From positions 6,268,548-6,332,547 of the forward strand of contig JBNZDD010013721.1 in NCBI GenBank assembly GCA_050575255.1: 64,000 nucleotides of DNA, in the 5' to 3' direction. The notes below the pieces were generated by a model, which had not been told where the DNA came from, did no database searches, and worked only from the letters and a program-made list of their open reading frames with translations. This document shows positions 1-64,000 of the stretch, in pieces; the stretch's first letter is position 1, and every line of letters begins with the position of its first letter. The position numbers and the translations under genes were made by a program. The DNA is from Harriotta raleighana (taxonomy: Eukaryota).

Positions 1-287
1 ATATTAATATTAACCCGGAAACTTTTTTGGGAATGTTCTCCCTCAATCTCTCCGCCTTGCTCCCTCTTTCCTCTCTTTGAGATCATGAGTGAAGACCTCC
101 CTGTGAGGAGACTATATAATGCAATTTGTTGTAGAGTTGAAATAAAAACAACAGAATGCAGTTGAACCAGAAGCAAATGAAATCTCGGATTGTATTTCAC
201 TAAACTATCCTGCGGCAATCTGGAAGTTTTGCAGGGTTTAAGCACACATACTTTCGGAAGAAAAACATTAACTTTACAACACACATA

Positions 288-671
288 CAGTAAAACCCCA
301 TTTATCTGTGACCCAATCAACCGGATTGCTCAACTCCCTCCCGGGGCAATTCTCATTCCAGCAATCGCGAGTTTGCTCACTTTGCACATGCGTGGAAATG
401 TGCACTTATTAAATTTACGAACTTGGGTTTTTACTGAATGGTAAAAAAAATGCTTTTTTAACCGATCTTTTTACCGAGTGTGCTGGAATGTTTTTTTTGG
501 TAAGTATCCATACAATATTCTATTACTATTTAGTGTATTATTAACATGGTATGTTTTAAAATAAGTTAATTTTTTATGTTGGGTTTTTGGCAACTTGCCG
601 CCCGATTATCCAGCACAGTCAATTAGTCGACACCCCCCCCACCGAGAATGCCGGATAAACGGGATTTAGTG
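288..671. mobile_element. Non-autonomous Tc1/mariner-pogo-type DNA transposon (MITE), copy 1
   Basis: TA|CAGTAAAACCCC at the left end and imperfect inverted GGGATTTAGTG|TA at the right end. The internal GGTAAGTATCCATACAATATT is shared, in opposite orientation, with the copy at 4510-5349. Confidence 0.65.
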
Positions 672-904
672 TAACATCCACATCTTAAAGTACAAAGGAT
701 AGGAATGTCACCATTAACTCTGACACAAATATTTTCACCACTGTCCCGACAGTTCCTCATATTTTAAAGGCGTTAAACACAAAACTAGAATGTGTTCATG
801 CAATTTTTTAAAAATAATTTCAGATTAATAGCCAGACTATTAATATTATCTAATAATAACAATAGTCTACATTATAAAATTATAAAATGCAAGGACTTTT
901 ATTA

Positions 905-1450
905 CAACAACAACAACAAAATTACACTTATAGAGCGCGTTTCACGTCAGGAGGACGTCCCAAGGCGCTGGACAGATTGGTTCAGGACCCGAGCAAGGGA
1001 AAATGTTCAGGGCGAGGGGGGGGGGAAGGGTGGGAGCAAGGAGGGGGTAGAGAGTCGAGAGGGGAGTTGAAGGCACGGTCGAAGAGAAAGGTCTTGAGAC
1101 CGGCCTTGAAAGAGGAAAGGGAGGAAGCGAGGCGAAGGCACTGGGGGATGGAGTTCCAGAGCCTGGGGGCTGAGCGGCTGAAAGCCCGGCCGCCGATGGT
1201 AGGACGGTTAGGGCAAGGGCTGTGGAGCAGACCAGTGCCAGAGGAACGGAGGGTACAGGCAGGTAGATAGGGGGATAGTAGGTCGGAGAGGTAGGAGGGA
1301 GCAAGGCCGTGAATGGCCTTGTAGGTGAGGATGAGGATCTTGAATTCGATCCTCTGGGGGATGGGGAGCCAGTGGAGACGGGCGAGGGTGGGAGTGATGT
1401 GGTCTCGAAGCCTGGTGCGGGAGAGAACACGAGCTGCAGAGTTCTGGATT
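905..1450 (-). mobile_element. L2-clade LINE 3' fragment
   Basis: Minus strand translates to an L2 ORF2 C-terminus (NSAARVL..DHITPTLARLHWLPIPQRIEFKILILTYKAIHGLAPSYL). It is followed by the conserved 3' end GCGCCTTGGGACGTCCTCCTGACGTGAAACGCGCT and a (TTG)n tail. Confidence 0.85.
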
Positions 1451-2057
1451 ACCTACGTATCCTCATAATAATGATCAAAATTAACAAAATACATTAAAAA
1501 AATTAATTGGGCATAAAAGTCCACAACCGAACAGCATCCATACTTTGTCCAGTACTGTTTTGTGCTATGTAATACAATTCTGCCACTAAATAACCTTATT
1601 ATTAATAAAATGACATAACAGGGCTCCCTCTAGTGATGGTAAATATTATAAAGATAGCACAACTGTTGCAACATGTTGTGACCATCTCTTCTCCCAAGAG
1701 ACAATAGAAAGGGAAAGTACAATTTTCCCCACACACCTGGAGTTGTATTTCACTATATTAACCTTCAGCAACTTGTGAAACATTGCACAAAATATATATG
1801 CCTTCTCTTCACTAAATATAGATTAAAATGCTCATCTGTCACAAGAGATACAAACAACAACAAATTATATTTGTAAAGTGCCTTTCATGAGGTGGGTGGA
1901 CGACATCCCAAGGCACTGCAGCTATCAATTTGCACCTATCCTGGGGTTGGGATCAGAAGGTGGGAGGGCAGGGAAAGTGACCGGAGGCACAAACAAAGCG
2001 GAGGGTCTTGAGATGGGCTTGCTTTCCACACAAACAATGACAAAACTAGATTCTTAC

Positions 2058-2215
2058 CTATATAGCCTCGTGCTCTGACCCAGAAGTGTTGTTTCCCCTC
2101 CAAGGCTACATGTCTGTAGTATTCTGGTGGATTGATGGGTTTAATTTCGATGGGCACCTCCTCAGCCAATAATTTGGTCAGACCGATTTTATACTTCTCG
2201 GTTAAGGCTGGATCT
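2058..2215 (-). CDS. ACOT8: Acyl-CoA thioesterase 8, coding exon 4 (further exons lie beyond the left edge)
   Basis: DPALTEKYKIGLTKLLAEEVPIEIKPINPPEYYRHVALEGKQHFWVRARGYIG; AG acceptor at 2216-2217, GTAAG donor at 2057; phase matches exon 3. Confidence 0.92.
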
Positions 2216-2931
2216 CTGTTTTTTTTTAAAAAAAACACACAAAGAAATGAAAATTCTGAATGACAATTTATTGAAATTGCATAATCTGTCTGCTACAGAT
2301 TTATATCTGCATTGCATTTATTTTTTAAAAAATCCCACTACAGCAATTCAGTCAAAAAACTGCTGAAGTCAGAATCATCATTAAATGGCCATCAAATCCA
2401 CAATTCTAGTGATAGATTTGTAACTAACAATAATAATAACAATAATTCTTGCATTTCACAAAGCATCTTTCCATACTGAAACATCTAAAAAGTAATTCAT
2501 TAACTGCAACTGTGTATGAATGCGGCAGCCAATTTGGGCAGAGAAGTGCCTCAACACCCATGAAGAGAATGATCAATTTTATCTGAGAAATTTTAACAAC
2601 AGGTTCAATAACAATCAGAAATAATAACTGTTTCATTTTTATATCTTGCTTTCCACGTCATCTAGACATTTCAAAACACTAAACAGTGTTACTCTTAAAG
2701 TGAATTGAACATATATTTGTGGGTGAAATGCAGCAGCCAATTGCGCACAGCAGTATCCGATAAACAATCGTGAAGAGTGACCATTTTGTTTTCAGGATTA
2801 TTCACCGGAAATGTGATTCTAAGATTCTAGAATTGATTGGGAGAAGATTGGTGTAAGGTCGTTTGTTTGCGTGTTTAAGGCAGGATTTTAGTTTATGGCA
2901 CAGTCATAGGTCTATAGGTCAATTTTCATAC

Positions 2932-3157
2932 CTCAAGTACTTCTGAATTAGTTCCTCTTGGGTCAGTAACTCGTCAGGGGAAGGGACTACAGGCATGGTA
3001 AACTGGTGATGAATTGGACTCTCCATTTTCCTCTGGAATGAAGATTGGCAGATCAGGATTGGATTCCCATGCTGAATGGCCTTCACAGAACGGACAGAAA
3101 AGCTTTTCCCATCTCGGATGCGATCTACTTGGTACAGGACTGGCACTTTGGGGTCAC
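2932..3157 (-). CDS. ACOT8: Acyl-CoA thioesterase 8, coding exon 3
   Basis: GDPKVPVLYQVDRIRDGKSFSVRSVKAIQHGNPILICQSSFQ, a TesB/ACOT8 hot-dog fold motif; AG/GT boundaries; 226 nt with consistent phases. Confidence 0.95.
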
Positions 3158-3922
3158 CTACAACAACAAAGTAGATTGTAAACGAGAGGGTTAAATGATG
3201 TTCATTGGACAACAGCAAAATACAACTGGTTTGACACATTTCCATCTTTACCTATTGAATTCTACAAACTTCATAAGCAAAAATAATATGTAATATCCTA
3301 TTAAGGAGACACCCAGTTTAGAATGATGTTTAATAACCCAAAGCCTTTAAATTAAGTTTATTTTTGTACTCAGAAACTAGGCCCATCAATGCTATACACC
3401 AGCAAAGCCTGTACTGTGACGAGGTCTAAAAGTTTTTTTAAAAACAATCCAAATGAAACCAAATGAGAAGAATTGGTTAGGCAACACTGAAAGCCAATAA
3501 GGTTTATGAAAAAGGGAGGAAATGAGGAAGAAAGGAGTTGCACAGATTTGAGGTGCTGACAAGAAGTTGGGATTTCAACACAATCAAGCAACTGCAGAAG
3601 GATGCGGATAATTTATTTATATCGTGGGAGGAAGAGAAACAAATCTTCCTTCAGATCACACCCCCTGAAGTGCATCAAAATAATCTCCTCCAGGCTTTTC
3701 AAATTGCCCCCTTTCCAAATCCTCCAAATTTGAAAGGAACTATCTAAATATAAATTAATACAGTACACTGAATTAATAAGGTTGTCAGGTTGTAAGTAAA
3801 ATCAGGACCATTTTGCCACATGCAAAAAAACTACGATATGTACACTGTGGTTCCACAAACCTTGACCTTTGGGATGGCAGAGAAGGAAAAACACTAACGG
3901 ATCAGCCACTTGTCTGTCTTAC

Positions 3923-4059
3923 CTGCTCGTACAAAGTAACAATGCAATGAATGCGCATAAATATTCTCAGATACAGACATTGCAGCTGCTACCAGGGCCT
4001 GTCCAACAATCTGACCCCCAAATAACATGCGACTCCTTGGGACCCAATGATGCGTTCCT
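3923..4059 (-). CDS. ACOT8: Acyl-CoA thioesterase 8, coding exon 2
   Basis: Hand translation GTHHWVPRSRMLFGGQIVGQALVAAAMSVSENIYAHSLHCYFVRAG, with TesB signatures FGGQ..GQAL and HSLH.YF; tttatag acceptor, gtaag donor. Confidence 0.95.
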
Positions 4060-4509
4060 CTATAAAATATAAACGTATAAAGAGTGTATACTGAGGCTCA
4101 GAAAGAAATTGAATAAAACAACTTTTAAAGAAACCTCAAGTAACTTGTTACCACGCGACCCCCCAATATACCTTAGATTTCACTTGCAAGATCAAGGACA
4201 CTGGTACCTATAATTAGCCTCATGTTCAATTAACAGTTTTTTTAAGCTTGCCCTCCTTTGTGACAAATCAAATTTTCCCTTTTCACTTAATCCTTCATTG
4301 AATACATTAAACATTACTTGCATCAGAGATCCCATTATTTGCTTTAAGGTTTCATGTGATTTGACAGACTGGACAGCAATCCATTTTATAATATGGCCAT
4401 TCTTTAATGTTGAAACAAACACAAAATTGCACTTGTAAAGCTCCTTTCATGTTGGGAGGATGTCCCAAGGCACTGGTCAGACAGTAAGGAACAGAATCAG
4501 TTGGAGGTA

Positions 4510-5349
4510 CAGTAAAACCTTTGTTATCCGACACCCTCAGGACTTGACCGGTGTCGATTAATCAAATATGCCGGATAAATGTGTGGCAAGTTGCCAAAAA
4601 TCCAACAAAAAATTTATTTATTTTAAAACATCCCACATTAATAATAGACTAAATAACAAAATATTGTATGGATACTTACCAAAAAGGAATTCCAGCAAAC
4701 GGTAAAATGATCAGTAATAAAGCATTCCAGCGCTTGGTAAGTTTAACAAGTGAGCATGCGCAAAGTGAGCATACTGCGAGTATCATCTCCCCCATTCTTG
4801 CCTGTCTCTATTGGCTCCCCATCACCCAGAGGATCCAATTTAAGATCCTGGTCCTCACATATAAAGCCCTCCACAACCCCGCCCTACATCCGTGACCTCC
4901 TATCCCTTACCAACCTGCCCACCCTCTCCGCTCAGCAGACTCTGGCCTGCTCTATGTCCCTCGACCCACCCACCTCGACCCATTGGTGGGCAAGCCTTCA
5001 GTCACTCTGCCACCAACCTCTGGAACTCCATCCCGAAGACCCACCACTTTGAACCCTCCCTGGCCTCCTTCAAGTCTCGCTTCAAGACTCTCCTCTTCGA
5101 TGGTCCCATCAGCGACTCCTCCACCCACCCCCCCACCTGTCCTCCCTAGCTCGGGTCTGAAGCAGTAGCCTGTCCAGCGCCTTGGGACATCCTCCTGATG
5201 TGAAAGGCGCTATACAAATAGAATTTTGTTGTTGTGTCCCAGATGCCTACTGTATGAGATCCGGTTGCTGAAATTGTGAATTGTTTTGGGAGATACCGGT
5301 TGGTTGAGAATGCTGTTTCGTTGGGTATTGGATAAACAAGGTTTTATTG
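4510..5349. mobile_element. MITE copy 2 (same family as 288-671), interrupted by an L2 fragment
   Basis: TA|CAGTAAAACCTTTGTTATCC ... GGATAAACAAGGTTTTATTG|TA terminal inverted repeats with TA target site. Confidence 0.7.
4781..5237 (+). mobile_element. L2-clade LINE 3' fragment nested in the MITE
   Basis: ISPILACLYWLPITQRIQFKILVLTYKALH and GGQAFSHSATNLWNSIP, then the L2 3' end and a (TTG)n tail. Confidence 0.85.
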
Positions 5350-6747
5350 TAATAGGTTTTTTTCTCAAAAGCTTTGGAATGCACACACTAACACCAAGTA
5401 TTAATATCAATTAGAACCAATCTGTTTGGGGAATAGTAGCTTTAAAAATCCATGTAAAATAGAAGGATTCCATTCAATTAATGGGAGAATGAATCAAACA
5501 ACTGCTGCTATGAATACTGCTGTAATATATACAATGAGTTTGTGAAACTTTATCTTGGAAAGTCTGAAAAGGGTGCAGTAACACAGACCAAATAACTCCA
5601 TAAAAACCATACATTGATTGAAGTAAACTTCAATGAATTTACAAACACCACAATACACACCGTGGAGGGGAAATACTCCCCTTATATTTAATTTAGATAT
5701 AACACACTCTTTCTTCCTAAAATTACAGTATGTTTTCAGGGCTGTCTGATGCTGCTCAAATGTGTTGAAGTCAGCAGAGGAAAAGGGTAAGCATGCACCT
5801 TCAATACATAAACAAGGATTAGAGACAGACTCACTTGAAAGTGCGCTGATTGCTGTGCTCATTGCTGTGGAAACAGTGGTTGAAAAAGTGAGTGCAAGTT
5901 AAATCCTATCAGCCTGCATTGGGATTTTGGTGGACACCAACGTTTGGCTGGACGGACAATGACCTCCTGAAGGAATACGTAGAGAAAGAGCACAGGACAA
6001 TCTGGTTATACCTGCCTCTGTTCAAGGACGGCAAGGTCCCACAAGTGTAGAAAACCCATGTCAAACTATCCTCTATTACAGATCCAAACACCTGGGGCAG
6101 GTCGGGGGATGTCTGGAGTATTCTGGAGGCGGACTCACAATGGCACATCTATTTGCCAAGGCCCCTCACAAGAGGACCCGATGCTGAGTAAGATTGGTAC
6201 ACAATGTTGGACTTGGAACTCGAACATCAAGGTAGCTCGCACAGCATTTGCTGTCCTGTAAAGATCCTTCCATCGCACCAAGCACCTCATTGAGGATTTG
6301 GGGGCAACAGCTTCTGCCAAGGAGTTACCTGTAGTCCAACTTCATGAACAGGCGCTTGGAGTCCATCTTGATTGGCTCGCTGAGAGATAAGCAGCTGCTG
6401 CTTAAGCTTTGCACCTCCAACTAGTTGAAGCACCATCACTCAATGCGAGCTGTAGGATGGAAGATGGTGGCAATGCCCTTACGAGTTTCAAGCTGAGCTA
6501 TTTTGCCCACCAGGAAACTGGTTGAGTACCTGGCACCTGACATCCATCTAGTGAGGGCTCCAAGCTTTGTTTGTAGGATGTCAAATAGTAACTCTCCTTC
6601 TTCTTGGGGAAAATGGTGGGTGGGTGGGGAGAGAGTGGCTTAAAAGTGACATACATGTCATCATCACTATTATATTCAGCTGGTGGCGGGGTCAGGGTCA
6701 GGAGGATAGGGTCAGAGGGAAGGGGGCGGCAGGGTCAGTGTCAGGGT

Positions 6748-6779
<32 letters not shown>

Positions 6780-6830
6780 NAGGGTCCGGTTGGGAGTGTG
6801 GGGCAGGGGACAGGCCGAGGCAGGACCCAC

Positions 6831-7057
6831 CTGTACAAGTCCAGGTCCAGCCGCTCCAGGTTCAGGACGCTGGTCACCAACACGCTGTGCAGGTCCGCAT
6901 TCCGGTTGGATTTGCTGCTGCAGCCGCTGGCGGAGAGGACGGCCTCGTCTCTCGGTATCTCTGAGGAACTCTTCCTGGGGACAGAGCTCTGAGGGGAGGA
7001 GGAGACGCCTTTGCTGGACTCCGGCGGCTGCTTCTTCCCTCGGCTGGAAGCCGCCAT
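6831..7057 (-). CDS. ACOT8: Acyl-CoA thioesterase 8, coding exon 1
   Basis: ATG at 7057 (MAASSRGKK...DLHSVLVTSVLNLERLDLDLYR), then a GTGGGT donor; the LVTSVLNLE motif is typical of the ACOT8 N-terminus. Confidence 0.9.
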
Positions 7058-7260
7058 TTTACCGGCAATTCCCCGATCACGTGACGCGGCCGCTGTGGGC
7101 CCGCCTTTCACAGGGGCGGGTAGGACCCGCCTACTTTCCGGCTCCACCCCCCGCTACAATGTGGGTCAGCCCCGGGCTGATGAGATCAACGGCGTGAGTA
7201 CTCTGAGTGACGGCCAAGCCGACCAATCACAAGGCGAAATGGGCTGAGTGACAGGTAGTC
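7058..7260 (-). promoter_or_regulatory. CpG-rich ACOT8 promoter / 5' UTR region
   Basis: CpG-dense sequence directly upstream of the ATG with a TCACGTGA E-box (7077-7084), a GGGGCGGG GC box (~7113) and a CCAAT (~7223). Confidence 0.55.
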
Positions 7261-7554
7261 TATCCTATCAGATAGCGCAGTCTCTGAGTGACAGCTGGGA
7301 TTTCAGTGTAGTTATACATATGCCACAAACATGATTATAAACACAGAAGTTTTTAAAAATATATATCTGTATACAGTATATACTGTGTATAACAATCATA
7401 TAAAGCTCCTTTAAGGGTCACATTGGGATGCAGATGTGATGCCACTGGAGATGGAAATGTCCAAGAGTGCACATTGTATGATATTGCTCATCAGTTCTGA
7501 TTATTTTGAGGATCATATCCATTATCCAGGTCAACAATACTGGTTGTTTTCCCT

Positions 7555-7557
<3 letters not shown>

Positions 7558-7592
<35 letters not shown>
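7558..7592. repeat. (TA)n microsatellite
   Basis: Direct inspection. Confidence 0.95.
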
Positions 7593-8525
7593 GAGAGTTA
7601 CTGCACAGGGACAGTCCATTCAGCTCAAGTTTACCACCATCTATTTCCATTAAATGATTTGTTTCCCCATAGTATTTATGTACCATTATGTGGCTTTGCA
7701 CCTTCCATCTCTCACTCCAACTAGTTCCCAATATCCTCTACCTTGGGCCATTGCTGTCCTCTTTCCCAGAGTCATGCCTGCTGAGTCCATTTTCCTTTGC
7801 CCAGTTACACTGGATGAAACCAAGTTGGATGGCTGGTCTATGCAGAGTTAGCTAAAATTTATACTGTACCATGGAATCAGTAAAACATAGCAATTAGCTT
7901 ACTGACCTCCAGGCACTTTAAAGATAACAACTTGCATTTATTTAGAGAGCATCTCTTCACATGGGGTAGCATCCTGGAATTATTGCAATATACTGTACTA
8001 AGAAGTACAACACATTTATAACTTGAAAAATGTAGAGAAGCAAAATAATGCAAAGAAACCAACAAAGTATTATTCTATCAAATAATCTAATAACAATTTA
8101 ATGTAATCAGCACAAATCAAAACTGCTCGAAGACAATGATAATAAGCACCAGTGTTTTGTGGATGTAAACGCTCAACCAAAAGCCCTGAAATTAATGACC
8201 AATTTTATTCGTCTGGGAAAAATTCCTTATTCTTTCCTAATAACAATGAAAACACACAGTCTTTTCTTTGATCACATTATTTCTTGTACCAATAGCAAGT
8301 CAAGCTTTTCAGTTATATGGAGTAAATGCCTAGTTAAATAAATGTAATTCAATATCAAATACATATCGTAAGGGGTTGGATTTCATATGCTCATGTTGTT
8401 ACAAAAATAATCTTCATGCAGTTTGTTATACACAATGTACTTCAAATAGATTGCCTATGAAAGCCTTTGAAATCACCTGTACTGTAGTTTCATATTTTCT
8501 ACACATTACTTTGCCTGGCAGGAAT

Positions 8526-8641
8526 TCACTCATATTTGCAGTAATCCTTTAACAATTCCGGTAGTTTTAACCAGTCGATGGCTAGTCTGTGTATGATGTG
8601 TTTCTGAATAACCTGGCGACACAAAGTCTGTAGAGATGGAA
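8526..8641 (-). CDS. NEURL2: Neuralized E3 ubiquitin ligase 2 (Ozz), coding exon 2, SOCS box
   Basis: Hand translation (F)PSLQTLCRQVIQKHIIHRLAIDWLKLPELLKDYCKYE-stop is a SOCS box; ctgcag acceptor; phase 1 matches exon 1. Confidence 0.93.
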
Positions 8642-9489
8642 CTGCAGCCAGAAAAAAAGAGCAAAAGTGAAATTGTTACTTAAGCATTCATATCTGAGAG
8701 ATTGCACATATATTGTTAGGTTTGCAGGAAAGATGGGAAATCTGAAAAATTACTCGACAACAGCCGTATGTCTGCTAAGGAACAACAATAATTTTACATT
8801 GATTTAGCACCTATCACAGAAGAAGGATGCCTCAAATCGTTTCACACAGTTGCCTGGCAGGGTGAGATCAGTGTAGGATAGATAAGAAAGGAAGAGGGAT
8901 AGAAACATTACTAAGAGCATGGTAAAAAAATAATTATGAGCTTTAAAGGTGGGAGAAAAGGTTACAGTAGCAGGTTGAGTTGCATTACTTTAACAATGTC
9001 TGCTCTTTATGGGAAGCTACTCAACTGAATTTTTACCATGTAGCTGCCTAATTCCCTTTTAATAATAATAATAGTAATCCTTGCATTTGATCTAGCGCCT
9101 TATCACAACTTTGGGAAATCTCAAAGCACTTCACAGATACACTTCAAAGAGAATTGATACATTATATGGGCGAAACGCAGAAGCCAATCACACCTAGCAG
9201 TGACCCACAAACAGTTGTGGATTGAAGTGCCCAATAAATTATTACTATTATTTTCTAGACAGGCTTCAGCAAAGATCCACAAGTTGCTGAAGGCAACAGG
9301 TTGCTATGACTGTCCAGTTCCATCTTGAAAACTCTCTGGGTTAACCTGTTGCGGAGAATGTGGAACTGTGATTAAAGCCAGCAATTATTATTCCAATTAT
9401 GGAATTAATTCAATATTCCAAGTTAAATTTGTTGTAAAGTTGTTAAACTGTTGTAATTAATAATCCTTGCATCCTTTTATAGTGCCTGT

Positions 9490-9790
9490 CAACAAGAACA
9501 ACAAATTGCAATTATATAGCACCCAAAACATCAGAAGAACATCCTAAAGCGCTGGACAGTCAAAGTTTATACACAAGCTGGGGGTTAGATTCAGAGGAGA
9601 GGGACCTAAACAGTGTAAGAGGATAAGTTAACTGAAGGCGCACTGAAAAAGGAAAGTTTTGAGATAGATCTGGAAGGAGGTGAGAGGCGGAGGTGCTCGG
9701 GGATGAAGTTCCAGAGGGTGGATGCAGAAAGGCTGAAGGCCCGACTGTTTATAGCGGGCAGGGCGCGTGATGCAATGCCTGCTAAGGAGA
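9490..9790 (-). mobile_element. Degenerate L2 3' fragment in the NEURL2 intron
   Basis: RAFSLSASTLWNFIPEHLRLSP and an L2-type 3' end. Confidence 0.65.
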
Positions 9791-10173
9791 GGGAAGAGGT
9801 GAGTTTGTAGGGTTTAAAGCTAAAGGATATTGATGCTGTCAGTGCTGGAGGTGAAAAGTTGGGAACCAAGCAATGTCTCACAAACAGCCATGAAATTAAT
9901 CAGCAATTGTATTTGGAGGATTGTTGGCCATAACACCGGGAGAGAGAAACTTCCCTCTCTTTCAGTAGGCCCATGAAATCTTTCACATTCACCTGAATGG
10001 GAACTTGCTGACAGGAAATATAAATTTGTTCACAGAATTTGCCTCCACCATATCCCTTTGTAACCTATTCCTGATTTTTGTTAGTAAACAAATCAAGCTG
10101 AAAGGTTGAGTAAAATAATTGATTTTCCCCGTTTTTGGTCAGCGGAGTTTCTGATACATGCAGAAATACTTAC

Positions 10174-10861
10174 AGCCATACTCCACTTGGATAATCCTTA
10201 CACTCTTAGTAGAAGCAAACACATCCACGACTGCATAAAGTGGCTGGTTAATGGGGATTCCTCTTGCACAGGGACCCATGTCCTCTCCATTGATGACAAT
10301 GTGCATGTCTCCCACTCCAGCACTTTTGATGATGTATAGAACCCCAACCCTGCTTCTCCTGGCTGTCGCTGGAAGTATATTACTCTTATATAGTTCATCT
10401 AAGATATGACTGTACCTCCCTGGTCTACTTCTACCCACTAGCTTATCCTTTGGGATCTTACATTCTCCAATTTTCAGATAGGCTTCCATGGGAGAAAAGG
10501 ATGATCTTGGAGGAAGATTTGGGTCATCCTCATCAGTGGAGACTTTATTATGATTCCTTGTTATGGCAAAAACCCAGCTGTTCCCCAAATTTACCAGGTC
10601 AGGGAGAGAGTATTCAGGAACAATCTCCAGTTTCCTTGGATTGAGCGATGTTAATCCAATCCTAAGGTGCCCACACCATCCCAGTTCTTTTTCTTCAATT
10701 TCCACAAGAAAAATTGTAGAAGGTTCCAAAGGGTCTTGACTGAAACACACCCCATTGGCAAAACTATCGACCCTGCTGGCTTGGGTCCCTGACTCATCCA
10801 GCCTTACGTTGGTTCCATGAATGCAGTGGAAACGCATACAGGGATCAGCTACTGCAGCCAT
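10174..10861 (-). CDS. NEURL2: Neuralized E3 ubiquitin ligase 2 (Ozz), coding exon 1, NHR domain
   Basis: MAAVADPCMRFHCIHGTNVRLDESGTQASRVDSFANGVCFSQDPL..EKELGWCGHLRIGLT..GDMHIVINGEDMGPCARGIP..LYAVVDVFASTKSVRI; GTAAGT donor at 10173; spliced CDS 804 nt (267 aa). Confidence 0.95.
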
Positions 10862-12002
10862 TTCTTCAATGTGGAATGCCTCGGCTATTTTTAACCACAG
10901 TGTTTTGTGTGACAGGTCAAATCTGACAGCTGGTATGGAAAGGCTGATATGACTCAAGTCATATCTAAAAAAGTCTGGTGCTTTAGTTCCGTGTGTCCTA
11001 GTGCCAGTCAGTGGAGCTGCCTCAAAGTGCAAAGAAAGTACATTGCTTTCCCAAGTCAGGCCTAAGTTAAATTTGGGTTATAACATAAATGTTTGCATTA
11101 CTATTAAGGTAAACATTTATTTATTGATAATTAATTATTACCCACACCTTTATGTGTTGCTTTTTTGTGCATACTATTAGAACCAACCAAAGTTACAACA
11201 CAGATCAAGACTATTTGGCAAAACCTTTCTTTGCTGACAATGATAATAATTATTAATAATTATTAACCAAATATACTGATTATTATTTATTGATAAAACA
11301 TACGTTTGTCTCGTTGATTTAGGTGTATTTAATGATGAAACAACAACAAAATTACACTTTTGAAGTCGGGAGGACGTCCCAAGAAAGCTAAGGAACAGCA
11401 TTTGTCAGAGGTCATTCATAAAGTCACTTAGCACATTGAGAAGAGCAGTAATATACTCTCTACAAAATGAATTTGGAAAATATGTAATACGGCAAAGACT
11501 GACTTTTTTTTATTAAACACCTGCAGCGTGAGAGGAAATCAATCTCAGCAGTTATAAAGTGATTTTCATTTGCTCATCAAACAAAAACAGTTAGACTGCT
11601 TTGTGTTTCCAGTTTGGAATTAACGCAAACGCTTTGCGTGTGTGTGGGTTGTGGGGGGCGGGGGGGATTCAGTGAACTATTGTCAAACTCAAACAAATAT
11701 TGAGTTGATGTTTTATTTCCTTGTTTCACGCTGATTTTTGGAGAATTCGACTCATCCCACGTACACATAGAAATTCCAGAGAAAAAATTGTTGGAATTGG
11801 AAAATGGGCACTCTCTCTCTGGAGGCAATACATTCCTACTTACCTTATTTCACCCCAAAGTATTAGGCGCAGATTGACAAGATCCGAGGCTGGGGGAGCT
11901 CACCTGGAAGTATTGGTTGGAGTTCGAGAGAGAAAAAACGCTAGCACAGCTTCAGAGTCAGTCAGACAGACAGTCAGTCAGTGAAGCGAGGTGGGGGGAT
12001 AT

Positions 12003-13034
12003 TTAATATTCACTGGACATTTCTGTGGAGGAATCATCCTGGGATTCACCATCGGAGTCCAGGCTGAAACACGACCCATCGTTGTGTTTCACGTAGGAAG
12101 CCGGTGGCCCCTCACAGAGAGAGACTTTAGCGAAGTCAGGACACGGGCTAGAAAAAAACTGGATGCGTTTTCCGCGTGTTTTCCCCCTCTGGGATGATGC
12201 TGTGCTACAGGTGTCTGACATGTCCAGGATGCTGGAGCTGAGGCAATCATCAGTGCTCAGTGGGCTTTCGTTGAAGCTGGAATTGAGATCTGTAGAGGAA
12301 ACGCAAGGGACTGGCTTCAGCAACTTCATGTCTGTTTGGGGGCATGTTTGTGGCTGGAGACAGTCTGGTGGTAGAGGGTAGGAGCGGAGTGACGGAGGAT
12401 AAAAGCGGAGTGGAGGAGGAGAGGAGCTGCGCGTTGGAGAAGTAGAGGGGCGGCGTGATGGAGTCGAGGAGCGGAGGAGTGATGGTGGAGAGGGGTCGCC
12501 TGCTGGAGAGAGGGAGTCTGCTGGAGGGAGGGAGTCTGCTGGAGGGAGGGAGTCTGCTGGAGGGAGGGAGTCTGCTGGAGGGCTGGGTGGTTTGGGAGGA
12601 TCCTTCGGAGCCGATTTGCTTTTGATTTTCAATATCCGATCCTTGGTGAATTTGAAGACCACTGAGCTGGCGCCCACCCCGGGAGGGAGATCAAACTCGT
12701 TAGAAAAACCACGGATGCTGAAGCTGGTCGCCCCGTTTAGACCTCTGCGCTGCACCAAGTGTTCCCCGAACACTTTCATTTTCCCGTCCTTGATCTTCAG
12801 AAACACCTCCTCCGGCTTCATGCATCCCAGCTGCAAACAGTAGGAAAACTTGCCCTTGCAAGTGGCCTGTGGGTTCTGGGGTGGATCTTGGAGAGGTGGG
12901 TTTGGCGTTGAGGTCTGCGGTGGGTCTTGAGGAGGGACTGCTTGTGTCTTTGGTGGCTTCCTTGGGGTAGGAGTCAGTGATTGGTCTTGCGTGGGAACCT
13001 GCGGTGGGTTTTGCATTCCTTTCTGCCTACCCAT
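12003..13034 (-). CDS. Array gene 1: ODF1/HSPB10-like alpha-crystallin-domain protein with Pro-rich N-arm and Pro/Ser-rich tail (343 aa from first ATG)
   Basis: ACD-like KFSYCLQLGCMKPEEVFLKIKDGKMKVFGEH..RGFSNEFDLPPGVGASSVVFKFTKDRILKIK; uninterrupted ORF; shared upstream module. Confidence 0.8.
   Translation of the reverse strand: MGRQKGMQNPPQVPTQDQSLTPTPRKPPKTQAVPPQDPPQTSTPNPPLQDPPQNPQATCKGKFSYCLQLGCMKPEEVFLKIKDGKMKVFGEHLVQRRGLNGATSFSIRGFSNEFDLPPGVGASSVVFKFTKDRILKIKSKSAPKDPPKPPSPPADSLPPADSLPPADSLPPADSLSPAGDPSPPSLLRSSTPSRRPSTSPTRSSSPPPLRFYPPSLRSYPLPPDCLQPQTCPQTDMKLLKPVPCVSSTDLNSSFNESPLSTDDCLSSSILDMSDTCSTASSQRGKTRGKRIQFFSSPCPDFAKVSLCEGPPASYVKHNDGSCFSLDSDGESQDDSSTEMSSEY
12501..12582 (-). repeat. 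18-nt coding tandem repeat (PPADSL)x4-5
   Basis: GGAGTCTGCTGGAGGGAG repeated. Confidence 0.9.
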
Positions 13035-13130
13035 TAAAAAGTGAGGACAAAAACACAATCATTTATGCAACGATTCGTATTTTCCTCGCCTTTTGCTCCC
13101 CCACTGAACGCAAATCACGGGTTGACCTCT

Positions 13131-13240
13131 CTGAAAAGGCCAAGCAAGGTCAGACGGGGCAAGTGTATTTCCTTACGCCACAGGTTTGTAAGCGTGAGAT
13201 CACACTCGTCCCCTACACCTCAGCGATGAAAATGACTACA
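13131..13240 (-). promoter_or_regulatory. Shared upstream module of the array (gene 1 copy)
   Basis: Minus strand GTCATTTTCATCGCTGAGGTG..GTGTGATCTCACGCTTACAAACCTGTGGCGTAAGG..TTTTCAG; the same ordered boxes recur upstream of most array genes. Confidence 0.6.
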
Positions 13241-15551
13241 GCAAAATTGAAGCATTATTTTTTTGAATAGAAAATAGTAGTAATACATGTGACCATGGGG
13301 AGCAATGGGTGAGTAGAAACCTGCAAAAAAAGAACCGTGTTTAAAAGAAAGTGCTTAGCTCACAATAGCTTTGATGTTCAGTAAGTTCTTTTAATGGAAA
13401 GGATTGGAAGTTTTACTATTTACATTTTTTTTTACTTTGGAATCGTCGACACTGTTGGGCGATTGGCAATTTTTTGTTTTTCGGATAAGTTGGGTTTCAG
13501 ATAAAAGCCAATAACCTTTGGGAATGGGTAATGTTAGTGTTTCCAATGAATACAACGTCACCCGGAAAATACTCATTCTTCCGATAGTATTGCCGATTGT
13601 CAGGATATGATCACTTCTATTCGACTATTCTAACCGTTGGAGAATGAACTCATCTGAAAGAAAAAAAAACAAGGCAGAGAAGTTGGGCTAAACTTTGTGC
13701 TGATTGTTCGATTCTCCCAAGAATGTCCTATCTCATAGAACACACCTATCTAGAATAGTTTAACTCGATTTTCTGAGCTGAACAATATCATCAATATCCA
13801 TGTCCCGTATTGGGAATACTACTGATTAATTCCTGTATTGGGAATATTACTGATTAATTACGCACCCTCCTCTTCTCGCAAGAAATAATAAGTACCATTG
13901 TAGCATTTCTCCGCAGTCTTAGAATGAAATCACTGGTATTTGAATAATTGTCCTTTTTTTTTATTGCCACAGTTCACATGCCATAAAATATAGTTACTGA
14001 ATCTTTGAGAAACACAACATAACATTTTTTTTGTCCTTGATATGATTCAAACAGATGAATAATATAACGGTATTACTAGGGAGGGGAGGTGCTGAAGCGT
14101 TATTTTGTAGAACCAACATTTTGTAACGTGTGTAACGTTTTCACAGGACATTTAACATTGGGGATTAACATGATTTATCCCAACCATAAATTGGGAGATG
14201 TGGCCCCCACCAATATCATTGCTAAACTCATTGAGTGACAAATGTAACTGTCTCTCCTTGTTCAAGAAGTTTCTGTTGCCACATTCATGTGCAGTCAATT
14301 TCCCAATGTATTTCACGGCAAGAAGCGCCCAACGTTCAAGTGAAGACATGTTAATGTTTGACACGAAGGAAATAACTATTCAGAGTATCGAAGCAGTGAA
14401 GGGGTAAGACAGCCTTCTTTTTAAAACAATTCGTGTATTATTAACGCATTTAGTTTAGGTGTGTTTAGATGTGTTTATATTTACTTTTTTAAAATTATCT
14501 AATTGCTTTGTATGATTAGAGTATTGCATCTTTCTCGCGTGAAATAATAGTTTGTTTGTGTTTCACGGATATAGGAGTCAGGAAACTCTGTGGAAAAGAA
14601 AAGTGGATGAAAATACGATCGATTTCCAAATTATGTATGAGAGACAATTCTTGAGGTGAGTCCAATTTCAAACATACTCCAGCAACTCCTCTCCCATCGC
14701 ATATAGTCCTGGCGATCATTCAGTTTGTTAAATTGCATTAGACCTAATAACAAATGCTGTCTCCAAGGTACACACAACTGATCATGACAATTTATATTCA
14801 GTGAATTGTGGATACCTCCCATACACACACACACAGACCCACAGATCACCTCAGAGTGGAATATGTCAGATCAGAAGACGGTAAAGGTGTAACAACATCA
14901 CCTTAGGACGCTAGTTAAACTCAGTATAACATATACTGATATTCAGCCTTGCAATAATCCCTTCTCAACTATAGGTTGTTATGGCTACATATAGACCATA
15001 TGATAAGATTTTGTGTGTTCTAATATTGTTCCCATAACTAGTAGCCTCACCCACTTTCCTCTTACAAGAACGTTTTATGTAGGAGTGGGATTCATTGAAT
15101 GACTGCAACAAAACATTAATTCTGAATTTTATTTAACGGAAACATATTAGAGGTTCCTGATTCAAGTTCTAAATTAATGCATAGGTAGATTTCCTGGAAC
15201 ATTTGCAATATTCCAGAATACAAACGGCTTTCTTTCTCTATCTTTTCGGAAGGTGTGTTTTAACCTGTCCTGGCCAAAGTTTGCTCAATAACGACTTTGT
15301 CTGTCTTTCTGTCTCCCTGTGTGTGTGTGTGTCTCTCTCTCTCTCTGTCTCTCTCTATCTCTGTGTTGGGAGCTCAGAGGCAGGATATTTCAGGTTCCCC
15401 CTTTGAAGGATCGGTCAAAAGCAATCTGGAGTTTTCAGAACANCTCTCTCTCTCTCTGTCTCTGTCTCTCTCTATCTCTGTGTTGGGAGCTCAGAGGCAG
15501 GATATTTCAGGTTCCCCCTTTGAAGGATCGGTCAAAAGCAATCTGGAGTTT

Positions 15552-16403
15552 TCAGAACAGTCGTGGGCAACAACAGAGCGGGAAATTTTCAAACGAGCCC
15601 TTGTTTTTTTTCTTCCTGACCCTTTTGGGGTCAGGTTTGCGTTTCCTGGGGGCAGGTTTCGGTCGGGTCCCACGTGTCTGGGCTGCGGGTTTCGAAGTGG
15701 CGTACTGGTCTCCAGTGGAGGTGTTGGACGACTTGCTTGTACCAGTGGATTCCGGTGGACTGGACGCGATGGATAATTTGCTTGTGTCAGTCGTGACAAG
15801 ACGCAGGGAGCAGGCGGAAGACTTTTTGGACTCGCTGGTTTCAGTCGGAGTGCAGCTGAGGGAACTCTTGGACTCAGAGCTGCAGTCCGAGCTGGACACG
15901 CGTCTCCTGCTCGGCTGTTTGCTCATGGACCTCCCTTCCGCGTGTAAATTGGATCTTCTGGGCGAAGGGCGCCTGAAATCCGAGGAACGATCGTCGGATT
16001 CGTAGTTCTTGGCTTTGAAGGGGGGTAACTTCAGTCTGGGGTCCGACGGCGGGGATCTTCTCGACACAGCACTCCGGGAGCGGCCACTTGGCTTGGACAG
16101 CTGCAGCTGCTGGACCTCAGCCGTCTTCGGCTCCGTCTTGCAGGTGGAGTAATCGGCTTCGATCAGCAGCGTGTGTTTCTCGCACACGGTCAGACTCACG
16201 GTTCTCGGGTCCACTTCCCGGGGAAGGCTGAAGGTGTTGGAGAAGCCGTGGTAATTGCGCCTGAGCATGCCATCCTCCTCCACCGTCATTTCAACCCGTT
16301 CGCCAGACACGTTCACTGTGTGGTCCTTGATGTTGCCTTTTATATTCTCTGGCAAAATATCCCCCAGGTTTATACGGACGGAAAACTTCGGGCGAGGCTT
16401 CAT
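15552..16403 (-). CDS. Array gene 2: alpha-crystallin-domain protein with Ser/Arg/Lys-rich tail ending CCCPRLF (start uncertain)
   Basis: KFSVRINLGDILPENIKGNIKDHTVNVSGERVE..DGMLRRNYHGFSNTFSLPREVDPRTVSLTVCEKHTLLIEA. Confidence 0.82.
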   Translation of the reverse strand: MKPRPKFSVRINLGDILPENIKGNIKDHTVNVSGERVEMTVEEDGMLRRNYHGFSNTFSLPREVDPRTVSLTVCEKHTLLIEADYSTCKTEPKTAEVQQLQLSKPSGRSRSAVSRRSPPSDPRLKLPPFKAKNYESDDRSSDFRRPSPRRSNLHAEGRSMSKQPSRRRVSSSDCSSESKSSLSCTPTETSESKKSSACSLRLVTTDTSKLSIASSPPESTGTSKSSNTSTGDQYATSKPAAQTRGTRPKPAPRKRKPDPKRVRKKKNKGSFENFPLCCCPRLF

Positions 16404-16530
16404 TTCCACTGAACATTGGATGTATCTTTCCAGAAGTTTTCGCTTTCCACTCCTATAGCTGATATCCAGAGAGGGGGAGGATCCATAGCTATCCCATGTT
16501 AGTTGGTGTGGTTCACTGAAGTTGCAATTT

Positions 16531-16606
16531 TCTGAAAAACGTCAGTGCATTTGCTTACGCAGCGGATTTGTGAGCGCTTTGTGCACCTCTATGATGAAAA
16601 TGACTA
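16531..16606 (-). promoter_or_regulatory. Shared upstream module (gene 2 copy)
   Basis: AGTCATTTTCATCATAGAGGTG..GCTCACAAATCCGCTGCGTAAGCAAATG..TTTTTCAGAAA on the minus strand. Confidence 0.6.
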
Positions 16607-17054
16607 TATACCGTTAAAGCATCAACATTAGTATAAACGGTGGCACCCAGCGCGTAATGGTTATAACAATGCGTCCAAGAAAAATGTTCCAAGGAGTTTG
16701 TTACCTATAGAGATGTTTGCTGCCCCTCAACCCCCCCCACCACCAATCAATCCTAAATTAAACTCCAATTCATGTCAAAACCAGAAGCTTGCAGTATAAA
16801 GCCGATAGTATGGAGGGGGATGGAAGGAAGTGAGCAATTGTAAATGCAAGTGATATGTAGATATATAAAGTTCACATTAGCGAAAAGGTGTTGGAACTCA
16901 GCACAAAGGGTTAGACGTGGTGGCGTCCCCTTTCACTGCATGGAATACCTTAGACGTGGAATGATTAGTTATTTCACCCACAAACTACAGTCAATTCACT
17001 GAACGGTGTATTCTGTGAAGCACTTTGATCGAAAGTGCTGATCGACGTGATGAG

Positions 17055-17330
17055 GAGCTCCTGTGGCTCAGTGGTTAGAGCACTCGCCTTACAAGCGTGG
17101 NATGATGAGGAGCTCCTATGGCTCAGTGGTTACTCGCCTTACAAGAGTGGGACCTGTGGTCGAATCCAGGTAGATCAGGGTGAAACCTTGGGCAAGTTTC
17201 CTTACTCCACATGCCGAATAATAATCCCTCCATGAAAAACCACAATAATAAAATTGGTCATTCGGGACGTCGATAAGATGTGAAAACCTCTATATCAAAT
17301 GCAATGATTATTATTATTACATAAATGCAA
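17055..17330 (+). mobile_element. tRNA-derived SINE (internally deleted; head duplicated across the N at 17101)
   Basis: A box TGGCTCAGTGG, B-box-like GGTCGAATCC, family body GGCAAGTTTCCTTACTCCA and an (ATT)n tail. Confidence 0.75.
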
Positions 17331-17979
17331 GGATTATTTTAATAGGATTATTATTTTCATTTGGTAATAATCCCTCAAAGTAGACCTAAGGGAAATGTCC
17401 CAGAGAGAAAATTAAAAGCTGTCAACTTGTTCTTTTTTTTATCGTAATTAATTAGAGTTGCTGCTGTGTACTTATAGTCTAATTTACCCCCCCCCCCACC
17501 ACCACCCACGCTTCATCTATTAAGGGGGTGGGCGGGGGGGAGCGAAAACAAACAAAAATCAAAATAAAAACTCATAATTTATTTATAAGATACAATTTAT
17601 AAGTTTTCATACAATTTAATTTATTTTTTAAATTCTAAGCATGTCTCTATAAGTATGTCTAAAGATAAATTCTATTGATACGCTTTGAGACTTCTCAAGG
17701 TGCTGGATCATATGCAATAATAATTATTATTTATTGCTTTGCTAATCAAGTATGACATCTGTTTGCCATATGCAGCAAAAAATTGAAGGAAACAAACGTC
17801 AAGTCTCAGTTTTATTAAAGTAACAGCCCGAGGAATCGAGCGGTAAATTGTTTTACAGGAGTAAATTAAATAAACGCCCTCATCGCCTTATTAACTGACT
17901 GTCCAATTACATCCCCTGTATCCCGAGGACATCTGTACTTTGGAGGGAAAGTGTCTAAGAGTGTCCTGAAGTCCCACCG

Positions 17980-18582
17980 CTAGACTGACCCACAGCACAG
18001 AGGACAACACGGCTTTGGGGCTGGTGATACTGGCTGTAGTTTAACCCAACTGCTATTGGGTTCACAGGCCGCCAAAGGGCCAGGTTTGCGCCTGTTATCT
18101 CGGCTGTCGCCCTTTGACTTGGGACCACCTCCTCCTCCTTTCTTATTATCCCTCGAGTTCTGCGGCGACGAGTCTCTCGCTGATTTGCGAATCTCAATGG
18201 GATTTTTGTGAGTCCTCGGCGGCTCCTGAAACTGTGTCTTGGAGCCAGCGTTCTTCTTGTTGGGCATTCGTCCAGCTGAATATTTGTCCCCTTGGATGAG
18301 GATGGTGTCATCGTTGGGGACGGTCAGGATCAGGGAATCTGGATCCACGTCGTCGGGAAGGTTAAACTCGTTGGAGAAACCGTGAAAGTTGTAGCTGATC
18401 TCTCCATTCTTGGTCTTGATCTCATCCACGTGTTGGCCAAACACGTTGACCCGACTGTCCCGGACTGTGGCGTTCACTTTGTGTGGGGATTTCGAATTGC
18501 GCAAATTGACTGCGACATTGTACTTCGGTGGGTGGGCGAAGGAAGCAGAGTGTAGTTTCTCTCGAGACCTCGGTTTTGACAT
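17980..18582 (-). CDS. Array gene 3: alpha-crystallin-domain protein, 200 aa, basic tail ending CCPLCCGSV
   Basis: KYNVAVNLRNSKSPHKVNATVRDSRVNVFGQHVDE..SYNFHGFSNEFNLPDDVDPDSLILTVPNDDTILIQG. Confidence 0.85.
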   Translation of the reverse strand: MSKPRSREKLHSASFAHPPKYNVAVNLRNSKSPHKVNATVRDSRVNVFGQHVDEIKTKNGEISYNFHGFSNEFNLPDDVDPDSLILTVPNDDTILIQGDKYSAGRMPNKKNAGSKTQFQEPPRTHKNPIEIRKSARDSSPQNSRDNKKGGGGGPKSKGDSRDNRRKPGPLAACEPNSSWVKLQPVSPAPKPCCPLCCGSV

Positions 18583-18675
18583 GTTTCCCTGTGCCTCTCG
18601 GATGCCTAGAGATACCGGTTCCCGGTGCCAAATTTGCCTTGACCCGCGCTGTGTAAATTCACAGGCTTATAAGTT

Positions 18676-18750
18676 TCTGAAAACAAGAGCAAACAGTATT
18701 TGCTTACGCCACAGAACTGTAAACGTGTCTAACTATGATGCAAATGACTG
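18676..18750 (-). promoter_or_regulatory. Shared upstream module (gene 3 copy)
   Basis: AGTCATTTGCATCATAG..CACGTTTACAGTTCTGTGGCGTAAGCAAATA..TTTTCAGAAA on the minus strand. Confidence 0.6.
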
Positions 18751-20568
18751 GACAAGCTGAAGTATCACTCGTTATTTACCCAAATAATGTGTATGTGTGG
18801 GGGGGAGGGGGGGGGGGGGGGCGGGGGGGNNNNNNNNNNNNNNNNNNNNNNNNNNNNNNNNNNNNNNNNNNNNNNNNNNNNNNNNNNNNNNNNNNNNNNN
18901 NNGGGGGGGTGGAGTGGGGTGGAGGGAAAATGTTGACAGGGTTTAATAATTATTGAGAAAAGTTAGACAATTGGGGAGAAAAACTAATGTGGTAAATATA
19001 TTAACTAAGAAAAGTTTTCCACGTAATGTTAGCACGATAAGTAATTGTACTTCAACTGGGGGTGGTTTCTCCACACTGTCTGCTTCTGTCAGCCGCCCCC
19101 AACTTATTGTTTCTATTTCGTGTTTCAACTCTCAAGAAAGGAGAACTGTCCATGTGTGTAACATTGCTGTTTTCCACTCTTCCTGGTGCCTTTTTAATAA
19201 TTGGTGGTGATGCCGGGAAATCATTTATTCATGTTTTCATGATTCATTTTTATTTCACACGACTTTGCTTGCCAAACGTGAACTGAAAAGGTGGGTCACA
19301 GTCGGTTTTTGCTGTGCAATAATCTTGCAAACTCGAAAGCATGAACTCAACCAGCCTCCAAGCCCGATGCTTCACTCCTCTGGAGAAAGTTCGCAATTTA
19401 CAGTTATCGCGTGTTCCTGATGCGTCGCGGCACTGCCACATGCTGAATTGATATTAAAAGCATTTGATAAATGTTTCTTTACAGAACAATGTAATTTTCT
19501 CTCACCACATACCTGCCTCTCACCATACCTGCCACCCAACACAGCTGAAACTCTCACCCATGTGCCCATCATCTCCCCCCACTCAATTATTCGAACGCCC
19601 TCCTCATTGGTCTGCCCAGCTCTTCTATCAACAAAATCCAATCTATTCAAAACTCTGTCACTCATACACATATATTCGCACGACGGTCGCTGTGCAAATG
19701 CCAAGTTGTTTATTTGCCTCTGTGGTTGTCACATCCGTTAATTACTCACTGCTGAGAATCTGGTGGTGGGTCCAATTTAGACATATAAGTAGGTGGACTG
19801 CTTCCAATCCCTTGAAGAGCACAGTCGCAAAGGAATCCAGGGATGAAAATATTCTCTATAATTCAGCCCCAACTCAGCATCCCGTTTGCCACGAACTAAT
19901 GAGTAAATCGTTGATATTTGTAACATCTTATTGATGTTGCCTTTCCCATTTGTTGTGTCCCTCTCGATTCAGTGACCTCAGAATGGGTTCATTGTTCGGT
20001 TGGGTGACAGGAGTGTGAAATTGTGAAGACTCACAAACAAAATGTTTTAGTCATTTGGGAATACTTTTTGAATACTGCACCAAATCTTCGAATTGAACAC
20101 AGTGGTAAATTAGAATTGACTACATGACTGAAGTCTGCCACGTAGTAATTAATTATGTGTGGTGTACCTACTCTGTTTCATGAGAAATGGATAAAATATG
20201 TATGTTGCACATATCTAAGAATTATTCATCAAAAAAGTTAAAATATCAGCAAGCTTTGTTTATAATAATAACCTTAATAATAATCCTTGCATTTCATATA
20301 GGCCTTATCATATCATTGCGATTCCCCAAAGAGCTTCACAGAATATTTTGAGACTGCTTTCAACACACTATGCAAGTGTTTAGCCAGATTAAATAAAACA
20401 GATTCGGCTCACTAAACAATCGCTAAATAATTACTGTCTTTGAGAACATAAATTTGTTTGGAAGAGAGATTGTAATAATAAATAAAGATTCCTGCATTTC
20501 GTACAGCACCATATGTTGGAAAGATGTCTCAAAGTGCTTTAAGGGATTTATTGTGGAGTTATTATGTA

Positions 20569-20796
20569 CAGGCAGTCCTCAAGTTACGACGTTCTGAGGT
20601 ACAACAATTCGAAGTTGCGACGCTTAATATCAGTAAAATTATGTCCGAGTTACATCCAAAGTCTCGAAGTTACGACACTACAACCAATCACTGTGTGTTA
20701 CTGTAAGCATTATAGGGGCGTGACTCGACTTACATACAAATTCGACTTACACCACATCTTAGGAACCTAACCCTGACGTAACTTGAGGACTGCCTG
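20569..20796. mobile_element. Tigger/pogo-type MITE
   Basis: Perfect 20-bp TIRs CAGGCAGTCCTCAAGTTACG / CGTAACTTGAGGACTGCCTG flanked by TA. Confidence 0.85.
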
Positions 20797-20820
20797 TATT
20801 TGTAGGCAAATGTGGCAGCC

Positions 20821-21690
20821 CAACAACAACAACAACAAAATTACACTTGTATAGCACCTTTCAAATCAGGAGGACGTCTCAAAGTGCTGAACAGTCAGGT
20901 CGGGTCTCGAGCGGGGGGGTGGGGGGCGGGGGCGCGGGGGTACGGGGAGGGGGAAGGAAAGCAGGAGAGGGGGAAGAGTTGGGGGTGAGCTGAAGATGTG
21001 GTCAAAGAAGGTAATTGAGACGGGCCTTGAAGGAGGAAAGGGAGGAAGCAAGGCAGAGGGACTGCAGGATGGAGTTCCAAAGTGTGGGGACAGAGAGGCT
21101 GAAAGCCCGGCACTGATGGTTGGGCATTTAGGGCGGTGGATGCTGAACAGGCCTGAATCTGCTGAACGGAGAATGCGGGCAGGCTGATAGGGAGACAGCA
21201 GGTCCGAGAGATAGATGGGGGCAAGGCTGTGAATGGCCGTGAAGGTGTGGACGAGGATCTTATATTTGATCTTCTGAGGGATGGGGAGCCACTGGAGTCA
21301 GGCGAGGGTGGGGGTGATATAGTCTCCAGAGTGCGGGAGAGTACATGAGCTGCAGAATTCTGAATGATCTGCAGCCTGTGAAGGGAGGAGTTGGGAAGGC
21401 CAATGAGGAGAGAGTTCCCATAGTCAAGCCTAGAAGTGATAAAGGCATGATTAAGGGTCTCGGCGGCATGGTCCGGCGGCGGCATCTCGAAGTAGTGGTG
21501 GAGTCTGGCAATATTGCGGAGGAGGTGGAAGGCTGTGCTGGTTAGGGAGTGGATGTGGGGGAGGAAGGATAGTTCTGGGTCGAACAAGATGCCCAGATTC
21601 CTGATTGGCTTTGAGAGGTGGAGAGAGCAGCCTTGGACGCTGATGGTTTCAGCGCTTAAGGTGCGGAGGCACTGAATTGAGCCCAATAGC
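20821..21690 (-). mobile_element. L2-clade LINE 3' fragment
   Basis: IRNLGILFDPELSF..FHLLRNIARL..AETLNHAFITSRLDYGNSLLIGLP..LQIIQNSAA (L2 ORF2), the L2 3' end and a (TTG)n tail. Confidence 0.9.
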
Positions 21691-22071
21691 GTACAAACAT
21701 GTTTAACATCTCATCTGAAAGAGTGCATGGCCATTTTGCTGAGATTTGAATTCCAAATGACTTATTTGAGAGTGAATATGTGAGGATAATAAATCACTTC
21801 TTATGTGTTTTAAAACACACTTTCAACCAAAAAGCCCAGTCTGTTTTTAATCATTAACTGCCAGTAGCTCTATACTTTTTCCCAATACTACATGATTAAT
21901 TGCTTAGTAAGTTGTGATTAGAGATCCATACAGTAGGTAATTATACTATACTTCTCTTTTTCCATTGGCTAATATAATATTGAATATTATCACACATTTA
22001 AACAAATTAATATCTTCAAGTTCCTGATTCTCACTTTTAAAGCAAGCCCTCCACAGTCTTGCTCCATCCTC

Positions 22072-22398
22072 AGCTCCTGTGGCTCAGTGGTTAGAGCACT
22101 CGCCTTACATGCCTTACAAGCATGAGACCTGTGTTCGAATCCAGGCAGATCAGGGCGAAACCTTGGGCAAGTTTCCTTACTCCATATGCCTAATAATAAT
22201 CCCTCCAAAAAAACCACAATAATAAAATTGGTCATTTCAATCTATGACTGTTTGTGGCACACTGCTGTGCGCAATTGGCTGCCGCATTCCGACCACAAAT
22301 ATAGTCAATTCACTTTACAGTATATTCTGTGAAACGCTTTGGGACGTTGATAAAATGTGAAAAGCGCTATATCAAAATGCAAGGATTATTATTATTAT
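22072..22398 (+). mobile_element. Near full-length tRNA-derived SINE with L2-type 3' tail
   Basis: A box TGGCTCAGTGG, B box GTTCGAATCC, conserved core TGCTGTGCGCAATTGGCTGCCGC, tail GCTTTGGGACGTT..AAGCGCTATAT..GCAAGG(ATT)n. Many partial copies lie elsewhere in the window. Confidence 0.85.
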
Positions 22399-23969
22399 CC
22401 TACCTCTGCGACCTACAAAAACATTACCAACCTGTCCCCTAAATCTGTCTGTTCCATGTCCCTGTCCTGTCCACTGCACCATCAGTGGTCAGGCCTTAAA
22501 CCTTCTGCCCTCATCTTCAGGAACTCCATCTAAGAGTCCCTTCACGTTGTCCCTTCCCTTGCTGCTTTCAAGCATGTCACAAATCTTTTCCTTGACACTG
22601 TTATCAGTCATCCTCCCAGCCCCACCACTTTGCCCTCCACCACTTTTCATTCCAACCCCCATTTTGGGTGCACACCTTGGGAAGTCTTCCTGATATGACA
22701 GACTGTAGCAATGCAATTTATTGTTGCTATTAAAGAAAAAGTGTCAAATTTCCAGTGTAGTAATTTCTTTGGGATATACAATATTATTTCCCCTCATTTT
22801 TGCAAATTGAAACAGCCTACCAATATCCTCTTTATCAAAAATTATCATAAACGTAAATACCTCCATAGAGTATCCTTTCAATCTTTCTTTGTGCAGAAAA
22901 ATTCATGCAGATGTGATGGTTAAACAATGCGATCTTGCTGAAACTTTGTGTTTCTCTCCCTTACATTTTAAAACCACTTACAAATGTTTCCTGTCCAATT
23001 CCGCCAGTTCTGCCTTAGGAACTAGACTAGTCAATTCCCCAGTCACTTAGAATAATGTACTGATAGAATTATTTTTAATGGTTTAAACTCAGAAAATAAT
23101 CTCCTCTCCCAAATCTGTTGATTCATATTCTGTTTGCGATGAATAAAATATGCCTGGTAAAGATTAATAATTGAATGGGATTCTTCAAGTGTATGTTTTG
23201 GATGGAGAAGGAAGACTAATGATCATTTCTAGTATTTTACTGCATTTAACATTTGAGTGTGTCAGGTTGTGACCCACATGTGGTCCCATCATTATTAGAT
23301 AATTTCATTATTACATATACTTCCATGCATCTTGCAGCACATAATTGGCAGCCATCTATATTGGGAAGAGGCATATAAATAAGTATGGAATGGGGAAGGG
23401 TAATTTAGCCTATCAACCTGTTTTTTTCACAGACCAAACAAAGTCATGAATATTTTTTCCACTGACTCTAGGAATGGATTAATCCTTTATCAGTTTGTTA
23501 AGAATATAAAGAAAATCAATTACATAATTACATATGAAATATTAAGGCAATAATTAATATTTATAATCCTCTGTCTAATTTACTGTATGTGTGATTCTAA
23601 GTGTTTCAAAGGCTAATTGATATTATCAGAATTAATTTCAGGAGCTGTTACTAATGTTAATTTCTGATATATAATTATGGATACATGTGTAAATTAACTT
23701 GGACAACTGAAACAAATATCAGACCTGCATTTTATTATACGTCATTGACAACTGTTGTTTTCACTTCCAAATGAAATTGGTTTTCCTGCACCAGTGGTTC
23801 CAGAAAAAAAAAAAATCTTCCTCATCATATATTAAGTACCACACACTCCCATGTTGCACTTAATATTAGAAAGGTCAGAGTTTGCCTTCGCCTTGTATTT
23901 ACTCTCTTTTAGGCTGAAGAGATTTGTATTGTAGAAGCTGCAAAATAACCCGTTGGGTTTGAAATAAGT

Positions 23970-26900
23970 TCAGTGTAACTCAGAGCAGCGGCACATCTTG
24001 GTATTTGATGACACAGGTGTTCTTTTCTTGTTGCAAATGCATTGCAGCAGAAAACGTCCCTGGGAGCAACCATTTTCCTCATTGTCAGTGTCACATTCCT
24101 CTGGCATAGATTCACTGGCTTCAAACTTCTCTTTTGCATGAGCTTCAGGATCTTGGTTGGAGGTTTTTAGAAAAGTCATTGGGCGTTTTGGTTTGGATAT
24201 GGGTATGGGTCTACACTTGCAATGTATTCTTTGTGGGATTTTTGGTCTCCCTCGGCAATGGACTTTTGTATGATTTTGGGAAGTAGTTTCAGGAAGATAT
24301 TGACTGTTTTGCCTGAGGGATTTCACAGCAACTTGCGCACCCCCAGCTAGGGTATTCGAGGTATGCTGCACACCTTCAGGGAGAGTTTTCATGAAATCTT
24401 GCTTGCTTTGACTATGTTGTTGCCTTACATTTTCTACATCTTGAGATTGGATCGGGAGCTGCGCATGTTGGGAAGGTAAATCTCCATTACCTCGTCTGCT
24501 GTGAGAAGTGGACTGTGGGGCATCTTCCCCAACTTCATAGGCAGTTCCCAAAGGTCCTTGGCTTTGTCTTCCAACTTTTCTGCCATATTCTGATTCATGC
24601 AATCGCATTTCTGGGACATTTTGTCCATTTTGGTTAAATGATTCCAGAGAACTTTGTCTGCTGTGGGGTTGAGAGACTGGGGCATAACCCCTGTTTACAT
24701 CTCTGTTTTCTAAGTGATTTTGGCTTTGTCTGCTGATTCTCCTACCATTTTCTTGAGCTTGAGGTTTCATTTCCAGGACACCTTGCACATCCTGAACTCG
24801 TCTGCTAACGGATCGAGACAGTAGGTCCTGATTCTTATAAACAGTTCGTATATCCAAAGGATGTTGATTTGGTCTGATGAGATTTCTGCTATGTTTTGAT
24901 CCTTGGGATTGCATTGCTTGGATATCTTGCAAATTTGGGATGTTCAATTGATGAGTACCTCGACTGTTGTGGGATAGAGAACTTAGGTCATATTCCCCAG
25001 CTACAGATTTTGGTTGTGGTGGATCTTGCCTTTTGAAATTCTTGCCAATTTCCTGCATTTCTTGGACACTTTGCCCATTTTGATCGTATACTTCCCGTCT
25101 GCTGGGAAATTGAGTTATGTGGGCACGATCCTCATAAACAATAAGTGTGTCCAAGGGATCTTGCCTTTGTCTGCTGAGATTTCTGCTGTTTTTTGGTACT
25201 GAAGGTTGCATTTCTCGCACATCTTGCTCAGGTTGGAAGTATGATTCCTGAGTATTTTGTCTGCTGTGTGGCAGATAAATTAGGTCATGTTCCCCAACTA
25301 TAGGTTTAGCTGGTATTAACACTTGGTTTTGACTGCTGTCGTTTCCACCATTTTCTGGAAACTGGGGATGTGTTCCTAGAATATTTTGGATGGGTATTTC
25401 CTCAGATTTTTGTTTACTGTGGGATTGATACACTAGAGCATATTTCTTACCCAAATTACTGGTTTGGGAAGGACCTTGGCTTTGTCTAAGTGCATTTAAA
25501 CCAGTTTGTGATGCTTCATGTTTGGATTCTGGAATACATTCCCAGTATTCGAAAGGAAATTCTTGGGAAACCCATCTGCTGGGGGGTTCAATTACAAAGT
25601 CATATTCCCAATCGATAGGACAGGATTCTGTGAAATCTTCTTTTAGTTCTTCGCCTTGCATCTTGACTTTTTTGCTGCTTTGTGGGGTTGGGGTTTCTGA
25701 TAGATCTTGCTGATATTGATTAGAAACTGCCTGAGAAACTCGCCTGCTTTGTGATGACGACTTTCTGGAGTGCTGTTTATCTTCTGTGTTAGTGTGTCCA
25801 GGATCTTGGCTTTTTCTGTGAGCTTTCCTTGCATTTTGTGAGACTTGGGATTGCGTTCCTGAAATAACTTTTGCAACTTTAGAAGCAGATTCCTGAGAAA
25901 CCCGTCTGCTTTGCGAAGAGGGCTTTCGGGCATAATGCTTATCTTCAGAGAACATTTGCACCAGATTTTGACTGTTTTGTTTTGGGATTTTACTATCGAG
26001 TGGAGTTTCTGCTTGAGTTTCTGGCAGATTCTGTCGATATTGCAAAGAACTTTCCTGGGAATTGTGTCGGCTTTGCAATTTCGGGCCATATTGCTTTTCT
26101 TCAAGATGATTATCTTGGCTGTTTGGCTTCTTGATTTCCCTGACATGCTGTGGAACAGGACATGGCAAACCTTCATCATCTTGTGAAGGGAAGGCTGTTT
26201 GAGAACAGGACTTTGTAGTATATTGTTTATGTTTAGAGTTGGATTTGGGGGGATCTTGGCCATCTTGGCTGATAACACTCTTGACATATTGTGGGGATTG
26301 GGAGTAAGCTTCTGGAGGATCTTGCTTGGATTGGGAGGGACCATGCATGGCAGTTTGTTTATCTTGAAAATCTCTCAGATGTGCTTTTAGCAGAACTTGA
26401 CAATTTTGGAGATGGAAGTTTCTGGCATGTTGTGGATCTTTGCTATCAAATGCTGAGTCATAGGAACACAGGAACAGAGGAATATTAGAAATTAAATATT
26501 GCCCATATTGGGTTATATATTCAGATGCACTTGGTTCAACCCGAGGATGGTATTCTGGATTAAGTTCCCTGTGTCTAGAGTGAGTTTCCAACTGATTTTG
26601 GCTGTGTCTGTTTCTAGAATGTTGTGGGATATGGCCGTGGGGTTCTGGGAAATCTTGGTCATATTTGGAATGATATTCCTGGGACCCTCGTGTGCTATGA
26701 GGATCAGACTTTTGAGCATATCGTTCATCATTAAATTGGTTCTTTAAGGCATCCTGGCTGTAGATTTTTCTGAAATTTTGTGGGTCTTGGGATTCTAAGT
26801 CATGGTGTTTATATCCATAATATAATTTCCGAGGAATTTGCCTGCTGTGGGGATGGACTCTTGAAGCATATTGTTTATTTTCAGAGTGAATTCCTATGAA

Positions 26901-29900
26901 ATCTTGGCTGTTTCTCTGAACATCTCCATATTGTGGGTCTTGGCTTTCTGGTAGATCATGCCCATCTTGAGTAGGTAATTCCTGGGAACTTTCATGTTTA
27001 TTTTTAGTCTTATTTTGGTTTTCCTCTGTGGAACGATTTGGAAGATAATTCTGTTGCTGGTGGATGGATGACAAGTTCTCGTCGTGCTCTTCAAAAGAGT
27101 TTGGCTCCATGTAAATAGGCAAGTCCTGATTTTCAGGCTCAGGACTACGTGGCAGGGATTCAATGTAAGGTTTTGAAATTTGGGATTCTTTTGGAGTCAA
27201 TTGAAGAGCAGATTTTGTGATCACATTAGCACTTTCAGATGGAGATTCTATGGGTCGAAGTTGTGTTGTTTCCTTACTTTCACTGGAGATGATATTCTTG
27301 GATAGTTTGTTTTGAGGTGAAGGACCATTCTTTTGTTTCTCATTAACCAGGCTTTCCTCTGAGGAAATATTTGAAATGTCTTGTGGTTTATTACTCTGCT
27401 GAAAGTTTTCATTGTATACCTCAAAGGGGGTTGGCTTCATGGAAATAGGCAGGTCTCGTTTTTCAGGTTCAGGGCTGCTTGGTGGGGACTGACTTTCAGA
27501 GCTTGAAATTGGGGATACTTCAGGACTGACTGGAAGAGATCTTTTGTGTAGGCCGTCATTCCCAATTGAAGATTTTGCAGATCCTGGTGTTTCACTGTCT
27601 TTCCTGTTCAAGATAGACTTGGAAAGTTTGGGCTCCTTTGGGAGGGATTGAATTTCCTTTTGTTTGTGGAGATCTGAGGTTTCCTCTGAAGAAAGATTTG
27701 GAATATTGCCTTGTTGCTCATCAGTTAGTGACAAGTTGTCAGTATGTTCTTCAGACAAACTTGGCTCCATGACAACTGGTAGGTTTTGAGGACCTTGGCC
27801 TTCCTCCAAAGTCATATTTGTTTCGTTGTTTTGTTGATCATTGAAGTTTTCATCATGTCCCTCAAAGGAACGTAACTCCATGGAAATAGGTAGGTCCTGG
27901 TTTGGGGGCTCATGGCTTCCTGGTGAGGATTCAGTACCATGGTTTAAAACTTGGGATACTTTAGGCATCAAGGAAAATGATTTTTTACCAATGCTATCAC
28001 TTTCTGTTGAGGATTTTGGAGGTTTGAATTGTGGTGTTTCTTTGTCTTTTCCGTTGAAGATATTCTTGGAACCTGTGGAGCTTTTTTGGAGAGAGGGAAT
28101 TTTCTTTTGCTCATCAAGTACTGGTTCTTCCTCTTCCTCTGATGAAAGATTTGGAACATTGTCTTGTTGCTCAATTTTGGGTTGCACGTTTTCAGCAGGT
28201 TCATCAAAAGTATTTGGTTCAATGGAATTAGACAATTCTTCGTTTGGAGGCTCAGGGTTTCCTGGTGAGGATTCAGTACCTTGGTTTAAAACTTGGAATA
28301 CTTGAGAAGTCAAGGAAGATGATTTAGTGCCAATGCTATCACTTTTTGTTGAAGATTTTGCAAGTGTTTCTTTGTTTTTCTTGTTGAAGAGTTTCTTAAC
28401 CAGTTTAGGTTTCTTTTGGGCTGAGTGGATTTTCTTTTGCTTGCTGAGATCTGAGCCTTTCTCTGAGGAAATACTTGAACGGTTGTTTTGGTCATCTTCA
28501 GCGAGTGGTAAGTTTTCATCATGTTTCATCAAAGAAATTGGCGCTATGGAAATAGGTTGGTCCTGTGTTTCAGGCTCTGGGATAAGTCTGTGTGATTCAG
28601 TGTCATGGTTTGAATCTTGGGAATCTTTACCAGTCAAGGGCTGAAGGATAGATCTCAGCTCTTCATTTTCAAGTGCAGATTTTGCAGATTTAACTTTTGT
28701 AGTTTCTTTGTCTTTCCCATTGAAGATATTCTTGGAACCTGTGGAACTTTTTTCGAGAGAGGAAGTTTTCTTTTGCTCGTTAAGTACTGGGTCTTCCTCT
28801 TCCTCTGATGAAAGATTTGGAGCATTATCTTGTTGCTCACTTTTGGGTTGTATGTTTTCAGCAGGTTCATCAAAAGTATTTGGTTCAATGGAATCATTCA
28901 GGTCCTTGTTTGGAGGCTCAGGGTTTCCTGGTGAGGATTCAGTACCATGGTTTATATCTTGGAATACTTGAGAAGTCAAGGAAGATGATTTAGTGGCAAT
29001 GCTATCACTTTTTGTTAAAGATTTTGCAGGTGTTTCTTTGCTTTTCTTGTTGAAGAGGTTCTTAACCAGTTTAGGTTTCTTTTGGGATGAGCGGATTTTC
29101 TTTTGCTTGCTGAGATCTGAGCCTTTTTCTGAGGAAATACTTGAACGGTTGTTTTGGTCATCTTCAGTAGGTGGTAAGTTTTCATCATGTTTCATCAATG
29201 AAATTGGCGTTACGGAAATAGGTTGGTCCTGTGTTTCATGCTCTGGGATAAGTCTGTGTGATTCGGTGTCATGGTTTGAATCTTGGGAATCTTTACCAGT
29301 CAAGGGCTGAAGTATAGATCTCAGCTCTTCATTTTCAAGTGAAGAGTTTGCAGATTTAACTTTTGCAGTTTCTTTGTCTTTCCCATTGAAGATATTCTTG
29401 GAACCCGTGGAGCTTTTTTGGATTGAGGGGATTTTCTTTTGCTCATCAAGTACTGGGCCTTCCTCTTCCTCTGATGAAAGATTAGGAACATTGCCTTGTT
29501 GCTCGCTTTTTGGTTCCATGTTTTCAGCAGGTTCCTCAAAAGCATTTGGTTCCATGGAATCAGGAAGGTCCTGGTTTGGGGGCTCGGGGCTTCCTGGTGA
29601 GGATTCAGTACCATGGTTTAAAACTTGGAATACGTTAGAAGTCAGGTAAGATGATTGTGTGCCAATGCTATCTTTCTCTGTTGAAGATTTTGCTGGTTTT
29701 AATTGTGTTTGTTTGCTTGTCCTGTTGAAGAGGTTCTTAGCCAGTTTGGGTTTCTTTTGGGATGATGGAATTTTCTTTTGCCTGAGATCTGTGCCTTCCA
29801 CTGAAGAATTTTCCTGACTTGTTTGTTCCTTGACGGAAAAAAATTCGTCAGATTTCTTAGAAAATGTTATTGATTTATGGTTTTCTTTCTGAGGTTCATT

Positions 29901-30713
29901 TGGCAAATGAACAGCAGGAATTGGATCAAAGGTAGCTGGTATGCCTGTGAGGGATCCAGTGTTGGAGAAGCTCTTCGGTGCCATGGGATCAGGTTTTATG
30001 GGCTCATCTCTCTCAGGTGGAGAGTGTGAGGCATAATCATCATTCTCCTCAAGAAGTGGTATTGACACTTTACCTTCTTGTAGGTTAGTTGGTAAAGCAG
30101 AAACATGGCTTGGGTTTGAAGAAGGACTTGGAATTGTGCTTTGCAAGTCAGCTGTTTCTGGCTGGTCTTCAATGGCCCATTGGGAGGATAATTTTTGTTG
30201 GCTTTCAGTTGTCACTGGTTCATTTACTGAGGGTTTCTCCATAAGTGAATGCAAGTTGCTATTAGTAGCTTCAGGCAATTGGTATTGTTCCTGGTTGGTG
30301 GGAATAAAGTGTTCATTCATAGTAGGAGACACACCATGATCCATATCTGGTTGGATGGTCATATTGTTTATTTTTTGTTTGTCAGTTGTTACTGTGCTCA
30401 GGTGTTTATATCGAGTGGCAGTGACTAGAACAGTATGACTACTCGTAACAATAAGGTTCAGAGTATCTGGATCTGTGTCTTCAGGGAGATTGAATTTGCT
30501 GTAAAACCCATGAAAGACATTTCTAGTCATTCCATTTTCTTCCTGAAGATTTACTGATTGATCTCCAAAGACATTTACTCTTCTGCCATTGATTGTTGAA
30601 TTCACCTTATTCGCAGAAATATGTCCAAGATTTAAGCAGACAGAAAAATCTTGCAAGCTTATTTCATTGCTTCCTCTTTGCTTTGTAGTATCAAACAGAT
30701 TTTTTTGATCCAT
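23970..30713 (-). CDS. Array gene 4: giant (2247 aa) single-exon-CDS alpha-crystallin-domain protein with repetitive S/Q/E/K/P-rich tail and Cys-rich C-terminus
   Basis: N-terminal ACD DFSVCLNLGHISANKVNSTINGRRVNVFGDQ..NGMTRNVFHGFYSKFNLPEDTDPDTLNLIVTSSHTVLVTA; a 6.7-kb stop-free ORF in AT-rich DNA. Confidence 0.85.
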   Translation of the reverse strand: MDQKNLFDTTKQRGSNEISLQDFSVCLNLGHISANKVNSTINGRRVNVFGDQSVNLQEENGMTRNVFHGFYSKFNLPEDTDPDTLNLIVTSSHTVLVTATRYKHLSTVTTDKQKINNMTIQPDMDHGVSPTMNEHFIPTNQEQYQLPEATNSNLHSLMEKPSVNEPVTTESQQKLSSQWAIEDQPETADLQSTIPSPSSNPSHVSALPTNLQEGKVSIPLLEENDDYASHSPPERDEPIKPDPMAPKSFSNTGSLTGIPATFDPIPAVHLPNEPQKENHKSITFSKKSDEFFSVKEQTSQENSSVEGTDLRQKKIPSSQKKPKLAKNLFNRTSKQTQLKPAKSSTEKDSIGTQSSYLTSNVFQVLNHGTESSPGSPEPPNQDLPDSMEPNAFEEPAENMEPKSEQQGNVPNLSSEEEEGPVLDEQKKIPSIQKSSTGSKNIFNGKDKETAKVKSANSSLENEELRSILQPLTGKDSQDSNHDTESHRLIPEHETQDQPISVTPISLMKHDENLPPTEDDQNNRSSISSEKGSDLSKQKKIRSSQKKPKLVKNLFNKKSKETPAKSLTKSDSIATKSSSLTSQVFQDINHGTESSPGNPEPPNKDLNDSIEPNTFDEPAENIQPKSEQQDNAPNLSSEEEEDPVLNEQKKTSSLEKSSTGSKNIFNGKDKETTKVKSAKSALENEELRSILQPLTGKDSQDSNHDTESHRLIPEPETQDQPISIAPISLMKHDENLPLAEDDQNNRSSISSEKGSDLSKQKKIHSAQKKPKLVKKLFNKKNKETLAKSSTKSDSIGTKSSSLTSQVFQVLNQGTESSPGNPEPPNEELSNSIEPNTFDEPAENVQPKIEQQDNVPNLSSEEEEEPVLDEQKKIPSLQKSSTGSKNIFNGKDKETPQFKPPKSSTESDSIGKKSFSLMPKVSQVLNHGTESSPGSHEPPNQDLPISMELRSFEGHDENFNDQQNNETNMTLEEGQGPQNLPVVMEPSLSEEHTDNLSLTDEQQGNIPNLSSEETSDLHKQKEIQSLPKEPKLSKSILNRKDSETPGSAKSSIGNDGLHKRSLPVSPEVSPISSSESQSPPSSPEPEKRDLPISMKPTPFEVYNENFQQSNKPQDISNISSEESLVNEKQKNGPSPQNKLSKNIISSESKETTQLRPIESPSESANVITKSALQLTPKESQISKPYIESLPRSPEPENQDLPIYMEPNSFEEHDENLSSIHQQQNYLPNRSTEENQNKTKNKHESSQELPTQDGHDLPESQDPQYGDVQRNSQDFIGIHSENKQYASRVHPHSRQIPRKLYYGYKHHDLESQDPQNFRKIYSQDALKNQFNDERYAQKSDPHSTRGSQEYHSKYDQDFPEPHGHIPQHSRNRHSQNQLETHSRHRELNPEYHPRVEPSASEYITQYGQYLISNIPLFLCSYDSAFDSKDPQHARNFHLQNCQVLLKAHLRDFQDKQTAMHGPSQSKQDPPEAYSQSPQYVKSVISQDGQDPPKSNSKHKQYTTKSCSQTAFPSQDDEGLPCPVPQHVREIKKPNSQDNHLEEKQYGPKLQSRHNSQESSLQYRQNLPETQAETPLDSKIPKQNSQNLVQMFSEDKHYARKPSSQSRRVSQESASKVAKVISGTQSQVSQNARKAHRKSQDPGHTNTEDKQHSRKSSSQSRRVSQAVSNQYQQDLSETPTPQSSKKVKMQGEELKEDFTESCPIDWEYDFVIEPPSRWVSQEFPFEYWECIPESKHEASQTGLNALRQSQGPSQTSNLGKKYALVYQSHSKQKSEEIPIQNILGTHPQFPENGGNDSSQNQVLIPAKPIVGEHDLIYLPHSRQNTQESYFQPEQDVREMQPSVPKNSRNLSRQRQDPLDTLIVYEDRAHITQFPSRREVYDQNGQSVQEMQEIGKNFKRQDPPQPKSVAGEYDLSSLSHNSRGTHQLNIPNLQDIQAMQSQGSKHSRNLIRPNQHPLDIRTVYKNQDLLSRSVSRRVQDVQGVLEMKPQAQENGRRISRQSQNHLENRDVNRGYAPVSQPHSRQSSLESFNQNGQNVPEMRLHESEYGRKVGRQSQGPLGTAYEVGEDAPQSTSHSRRGNGDLPSQHAQLPIQSQDVENVRQQHSQSKQDFMKTLPEGVQHTSNTLAGGAQVAVKSLRQNSQYLPETTSQNHTKVHCRGRPKIPQRIHCKCRPIPISKPKRPMTFLKTSNQDPEAHAKEKFEASESMPEECDTDNEENGCSQGRFLLQCICNKKRTPVSSNTKMCRCSELH
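27880..29790 (-). repeat. 666-nt (222-aa) coding tandem repeat, built from two ~111-aa subunits, inside gene 4
   Basis: The anchor CCTGGTGAGGATTCAGTACC recurs at 29593, 28927, 28261 (666-nt spacing) and 27919 (342 nt). Confidence 0.9.
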
Positions 30714-30757
30714 GGATTCATTGATCCAGTTTTACTCAACTTGGAAGTGTATAATTT

Positions 30758-30812
30758 TCTGGAAATGAGAGGATATAAAACAAATGCTTGCTTACATCTC
30801 AGATTTGTAAGG
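30758..30812 (-). promoter_or_regulatory. Shared upstream module, partial (gene 4 copy)
   Basis: CTTACAAATCTGAGATGTAAGCAAGCA..TTTCCAGAAAATT on the minus strand. Confidence 0.45.
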
Positions 30813-32883
30813 GAAATTATTTACTGCTAAGATTAAATTATGTTGTAAAGCTGATGTCTTATAGTTCCAAAGCATTATTTATTTACCGATCCCATAATAT
30901 AAGTAGCCACTCAAGGTTTAAAAAGAGCACATGTTAAAGAAATGTTGTAATTCAAAACAATTACTGCACCTTATATTTGTTCCATGTTATGGCACTAACA
31001 TTCATTACATTAATGAGCAAAAAAATTATAATAATCTCCATAATTAAACATATGCTGTATATTGAAATGCATAGGATAAGAATTATTTTCTGCAATTAGA
31101 TTCGCTGCATTAACTTTGCACCATTCCTATATTGAATTGAAGCAATCCTGTACTCAATTGTTCTAAACTACAACATGCACCATAAACTTTGCACCTTATA
31201 ACACTGTTTGCCAGATAATATATTTTTTAAAGTTACCCTTCTGTACAGTATAAATTTTAATAATAGTATTACCATAATCCCACTTTCCTCAGTTCATGTA
31301 GCATTTGTCATATATGTTGACTCAAAAAATAATGACTAACACTATTTATGGTTTACAGCTTATGTAAATTCTTGCGTTATCCGTTACTGATTAATTATTA
31401 GGAAAAACACCTCACCAATGAACCTGATAGCTGTCGTATAGATTTGCCAATCTGCTTTACCTCTCCATGCTTGTGTACATCCAACCGAGTAAAAGTTATA
31501 CTGTATTTACTACGATATCATAATGAAACAAATGATGTCACCTAGCAGTTTCCTCTCGTTTTCATGTCCTTCAAAAGCTGCAAAACATAAACTAAATTCA
31601 TAGCATAGAAGGGTGATATTGTGATCAGCAATCAAATTTGATAAATAATTTAATACATAAGGCTGAAAATAAAGTTTGTGTCTTCAGACAAACCAGGCGC
31701 CAGGCAGCTGTTGTGGACAGTAAGAGGAGGGAATTGTAATCTACCATTTGATCCAATCATGATTATCATCAATAATAACTAGTGATATTAATTACACTTG
31801 CCCTATCAAGTCAAAATGGCTCAAAGTGCTTTGTCCAAGAGATATTACAAATTAGTTGATATATAGGCAAGTCATGTGCCTGTGTAATGCACTTTGTGTC
31901 ATTTTCACTCAAAAAAACACACAGAAAAGAGATATATAAACCCAAGTAGGCCTTCCAGTTTATCACTCAATTTGATTGGGGGTGCACTGCATTGTGGGGC
32001 GATGTCATTTGGAAGAGATGTTAAACCAAAGTACTGTCTGCCTTTGAAGCCGGACATTAAAGATCCCATGGCACTCTTCAAACTATTGAAAGGGAGAAGA
32101 GAGTTTTTCCTGGTATTCTGGTCAACAGTCCCCCAGATAAAAATTGGCCCTTCACTTCCTGGCTAATTGTGGGCCATTGCTGGGCACAAATCAGTTACCA
32201 CATTCGACTACAAGCTCTATGTCATTTCACAGCACAGACACTGCACTTTGCAGTAAATCCTGTGAAGTGCTTTGAGATGTGATAAGATCCCGTGTTAAAT
32301 GGAAAGATTGCTATTACAGGAGTTTTATATCCCTGTTGTAGAATAATTACGTTCACCAAAGATCAAAAATATAGTCTAAACGTCCACAAGTACTAAAGCT
32401 GAGGGGGGCCCACAATTTATTTGAAAAGTGGTATAAGTGAAAGATTGTGATTAGTACTTTGATCCAAGTAACATTATACATTTAAACTAACTGTACTTTA
32501 AAGTCTCATGTCTATCATAGGTATACACATCAAATCTGTATCAAATGCAAGGAATACTAATATTATTATTATTATTACTATTATTTGTAGGTTAAATCTT
32601 TAAACTATAAATAATATATTTTATATAATGTAACATGTATTTTTACATATAATATACTGATAATATATTTTCAAATAAATAATACATGTTCTACATCGAT
32701 TGCAAGAATTATTATTAATATTATCCTTATGGTTATTACAGGCAGGTTAAACCTTTGAGCAGGGAGGAAACAAAACACCGTTACTTTGTTGCTTAAAGTC
32801 ATTTTAAAGAGAGTTGGATTCGGTCCGGATTCTCTTGTGATATTTCACACAAAATAAAAAGCCAGTCACGTTTCAATGATACC

Positions 32884-32968
32884 ATCACTTTCATCACAGT
32901 GGCGAGGTCCGGCGTGGGCTGAAAGACCTGTGGCGTAAGCAAAGCCACCGGCGGCGGTTTCATATAAG
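32884..32968 (+). promoter_or_regulatory. Shared upstream module (gene 5 copy)
   Basis: TCACTTTCATCACAG..ACCTGTGGCGTAAGCAAA..TTTCATATAA. Confidence 0.55.
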
Positions 32969-33025
32969 GCTGGTCGCTTTCACAACGTTAATGAATCGGT
33001 GAATGTGGTTGCAAAGCCAAACCCG

Positions 33026-33541
33026 ATGGATCCCCTGGGTTCCCGACCACAACCGGATGGCAGGACCGGCCCCAGCGATCCCCCGAAGTTTTCCGTCTTC
33101 GTCAACCTGGGGAATGTTTCTCCCGAGCAGGTAGTGGTGAAGATCAAGGACAGAACAATGACCATCTCTGGGGAACATGTGGAGAAGGTGCGGGGCGCCG
33201 GCGGGGTGGCGAAATACAGTTTCCACGGCTTCTCCAACGAGTTTGACCTGCCCGCCGGCGTGGAGTTCGATTCCCTGGTCTTCACGGTCCTGGACCACGA
33301 CACGATGAAGATTGAAGTGGAGCAACCTCAACCCCGGGAGCAACGTTCAAACCCCGAAGTGCAGCCGGGCGCCTCCGTGCGTTTCACTCCCAAGTCATCG
33401 GTCTTTACCCCCGTGAGATGTTCCAGCCAGAGGAAGGTCCACTTGGCAGTCAAACGCCAGAGCCAGAAAGGCCACAGTCATCGACAAGACCAGCCTCATC
33501 GGACCAGGTCGATCTCCCCCAACCATGGCTCCAGGAATTGA
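33026..33541 (+). CDS. Array gene 5: shortest alpha-crystallin-domain member (171 aa from ATG)
   Basis: KFSVFVNLGNVSPEQVVVKIKDRTMTISGEHVEK..KYSFHGFSNEFDLPAGVEFDSLVFTVLDHDTMKIE. Confidence 0.88.
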   Translation: MDPLGSRPQPDGRTGPSDPPKFSVFVNLGNVSPEQVVVKIKDRTMTISGEHVEKVRGAGGVAKYSFHGFSNEFDLPAGVEFDSLVFTVLDHDTMKIEVEQPQPREQRSNPEVQPGASVRFTPKSSVFTPVRCSSQRKVHLAVKRQSQKGHSHRQDQPHRTRSISPNHGSRN

Positions 33542-34124
33542 GGCGCTTCCTCTACAATCCGGCAACCGGCCTGAGCTCACACTTTGCGCATTCGAGACCG
33601 CCCAGGTTCACCCTTGACAGATTTCCAAACCACAAGCCGTGCATCACCGGGGGGGGGGGGGGGGGCCCCANNNNNNNNNNGGGGGGGGGGGGGGGGGGGG
33701 ATGTCAGAAGCCAATGTCTCTCTCTCTTCAGGCTGCACCTTCAAGAGGAATCCATACCTACTCCTAACATTTCGAGCGGAGGCTCTCGCTCACTCTCTCT
33801 CTTTGCCCCCTAAAACCCCTCCCTGCCCCCCAAACTCCCTACCCCCCCCACCCCTCCCCCCCCCGCCCCAGCGTAACAACATCACCTCCGAGAGGGATCT
33901 GTCTCATTGTCTCACTCGCCACTTTACAGATCTGTCTTTTCAATGAGAACTTTCGAAGCTTTCGTCCCAGTTTTACAATTAAAAAAAGATTGCTGAGATG
34001 GAAGCATTAAACGTCAGTTTTATTGTAGCCTTCAATTATTTTCATGGGTGACACGCAGCAGTAGTGTCCCACAAACAACCATGGAGTGAGTAACCACTTT
34101 TATTTGGGGGAATGTTGGCCATCC

Positions 34125-34285
34125 CAACAATTTAAAAGAGAATTAGATATTTATTTAGTGAGAATGGGTCTGTTATGGGGAGAATGCTGGGCAGTGGGAT
34201 TGAGTTGCTCTTTTCTAAGAGCTGCACAGACCAGATGGGCCGAATGGCCTCCTTTTGTGCTGTATGATTCTATGATTCTATGATG
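34125..34285 (+). mobile_element. CR1 LINE extreme 3' end
   Basis: GATGGGCCGAATGGCCTCCT..TGTGCTGT followed by the (ATTCTATG)n octamer tail typical of CR1. Confidence 0.75.
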
Positions 34286-34959
34286 ACACTGGGAGGAAGG
34301 AATTCCCTTCTCTTTTCCACTTCATAAATAGGCAGATTCATATGTTTCAAAGTTTCATGTGAATCCACAGTCTTCTGACTGAGGCAAGAGTGCTAACACT
34401 GAGCCAGGCTGGACTATCAGTACATAACTACCACCACCAAAACTGAATAAGCTTTAATTTGTGATGATCTTTTCACTTTAAGAAAGTAACATTAGGAAAG
34501 TTTCCCTACTCCATATACCTCTGTTTACCCAACAGTAAGTAGGTTGTTGGTCAATTGACAAATTGGTTTACTGGTGGGTAATAATCCAGTAAAAACATAA
34601 TTTAGTTACTCAATCCATGCCTGTGGGCCAGTGCTGTGCATCATTGGCTGCCATGTTTTGACAACAAAATATTCAGTCAATTCACTTTACACTTTTCTCT
34701 GGGAAACCCTTTGAGAAGTATCAATGAAATTATAAGATGCTATATCAAATGCAAGGATTGTTATTATTCTGATGATTTAAAAATATTCTACATAACCTCA
34801 AGTAATTGGAAATTCAAATACCACAACAAAATTACACTTAGAAGTATAATTACATAAGATAAGTAACAAAACGTGCTTTTGCCAGTGCCTCTGCACCCCA
34901 AGTACTGGCAGCAATAGCAGCTACCAATGCACACTCCACCTCACCGAGCCTGTCACAAG

Positions 34960-35655
34960 CCTATGTCTTGTTCAACCCTCAGCTGTCCTTTCTCCCCACA
35001 TCGGTGTCATGACCTTCTCTGCCTTCCCCCAGCACCACATCATTGTCCGACACCACTTAGGCTGCTGAAACCCTGAATCACACATTTGTCACCTAAGGCC
35101 TGACTAAGGAAATTCCCTCCATTTTGGCCTCCTCAACACTTCTCTCCACAAGCTGCAGATCACTCCACAACTCCGTCAACCCCACTATTGCCTGGCTCCA
35201 CTGGCTCCCAATCCCTTAGAAGATAGAATTCAAAATCCTTGTCCTCAATTTCAAGGCCCTCCACAGTCTTGGCCGCTCCTACCTCTCTGGCCTGCTAAGC
35301 CCCTAACAACCTGTCCGCTCCCTAAATTCAGAAGGCTCCAGCCTGCTCCAGGTCTCCCACCAGACCCGCACTATCACTGGTGGCCAGGCTTTCAGCCTTT
35401 CTGCTAGGAGAAAGCCCCCACTCTTCGGAACCCTTTGGAATCCCACAATCTCTTCGCATCGCTCCCTTCCTTGCCTCCTTCAAAATTCCACTCAACATCC
35501 TCCCTTTTTGACTATTCCTTCAGCTGCCTTCCTACCTCTCTGCTCTCCCTAATTTCACCCCTACCCCACCCCCACCTACACCTGGGTCCGGAATCCCTAA
35601 CTCTCCAGCACCTTGCTATGTCCTGAAAGGCGTTTTACGAATGTAATTTTGTTGT
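34960..35655 (+). mobile_element. Degenerate L2 3' fragment
   Basis: Remnants of AETL.H.FVT, LAWLHWLPI..IEFKILVL.FKALH and GGQAFS, then the L2 tail. Confidence 0.75.
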
Positions 35656-35734
35656 TTCTTTGCGTGCTGTAACACCGACAGACTGATAAAAACAACTGTG
35701 CCAAGTGCGCTCTCAGGCAAACAAACCTTGGTTT

Positions 35735-37310
35735 AGAACAAACCTGTTCCTTGTCCATAAGATCCAGGTCCCCACTCTCTCCTTCGGGAGATATTGCACG
35801 TCATGTTGTTGTCCAGCTGCTCCATGATCACCTCTCCTCCACCTTCCACTTTCTCGTCCCCCTGAAATCTCGGTCTATTTCCAACCCCACCCATTCCCCC
35901 TGGTACAACACTCATCTCCGCACCCTCAAATGCCAAACCCGGCTGCCCGAGCGCAGGTGGCAGAAAACCGGCCTCACCGTTCACCACTGCGTCTCGAATT
36001 CTTCCTCACAAACCGCCAGCAGTGTATTTCCACAAACGTTTTTTCCTCCCACTCTACCCAGTTACCTGTGGGGTACCCCAGGGATCCATCGTTGGCCCCC
36101 CCTCCTTTTCCTTATCTATACGCTCCCTCTTGGGGATGTCATCCGCAGACATGGGGCACACTTCCACATGTGCGCGGATGATACGCAACTCTATTTCTCC
36201 ACTTCACTTTGCGACCCCCCCCGCCGTCCCCTGATGTTCTGTCAGCCTGTCTTTCAGACATCAGGGGCTGGATGAACGCAAATTTCTGGCAGCTGAATGT
36301 CGACAAGACGGAGGCCATTCTCCTTGGCTCTCATCAACGTCTCCATTCACACGGCTCTCACCTCCTCCTCCACCTTCCCGACCTGCCCCTAAAACTCTCT
36401 GAACCTGTGCGCAAGCTAGGCGTCAGGTTCGACCCCCCAACTGTCCTTCCTCCCCCATATCCGGTCCGTTACCAGCGCCGCCCTCTACCACCTCCGACGG
36501 ATCGCCCGTCTCCAGTAACATCTCAGTTCCAAAAGCCGCTGAAACCTTGGTCCATGCCTTTGTGAACCTCTCGGCTGGACTATTGCAATGCCCTCCTCCC
36601 AGGTCTCCTCTCCACCACCACGCACAAAATCCATCTCATCCAAAACTCTGTCGCCCGATACTCACTCGCTCCAAGCTTCGCTCCCCCATTACCCCAGTCA
36701 CTGGCTCCCTGTCCCAGAGAGGATCGACTTCAAGAACCTCACCCTTGTTTTCAAATCTCTCCACTCCTCTGCACCCCACCATCTCTCTCATCTCCTCTCC
36801 CCCCCAAACCAGCACCCGCTGCCTTTACTCNACTATCTCTCTCATCTCCTCTCCCCCCCAAACCAGCACCCGCTGCCTTTACTCCTCTGGGACTGGCCTC
36901 CTCCATGTCCCCCGAATCCTCCGCCCCATCCTCGGCGGCCGTGCATTCAGCCACTACGCCCCGAGGCAAAGAAACTCCCTTCCTCACTCCCTTCGCCTCG
37001 CCCCCTCTCTTCCCAGCTTCAGCCTCTGGGACTGGCCTCCTCCATGTCCCCCGAATCCTCCGCCCCATCCTCGGCGGCCGTGCATTCAGCCACTACGCCC
37101 CGAGGCAAAGAAACTCCCTTCCTCACTCCCTTCGCCTCGCCCCCTCTCTTCCCAGCTTCAGGTCCCGGCTGAAGACCTTTCTCTTCAACCCGGCTTTTGA
37201 TCACCTTTCTGTCCCTGGCTCGGTCCCAGGATCCGCTTTTGCGAAGCGCTCCGAGAGGCCATCCGGCGTGGAGGGCGCTATATAAATCGAAGTTGTTGTT
37301 GTTGTTAATC
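35735..37310 (+). mobile_element. L2-clade LINE fragment including part of the RT (3' end duplicated at 37496-37650)
   Basis: VTCGVPQGSIVGP, LFLIYTLPLGDVIRRHG.FHMCADDTQLY, IRGWMNANFWQLNVDKTEAILLG and GGRAFSHYAP; frameshifted; (TTG)n tail. Confidence 0.9.
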
Positions 37311-37698
37311 ACTTTCTTGAAGATTAAAAAAAAATCCACACTGTGAAGTTGTTTTCTGTCATCACATAGGTCAAACACGNATCACTTTCTTGAAGATTTT
37401 TTAAAAATCCACACTGTGAAGTTGTTTTCTGTCATCACATAGGTCAAACACGATGTGAGTGATCTCATGCTTTACGCGTTTGTAGCGTAAGCAANCTGAA
37501 GACCTTTCTCTTCAACCCGGCTTTTGATCACCTTTCTGCCCCTACCCCTGGCTCGGTCCCAGGATCCGCTTTTGCGAAGCGCTCCGAGAGGCCATCCGGC
37601 GTGGAGGGCGCTATATAAATCGAAGTTGTTGTTGTTGTTGTTGTTATTAATCACTTTCTTGAAGATTTTTTAAAAATCCACACTGTGAAGTTGTTTTC

Positions 37699-37766
37699 TG
37701 TCATCACATAGGTCAAACACGATGTGAGTGATCTCACGCTTTACGCGTTTGTAGCGTAAGCAAATC
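37699..37766 (+). promoter_or_regulatory. Shared upstream module (gene 6 copy)
   Basis: TGTCATCACATAGGT..GTGATCTCACGCTTTACGCGTTTGTAGCGTAAGCAAAT. Confidence 0.6.
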
Positions 37767-37874
37767 CTACACGCATTTGTCGTGTATTTAATTTTTGTTG
37801 AAAAAAAATGATCATAAAAACCGTTTCCATGGACATAGGATAAAAGTTTTGCCGAGTTATGAACCTGGTAAATT

Positions 37875-38894
37875 ATGCCAAAGGGGTCAGGAGCGGATCC
37901 GAATAATTCCTCTCAAGAATCGGATATCGAGACCACTAAAGAAACAGGGCAGAAAACCTCCCAGGACGGGGAAGAGGAGCCCAGGGGTCTCGATGGACCC
38001 AGACCCAGGCTGGAAGTGTTCAGTGTGACCTTGAACGTGGGCGATGTGAAGGTGGATGAGATGACCGTCAAGGTGAAGGGCGGAAAGCTTTCGGTGTCCG
38101 GTCAACAATTGGAGAACCGGGCGAACGGTTTCTGCTTTCATAGCTTCACCGGTGAGTTCACGCTCCCCCCGGACTTGGACGAGGCCACGCTGATCGCCAC
38201 CTTGGCTCACGACCGGACCATGAGAATCGAAGGCTACCGAGCGGCGCATATCGATTCGAGTTCGCAGACGGACGAGGGCTCGGAGGCTCGAGCGGAGCAG
38301 GCGTCGAGGAAACGCGCGGCGCACACGCCCGGCCACAAGGTGCCGGATGCCAAACGGCAGCAGTTAACCGGCAGGAGAAGCAGCAGCCGCTTCACTAACC
38401 GGCCCGACCCCGTGGAGCGCACCAAACACATGGCCACCGAACACATCTGCTCCACCACAGTCACCATCCCCCAAAAGTGCAGGTCCAAAGTGAACTGCAG
38501 CATCAGGAGCACGATCTCCAAGACTTGCTTCTCACCCAACCCCAGGAAACCCAAAATAGACATGACTCTCGCTTTCCCCGTAAGCGAGGTCCAACCATTT
38601 ATCGACAGCTCCCGTCAACCCACCGTCAGCTCGTTACCCGACACCTGGCTTCAGAATAACATGAACGCTGATACCAACAACAACAACAACAACAACGCCC
38701 CCACCACGCCTGTTCCCTCAACCCTGGGCTTGAACATAACAGAGACTCCCGAGGTGATGAAATTTGAACCAGTAAACGTCGCGGGCAAGAGCTCCTGCAC
38801 AACAGTAACCTTCCACACCTTCAACCTTATCCCATCACCTTCAGAGACACACAGCAGCACTATCATTCCAATCTCTTCCACCCGTAAGAAATAA
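37875..38894 (+). CDS. Array gene 6: alpha-crystallin-domain protein, 339 aa, Ser/Thr-rich tail with poly-Asn
   Basis: VFSVTLNVGDVKVDEMTVKVKGGKLSVSGQQLENR..FHSFTGEFTLPPDLDEATLIATLAHDRTMRIEG. Confidence 0.85.
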   Translation: MPKGSGADPNNSSQESDIETTKETGQKTSQDGEEEPRGLDGPRPRLEVFSVTLNVGDVKVDEMTVKVKGGKLSVSGQQLENRANGFCFHSFTGEFTLPPDLDEATLIATLAHDRTMRIEGYRAAHIDSSSQTDEGSEARAEQASRKRAAHTPGHKVPDAKRQQLTGRRSSSRFTNRPDPVERTKHMATEHICSTTVTIPQKCRSKVNCSIRSTISKTCFSPNPRKPKIDMTLAFPVSEVQPFIDSSRQPTVSSLPDTWLQNNMNADTNNNNNNNAPTTPVPSTLGLNITETPEVMKFEPVNVAGKSSCTTVTFHTFNLIPSPSETHSSTIIPISSTRKK

Positions 38895-39639
38895 CGACCC
38901 CGACCTCACCCCTCCTGCACCTCTGCGAAGCCCCTTGCATGACCGCCCTTGCCAGCACCCTGCACCCAATCCGATTGGCGTGACAGATCAGATCGGTACC
39001 TACCGCAGAGATCATCAGCTCAAATCCCCTTCTCAGGCACCGTCCATGACAGAACCAAACTCCCATACGAAGCAATAAAGAGCTTCGTCTGGAGGGGTGG
39101 GGGGGGAATGATACCAATTGCTTGGATGGATTGAAGGAAGNGGGGCGGGTGAGGGGGGAATGATACCAATTGCTTGGATGGATTGAAGGAAGCAAACTTT
39201 CCACAACTTTCGCGTCTCGTCTGAGGAATGAATGCCCTTGCCTCAAATTGATCTCCGAGCGCCAACCCACAAGCTGTATTTGTTCATAAATAAAAAGCAG
39301 GTTTGAGGGTTTGTGTTTCCATTGTCCAGATTCCTCCACACGATTAAGATATTTCAATTTGGTGTTGTCACCGACAAGGAATTCCAATTCATTTATCTCT
39401 CAAGAGCACGGAGAAGCACACGGCGGCAGGTCAGTGACAGGATTGCAATAAGATGGCAGAGCTCTTCTCTATGCCAGCACTTTGGGGGTTTCTAGGTCAC
39501 TTGGCATGTCAGTTCAGCTGCCATTTTTTTGGGGGGCGTTGGCTCTGGTGATCACTTCATTTGTTCCTTTGAAAACAACCGATCACAATGGATTCAAGAA
39601 TACGGCCCAGGGGAAACTTCTCAGTGAAGCAAAGTGTCN

Positions 39640-40546
39640 AACAACGCCCCCACCACGCCTGTTCCCTCAACCCTGGGCTTGAACATAACAGAGACTCCCG
39701 AGGTGATGAAATTTGAACCAGTAAACGTCGCGGGCAAGAGCTCCTGCACAACAGTAACCTTCCACACCTTCAACCTTATCCCATCACCTTCAGAGACACA
39801 CAGCAGCACTATCATTCCAATCTCTTCCGCCCGTAAGAAATAACGACCCCCACCTCACCCCTCCTGCCCCTCCGCGAAGCCCCTTGCATGACCGCCCTTG
39901 CCAGCACCCTGCACCCAATCCGATTGGCGTGACAGATCAGATCGGTACCTACCGCAGAGATCATCAGCTCAAATCCCCTTCTCAGGCACCGTCCATGACA
40001 GAACCAAACTCCCATACGAAGCAATAAAGAGCTTCGTCTGGAGGGGGGGGCGGGTGAGGGGGAAATGATACCAATTCCTTGAATGGATTGAAGGAAGCAA
40101 ACTTTCCACAACTTTCGCGTCTAGTCTGAGGAATGAATGCCCTTGCCTCAAATTCATCTCCGAGCGCCAACCCACAAGCTGTATTTGTTCATAAATAAAA
40201 TGCAGGTTTGAGGGTTTGTGTTTCCATTGTCCAGATTCCTCCACACGATTAAGATATTTCAATTTGGTGTTGTCACCAACAAGGAATTCCAATTCATTTA
40301 TCTCTCAAGAGCACGGAGAAGCCCACGGCGGCAGGTCAGTGACAGGATTGCAATAAGATGGCAGAGCTCTTCTCTATGCCAGCACTTTGGGGGTTTCTAG
40401 GTCACTCGGCATGTCAGTTCAGCTGCCATTTATTTTTTGGGGGTGTTGGCTCTGGTGATCACTTCAGTTGTTCCTTTGAAAACAACCGATCACAGTGGAT
40501 TCAAGAATACGGCCCAGGGGAAACTTCTCAGTGAAGCAAAGTGTCA
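39640..40546 (+). other. Assembly duplicate (second haplotype) of the gene 6 3' end and flank
   Basis: Begins right after the single N at 39639 and repeats ~38691-39638 with scattered substitutions. Confidence 0.8.
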
Positions 40547-41883
40547 GGTGTCACCTTATATGATCCTGTAACAAATGCTTCAAGTTCTCTGCAGAACACA
40601 TAGAGTCGTTGTTCCATCTTGTGCTCCTGGAATCAACATCAACGTTTTAGCGGGTGCTGGTGTAGTGTATTTGGAGAACTCGACATACTGAATATGTCAT
40701 CTCCTTCCAGTACAATCGTTGAAAGAAAGGCTTTGCACTGTATGAATTCCGAGGTTTTCTTTCAACCAAACACAATTGGCCAAACACAAGAAAGCGTTTT
40801 GAAAGCGATAAAGCTGTCACATTTGCGAATAGCACTGAGGCCACTGAGGATTCTCAACAAATGGAGAAAAGCTTCTCCCTCTGTCAGTACCACTATTACT
40901 CCTTAGTTTCTTTTATCACTCGCTGGTACTAAACCACCTAACTCCAATGATTTGTCCATTTTAAATTCCACCAACCTATTATGGGACGCTTTGGGATGGC
41001 CTCCCGATGTGAAAGGCGCTGTACAAGTGTAATTTTGTTGTTGTGGGTACCACTTTGGTGTCGATATTGATATCTAAGAGTTAACTGTTCCTTGCAGCTG
41101 ACTGCTTTCTTCTAAAAAAAAATCTCTATACCCGTTTGATAATATTAACCTTATGCGTTGTGACTTTCTTTCCAGATTTACATTTAAGTAGTGATGATCT
41201 GTTAAACTCACAATTCAGCTATGAAGATAAATACCGAGCTCTATGTCCAGAACAGTGAAGCCTCGGGGACGAATACGTTCGAGTCCAGTAAATGTTGGCA
41301 AGCTCGGAGGTAAGCACAGTAGCTACTATATCCAATAGTATCAATACAGTACTATATTTACAGTCTTATCTCATTGTAGCATCCGATACCGAATGACTTT
41401 AAACACCACCATGCAAACCTTATAGCTAGCAAAATTCCAAGAACGTGATTTGAAAGGCATCTTTGATTAGGCTTGCTGGTATTTCCTAGTGAACACTAGT
41501 GTGCATATAGATTCCAGATAATATACTTTCATGGGTATATTCGAAGTTATATCACGGATATCCCTGAGCCCTCCCCCGCCCCCTACTTGGCTGTACAGCG
41601 CTTTGGGACGTCCTCCCGACGTGAAAGGCGCTATATAAATAAAATTTTGATTGATTGATTGATATCAGCTCGCTCAAAATGTTGTCGTTATTCGCACATT
41701 TCCGCCAACGCCAGCCAAGCAAATACCCTTTGTGGCATAACATCTTTATTGCACTTAGGAACATCCCTATACACGATACCCTGTCAGGTACCCCCGCCCC
41801 CCCCCACACACACAAACATCATGTCACTTGCAGTGACAAAGTTGGAGGAGATAAAAACAGTTGTAAATTTATGCAGCAGTTTT

Positions 41884-41950
41884 TTTTCATCACAGTAGTT
41901 TACAATGACGCCTGTGATCTCACGCTTACGAACACGTGACGTAACAAATA
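41884..41950 (+). promoter_or_regulatory. Shared upstream module (gene 7 copy)
   Basis: TTTTCATCACAG..TGACGCCTGTGATCTCACGCTTACGAACACGTGACGTAACAAATA. Confidence 0.6.
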
Positions 41951-42306
41951 CATCTGCCGTACGTGTCTCCGTTGTGATCAACTTGATGGGACTCTTGTGA
42001 ATGATGATGGTAAGATTTTTTTCAGCGACGGAGCCTTCCATATATCTCCTCCCGTTTGGGACGTCGGTGACTCTCGGATAGAAGCGGAAGAAAAGAGGAC
42101 AGCAACTAAAGGCGGCAGCGACTCGTGAAGAACTCGCTTTGGGTCTTCGCGACTCTCCTCTTGGCGAAGATCACACACGGGAGTGGGGTTAGGGAGGGGC
42201 TGGGGGGCGAGGAGGAAGGGAAAAGAAACGTGGCAACCGCTGAGGGGAGCTGAGGATAACCTCGAAGAGAGAAGATTTGAGAGCTGATCATGCCCTCGGT
42301 GCTGGC

Positions 42307-43998
42307 ATGCCTTTTGCTGACACTGTGATTCTCACCATATCAAGTGATCGGCCGGTGAACATCCGAAGGCGTCACCAGCCCACAACCAATGCTCCCCACC
42401 AGTGCATCACCATCCGCTGCCGCTCGCCCAACCTCAGGCTCCGGATCAGCGCCGAGTCTAAACCCCGGGCCCAAGTTGGGGAAAGTAAACCCATTCGGTC
42501 CTCCCGGAGTCGCGCCCCCACCAAGAGGTCCCGCACTTGTCCCAGATTGACCTCCGGGAAAGACACTCGCCGCCGTTCTCCGCCGGTGTCGGCCCGCCCC
42601 CCCCGCCAGCGACCCCTTCCCTCCAAATGCGCTCGAAGGAAACCCAATCGATCGCTTGCGCGTCCCAGGGCGGGCGGCAGCTCGGGCTGGAAGAAAGGCA
42701 GGCGCCTCCTGAAAACACCTGGAAAGCTGGGCCCTCCCCCCGACTTGCCTCCCCCCAAACGCAAGAAGCGTAGGTTGTCCAAGAGACGCGCCCGGCAGAG
42801 GCGAGTGCCGAGTCCCGATCCCACCCCCAGTGGGATGGCAATGCCGGGGCACGGTCTGTGCTATATAGCCACCACTCTGGGCAACCGTACCCCATCTCCA
42901 GCCAGCGCCTCTCAGCATTGCAACTGCCCAACTCCCCTCCGCCAACCGTTCGCGAACCCCAGGGTTCGGAAGCCGTTCCAACTCTCACCCGACTTGTCGG
43001 GAGAAACCTGCCGCGAACCCAAACGTGCCTCAATCCCTTTCATCCAATTGGCTTCCAGAAAATGCCAGGAGACCTTTAGGAACGTCATGGGGGCTTGGAA
43101 GAACCCCAGCCCCCCTCCCCCCAATCCCTCCTGCGATCTGGTCCTCGGGAAGTGCCTGGCCACTGGGAATCCTCAGCCAAACAAAATGCCCTGCGGGACC
43201 CCTCGCCCCGCCACCACCGAGAGAAGCGTCCAATGTAGCCACCCCTCTCCTCCGGGGAACGGCGGAAGATGGATCCCAGAGACCAGGGTGGAGGCCTGTA
43301 GTCAGACGGCGCCCCCCTCCTCACGTGGGCGTCTAACTCGGCCCAAGCGCAAGAGGGTTGCAGATCCCGTGGTCCACAACTACTGCCTCACCGGGACTCC
43401 CTCGGCCGCGTCTCCTCCACCCGTGGGTCCGGCCGGCAGCAAGAGCAACTGCGAATCCCCGTCAAGGTTCTGCCCCGAGAGGTCCGGCCGTCGGAGACTC
43501 TTCCCCAATCGGGAGAAACAGATCTGTCCAAAGTGCATGAAACCTACGTACAGGAGCATCCCGATTTACGTGGTGGAACCGTGCCTCGAGCCTCAGGATT
43601 TGGCTTCGGTCCCGCCTCTCAACTCACAGAATCAGACTAGCGGGAGACAGAACGAGCCGAAGCCTGGAGGATCTGACCTATCCACCATGACCCCACGATC
43701 AGTCTCGGAAATATTTTGCATCCCCCTGCAACCCTCTAAGACCGTCGCAAATTCCAGTGAAACTATGTGGTGGAGCTCGCCTCAGCCCAGTACCATCAGG
43801 TTTTGCAAATCTCCGGAGCCCAGTGCGGGGACCTTCTGCAGCCCGGCAGCCCCCAGCTCCATGACCTCGTGCGCCGTTTCTAAACCCAGTACATCCACCA
43901 TCTTCATCTCTCCGGAGATGTGCCCTTTCACTCCAAACCCCGCTGCGGAATCTCCCAACACATCGCCAGATAACTACCCCAAAACATGCCAAATCTAA
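42307..43998 (+). CDS. Array gene 7: Arg/Lys/Pro/Ser/Cys-rich protein (563 aa from first ATG) without an intact alpha-crystallin domain
   Basis: 1.7-kb stop-free ORF in the array, preceded by the shared module and followed by AATAAA at ~44340; basic tract PPPKRKKRRLSKRRARQRR. Confidence 0.65.
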   Translation: MPFADTVILTISSDRPVNIRRRHQPTTNAPHQCITIRCRSPNLRLRISAESKPRAQVGESKPIRSSRSRAPTKRSRTCPRLTSGKDTRRRSPPVSARPPRQRPLPSKCARRKPNRSLARPRAGGSSGWKKGRRLLKTPGKLGPPPDLPPPKRKKRRLSKRRARQRRVPSPDPTPSGMAMPGHGLCYIATTLGNRTPSPASASQHCNCPTPLRQPFANPRVRKPFQLSPDLSGETCREPKRASIPFIQLASRKCQETFRNVMGAWKNPSPPPPNPSCDLVLGKCLATGNPQPNKMPCGTPRPATTERSVQCSHPSPPGNGGRWIPETRVEACSQTAPPSSRGRLTRPKRKRVADPVVHNYCLTGTPSAASPPPVGPAGSKSNCESPSRFCPERSGRRRLFPNREKQICPKCMKPTYRSIPIYVVEPCLEPQDLASVPPLNSQNQTSGRQNEPKPGGSDLSTMTPRSVSEIFCIPLQPSKTVANSSETMWWSSPQPSTIRFCKSPEPSAGTFCSPAAPSSMTSCAVSKPSTSTIFISPEMCPFTPNPAAESPNTSPDNYPKTCQI

Positions 43999-45739
43999 AG
44001 CACAACTTCCACCAGGACATTGGGCACCCGCTCTGAACCTGAGCTCATCTCACAAGACACATGTGCGCTGAAAACCAGGACTGTGTAATGGCTGGAGTAG
44101 ACCAGGTTTCCCATTGGGAAGCCAAGGCAATATGTCCCACACACATAACATACACAGAGCCAAACCAGCCAAGCCCACCTCACCAAGAGACAAGGCTCAC
44201 ATTCATGCATGGTTCCTGGAAATATGGTTGTTTGGGACTTAGAATGTGCTGAAGCAAGCAAGCAATTTCTGAAATTACTGTCAAAAAATTACATTAATTT
44301 GGAACTGTAATTAAAAGAAAGCAGAAACTCGTCAATCAAAATAAAAAAAACACAAGCTCGAAGTTTATAGCTGTTCTTCAAAATAGTTGATATTTAGTTA
44401 GCTATTCACTTCTCCCCCTGGTTTGTCTGAAAATCCAATACAACCAATCGGAAAAACCTAATGTAATGCATTACTGTGGACGTAACATTTGCAACGTTCA
44501 CGTCAAGTTAAAGTTTGTTAAATGTAAAAGTTATGTTTTTAATGAGGGCTCCTTGTCCAGCCCATTGTTCACTTTACAATCCTTCTGCACCACCACTCAA
44601 TATTAATGAAACGGAATGTATTTTATTAACCCTTTCCTGCTTGCCTTGGTTAAACTGTAGGCTGAGAGAATTAAATTGACTGGGTCTCTGAAAATAGCAT
44701 TCTTCAGCTGGTGGCTGGGATGTTTGCAACAAAGGATTCAGTTGACTTCACCTCCAATGTTTCCACCCTATCAGCGTTGCATGGTCTCACAAGCTCCATC
44801 ACCCTGAATCCCTTCCCTCCACCCACTCCCCCCCCCCCCTCTGAAACACTGACTGTCCAGCGCATTGGGACGTCCCCCCTACGTGAAAGGCGCTGCACAA
44901 GTTGTTGTTACTGTATTTTGCTGTTGTTACTGTTATTGCCTACTGATTGAGAATTCGCTACTCACCAAACTGCAGTTCCTGCTGGAATGTCTTGTGTGAT
45001 GGCAGTTACTACACTCAGAAATGTATTATTCTTGCTATCTCCTGGATAAAGAAAAAAGTTTTGCTGGCTTTAGAATATGTTCTTATTCCAATAATAAGCC
45101 AAACGCCCTGATGATCTCAGCTATACTTCGGCCAGGGTCAAGCTCTCTGGGATGCTACCCTGATTGAGGGGCAGTATGCAAATGCAAATNCGATGATCTC
45201 AGCTATACTTCACCTTTTACAAACCCGTGTCGTAAAGAAAAGGCATTGCCCCTCTCTCGCCCACCTCGGCCAGGGTCAAGCTCTCTGGGATGCTACCCTG
45301 ATTGAGGGGCAGTATGCAAATGCAAATTGTTGTTGTTACTTGCAAGGCTGTTGAAATACTAATGAATAAGAGCATCAGAATTTAAATTATTTGGGAAAAT
45401 TCTCGAAGAGACCCTGAGCAATCAATACTTTCAAATTAAATTAATTGAAACAAATGAAGGTAAACCAAAGATAACCAATTGGGGATTCGGTTTTCAAAAA
45501 AATCGTATTCTTTAAAAATAATCCTCATCTTCATTCATTCAACAACAAAATAAAACCTTTTTTTTTACTACATTGTACAACTCATTTGATTGATGTGCTA
45601 TTTGATCAATAGTGAAGCCCACTACTCAAATATCCCACTGTGTTGTCTCCCCAGTTTCACTTTGCACAAAATCCAGTTTATCCAAAACTTCTGCATTCTG
45701 ACCCACACTAAACTGTAAGACCATGACACCGGTTCTAGT

Positions 45740-46145
45740 CAGTGGCTCCCTAACACTGAATGGATCGTTATCAAAGTCTTCATACTAGTCTACAAATCTC
45801 TTCATCCCCTTGCACCTCCCTACCTCTCCGACCTGCTTTTTCCTCAACCAACTACCAGCTGACTTCGCTCAAACTGGCTCCAGCCTCTGGCTCGTCCCTG
45901 ATGCCCTCTGTTTTACCATTGGTGGTCGCTATTTCAGCCGGTACACCCCCAAACTCTGCAACAAATCTTCTTCTATCCCTCGGTCTTGCCCCCCCCCCCC
46001 CTCCTTCCTCATTATCAAGTGGTGCCTGGAAACCTTCCAAGGGTCACCTCCCCCAGGGTGGGCGTCTGGCTACGCCATTGTCAAGTAAGTGCTCTGGGAC
46101 TCTACAAAACAACCAGGGTCGCTGCATCAATGCAAGTTGTTGTCG
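45740..46145 (+). mobile_element. Degenerate L2 3' fragment
   Basis: IGGRYFSRYTPKLCN and an L2-type 3' end. Confidence 0.6.
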
Positions 46146-46490
46146 ACAAGGACTAGAGACGGTTAAAATACTTCGAAATAAAATGGCACTAACGTTAAAA
46201 CCGATTCACAAAACTCTTCAAGTGTACCAGAGCAAGGCNATACCAGAGCAAGGCTTTCACCCTACACTCATCAAAAACAAGCGATTGGTTTCGGGTGCCG
46301 TTCGCATAGTTAACGCTCCAAACGCAAGTTTAAGCTTTCACACATTGCTTCAAATTGANGTACCAGAGCAAGGCTTTCACCATACACTCATCAAAAACAA
46401 GCGATTGGTTTCGGGAGCCGTTCGCATCGTTAACGCTCCAAACGCAAGTTTAAGCTTTCACACATTGCTTCAAATTGATCAGGCCGGCCA

Positions 46491-46610
46491 CTGTCATCAC
46501 AGAGGTGTATGAGAGGCGTGTGTGACTTCACCTTTTACAAACCCGTGTCGTAAAGAAAAGGCATTGCCCCTCTCTCGCCCACCTCTTTTCAGAAAAGCCA
46601 TGAACCTGTA
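46491..46610 (+). promoter_or_regulatory. Shared upstream module (gene 8 copy)
   Basis: TGTCATCACAGAGGTGT..GTGTGACTTCACCTTTTACAAACCCGTGTCGTAAAG..TTTTCAGAAAAGCCATGAACCTGT. Confidence 0.6.
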
Positions 46611-46632
46611 ACTGGTGTGAAGGGGGTCAACT

Positions 46633-48929
46633 ATGAATGATGATGATTCCAAGTTCTTGTTCGACGGGGATTACGACAATTGGATGGAAAACCTGACACT
46701 CCCATCCAAAGAGTCAAACAGCGGGAATGAGACGTACAGGGTCTGTTTGCACCTGGGAGACATTGGAGCGGAAAATGTCAACATGTCAGTGTTGGATAAC
46801 GTGGTAACTGTGGCGGGACATTTGTCGGAGATGAATGAGGACGAGGATGGAATGATCAGGGAAAGCTTCCACGGGTTTTCCAACGAATTCGGTCTCCCTA
46901 GCGGCGTGAATCCAGATACCCTGACAGCCAACGTGATGGACAACCAAACGCTGGAGATCGAAGCCAACTACTTCTCTGATCCTCTAGATGAGACGTTCAT
47001 CCCTGGAGCAATTTCCCAAACCGGTATGGACTCAGCAGTCCCACCTTCAACCCACAACGTAACATTCCAACCCTCGCCCAAGGGATGCAAAAGAAAATCA
47101 GGACCCTCCACAGCCAACACCAGTTGTGCACTCAGCCCCTGTGAACGTAGTGGCGTGGCTCAGTCAGCCCTGGGGACTTCAATGAACACATCCAGTTGTC
47201 CACTAAGTCCCTGTGAACGCAGTGCCTTGGCTAAGACAGCACTGGGGACTTCAATGAACACATCAAATTNTCCACAGCCAACACCAGTTGTGCACTCAGC
47301 CCCTGTGAACGTAGTGGCGTGGCTGAGTCAGCCCTGGGGACTTCAATGAACACATCCAGTTGTCCACTAAGTCCCTGTGAACGCAGTGCCTTGGCTAAGA
47401 CAGCACTGGGGACTTCAATGAACACATCAAATTGTCCACTCAGCCCCTGTGAACGCAGTGCTTTGGCTAAGACAGCCTTGGGGACTTCAATGAATACATC
47501 TAGTTGTCCACTAAGTCCCTGTGATCGCAGTAATGTGGCTCAGTCAGCCCTGGGGACTTCAATGAACACATCCAGTTGTCCATTAAGCCCCTGTGAACGC
47601 AGTGCATTGGCTAAATCAGCCTTGGGGACTTCAATGAACACATCAAGTTGTCAACTCAGCCCCTGTGAACGCAGTGCTTTGGCTAAGACAGCCTTGGGGA
47701 CTTCAATGAACACATCCAGTTGTCCACTAAGTCCCTGTGAACGCAATGCTTTGGCTAAGTCAGCAATGGGGACTTCAATGAACACATCAAGTTGTCCACT
47801 CAGCCCCTGTGAACGCAGTGCTTTGGCTAAGTCAGCCATGGGGACTTCAATGAACACATCAAGTTGTCCACTCAGCCCCTGTGAACGCAGTGCTTTGGCT
47901 AAGTCAGCCATGGGGACTTCAATGAACGCATCCAGCTGTCCACTCAGCATTTGTCAACGTCGACCTACAGCAAAGAAGTCTTCAATGAACACCAACACCT
48001 CTAGCTGCCCACTCAGTCCTCGGGGACGCAGTGCCGTTGCTCAACCCTGCAAACAAGGATGCCCAACGAACATGTGCACATGTCTTCATAGTCTCTGTCC
48101 CCGCGGCAGTGCACCAAAGGGGTCTTTAATGAACACCTCCAGCCGTCCTCGTAGTCCTTGTCCATGTACCAGTGCAGCAAAGAGGTCTTCAATGAACACC
48201 TCAAGTTGCCCAATCAGCCCCCGTCAGCGCAGTGCCATAGCCCAAGCACGCATCGAAGGACCCTCCGCCAATACCTGCACCTTAACCCGCAGGCCCTCTC
48301 TGCGAGGTTCACTGGCCAACCAAAGTGGCCTAGGAGGCCTTACAAACTGCCAAAGTAGTCTGGCAGCCCCTCAAAGCAGCCAAATGGGCCAGGGAGCCTT
48401 TCCAAACAGTCAAATGGGCCTGGGAGCCCTTCCAAGCAGCCAAATGGGCCTGGGAGCCCTTCCAAGCAGCCAAATGGGCCTGGGAGCCCTTCCAAGCAGC
48501 CAAAGTGGCCTGAGAAGCTCATTGCAGCAGTTCAACTCCTCATTGCCCCAGAGATCAAGAAGTGTCGCGGGATCTGCTTTTAACACCTCCGCCAACAATT
48601 CCCTTCCACTCGCTCAACTGGAAGAACAAGTCAACCAGACGCTCAACTTAAATGCCAACCCTTACACGAGGGACCAGCCAGATGGCCCCCTGAATCAGAC
48701 CATTGCGTCCTTGTTATCAGAGTCCGTTGATTCAACCCGATCCATGTTGAAACCTGGCACACGCTGCCATAGCCCTAACGCTGCTTGCCGACCTCTGGTC
48801 GACTACAAGGTACCTGGTACTCGTTGTGTCCCTGCACCTCGCAATCAAAATAGCTGCAGAGCAGGCAACCAAACGCGCTCTCAATCACACCATGGAAATA
48901 TTAGTGGGATGGACGCCCCTGTTAATTGA
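46633..48929 (+). CDS. Array gene 8: alpha-crystallin-domain protein with Cys-Pro tandem repeats (about 710 aa after removing an assembly overlap)
   Basis: ACD TYRVCLHLGDIGAENVNMSVLDNVVTVAGH..DGMIRESFHGFSNEFGLPSGVNPDTLTANVMDNQTLEIEA. The two listed ORFs join in frame (2133 nt) when 47107-47270, duplicated across the N at 47270, is removed. Confidence 0.82.
47118..47960 (+). repeat. 72-nt coding tandem repeat (NTSSCPLSPCERSALAKSALGTSM), about 9 true units
   Basis: GGGGACTTCAATGAACACATC recurs every 72 nt; degenerate units continue to ~48250. Confidence 0.92.
48372..48510 (+). repeat. 30-nt coding tandem repeat (SSQMGLGALP)x4
   Basis: CAAATGGGCCTGGGAGCCCTTCCAAGCAGC repeated. Confidence 0.9.
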
Positions 48930-50740
48930 AGTGACTGCTGGCTCTGCAGAAGCCCAACCCACCTGCGAGCTGCAAGATGTAACAATGCTCTTCAATTGCT
49001 CTGAATGAACGAGCTGTGGAAATTCATGAAATACCTTGACAAGGCAGAGTGGTTGCTCAGCGGTGATTTCAGACTAGGAGCAATGGTTATTTTCCAATTG
49101 TTTTCAACGAGGAGAGGATGGTTTGGTTTGAAGTGAGGTGGGGGGGGGGGGGGGATGCTGGGNCTTGACAAAGCAGAGAGCTTGCTCAGCGGTGATTTCA
49201 GACTAGGAGCAATGGTTATTTTCCTATTGTTTTCAACGAGGAGATGATGGTTTGGTTTGAAGTGAGGGGGGGGGGTGGGCGGAACCGAGCGTTTCATTAA
49301 TTTAGAACTTGACGTGAAAATTCCTCCAATTTACAGCTGTGGATTAAAGTTCAGGCTCGAGTCTTTGTATCAGATCTCCAAATTAATACACAAATCTACG
49401 CACAGTTTTATTGCTCTGATGAGCACAGTAAAAATTTGTTGTGATGAAAAGGAAATGCATGCCAAGCATTCAATGCTTAACGAGAAATTACCCCGTCCCA
49501 AATAATGATATATTGCTGGATTATAGGGCGGGGGGGGGGGGGGGTTGGGGGGGGGGGCGGGGGGGGNAATAATGATATATTGCTGGATTATAGGGCGGGG
49601 GGGTAGTGGAATTGAATGTTCCATTCAAACTATTGGCCTTTTCAAATACAATGTTCAAAGATATACAACATAATAATGGATTTACCACACATTGCACCAT
49701 AAGAAGGAAACCCGTGTTATCTCTTATTAATTATTAATTTCAACCTCTCAATACTCTCAATATCAGCATTCACGTAAACACAAAATACAGTTCTGTAGTT
49801 TTAAACCTGAATATGTCATTCCTCGCACAGAGTACACGTATTTTTAAACACAGGATTGAGCAAATCATTTTATTTTCTGTTGAAAACATAAATTGAAAAG
49901 TTTTTAAGGTAACAAGCCTGGAGCATAGATGCACCTCTAATCCTATGAAAATGATATACCCACATTATTGCCAAGTTGACATATTACTTTTTTTTTTGCC
50001 CTTGCAAAAGTTTGCAATTAGGATGCAGTGAGATGCCAGNCACCATAAGAAGGAAACCCGTGTTATCTCTTATTAATCATTAATTTCAACCTCTCAATAC
50101 TTTCAATATCAGCATTCACGTAAATACAAAATACAGTTCTGTAGTTTTAAGCCTGAATATGTCATTCCTCGCTCAGAGTACACGTATTTTTAAACACAGG
50201 ATTGAGCAAATGATTTTAGTTTCTGTTGAAAACATAAATTGAAAAGTTTTTAAGGTAACAAGCCTGGAGCATAGATGCGCCTCTAATCCTATGAAAATCA
50301 TATACCCACATTATTGCCAAGTTGACATATTACTTTTTTTTGCCCTTGCAAAAGTTTGCAATTAGGATGCAGTGAGATGCCAGAAGAAACTTGATGGAAG
50401 CTGTGCTTTTGTTCACTGGTGCGACTTCCCAATGCTCCAATGCACACCTTGGAGTCCTTGAGCCTTGGTTTTTGCCATACTATACCTGTCCTCTATGCAC
50501 TGAGGTCATATTGAACTAAATATAATGGAAAACTAGTGAAGGTTTCAACAATTCAACTTACTCGGCATCAAGCGTTCTGAGATGCTACCCTGCATGAAGA
50601 GAAACATAAATGCATGTTGTTGTTTGGGCCAAAATAAGAAAAGGGCATGATAAAGCTGATGATATATTTCCAAATTGCTCATCAAAATAATTTAATGATT
50701 GCAATCATCCTTCCATTTGATATGGAGCCTTTTTATAGTA

Positions 50741-50940
50741 ATCATCCTTGCAATTGATATAGCGCTTTTCACATCTTCCAGACTTCACAGTATACTGTAA
50801 AGTGATTTGACCAATATTTGTGGGCAACGTGTGGCATCCAATTACGCACAGCAGTGTGTATTATTAGGAATGTGGAGTAAGGAAACTTGCCCAGGGTTTC
50901 GTCCTGCCTGGTATTCAACCAGGTCACACTCACGCTTGTA
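50741..50940 (-). mobile_element. tRNA-derived SINE, deleted copy
   Basis: Reverse complement of the family motifs (GGAGTAAGGAAACTTGCCCAGGGTTTCG; TCCTTGCA..ATATAGCGCTTTTCACATC). Confidence 0.7.
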
Positions 50941-51150
50941 AGGGCCCTTTGTAACTTCCTACACCCATCTAGACTACTTACCGAGTCTCCGATCTTAGTG
51001 TTGTGGGCAAACTTGGATTCAAAACTTTTGATTCCTTCATCCAAGTCATTTATAAAAATATATATATCTTTATATATACATGGTAAATAGCTGAGATCCC
51101 AGTACAGTCCCCTGAGGGACACCATGTATCACAACCCGCCAATTGGGGAA
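50941..51150 (-). mobile_element. CR1 LINE reverse-transcriptase fragment
   Basis: IFINDLDEGIKSFESKFAHNTKIG..GCRKLQ is a decayed CR1 FINDLD..SKFADDTK motif. Confidence 0.75.
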
Positions 51151-51669
51151 TGTCCCTTACTCTCTATTTCCAACCTCCCAACCTCCGCCTCCTTGCACTT
51201 CCATTTATGCTGAAAGGGTTAATGAAAAGTCTTATTGTAAGTTCAGGAGGACCCAGCACTGTGCAACCTCTCTGTAAATCAACACTTCGTCTTGGGAGCC
51301 CGATAAGACTATGTCATGTAAAACAGCAATACTTCAACGGTGAGTGAGTGGGTGGGTGTTGTGTTGTCCGATATTGCTAGTGTCCATGATCTGTCTCCGT
51401 GTTAAGTGTTGTGATCATGATATCCTCGCACTGATACAACAACTTCGATTTACATAGCGCCCTCCACGCCCGAAAGCGTCTCAGAGCGCTTATAAGGGGT
51501 CTTATACGCCTTCTCGGGGGTGTGATTAGTCCATCAGGACAACAAAAGGCAACGGATCTGACCACGAACTTCCAAATCTATGCTGTCCCTCAACAGGCTG
51601 AATGATTTTTGGGGGGAGATTTGTTCTGACATGATAAAACCTCTGAAAGTGATGCTTCAAATTCACTAG

Positions 51670-51735
51670 CGTGTGTGACCTCACGTTTTACGTACTTGTA
51701 ACCCAACGCGTCGCTTTCAGAAAGTCATGAAACCT
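51670..51735 (+). promoter_or_regulatory. Shared upstream module (gene 9 copy)
   Basis: GTGTGTGACCTCACGTTTTACGTACTTGTAAC..TTTCAGAAAGTCATGAAACCT. Confidence 0.55.
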
Positions 51736-51822
51736 CTTTGATTTACGCAAAGGTCGGACTTTTAAACCTCGGAGATTAAACCTCGGTGCGGTTTGGGGTT
51801 GAGAGGAAACCAAAAGGAAGGC

Positions 51823-52488
51823 ATGAACGAACATGGAGCATCACCCTACAAGTTTTACATCTGTTTAAACTTGGGGAACATTTCCCCGGAGAACGTGCAG
51901 GCTTATATCACGGACCGGATAGTGGATATTATTGGGAAAAGCGAGCAGGTGACGGAAGAGGCGGATGGGATGATCAGAAGGAACTACCATGGCTTTTCCA
52001 ACAAATTCGGTCTCCCACCAGGTGTGGACCCCAACACGTTGCTGCTCACGGTGCCGGATGGGAGGACCTTAATCATCGAAGCCGAATACATCAAATGCCA
52101 AGATCGCAGCTCAAACGCAGCGGATTCGAGGTGCCCTCGAATGGCATCCGACGCCTCCCATAGGTCTATACACCACTACCCCACACTGCCCGTCCCCATG
52201 CCACGCACAGTGTTCCACACCAGCTCTGCCTACGAACCCACCTCCACCGGTGAAAACTCGGGAGGTTTGGTCTCGTCCAGGGTCCCGACCCCTTTCCACC
52301 CGGTGCCCATGCCTCGACAGAGCGTGATACCCAATGTCTGGATGCCTCACGAGTCACCCATACGGTACCGGATCTCCTCCCAAATCCACCCCAGGACGAG
52401 GTCAAAGAGGAGGAGACACCATTCCTATCACGAAGGCATGGTGGCTGACAACATTTCCCACTTACAAAAGATGAACCAGACGTTTTAA
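51823..52488 (+). CDS. Array gene 9: alpha-crystallin-domain protein (221 aa from ATG), Pro/His/Arg-rich tail
   Basis: KFYICLNLGNISPENVQAYITDRIVDIIGKSEQ..DGMIRRNYHGFSNKFGLPPGVDPNTLLLTVPDGRTLIIEAEY. Confidence 0.88.
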   Translation: MNEHGASPYKFYICLNLGNISPENVQAYITDRIVDIIGKSEQVTEEADGMIRRNYHGFSNKFGLPPGVDPNTLLLTVPDGRTLIIEAEYIKCQDRSSNAADSRCPRMASDASHRSIHHYPTLPVPMPRTVFHTSSAYEPTSTGENSGGLVSSRVPTPFHPVPMPRQSVIPNVWMPHESPIRYRISSQIHPRTRSKRRRHHSYHEGMVADNISHLQKMNQTF

Positions 52489-55349
52489 ACCAGCCGGGAA
52501 ATGCCAGGCATACATCAAACCTTACTTACTTAGACACAAACCGACACACACACGCAACGCACACAAATCACCTTTGAAGCAACAAGGAAGAAGACCATTT
52601 GGTGGGGAGGTGGGAGTTGGGGGGCGGCGAGGGAATGTCCTGAGATGTAGAAGATAAATAAACGAAACGTTTCTGAAATGTTGCTTGGACCTTTCTAGAG
52701 AATTTTTTTTCGGTGAGTGTGGTGGGAGGCGGTGTGGGGGGTGGCGGCGGGAGGTATGGGAGTCTGCGGGCATTTTTTCTATCAATGTGTGGGAAGATTG
52801 AGCTATTTGTGATACTGTTGGCTCGATTAAAAGAACCCCAAATGATGGATTTGCAGTCATTTTTACTTGTCCAAGTAGTTACTCCCGAGATGAAACTGTT
52901 CATTACAATTTAGCTCAGATTTGTGCATTAGCAGTTGTCCAAATGCAATTGGTATCCAGATTCATTAATATGTCCAGAATCACATCTTTAATGAACAGTC
53001 ATTGACAACCGGGATATCATCATTGGACAATTACTTGTATGTTTTTTTTAAATGTATTTTTTTTTATCGGCATAGCATTGTATCATTGGGGGAGAAAGGT
53101 TTTGTAAGCTTTTGTAAGTTTTACACATCAATCGTTCACCAATCAAGAACTAGAATAGATTATTGGTAAGTAGTATTTTATAATACAGCACATTTGGGTG
53201 CAGTGTTTATCGTGTAGAGTGCAGTTGTTTGGGTGCTGGGTGACTCTACAGTGTTGTGGCTCACTTGAAAGTGCATCAATAGAAAATAACACGTCTCACC
53301 TCTTCGAAACATTTTAAAAATCCCTTTGCAGTAATTACAGTCAAGTGTAGTGACTGCTTTTTGTANGGTGACTCTACAGTGTTGTGGCTCACTTGAAAGT
53401 GCATCAATAGAAAATAACACGTCTCACCTCTTCGAAACATTTAAAAAATCCCTTTGCAGTAATTACAGTCAAGTGTAGTGACTGCTTTTTGTAAGCAAAC
53501 ATGACAATTTGCCCCAGTGTGGATCCACAAACAGCTGTGAAATAAATAGCAAATTTATCTAAAGGATTACTGACCAGGACCCAATACTTTTTTTTGAAAA
53601 ATTCCTACAACCTTTTCAGGCCCACCTGAACAATAGCCTCAGGTCCAAGCATCCTGGGGCCCTGCACAAGGGGCGCTGTAAAAATACAAATGATTTTTTA
53701 TGTTAATGTCTTATTTGAAGAATTACATCTCTGACAATGCAACACTCCCTTAATAATGGGGAAAGATTTCCCTTTTTGCAGCACTAATTTTTAAATTTTG
53801 TTGAATTACAGTTCACCCCAAAAGCGAAGGGACTTTCTATCAAGGGGCAAATATCTACTACTGAATTTTCTCAACAATCCATAATATCCACAAAGAGAGG
53901 CTTGCATACTTACCAATATCTCTGCCTTCCTATTTTATATTTTAGAATAGCTATTTAGACGCTCTCTAGAAGCAGACATTTTGTATGGAGATTCACTTTG
54001 TGAACCTTGTGTGACATTATCAAGGCTCACAGCGAGTTAGTTAATCAAGATGACCGTGTCTTCATATTTTTCACATCTTCATATATTTTTTATATTCTGT
54101 TTTGATCTTTTGATGATTGTGGTGTAGTCATTACATACTGATAAAATAACTAACTTTCTTTTGGAGAACAACCAATTTAATTGCATTTCCAATCTGCATG
54201 GGACGTCCTCCTGACATGAAAGGTGCTATACAAATGTAATATTGTTGTCGCTATTTGTGTACGTGTTGGATCCAAATGCAAGGATTATTATACTTGAAGC
54301 ATAGTACAGAAATCATGTATATGGAGCTCACAACATCCTGAAATGGAGGTGAAGCTTAGAAAAGGATATGACTGCTACAAAAATAGTTCTATTAGGGTAA
54401 CTTCTGTAATTTCACTACTTATTGATCTGTTTTCTTTGTGGAGCCTTCACCAAGTGGTGACAAATGACAAACGTACCTTGTCAGGGGGAAATGTATCTGT
54501 GTAGGATTCTATCCCATATCACAGAAGGCACACAGACTGTGTGCCCTCAATCACTCCTTGATCCCTGCATTCAAATAAACTGCTTATTAGAGGCAGTTTA
54601 GGATAATAATCCTTACATTTGATTCAAAGCTTTTCACATCTACGAGACATCTCAAAGTGCTTCACAGAATATACTGTAAAGTGAATTGACTGTATATTTT
54701 GTGGGCGAAATACAGCCAGGATCCACCAGCTTTGAATACAATCCCCCAGTAGTGACAGTGTGAGGTTCTACGCCAGTGACATCATGAATGAGAGAGAATG
54801 CTATCTCTGATCCATTGTTTAATTCATGACATAGTGGGTCACAGCTCCAAAAAAATCAGCTTCCATCGTGCTTCCAACAATCACTTTTTATACTAAGCAA
54901 GAATTGATTACAAAATATTGGTAAGTATAAAGATATCTCCCTATCAAATCCAAATATCCAACCCATTGAATATCGGTCCCACTCTACTTACAAAGACGTG
55001 ATGAGGCGCTACATCAAATGCAAGGATTATCATTGTTATTTTCATTACTGAATCAAAGTGTCTCTAATATTCCGATATCCTGGCCTCAACCACCCTTCCT
55101 GGATTTTCGAATGACTGAATGAATTGTGTGAATAAGAGATGGCTTAGTTTAAATTTTGGTAGGAAGGAGAGTGAAAAACTGTGTTTTAAGGTTACCCTCC
55201 CACTCCCCCCACTCCCTCCCTCAACAAGAATGAAAATGACAACCTCAGCATTATATATTCATTTCCCAGTGAGAAATATCTAAAATACACATAGAGTATC
55301 ATCTTTTTTTCCATATGCCATTGGTTTCAGGAAAATGAACCTGTGAATT

Positions 55350-58298
55350 ATGCAAAATTTTTCTGCAAAGGTCGCTTCGAAATCTGGCCCAAGATCAGGA
55401 CTTCATACTGAAGGCATAAAGAAAGCGAAAGAGGAGATTAAGGTAGGTGGAGAGAAGGCTGCAACACAATGTGTGATGTCCCAAGAGCCATTTTCTTTTT
55501 CTACCAGTCTCCAAGGAGTTTCTCCAGAGAAAGTTGTGGTGAAGGTTAAGGACAGGAAGGTGTCCATCTGTGGAGAACACATTGAGAGGAAAGAAGATGA
55601 TGGAATAATCAAATATACCTTTCATGGTTTTTCGACCATATTTGATCTCCCGCTGGAAGTAGATCCAAATTCTCTAACTGTCACTGTGTCAGATGGTAGA
55701 ACTTTGAAAATTGCATCCCAGCAAGTCACATCATATGACACCGACAGCAAGGGAAATGATGCAGATGCTACGAACAGTTATTCTCCAATTCTCTCCTTGG
55801 AGGCAAAACCCCCAATATGCACTGTAGAGTCAGAAAGTATTCCAGTCTCTGCCAAAGAAACAAACATCACGAAACAAAGTGAGCCCGATGCAAAAAGTAT
55901 CCTGATATCAATTCAAACGGCACAGATCCCTGAAGACAAACTCACCAACCCGTTACCTGCCACAAAAGAACCTTACCCCCCAACACCTCTTATAGAAACG
56001 ATTATAGTACCTACTCTGCAGACACACACTACCACAACACAAACAGTGGACACATTATTCACTCCAGCACGAGCCACAAATATAAGCACCATTCCAATGT
56101 CTACTGTGGAACTGCGCACCAAAATGGTGAATGAACCTGAAATACTTACCAGTCTCATTCTTAACTTGCGGGCCCTGCTATCTTCTGCCCCTGAGTCACA
56201 AAGGAACTTTGTGCCAACCATTCTTGAGGCAGATGTCAATGCACCCAATCCTGAGGTCCATGCTATCTCAGTACCTACCCTGGATACATCTCCTACCCAG
56301 ATATCTAACTCAGAAATGCACAATATCCTGTTATGTTTTTCTGAGGTGCACAATGTCCCAGGTGATGCTCCCGAGACACTTACCTGTGTAGCACCCTACA
56401 CAAAAATACATATCAACCCAGCAAGTCCTCCTGAGACTTCCAAAAATACTCTGACACACATGAATGAGACAGGCTTAGCAGTGGGCATTTCTGAGTTGGA
56501 CACTGATACAAAATCAACTCTTAAAACCCACGACACCAAACCATTGCTACCCTCAGAGGCATTCACCACCCCAATACCACTCCCAAGGAAACGTAACATC
56601 AAAACAGCAGCCGCTCCTGAGACAAGCACCTCTCTTTTATTCATCCCCAGGAACCATGATCCGTCCCTGGTGCCCACTAGCGAGAAACGCACAGCGCCAA
56701 TACCTGCCCCAAGGAGATACAATATCTTCCCAGCATATGCTTCTGAGAAACAACCATTTCTCGTGCCTGTTCCCAGGAGATACAGCATCTACCCTGCATA
56801 CAATCCTGAAACACACACTTCACCCAAACCTGCCCCAAGAAAATACAGCATCACAGCATTACCCACTACCGAGGCAATAAGAATTCCTGCATCTCACACG
56901 ATGAATGATGAAGCTCTTCTACTAGCCACTCATGATACAAGCATTGGTTCTATAGCTAACCCTGAGAACTGTAACTCCACATTACCTACTCCTGATTCAA
57001 GCTTCTCCGATTTACATATGCTCAGGAAACAGAGCACTTCTCCAACACAACATTCAGAGATTTGTACTTCTGTATATGCCCCAAGGAGAAACATCTACCC
57101 AGCAAACACTCCTGTACCTGCTCCAAGGAGACACATCAGATCCCCAGCATCTGTTCCTAAGACACTCATTCCTCCTGCAACTGATTCTGGGAAACATGAA
57201 CTATCCACTCCTGATATGCATGTCTCTCAAAAGCATGCCCCAAAGAAGCACAGCTCCTGTACAGCATCCGCTCCTGAGAGGTACACCTCTCATGTAAAGA
57301 CGCAAAGAAAATACTCCAACTCCCCAGGACCCTATGCTGAATTACAAACTTCTCCAGAACCCATCCCAAAACGATACAGCACCTCAATAACACAAGCTCC
57401 TGAAACCTCTCTTGTACATGATCCAAAGCCACATGAGGCTTCACAAGTCGCTTCTCTTGATGCAATCTCCTCTCCTCGTCAATCCAAGAAGAAGCACATC
57501 TCTTCCTCAACACCTGTTCCTGACCAGCAGACCTCTCCCAGAAGTGGCCAGAGACAAAGTAGTGCTGAGAAACACACCTCTCCTAGACATAACCAGAGGA
57601 AACACATCCCTTTTCCTGAAACTACTCCTGAGCAATACACCTCTCCCGGGCAAACCCGTAGGAACCAAGTACCCTCCCCAGTATCTGCTGTTCAGCAGCA
57701 CATCTCTCCCATACTCAGCCCCAGGAATCGTAGCCCCTCCCCAATAGCCAGTCCTGATGCAAGCACTTCTTCCTTTCATTGCCCTACAAAACGCAGCCCC
57801 TCTCCATTATCCACTCCTGAGATAAGTGCATCTCATATACATTTGTCCAGGAAACACAATACCTCTCAAACACACCATACTAATACAAGCACCTCTACTG
57901 TTCAACACCCCACAAAACGCAGTCCCTCCCCAATATCCACAGTGGAGCTAAATACTTCTCTTACACATTTCCTCAGGAAAAATAACAACTCCCCGGTCAT
58001 TATTCCTGGCATGAGCTCTTCTCCTATATCTACCCCAGAGAAAGAAAACACATCCCCAGTAGTTACTCCTGAGAAAAGTACATCTCTTATATACATGCGA
58101 GGTACTTCCCCTTTACCACCTTCTGAGAAAATCTCTCCCATCTATAAACCATTGAAACGCAGCACCTCCCCGTTGACGAATCCTGAGTTGAGCCCTTCTC
58201 TTTTACGTTTCCTCATGAAACACAGTTCCGCAATATCCAATCCTGACCCAACCACTTCTCCTGATCATACTCCCAGGAAACGCAGCCCTTCCCCATGA
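55350..58298 (+). CDS. Array gene 10: alpha-crystallin-domain protein, 982 aa, Ser/Thr/Pro-rich tail with repeated PxPxPR and RSPSP motifs
   Basis: PFSFSTSLQGVSPEKVVVKVKDRKVSICGEHIERKEDDGIIKYTFHGFSTIFDLPLEVDPNSLTVTVSDGRTLKIA; 2.9-kb ORF. Confidence 0.87.
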   Translation: MQNFSAKVASKSGPRSGLHTEGIKKAKEEIKVGGEKAATQCVMSQEPFSFSTSLQGVSPEKVVVKVKDRKVSICGEHIERKEDDGIIKYTFHGFSTIFDLPLEVDPNSLTVTVSDGRTLKIASQQVTSYDTDSKGNDADATNSYSPILSLEAKPPICTVESESIPVSAKETNITKQSEPDAKSILISIQTAQIPEDKLTNPLPATKEPYPPTPLIETIIVPTLQTHTTTTQTVDTLFTPARATNISTIPMSTVELRTKMVNEPEILTSLILNLRALLSSAPESQRNFVPTILEADVNAPNPEVHAISVPTLDTSPTQISNSEMHNILLCFSEVHNVPGDAPETLTCVAPYTKIHINPASPPETSKNTLTHMNETGLAVGISELDTDTKSTLKTHDTKPLLPSEAFTTPIPLPRKRNIKTAAAPETSTSLLFIPRNHDPSLVPTSEKRTAPIPAPRRYNIFPAYASEKQPFLVPVPRRYSIYPAYNPETHTSPKPAPRKYSITALPTTEAIRIPASHTMNDEALLLATHDTSIGSIANPENCNSTLPTPDSSFSDLHMLRKQSTSPTQHSEICTSVYAPRRNIYPANTPVPAPRRHIRSPASVPKTLIPPATDSGKHELSTPDMHVSQKHAPKKHSSCTASAPERYTSHVKTQRKYSNSPGPYAELQTSPEPIPKRYSTSITQAPETSLVHDPKPHEASQVASLDAISSPRQSKKKHISSSTPVPDQQTSPRSGQRQSSAEKHTSPRHNQRKHIPFPETTPEQYTSPGQTRRNQVPSPVSAVQQHISPILSPRNRSPSPIASPDASTSSFHCPTKRSPSPLSTPEISASHIHLSRKHNTSQTHHTNTSTSTVQHPTKRSPSPISTVELNTSLTHFLRKNNNSPVIIPGMSSSPISTPEKENTSPVVTPEKSTSLIYMRGTSPLPPSEKISPIYKPLKRSTSPLTNPELSPSLLRFLMKHSSAISNPDPTTSPDHTPRKRSPSP

Positions 58299-58697
58299 CC
58301 CGATTCAAGATGAGCACCTTTCGCAAACTTACTACCGGAAATCGCCTCTCCAGTGACCCCTTCAGGAACGAGCACCTCTCCAGTGTCCCCTTCAGGGATG
58401 AGCATCTCTCCAATATTCTCCAGAAAGTACAAAACTTCCCATACTTAACAACCACTGGTCCCTTGTGCACATCCAGAAAATACAGGACTTTTCCCCTACC
58501 CCAACCTATCACACTTCCAAAGCACCAGCTTCTGAAACAAATACCAACTCCTGAGTCATGTGCTTGGGCAATAGTTTCCTCTTCTGGATGGTTCATAATT
58601 GAACCCTGTATTATATACTGACCCAATTTTCTAACCTAGGAAAATCTTCCTCTTTGAAATCCTAATTTGATTCATAGTGCTCTGAATTATTCATATT

Positions 58698-60014
58698 GCA
58701 TCTTATAATATTAAGTGCAAACTAATTAGTTAGAAACCATAGTACTTGTACAATATTACCCCCATCCACTCCCAAGGAAACGCAAAAGATTGACTGCCAA
58801 AAGACTGACTAACTGGCACCAAACTCTGTCCACCATAAGCTAACATTCATCTTTCAGCAATTAAGGAAATATTTGGGGTTCATAAAAAATGATGAAGTGA
58901 ACTGTTGGAAACTGATGGTTTGACAATGTGCACAATCTTGAATTGCCAACAAACCAAACATTCCAAATCTGTAACTCAGTGTGATTGCTGAAGAAAGTAG
59001 TTTCCACAACTTGCAAGTATGGTTTGCAAAGGCGGAAAACCTGGCTTTGCAGTGATTTTCACCTTAGAAGCACCGACCAGTAGCTATTTAATAAAGTTTA
59101 GAATTGATGTTGGTTGCAGTTGTCTACATTTGTTCATATGCCGTATAATGCTGTCTCTAGAATCCTACATTTTGTCAAGAGGAAATTAATTGTCTGACAC
59201 AAGTGAAAACCCATCACCATGCTTAAAAGTATGCAAATTAAGCTGAGATTTCCATGCATCCCATATACACCATGAAAATTCCAGAGACAGATTGTTGTAA
59301 TGGAATGCATGCTCTCTCTCCCTGGAGGGACACATCCTACTTACCTAATATTGACAGGTATGGCACGGGTTGGCAATAAACAACCAAACAAACAGGTTGG
59401 CAGACGCCAGAGTGGTTTTACTCCTGAAATACAACCCTCTAAAACTTCATAGCTTGCCACTGATATCACTGTCTGGCAAGCTTTTCGGCTGCTTGTTCAG
59501 CTAGGACCACCCCACATGTGAGCACAAGCAAGTGATAGAAGTGAACTAATTTGACTAAATAGAGCACACATCAAATTTTTATTTTATTACCTATTCCCTG
59601 TTCCAAACTGTCAGGTTTCGAGCTCTGTTGTGACTGACAAGCACATCCTCAAAGATTCAGAAATGTTTTCTTTCAATTCAGTTAGCTGTTTGCATTCAGA
59701 ATTAATGTGAAACTACTTTCTGTATTGCCAAAATACATCTGATGAAAATTGTTTTCTTTTAACGCTTTCTGAATACCTAAAGGCTTTGTTTCTCTTACTC
59801 ATTCTGAAATCAGCGCCGTTGGGAATGAAGAGGTTCAGTTTGGCGCAAGGTTGGTGGGTCAGCGAATGGGTCGTTGAAACTGATTGAGGTATTAGGACAG
59901 GTGGTTCCAGGTATTGGATGATGACACTGAGTGGCCATTTGGACCACTTGACCATTGCTTCGTGTCCCTGGAACTGGCACGAAACAGGGAGTCCAAACAA
60001 AATTAGCCTTTGTG
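58698..60014. other. Assembly duplicate of 60016-61331 (includes a copy of the gene 11 3' end)
   Basis: Apparently identical ~1.3-kb blocks on either side of the single N at 60015. Confidence 0.85.
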
Positions 60015-61126
60015 NCATCTTATAATATTAAGTGCAAACTAATTAGTTAGAAACCATAGTACTTGTACAATATTACCCCCATCCACTCCCAAGGAAACGC
60101 AAAAGATTGACTGCCAAAAGACTGACTAACTGGCACCAAACTCTGTCCACCATAAGCTAACATTCATCTTTCAGCAATTAAGGAAATATTTGGGGTTCAT
60201 AAAAAATGATGAAGTGAACTGTTGGAAACTGATGGTTTGACAATGTGCACAATCTTGAATTGCCAACAAACCAAACATTCCAAATCTGTAACTCAGTGTG
60301 ATTGCTGAAGAAAGTAGTTTCCACAACTTGCAAGTATGGTTTGCAAAGGCGGAAAACCTGGCTTTGCAGTGATTTTCACCTTAGAAGCACCGACCAGTAG
60401 CTATTTAATAAAGTTTAGAATTGATGTTGGTTGCAGTTGTCTACATTTGTTCATATGCCGTATAATGCTGTCTCTAGAATCCTACATTTTGTCAAGAGGA
60501 AATTAATTGTCTGACACAAGTGAAAACCCATCACCATGCTTAAAAGTATGCAAATTAAGCTGAGATTTCCATGCATCCCATATACACCATGAAAATTCCA
60601 GAGACAGATTGTTGTAATGGAATGCATGCTCTCTCTCCCTGGAGGGACACATCCTACTTACCTAATATTGACAGGTATGGCACGGGTTGGCAATAAACAA
60701 CCAAACAAACAGGTTGGCAGACGCCAGAGTGGTTTTACTCCTGAAATACAACCCTCTAAAACTTCATAGCTTGCCACTGATATCACTGTCTGGCAAGCTT
60801 TTCGGCTGCTTGTTCAGCTAGGACCACCCCACATGTGAGCACAAGCAAGTGATAGAAGTGAACTAATTTGACTAAATAGAGCACACATCAAATTTTTATT
60901 TTATTACCTATTCCCTGTTCCAAACTGTCAGGTTTCGAGCTCTGTTGTGACTGACAAGCACATCCTCAAAGATTCAGAAATGTTTTCTTTCAATTCAGTT
61001 AGCTGTTTGCATTCAGAATTAATGTGAAACTACTTTCTGTATTGCCAAAATACATCTGATGAAAATTGTTTTCTTTTAACGCTTTCTGAATACCTAAAGG
61101 CTTTGTTTCTCTTACTCATTCTGAAA

Positions 61127-61771
61127 TCAGCGCCGTTGGGAATGAAGAGGTTCAGTTTGGCGCAAGGTTGGTGGGTCAGCGAATGGGTCGTTGAAACTGA
61201 TTGAGGTATTAGGACAGGTGGTTCCAGGTATTGGATGATGACACTGAGTGGCCATTTGGACCACTTGACCATTGCTTCGTGTCCCTGGAACTGGCACGAA
61301 ACAGGGAGTCCAAACAAAATTAGCCTTTGTGCTATCTTTCACGTAGTTGGTGGTGTATTTTAGAAAGACCGGGACTTTACTAGAGTCCGATTGTTCCCCA
61401 CCCCAAGCCGTTTCCTTCACCTGCACATGGTCAGGGTAGCTGGAAGCTTCGACTGTGATGATTTTCTCATCAACGATTGTAGCAGTCAAGGTGTTTAGAT
61501 CCAGTTTGGGAGAGAGTGGCAGGTCATTCGAGAAACCACAATAGTTGTATCTGATTATGCCGGAGATGTCCTTAACCTTCTGGAACTGCTCTCCAGAGAT
61601 ATTCAGGGTTCTCCCAGAGAGAGTTACGTTCACATGTTCTGGATCCGTGCCTGCCAAGTGCAGGGAGAGAAAGAAATTGCCTGGTTTCTTTTTTCGCCTT
61701 CCCATCATTGGGTTAATTTCCAGTCCATTGTTGGCATCTCTGCGATCTGTGTAAGATCCATTATCATCCAT
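61127..61771 (-). CDS. Array gene 11: alpha-crystallin-domain protein (214 aa from ATG) with PGT-motif tail
   Basis: NFFLSLHLAGTDPEHVNVTLSGRTLNISGEQ..SGIIRYNYCGFSNDLPLSPKLDLNTLTATIVDEKIITVEA. Confidence 0.85.
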   Translation of the reverse strand: MDDNGSYTDRRDANNGLEINPMMGRRKKKPGNFFLSLHLAGTDPEHVNVTLSGRTLNISGEQFQKVKDISGIIRYNYCGFSNDLPLSPKLDLNTLTATIVDEKIITVEASSYPDHVQVKETAWGGEQSDSSKVPVFLKYTTNYVKDSTKANFVWTPCFVPVPGTRSNGQVVQMATQCHHPIPGTTCPNTSISFNDPFADPPTLRQTEPLHSQRR

Positions 61772-61789
61772 AATTTGCAGTAACACAAC

Positions 61790-61878
61790 TTTCTGAAAAG
61801 GCAGCTACATGAAACATGTCTCCTTATAACACTGACTTGTAAGCATGACACATGCTTGAACATCCTCTGTGATGAAAT
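61790..61878 (-). promoter_or_regulatory. Shared upstream module (gene 11 copy)
   Basis: ATTTCATCACAGAGG..GTGTCATGCTTACAAG..CCTTTTCAGAAAG on the minus strand. Confidence 0.55.
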
Positions 61879-62142
61879 TAGTTGTACTGTATAAAACTTG
61901 ATTTGAAAAAGCAAAATGTTACAAAATATATTCACAAAGTTTCCACAAATCAGGTATTCCATGTGCCTGTCAAAACCTGAGAGGTCAGTAGAACCCAGAA
62001 ACGCCCAAATGAGGTGATATATTGCTAGCTGATGGATTGTATAGTTATAATCTTAAAATAAATAGGGATTATGGTAATTATGGTTGACAATGCACTAAAA
62101 CTGTTCCTTGTGTGTTGAAAGATTTCTGCTAACAAATCTGTG

Positions 62143-62550
62143 TCAGCCTGGCGCAGTGATAGCAGCCTCGCCTCTGAGTAAGAGGGTTGTGGGTTCAACC
62201 CCGGTCCTTAGCGCGTCAAAGTAGTGTTGGAGCCGGTGGGGGTAGTGTTGATACGCCATCCTTTTGATGAAAGTTTAAACCAATCCCAACTGCCTGATCA
62301 GGTGGATGTTGAATATCCCATGGTACAATTCAAAAAGAAGTGAGTTTCTTCCACTGACCTTGCCAACAATTCCTCCAATTAAAAATTAGGCATTCAATCC
62401 ATGGCTATTTGCAGGATATGGCTGTGCGCAGGGGGCTTGCTGCCTCAATTTGTCCACAAATCACAGTAAAAAAAAATTGAAGTAAATCCTGTAAAGCTCT
62501 GAAACATCTCAACAACGTGATAAGGCTCTGAATGAAATACAATAATTATT
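62143..62550 (+). mobile_element. Old tRNA-derived SINE
   Basis: A-box-like TGGCGCAGTG, B-box-like GGTTCAACCCC, decayed core GGCTGTGCGCA..GCTGCC and an L2-like tail. Confidence 0.55.
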
Positions 62551-62644
62551 AAGTAGCCTTTGATAGGGTAGATACGGTAGATAGATTCTTACCTCTGGAA
62601 AGTAATCCACTAATTAACTAATAACCAATTGGTGGTTAATATCA

Positions 62645-62750
62645 GGCATGTGGAGAAGGAAACTTGCATAAGATTTTGCCCCACCTGGGAATCGAACCCA
62701 GGTCCTCCAGCTTGTGAGGCGAGTGCTCTAACTACTGGACTGTGGGACTC
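62645..62750 (-). mobile_element. tRNA-derived SINE head
   Basis: Minus strand GTAGTTAGAGCACTCGCCTCACAAG..GGGTTCGATTCCC..GCAAGTTTCCTTCTCCACATGCC. Confidence 0.7.
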
Positions 62751-63178
62751 CAAACCAACATTATTTCCAGGTTAGAAAGTAACCTACTTGATATTAAAAA
62801 AAAAGTACTGACTTTCACATCAGGCATGATGTATGTAAGACGAACCATGAGGAACTTAACTGGAAAAAATCTTGAGGATGAAACTTTATTACAGCTGCAG
62901 ATCAAGCGGTTGGTATTTCCAGCCAAAAAAAAATGTTTACAAATAATAAAAAGCCTTTACTGTATTCCTTAATCACGGAGGATTAAGCCTAGAAAGTCTA
63001 CGGTGTTTCTCAATGACGTTTGAGTGTGTGTATGTGTGTGTGTTGTCCCATGGACAAATTACACCAAGGCAAAAAAAAGTTTCTCGTTTCATTCTTTTAT
63101 TTTTCTCTCACGTTGTTCTATGGAAGGTGGGGAAACTGGTTTCTCGTTCTCGGGTCCTTGTTAATCTTGCGAGTAACC

Positions 63179-63793
63179 TCAAGAGCTCTTCATTGCCTGA
63201 GAGCTGGATATGATGTTTGGCAAGGCTCCCGAGATATCTGTGACCATACCTGGGGAGCTGTGGCAGAAAGTCCCAGGCAATGGGTGGTCGCACACTCTGG
63301 TCAGCCCAGTCTGTTGGGATTCGCAGAGAGTTCCAGGTACGGGCAAGAAACAGGGTGTCCAGAAAGTGGGTTCCTCCACCAGAGAGACAGAGTTGGAAGA
63401 ATACTGGAAAGTGATGGGAAGAAGCCTTTGAGGAATTTGATCAGAATCCTGATGCTGGATTTCCAACAGGGTGTCTGTCTTGTGGTAAAAAGCTTGCACC
63501 ATGATCACTCTATCATCCTCGATGACCACAGCCAGAGTGTTCAAATCCAAGCGGGGAGTCAGGTGGAGTTCGTTGGAAAAACCACAGTAGTTGTATCTGC
63601 TGATGCCTTCGCTCTCCTGGATCTTGCGTACATGTTGGCCAGAGATGTCCAATTCCCTGCCCTTGATGATGACTTTCACATTTCGGGGGTCAATACCTGC
63701 CAAGTTCAGGCGAAGTTGAAACCTCTCCCGTTGACTTTCGGCTGGAATCGGTGTCAGAGTGGAACCGTTTCCCGTTGATTCCATCTCAACCAT
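63179..63793 (-). CDS. Array gene 12: alpha-crystallin-domain protein, 204 aa, closest paralog of gene 11
   Basis: RFQLRLNLAGIDPRNVKVIIKGRELDISGQH..GISRYNYCGFSNELHLTPRLDLNTLAVVIEDDRVIMVQA; shares WTPCF.PVPGT and C.HP.PGT.C with gene 11. Confidence 0.87.
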   Translation of the reverse strand: MVEMESTGNGSTLTPIPAESQRERFQLRLNLAGIDPRNVKVIIKGRELDISGQHVRKIQESEGISRYNYCGFSNELHLTPRLDLNTLAVVIEDDRVIMVQAFYHKTDTLLEIQHQDSDQIPQRLLPITFQYSSNSVSLVEEPTFWTPCFLPVPGTLCESQQTGLTRVCDHPLPGTFCHSSPGMVTDISGALPNIISSSQAMKSS

Positions 63794-63895
63794 TCCTAGC
63801 TTTCAGGAAAGGGCGCAGCACAGTTGGACTTGTGGCTTTCCTCCCCCCAACCCACCCAACCTCACCCCCCCCCGCCCCCCACCCAAAGACTTGAT

Positions 63896-63937
63896 AGTGA
63901 GATCACACATGTCTTAGTCACCTCTATGATGAAAAAA
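63896..63937 (-). promoter_or_regulatory. Shared upstream module (gene 12 copy)
   Basis: TTTTCATCATAGAGGTG..GTGTGATCTCAC on the minus strand. Confidence 0.6.
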
Positions 63938-64000
63938 TTACAAATTTAATAAATAATGTTGGACTATCAATTTAGTTTGATGCATACAATTAAGACCAGT

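Follow-up and report, generated by a model that had tools for sequence, protein, structure and literature searches.

A stretch of 64,000 nucleotides from the chimaera Harriotta raleighana (hereafter the window) carries a cluster of small heat-shock-type genes, consisting of 11 intronless alpha-crystallin-domain (ACD) ORFs that span 12003-63802. Orthology and synteny show that these divergent small heat-shock protein (sHSP) genes form a tandem array of great age, which had diversified into ten or more members before chimaeras parted from sharks and rays and has kept its NEURL2/ACOT8 neighbourhood. As judged from sequence, it seems most closely related to ODF1, a sperm-tail protein that is the odd member of the HSPB family and has been studied mostly in mammals. 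On the reading we favour, the array is a sister lineage of ODF1 that is common to chondrichthyans, is co-regulated and probably makes spermatid structural proteins. An ODF1-like cluster in sharks, rays and chimaeras is apparently so far undescribed, as we found no description of it in the literature searched (most subscription papers being outside its reach).

An ancient gene cluster beside NEURL2

The left part of the window holds the 5' exons of ACOT8 on the minus strand (~6828-7036, 2919-3170 and 2058-2218), recognized by their translations and by a Pfam 4HBT_3 match (E 3.3e-10) on the ORF 2922-3251; the remaining ACOT8 exons lie to the left of the window. NEURL2 is encoded on the same strand by two coding exons (10861-10175 and 8645-8529; Pfam Neuralized, E 2e-32) and shares 92% identity with NEURL2 of Callorhinchus milii. 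A first-pass annotation of this DNA had placed the start of the array next to these two genes and indeed the first member, g1, ends (stop at 12003) upstream of NEURL2, at a distance of 1,142 bp from its ATG (10861). From there the array reaches far past the segment 2058-13034. All 11 ORFs exceed the gathering score of Pfam PF00011 (HSP20), with 21.2-39 bits against 20.8, and scanning all six frames of the window with a profile returned the same 11 ACDs and no others at its E cut-off of 0.1. Searching 124 ORFs against Pfam (122 of the 213 intergenic ORFs of at least 48 aa and two others), which is blind to short exons, yielded no further gene and no cathepsin A domain.

The paralogues share 22-50% identity with each other. 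Their intronless coding regions start almost at the ACD, the first Met lying within ~55 aa of it, and are followed by tails of ~70 to more than 2000 residues. Eight of the 11 ORFs encode 171-343 aa; g4 (2247 aa), g10 (982 aa) and g8 (>700 aa) are larger. Four members precede the first plus-strand gene, all on the minus strand. g1 (12003..13034, 343 aa) has a Pro/Ser-rich tail, and its orthologue chiPu_0003383 adjoins NEURL2 (chiPu_0003384) by numbering. The Ser/Arg-rich tail of g2 (15552..16403, Pfam HSP20) closes with a Cys cluster also present in catshark XP_038658964, catshark NEURL2 being XP_038658965. A C-terminal Cys cluster is likewise common to g3 (17980..18582, 200 aa) and chiPu_0003381. 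In g4 (23970..30713, Pfam HSP20) the ACD leads into a low-complexity tail of great length, all within a single ORF; its orthologues measure ~450-1110 aa.

On the plus strand, g5 (33026..33541, 171 aa, orthologue chiPu_0003379) is followed by g6 (37875..38894), the earliest-branching array member, whose β6-7 loop has a 5-residue deletion also seen in its shark orthologues. The 563-aa Pro/Arg/Cys-rich ORF g7x (42307..43998, in a long ORF from 42244) has no ACD and is preceded by the upstream module described below. A fused bamboo-shark model contains an ACD-less stretch at the place of g7x, with no significant similarity to it (E 0.07). g8 (46633..48929) crosses an N join in frame and continues as ORF 47235-48929; its 24-aa Cys-containing repeats and twin PG[TS]xC motif also occur in the shark and skate orthologues. 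g9 (51823..52488, 221 aa) has the orthologue scyTo_0003307. g10 (55350..58298, Pfam HSP20) contains Pro-rich repeats and its ACD groups only with a 92%-identical protein; no elasmobranch orthologue was found in the tree. The last two genes return to the minus strand: g11 (61127..61771, 214 aa, orthologue chiPu_0011803) with a conserved Cys/Pro C-terminal region, and g12 (63179..63793, 204 aa), ~50% identical across ~180 aa to its orthologues chiPu_0011804 and scyTo_0003306. An IXI motif scan detected [IVL]P[IV] after the ACD in g11, g12 and their orthologues and none in g1, g2, g3 and g5.

Ten of the 11 window ACDs group with sequences of other species, nine of them with a named elasmobranch protein at support values of 87-100. 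NEURL2 and an array member share a contig in all seven elasmobranchs for which both placements were listed, and the tags of the bamboo shark Chiloscyllium punctatum (NEURL2 3384, g1 3383, g3 3381, g5 3379, g8+g9 3377) follow the window order. In two older fragmented assemblies some members are on scaffolds other than that of NEURL2. The array thus adjoins NEURL2 in sharks and rays, the neighbourhood that the first-pass annotation had proposed to inspect, and is therefore not a recent transposition. That annotation had also taken the array to be amplified in this species and lost in mammals. Both points need amending: the expansion predates the split of chimaeras and elasmobranchs, as for 10 of the 11 members a separate orthologue exists in other cartilaginous-fish-type sequences, and any loss is probably older than mammals because all 17 named matches in the array clade are chondrichthyan and no bony-vertebrate member was found among them. 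The many single-N joins with duplicated flanks in the window could point to a recent species-specific amplification or transposition, an assembly artefact or a pseudogene pile. Such origins are ruled out, with next to no probability left to them, by the low identity between paralogues, by the orthologue and conserved tail motifs that each member has in sharks or rays, and by the conserved order.

A shared upstream module

Alignment, motif counts and a leave-one-out PWM reveal a ~100-nt module upstream of most members, with a copy before g1 at 13130..13240 (minus strand). Its elements are a TCATCA box, a TGAYYTCA octamer, a TTAC-N11-GTAA dyad and TTTCAGAAA. The dyads of the other copies are located at 16573(-), 18722(-), 30810(-), 32920(+), 37741(+), 41926(+), 46535(+) and 61842(-), and partial copies near 51676(+) and 63905(-); among the 12 upstream regions scanned, that of g10 contains no module. 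With motifs that were chosen by eye ahead of the controls, the leave-one-out PWM scores 9 of the 12 ORF upstream regions above all 201 background tiles. CRE-like octamers are found upstream of 6 of the 12 ORFs. Testis promoters are reported to be enriched in CpG-free CRE-like octamers (PMC2853129), and the exact octamer given there occurs at g9 only. An additional copy at 45217 is an exact duplicate of the g8 copy behind an N join and was discarded as an assembly artefact. Reading the module as splice sites (GTAAG...CAG) would require introns of just 23-46 nt and is disfavoured for that reason.

Relationship to ODF1 and other small heat-shock proteins

Array and ODF1 form the best grouping in all six maximum-likelihood trees, in line with the sister relation on which the first-pass reading depended. 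ODF1 is represented in them by frog sequences only (KAM4689526, KAM8966829 and an Ascaphus hypothetical protein). Support is 65/85 with 64 rows, 90/77 with 40 rows and 100/95 with 57 rows, the last set having lost seven long-branch invertebrate rows picked after the first tree was seen; three simpler models gave UFBoot values of 96-98. AU tests returned p 0.032-0.045 in four cases, including p 0.042 against the alternative in the 57-row set, and 0.06-0.26 in five others. With 40 rows, the tests did not reject fair alternatives: p was 0.165 for ODF1 with HSP30, hagfish and amphioxus proteins, 0.06 for the array with them and 0.227 for ODF1 with g6 alone. The tree alignment comprises 88 columns and leaves amniote ODF1, HSPB9 and vertebrate HSPB1-8 outside, amniote ODF1 because the search with the frog-ODF1 alignment returned its three inputs alone. 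Since both lineages evolve fast, long-branch attraction is possible over so few columns.

The array profile finds frog ODF1 as the best non-array single domains (71.7 and 62.7 bits), followed by HSP30 (60.5 bits) and the solved HSPB1/4/5/6/8 domains (≤53.7 bits), and the top ESM Atlas clusters back the ODF1 label; g12 hits only unnamed chordate sHSP clusters there (0.86-0.88). In the opposite direction, the array members score at most 48 bits against a profile built from the three frog ODF1 sequences, below shark HSP30 (56 bits) and certain invertebrate domains, and frog ODF1 is 28% identical to the HSP30 group versus 27% to the window domains.

Two residues set array and ODF1 apart from the remaining sequences. 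At the conserved Arg, which we take to be R120 in alphaB numbering, Asn is present in 24 of 40 array rows and 3 of 3 ODF1 rows but in none of 21 others, 16 of which have Arg; the window domains have Asn in 8 of 11 cases and never Arg. The β8-9 Gly is absent from all 43 array and ODF1 rows and present in 18 of the 21 others. Both lineages also have a longer β6-7 loop, and Cys-rich stretches occur in several members. They differ in that ODF1 is a single gene whose product has a long N-terminal region (the frog ACD begins at residue 68-94), whereas the array has 11 copies with a near-ACD start. The extended N-terminal domain is absent from the array, as the frog profile aligns to array ORFs only from position 59-91. 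Mammalian ODF1 (reviewed in PMC8913478) moreover has a C-X-P tail while array ORFs contain at most two C-X-P each. This tail is not ancestral to ODF1 since frog ODF1 itself has just 0-2 C-X-P.

The canonical HSPB1-8 proteins and alpha-crystallins share the β-sandwich fold with the array ACD. Of the 11 members one was modelled well: the g5 ACD (pLDDT 85) shows this fold with a long β6+7 strand, and its top structural matches are ACDs, the best being that of HSPB6 (Z 9.7, rmsd 2.3 over 77 residues). AlphaFold reached pLDDT 35 for full-length g12 with six sequences. Canonical members are however only ~20-25% identical to the array and have a shorter β6-7 loop, the conserved Arg and Gly and a small size; small heat-shock proteins measure 14-43 kDa (PMC8913478).

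The grouping with ODF1 might instead be artefactual, arising from long-branch attraction or because chaperone residues were lost convergently, with the array an independent offshoot of an intronless HSP30/HSPB9-type or other sHSP for which a stress or somatic role may apply. HSP30 genes are themselves intronless and tandem, HSPB9 is an intronless small HSP, and the TCATCA box also resembles a C/EBP-ATF stress element. HSP30 (HSPB11) is multi-copy in sharks and has the longer β6-7 loop as well, the frog ODF1 profile favours it, and the alternatives survive some of the AU tests. We nevertheless consider such an offshoot unlikely. HSP30 keeps the β8-9 Gly (7/7) and mostly the Arg that array and ODF1 have lost in their common preference for Asn, and it has a long N-terminus and an IXI motif. 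Hagfish and amphioxus proteins join it in a separate clade (97/86), it groups with the array in 0 of 300 bootstrap trees, and in 3 of 3 species checked HSP30C and NEURL2 are on separate contigs.

On these comparisons the array ACDs are likely to be sister to ODF1/HSPB10, and the ODF1 lineage would therefore be at least as old as jawed vertebrates. The array keeps its position beside NEURL2 in chimaera, sharks and rays and frog ODF1 falls outside its clade, which would place the split before the jawed-vertebrate radiation but sets no upper bound on the age. The early-vertebrate date in the first-pass annotation would follow from the tree by itself; the genome duplication from which it had been derived is not needed for it.

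Origin of the cluster and a predicted role in sperm

We take human ODF1 to lie at 8q22 and human ACOT8 and NEURL2 at 20q13.12. The paralogue pairs RIMS2 (8q22.3)/RIMS4 (20q13.12) and STK3 (8q22.2)/STK4 (20q), invoked previously to connect these regions, are present in the paralogon table of PMC6585022. Through them the table assigns 8q22 and 20q13 to the Hsa 1/2/8/20 paralogon, the genome-duplication origin of which is disputed there. In Pelodytes, ODF1 and NEURL2 are on different contigs (230 and 212 Mb), whereas the array lies beside NEURL2. In an early-vertebrate genome duplication, bony vertebrates would have kept ODF1, and cartilaginous fishes would have kept and expanded the sister copy. 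Because both lineages sit on blocks that are paralogous in human, we slightly favour this as the most likely source of the array/ODF1 split, provided that the sister relation holds; overall, a whole-genome-duplication origin of the array is plausible, if somewhat short of an even chance.

Almost as good a fit to the data is obtained if the array is the chondrichthyan orthologue of ODF1, that is, if one gene relocated in one lineage, by translocation, by retroposition or through a duplicate of just the ACD-coding exon, and expanded afterwards, with no genome duplication. Relocation is supported by the same trees, by the intronless coding regions with their near-ACD start and by the placement of ODF1 beside g6, which was not rejected. 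The best 150 matches of the array profile search include no separate cartilaginous-fish ODF1, nor do the three matches among 575 candidates in the frog-ODF1 search. This absence means little because amniote ODF1 was missed by the searches too, and a random landing in a paralogous block, as defined by the table of PMC6585022, would be a coincidence. We therefore regard relocation as a doubtful, though somewhat better, candidate than the HSP30-type offshoot. For the complete account, an ancient cluster, sister to ODF1, split off by genome duplication and with a structural role in sperm, we see the chances as evenly balanced.

For such a role, the CRE-like sites of the ~100-nt module could switch on the array genes jointly in post-meiotic spermatids. 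The conserved N-terminal ACD of each protein would act as an assembly or interaction hub, and the long variable Ser/Pro/Thr- or Cys-rich tails would provide structural material, probably disulfide cross-linked. The proteins would then reside in accessory structures of the sperm neck or tail such as the longitudinal columns, similar to ODF1, rather than serve as general stress chaperones. This predicted mechanism of module-driven co-expression, ACD hub and structural tails is, in our estimation, marginally the better bet. Elasmobranch flagella possess two accessory columns (PMC11856307). The main text of the catshark atlas PMC11979771 mentions neither hspb nor odf1, and its section 15 refers to gamma-crystallins only. 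A bolder and rather improbable version would combine reciprocal retention after genome duplication, bony vertebrates keeping ODF1 as a single copy, with growth of the 20q13-type copy of cartilaginous fishes into a 12-gene battery more than 400 million years ago, which under one conserved spermatid promoter module builds the longitudinal sperm-tail columns. If true, shark and amniote sperm would have accessory fibres made from sister proteins.

A sister lineage present across all major groups of cartilaginous fishes would place the origin of ODF1 no later than the first jawed vertebrates and enlarge the vertebrate small-HSP repertoire by an entire subfamily. The cluster supplies named candidates for proteins of the accessory columns in chondrichthyan sperm. 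Whether these columns are homologous to amniote fibres can thereby be tested with existing data from testis RNA-seq and sperm proteomics. Likewise, a non-coding module kept across such old paralogues offers a compact test of conserved transcription control in spermatids. In public databases the array genes are wrongly labelled as mucin-4-like, MYB120-like, EF-hand protein 5-like or uncharacterized.

Gene content and layout of the array

The array fills 11077-64000 of the window. Eleven uninterrupted open reading frames (ORFs) with an alpha-crystallin domain (ACD) begin 1,142 bp upstream of the NEURL2 start codon and continue to the window end, with ACOT8 on the other side of NEURL2, in agreement with the start at ~1.1 kb given by the first-pass annotation. 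Four of these ORFs (g1-g4) lie on the minus strand, the following five (g5, g6, g8, g9 and g10) on the plus strand and the last two (g11 and g12) again on the minus strand. All 11 pass the Pfam HSP20 cut-off, and a six-frame scan of the whole window yielded no twelfth ACD. The model of the g5 ACD is confident (pLDDT 85) and has the fold of the metazoan ACD sandwich, with HSPB6 as the closest structure (Z 9.7, rmsd 2.3 over 77 residues).

Array proteins carry the ACD close to their N-terminus and behind it a tail of ~70 to >2000 residues with a high content of Ser, Pro and Thr; Cys clusters form the end of several of these tails. The most extreme is g4 (23970-30713, minus strand), a single ORF of 2247 aa that has its one ACD at the N-terminus and contains long internal repeats, a size extreme for a small HSP; its orthologues span ~450-1110 aa. 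Motifs of the form PxPxP[RK], which resemble SH3 ligands, occur five times in the tail of g10 (55350-58298, plus strand) and twice in g9 (51823-52488, plus strand). Within the array, g7x (42307-43998, plus strand) is a Pro/Arg/Cys-rich ORF of 563 aa without a Pfam match that nevertheless carries the upstream module of its neighbors, and may be an array member that lost its ACD. The fused bamboo-shark model chiPu_0003377 contains an ACD-less stretch in the matching place, with a similarity that is not significant (E 0.07). RefSeq labels array orthologues as mucin-4-like, EF-hand calcium-binding protein 5-like or MYB120-like. Several isoforms among the Narcine and Leucoraja models suggest transcript support.

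The left end of the window holds the 5' exons of ACOT8 (2058-7036, minus strand; Pfam 4HBT_3), followed by both coding exons of NEURL2 (10861-10175 and 8645-8529, minus strand), identified by translation. NEURL2 is 92% identical to that of Callorhinchus milii and at most 79% to elasmobranch NEURL2, which marks the source as a holocephalan. Only ~1.5 kb (7036-8529) separates the two genes, which leaves no space for ZSWIM3, ZSWIM1 and SPATA25, which lie between them in human. Human CTSA lies head-to-head with NEURL2 on its upstream side, the place filled here by the array; none of the 124 ORFs scanned within the window contained a cathepsin A domain, a weak test. Between the genes, repeated LINE-like remnants of reverse-transcriptase C-terminal type were recognized by eye (982-1452, 4750-5150, 20866-21710 and 35673-37285), and those scanned gave no Pfam match. 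Single-N joins with duplicated flanks are assembly artefacts (e.g. 15443, 37380, 37495, 45190, 46239, 46359, 47270 and 53366), one of which interrupts the reading frame of g8.

Age and conserved position in cartilaginous fishes

The window ACDs share only 22-50% identity with one another. Two profile searches returned 28 array-type proteins outside the window; a species could be assigned to 17 of these, directly by name or through clustering with a named protein, and in every case it is a shark or ray. Six of the others are Logan records. Of the 11 array genes in the window, nine have a named elasmobranch protein as their partner in a tree of 64 rows, at support 87-100; this count includes g6, which was placed with a group holding such proteins. 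This grouping with orthologues indicates that g1-g6, g8, g9, g11 and g12 are older than the split between chimaeras and elasmobranchs ~410-420 million years ago. Tail motifs are likewise conserved and orthologue-specific; examples are the C-termini of g2 and g3, which are rich in Cys, and the twin PG[TS]xC motif of g8, g11 and g12. The only tree partner of g10 is a 92%-identical protein and no named elasmobranch one; as g10 also lacks the module, it may be chimaera-specific.

Judged by accession order and identical contig size as proxies for synteny, NEURL2 and an array member share a contig in all seven species in which both are listed (Chiloscyllium punctatum, Scyliorhinus torazame, S. canicula, Heterodontus, Leucoraja, Amblyraja and Narcine). 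Locus tags of C. punctatum follow exactly the window order (NEURL2 3384, g1 3383, g3 3381, g5 3379 and the fused g8+g9 model 3377), and NEURL2 and the g2 orthologue of S. canicula have consecutive accessions. As counter-evidence, g11 and g12 of C. punctatum and g12, g9 and g6 of an older S. torazame assembly (3306, 3307 and 3310) are on scaffolds other than that of NEURL2, which may be explained by assembly fragmentation; the whale shark records name no contig. The orthologues in sharks and rays and their conserved position refute the earlier suggestion that the genes were amplified in this lineage, and the position beside NEURL2 in all seven elasmobranchs refutes recent transposition.

We conclude that cartilaginous fishes possess a genuine small-HSP subfamily and gene cluster that had no name before. 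We found no description of it in the openly accessible full-text literature, and the main text of the catshark genome paper (PMC11979771) does not mention hspb or odf1.

Relation to ODF1 and origin of the array

The subfamily is probably sister to ODF1. Searching with the array profile, the top single domains outside the array were from frogs, at 71.7, 62.7 and 59.2 bits: two annotated ODF1 (Discoglossus and Pelodytes) and a hypothetical Ascaphus protein. Shark HSP30 reached 60.5 bits, and solved HSPB domains no more than 53.7. In the ESM Atlas the Discoglossus protein is closest to two ODF1 clusters (0.91 and 0.90). The array groups best with ODF1 in all six trees, with support of 65/85 for 64 rows, 90/77 for the 40 rows left after 24 redundant or long ones were removed, and 100/95 for 57 rows (seven long-branch invertebrate rows removed after the first tree was seen), the last reaching UFBoot 96-98 under LG, JTT and WAG. 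HSP30 groups with hagfish and amphioxus proteins (97/86) and not with the array. Two canonical chaperone residues are lost in array and ODF1 alike: the position of alphaB-R120 is Asn in 24/40 array, 3/3 ODF1 and 0/21 other rows, and the Gly before beta9 is found in 0/43 array and ODF1 rows vs 18/21 others.

Several points weigh against this relation. The alignment has only 88 columns, both groups evolve fast, and the trees represent ODF1 by frogs, with amniote ODF1, HSPB9 and HSPB1-8 absent. AU tests marginally rejected the alternatives in four cases (p 0.032-0.045) and left them unrejected in five (p 0.06-0.26). In the reverse direction, a frog-ODF1 profile scored shark HSP30 (56 bits) above the best array member (48 bits), and raw identities of frog ODF1 are equal (27% to the array, 28% to HSP30). 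On balance, we consider a sister relation to ODF1, as judged from sequence, to be likely. Array proteins are not ODF1 proper, as they lack its extended N-terminus, which passages of PMC8913478 name as an ODF1 feature together with the C-X-P tail of the mammalian protein. Frog ODF1-type proteins combine an N-terminal region with the ACD and, like the array, have no C-X-P tail; this tail therefore seems to have been added later, in amniotes or mammals.

The first-pass annotation had proposed that the array may descend from a whole-genome-duplication (WGD) sister of ODF1, lost in mammals. This builds on human map positions of ODF1, ACOT8 and NEURL2 that we assume to be correct. For the paralogon of human chromosomes 1, 2, 8 and 20, an origin other than WGD is a minority position. 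Passages of PMC6585022 place 8q22 and 20q13 in this paralogon (RIMS2/RIMS4 and STK3/STK4), and there its authors argue against WGD. In Pelodytes, ODF1 and NEURL2 are on separate contigs of 230 and 212 Mb, as an ohnologue model expects, and HSP30C is away from NEURL2 in 3/3 species. A single ODF1-type gene that moved and then expanded would explain the tree equally well, but must have landed in the paralogous block by coincidence. Given a sister relation, we rate WGD at slightly better than even; overall, this origin is plausible and falls somewhat short of an even chance. The early date proposed for the ODF1 lineage holds independently of WGD, since the tree alone would place it in the jawed-vertebrate ancestor. 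The loss in mammals does not stand as worded: with no bony-vertebrate member among the 17 named profile-search matches, a loss, if there was one, would concern bony vertebrates at large.

A shared upstream module and a putative role in spermatids

Shortly before the ORFs lies an ordered set of elements of ~100 nt on the sense strand, absent from the first-pass annotation: a TCATCA box, a TGAYYTCA octamer, a TTAC-N11-GTAA dyad and TTTCAGAAA. Single motifs, with patterns chosen by eye, occur in 9, 6, 8 and 7 of the 12 upstream regions (g7x included); random stretches of the window gave means of 0.7-1.7, with counts as high in 0/2000 draws. With a leave-one-out two-box matrix, nine of the 12 regions (g1-g6, g7x, g8 and g11) score above all 201 background tiles; those of g9, g10 and g12 do not. 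A stray copy of the g8 module at 45217 is carried by a single-N join and was dismissed as an assembly artefact.

Given that the divergence of the paralogues dates back hundreds of millions of years, common non-coding sequence would imply selection, while gene conversion among them is another possible source of the likeness. The g9 octamer is the reverse CRE/NR site, and the other octamers are one-base variants. According to passages of PMC2853129, which cover the g9-type octamer and not the variants before other genes, this reverse site binds CREM-tau and GCNF and is enriched in testis promoters, and testis promoter fragments of ~100 nt are enough for haploid expression. The module may instead be a stress element or a splice-related sequence.

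The ACD fold, the ancient orthologues, the conserved position, the common upstream module and the loss of canonical chaperone residues are shown here; beyond them, we lean slightly towards a putative structural function in spermatids. The array genes would be co-expressed there; by analogy with ODF1, the ACD would serve as a hub for assembly, and the tails rich in Cys and Ser/Pro would provide structural material through cross-linking. Passages of PMC8913478 describe ODF1 as testis-confined and required for head-tail linkage in mice. Passages of PMC11856307 describe two accessory columns in elasmobranch flagella, and according to passages of PMC11276731 cartilaginous fish are the first to have structures at doublets 3 and 8; these would be a natural target for the array proteins.

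Follow-up and report, generated by a model that had tools for sequence, protein, structure and literature searches.

An old chondrichthyan family of alpha-crystallin domain genes in Harriotta raleighana, a likely sister group of ODF1/HSPB10

The small heat-shock family of vertebrates has been put at about ten genes, with ODF1 as its lone testis member. A preliminary description of 64,000 nucleotides of the Harriotta raleighana genome (the window, i.e., the whole stretch of DNA that was analysed) saw in the domains encoded there a likeness to ODF1/HSPB10, and so raised the question of whether this chimaera carries an expanded set of sperm-tail structural proteins or another kind of small heat-shock protein.

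Make-up of the cluster

The domain at 33083-33320 (approximately 33086-33322) is the alpha-crystallin domain (ACD) of g5, an open reading frame of 171 aa, and the motifs quoted in the preliminary description were found letter for letter in the translations of g5, g6 and g9 (its gene 10). The g5 ACD matched Pfam HSP20 with 36.6 bits (E 5e-9, cut-off 20.8); AlphaFold modelled residues 21-100 as six strands at pLDDT 93-97 and the remainder as low-confidence coil, and Foldseek with this model returned the metazoan ACDs of HSPB1, HSPB6 and crystallins as top matches. Pfam HSP20 was matched by 11 of the 13 cluster reading-frame pieces scanned between 12.0 and 63.8 kb, ten of them exceeding the cut-off and g4 falling below it (19.1). 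The cluster belongs to the small heat-shock protein (HSP20) superfamily, with ACDs of 80-90 aa. All 11 matches of a genome search with the g5 domain lay inside the window, and a profile of the 11 ACDs detected no twelfth copy in the window or in its 80 kb flanks. A word-index search with g5 alone gave no match, and the ESM Atlas returned generic HSP20 clusters only (<0.9).

The cluster consists of these 11 ACD genes, each a single open reading frame, together with one basic, Cys/Pro-rich gene devoid of an ACD (orfX). The ACD genes follow one plan, in which the ACD is preceded by a short N-terminus of 20-50 residues and followed by a tail whose length varies from ~70 to 2100 residues. The features are given below, with support values for the orthologues taken from a 69-row tree.

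10139..11077, minus strand: NEURL2 coding exon, left neighbour, Pfam Neuralized, outside the cluster
12003..13034, minus strand: g1, 343 aa; ACD and Pro/Ser-rich tail; orthologue P0041 (Chiloscyllium), 100/98
15552..16403, minus strand: g2, 283 aa; ACD and basic Ser/Arg tail with a terminal triple-Cys motif conserved in sharks; orthologues in whale shark, catshark and Narcine, 95/83
17980..18582, minus strand: g3, 200 aa; ACD and basic tail with two terminal Cys-Cys pairs, also in Chiloscyllium; orthologue P0011, 100/99
23970..30713, minus strand: g4, 2247 aa; N-terminal ACD and very long acidic low-complexity tail; orthologue P0036 (Scyliorhinus torazame), 100/99
32864..32996, plus strand: g5 upstream module, likely a promoter or 5′ leader; CRE-like octamer starting at 32931
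33026..33541, plus strand: g5, 171 aa; 20-aa N-terminus, ACD and disordered basic tail; orthologues P0005 and P0018 (Chiloscyllium), 97/83
37875..38894, plus strand: g6, 339 aa; ACD loop shorter than in any other member, first to branch off; orthologues P0039 (Callorhinchus) and P0040 (S. torazame), 99/95
42307..43998, plus strand: orfX, 563 aa, without ACD; basic (net +64), 4.6% Cys, 16% Pro
46633..48929, plus strand: g7; ACD and Cys/Ser-rich 24-aa repeats; orthologues in skates and Heterodontus, 100/96
51823..52488, plus strand: g8, 221 aa; ACD and Pro/His/Arg tail; orthologue P0032 (S. torazame), 99/69
55350..58298, plus strand: g9, 982 aa; ACD and long Pro/Ser/Thr tail; orthologue P0004 (Callorhinchus) only, 100/99
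61127..61771, minus strand: g10, 214 aa; ACD and conserved Trp/Pro/Cys C-terminal module; orthologue P0010 (Chiloscyllium), 97/90
63179..63793, minus strand: g11, 204 aa; ACD and g10-type C-terminal module; orthologues P0016 and P0171, 99/86

The net charge of the tails runs from +25 (g2) to -52 (g4), and the Cys content, a high value of which is typical of ODF1, is 0.6% in g5, 0.7-3.2% in most cluster proteins and 6.4% in the g7 tail. Terminal Cys clusters are conserved in g2, g3, g10 and g11, and in these genes and g7 the Cys clusters survive in sharks while other tail sequence drifts. Those ending g2 (15552-15580, minus strand) and g3 (17980-18020, minus strand), which are conserved in sharks where the remaining tail is not, could serve as sites of lipidation or cross-linking. 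A Trp/Pro/Cys/His module, likewise conserved in sharks, closes g10 (61127-61500) and g11 (63179-63500), both on the minus strand; it had no Pfam match, and AlphaFold gave pLDDT <50 for 7 sequences. Two copies of a related Pro-Gly-Thr-Arg-Cys motif close g7 (48700-48929, plus strand) and its orthologues. orfX shares 52% identity over 326 aa with part of a Callorhinchus model, and showed no significant match (E 0.08) to the basic Cys/Pro stretch that Chiloscyllium has in the corresponding place.

The reading frame of g7 is interrupted at an N (47270) within a 164-bp duplication, where the Callorhinchus model P0167 is continuous, and the break is probably an assembly join. Single N characters with near-identical duplicated flanks are also seen at 15443, 36831, 37380, 37495, 46359, 49163, 50040, 53366 and elsewhere, and are probably assembly overlaps; such joins duplicate the upstream module of g6 in addition to interrupting g7, and after the N at 45190 part of the g7 upstream module is repeated.

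Distribution, age and affinity to ODF1

When a profile of the cluster was compared with 1.84 billion proteins, 150 matches were listed, at least 26 of which were judged cluster-type by inspection. Eighteen of these were looked up, and all 16 that carried a species name were chondrichthyan (Chiloscyllium, Callorhinchus, Rhincodon, two Scyliorhinus, Narcine, Heterodontus and skates). In the 69-row tree the cluster ACDs form one clade (95/93, 42 rows), within which ten of the eleven ACD genes have a shark or ray protein as their partner (bootstrap 95-100). Gene order matches between species wherever locus tags reveal it: in Chiloscyllium the tags 3383, 3381, 3379 and 3377 correspond to g1, g3, g5 and g7+g8, and 11803 and 11804 to g10 and g11, while in S. 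torazame 3310, 3307 and 3306 correspond to g6, g8 and g11. Since shark or ray orthologues exist for ten of the eleven ACDs, the expansion is older than the chimaera-elasmobranch split, which dates back ~400 million years. The public models of the orthologues are named hypothetical, misnamed as mucin-4-like, EF-hand domain 5-like or MYB120-like, or fused across neighbours (fused or misnamed models: P0001, P0167, P0007, P0008 and P0169). Public identifiers of orthologues include XP_038658964.1, chiPu_0003377-0003383, LOC129707384 and LOC103172940. A literature search by titles and the starts of abstracts, with subscription journals mostly outside its coverage, found no description of such a cluster. 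The subfamily is real and ancient, and apparently undescribed.

The affinity to ODF1 proposed in the preliminary description was followed with searches and trees in which the ODF1 side was made up of three frog proteins (KAM4689526.1, KAM8966829.1 and MEE6463393.1, two of them named ODF1 by their source) and the HSP30/HSPB9 side of HSP30 rows. The top single-domain matches outside the cluster were the frog proteins P0060 (74.3 bits) and P0086 (65.0 bits), both named outer dense fiber protein 1, followed by a shark HSP30 (63.8 bits) and a third related frog protein (61.7 bits); by summed score, multi-domain invertebrate proteins outranked frog ODF1. The reciprocal searches of this genome returned cluster genes first, as the top seven of ten matches for P0060 (HSP30 being eighth) and the top two of nine for P0086 (HSP30 being third). 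Both mean ACD identity and profile score were higher for ODF1 than for HSP30 in ten of the eleven cluster ACDs, g4 being equally close to the two. A word-index search with the frog ODF1 alignment returned only its three queries, and no chain named ODF1 was present among 47 PDB matches.

Six trees were calculated from 78-79 columns, with long stems on both the cluster and ODF1. The cluster joined frog ODF1 with 85/89 (69 rows), 96/96 (34 rows), 99/98 (34 rows realigned, LG+G4), 93/86 (35 rows) and 95/90 (67 rows), the reduced sets omitting many cluster rows; the support dropped to 42/0 in a 36-row set that included the long unnamed row P0137, and the 35- and 67-row trees were built without this row after that collapse. 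The pairing with frog ODF1 thus stands in five of the six trees and in the single-domain searches, whereas four of the five approximately unbiased (AU) tests reject no alternative. The sole rejection was that of a cluster+HSP30 grouping under LG+G4 (p 0.023, 34 rows realigned); under the mixture model the same grouping gave p 0.098 (34 rows), 0.060 (36 rows) and 0.21 (a set without P0137). A grouping of the cluster with the classic HSPBs gave p 0.098 (34 rows realigned). Because one tree collapsed and the AU tests were mostly non-significant, ODF1 is the favoured, yet unproven, sister; from these alignments, we consider it probable that the cluster is the sister group of ODF1/HSPB10.

A further argument of the preliminary description was the KYSY/F segment before the EF.LP motif, which had been thought to fit ODF1 better than alphaB-crystallin. 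HSP30 shares this loop, and a Gly at alignment column 44, which marks the longer loop, is present in 37 of 42 cluster rows, in all three ODF1 rows and in all seven HSP30 rows. Since the loop and its aromatic residues are common to HSP30, the segment separates the cluster from the crystallins only. Better markers of an ODF1 relationship, as read from the alignment, are two features that the cluster and ODF1 have both lost, the dimer arginine and the Asp-Gly turn. In the dimer-arginine column, which we take to be R120 of alphaB, Asn is found in 26 of 42 cluster rows and in 3 of 3 ODF1, and Arg in 5 of 7 HSP30 and 6 of 8 classic HSPBs. The turn Gly is found in 6 of 7 HSP30 and 8 of 8 classic HSPBs and is not among the common residues of the cluster or of ODF1. 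Leu at column 10 (34 of 42 cluster rows, 3 of 3 ODF1) and Val at column 19 (36 of 42, 3 of 3) are further common states, and column 78 also separates the cluster and ODF1 from HSP30. The pair R120-D109 mediates dimerisation (PMC8913478).

These results bear on the alternative that the cluster is a fast-evolving offshoot of the intronless HSP30/HSPB9 line that was independently recruited to the testis, its pairing with ODF1 being caused by long-branch attraction. HSP30/HSPB11 and the HSPB9 line are like the cluster in their single coding exon, their tandem tendency and their loop insertion with aromatic residues, which was seen in the HSP30 rows; the AU tests mostly do not reject such an origin, and HSPB9 is also testis-specific (PMC8913478). 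The cluster ACDs nevertheless fall outside the HSP30 branch in all six trees, a sister relation to it being left unrejected by three of the four AU tests, and ODF1 is favoured by five of the six trees, by both reciprocal searches and by several residue states that it has in common with the cluster and not with HSP30. HSP30 itself, unlike the cluster, retains the arginine and the turn glycine, has a V/I-P-I motif after the ACD and forms a branch of its own, and an ordinary HSP30 is separately present on another contig. An origin from the HSP30/HSPB9 line therefore appears quite improbable.

The classic HSPBs (HSPB1, 2, 3, 7, 8, alphaA and alphaB) have the same beta-sandwich fold but differ from the cluster in their low identity (16-25%), shorter loop, mostly intron-split ACD and separate loci in this genome. 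Other contigs carry genes that, by reading of their sequence, are HSP30-, HSPB1-, HSPB2-, HSPB3-, HSPB7-, HSPB8-, alphaA- and alphaB-like, and no HSPB6-like gene was recognised among at least 18 HSP20 matches of this genome. In the region C13563:1349000-1358200, a further HSPB1-like gene and an HSPB8-like gene are arranged tail to tail.

ODF1/HSPB10, with which the cluster ACDs share a mean identity of 22-33% besides the two lost features, is a single gene as opposed to eleven. The cluster proteins also differ from it in their short N-termini, in which the heptad is missing (a profile of the frog ODF1 N-terminal heptad segment found nothing below E 1 in the window or its flanks), and in their long, unlike C-terminal tails. 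The C-X-P repeat tail is missing as well, with 0-2 C-X-P per cluster protein and, likewise, 0-2 in frog ODF1. For mammalian ODF1, PMC8913478 describes an extended N-terminal region that contains a putative leucine zipper, together with a C-X-P tail.

Chromosomal setting and upstream module

The cluster sits between NEURL2 and SPATA25. The genes on its left encode Neuralized, acyl-CoA thioesterase and PX/TPR domains and are presumably NEURL2, ACOT8 and SNX21; a gene with the Pfam SPATA25 domain lies ~4 kb past the right end of the window and is followed by a radical-SAM gene. The order is thus ACOT8-NEURL2-cluster-SPATA25-radical SAM gene, whereas the human order, as we understand it, has ZSWIM genes between ACOT8 and SPATA25, with CTSA facing NEURL2. 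Mammalian ODF1 is presumably located between UBR5 and KLF10. With neither C-X-P tail nor heptad, and at a site other than UBR5-KLF10, the cluster genes would be sisters of ODF1 rather than plain ODF1.

The possibility that they are nonetheless the true ODF1 orthologue, separated from the usual ODF1 site by a move in either direction and afterwards amplified, with the function that is proposed below, was considered with the corresponding interval of this genome. No ACD was found between the KLF10-like gene and UBR5 (three profiles; 271 N in 70 kb), and the searches of this genome found no ODF1-like locus other than the cluster, as would be expected after relocation. Against it, a 14-3-3 beta-like gene and an adjacent PABP gene are present on the contig of the cluster at a distance of 4.7 Mb, while a 14-3-3 zeta-like/PABP pair is on a different contig. 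We read these pairs as markers of two paralogous segments of the human genome, 20q13 and 8q22, and ODF1 lies on the latter. A paralogue from genome duplication, followed by reciprocal loss, is therefore the simplest reading and needs no move; together with the missing frog ODF1 heptad, this makes relocation of the orthologue unlikely. The cluster is possibly a genome-duplication paralogue of ODF1, although the 8q-like contigs (zeta/PABP and UBR5-KLF10) are not joined in this assembly. As an observation of its own, the last exon of an STK3-like gene (SARAH domain) is present in three degenerate copies (C13561:498402, C13672:362170 and C13631:3370389), two of them with stops, besides two intact genes.

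A module of ~100-140 bases precedes ten ACD genes (g1-g8, g10 and g11) and is absent before g9. Leave-one-out profiles recovered eight of the ten modules at E 1.3e-4 or better, that of g4 at 0.083, and missed that of g8; these profiles had no match below E 0.2 in 370 kb of other DNA. With the full profile, a copy before orfX (41878-41964), outside the training set, was detected at E 3e-10. A 5′ intron was weighed as an explanation of the GT..AG in the module, but it would be only ~27-47 bases long and g5 and g6 lack the AG, so this reading was rejected. A CRE-like octamer precedes six of the 12 genes, as compared with 24 occurrences in 370 kb of background, in a pattern that was defined after inspection of the data and among module copies that have a common ancestry. 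CREM-tau drives post-meiotic genes through CRE-like sites.

In the 500 bp before each of the 12 genes no perfect three-unit heat-shock element was found; one-mismatch triplets numbered six, all isolated, where ~3.4 were expected, and g5 had none. The HSP30 gene of this genome, unlike the cluster, has a heat-shock-element array, with three overlapping triplets 158-168 bases before its start. HSPB1 of this genome likewise has no heat-shock element in 500 bp, so the absence of the element is a weak sign. The HSP30-like gene is intronless (C13467, ~297500-298200, minus strand), and its compact array lies before a TATA-like box.

A possible structural role in the male germ line

On balance we favour the reading, drawn from sequence comparison, that the cluster is one old chondrichthyan family, likely sister to ODF1/HSPB10, whose members would likely be structural proteins of elongating spermatids and sperm and not stress chaperones. 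Expression of the cluster genes in male germ cells is probable, and, given such expression, a place in a tail or neck structure would be rather probable too.

The ancestor may have been a single gene of the ODF1 type, probably the copy on the 20q13-like segment that arose in an early vertebrate genome duplication. Tandem amplification of this gene together with its promoter, before chimaeras and sharks split, would have given copies whose joint post-meiotic transcription could rely on the CRE-like element. In the proteins, each ACD would provide a beta-sandwich unit for assembly or docking, and the unlike disordered tails (basic, acidic or Cys-rich) would determine the location; through their conserved Cys clusters, the proteins could become disulphide cross-linked into insoluble structures such as the accessory columns, the midpiece or the head-tail junction. 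In composition alone, orfX and the g7 tail, which are basic, Cys/Pro-rich and of low complexity, resemble structural proteins of spermatids, among them SMCP of mammals and Mst(3)CGP of Drosophila.

A somatic speciality of cartilaginous fishes, in which the proteins would act as chaperones under high urea or form structures in the cells of the lens, skin, electroreceptors or shell gland, would agree with the purely chondrichthyan origin of the 16 named relatives that were looked up and with the intact ACD fold. We regard it as quite unlikely, as the lost dimer arginine, the very short N-termini and the tails of up to 2100 aa are unlike holdase HSPBs, the nearest named relative and the right-hand neighbour are testis genes, and the co-regulated basic Cys/Pro gene without an ACD would fit spermatid proteins.

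As to the structure that the germ-cell proteins would build, elasmobranch flagella have two accessory columns (PMC11856307), and certain chimaeras show the loss or reduction of one of the longitudinal columns (PMC11276731, section 2.4). This loss or reduction counts against a role in the columns, as the cluster is complete here, yet the eleven unlike tails suggest several structures rather than columns alone. More tentatively, a duplication sister of ODF1 could have become an eleven-gene co-regulated kit next to SPATA25 that builds the accessory columns and other hard sperm parts of sharks, rays and chimaeras, the ODF1 type being as old as jawed vertebrates.

This cartilaginous fish adds eleven further ancient, separately conserved members to the small heat-shock family. 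If the kit just described is real, these would be the first molecular components of the chondrichthyan accessory columns, and the ACD would have found a new use as a plug-in assembly module, joined to tails of 70 to 2100 residues. Should the genes encode spermatid proteins, the ODF1 type would date back to the base of the jawed vertebrates, the accessory columns would have named candidate components, and it would become testable whether these columns are homologous to the axial fibres of amphibians and to tail structures of mammals.
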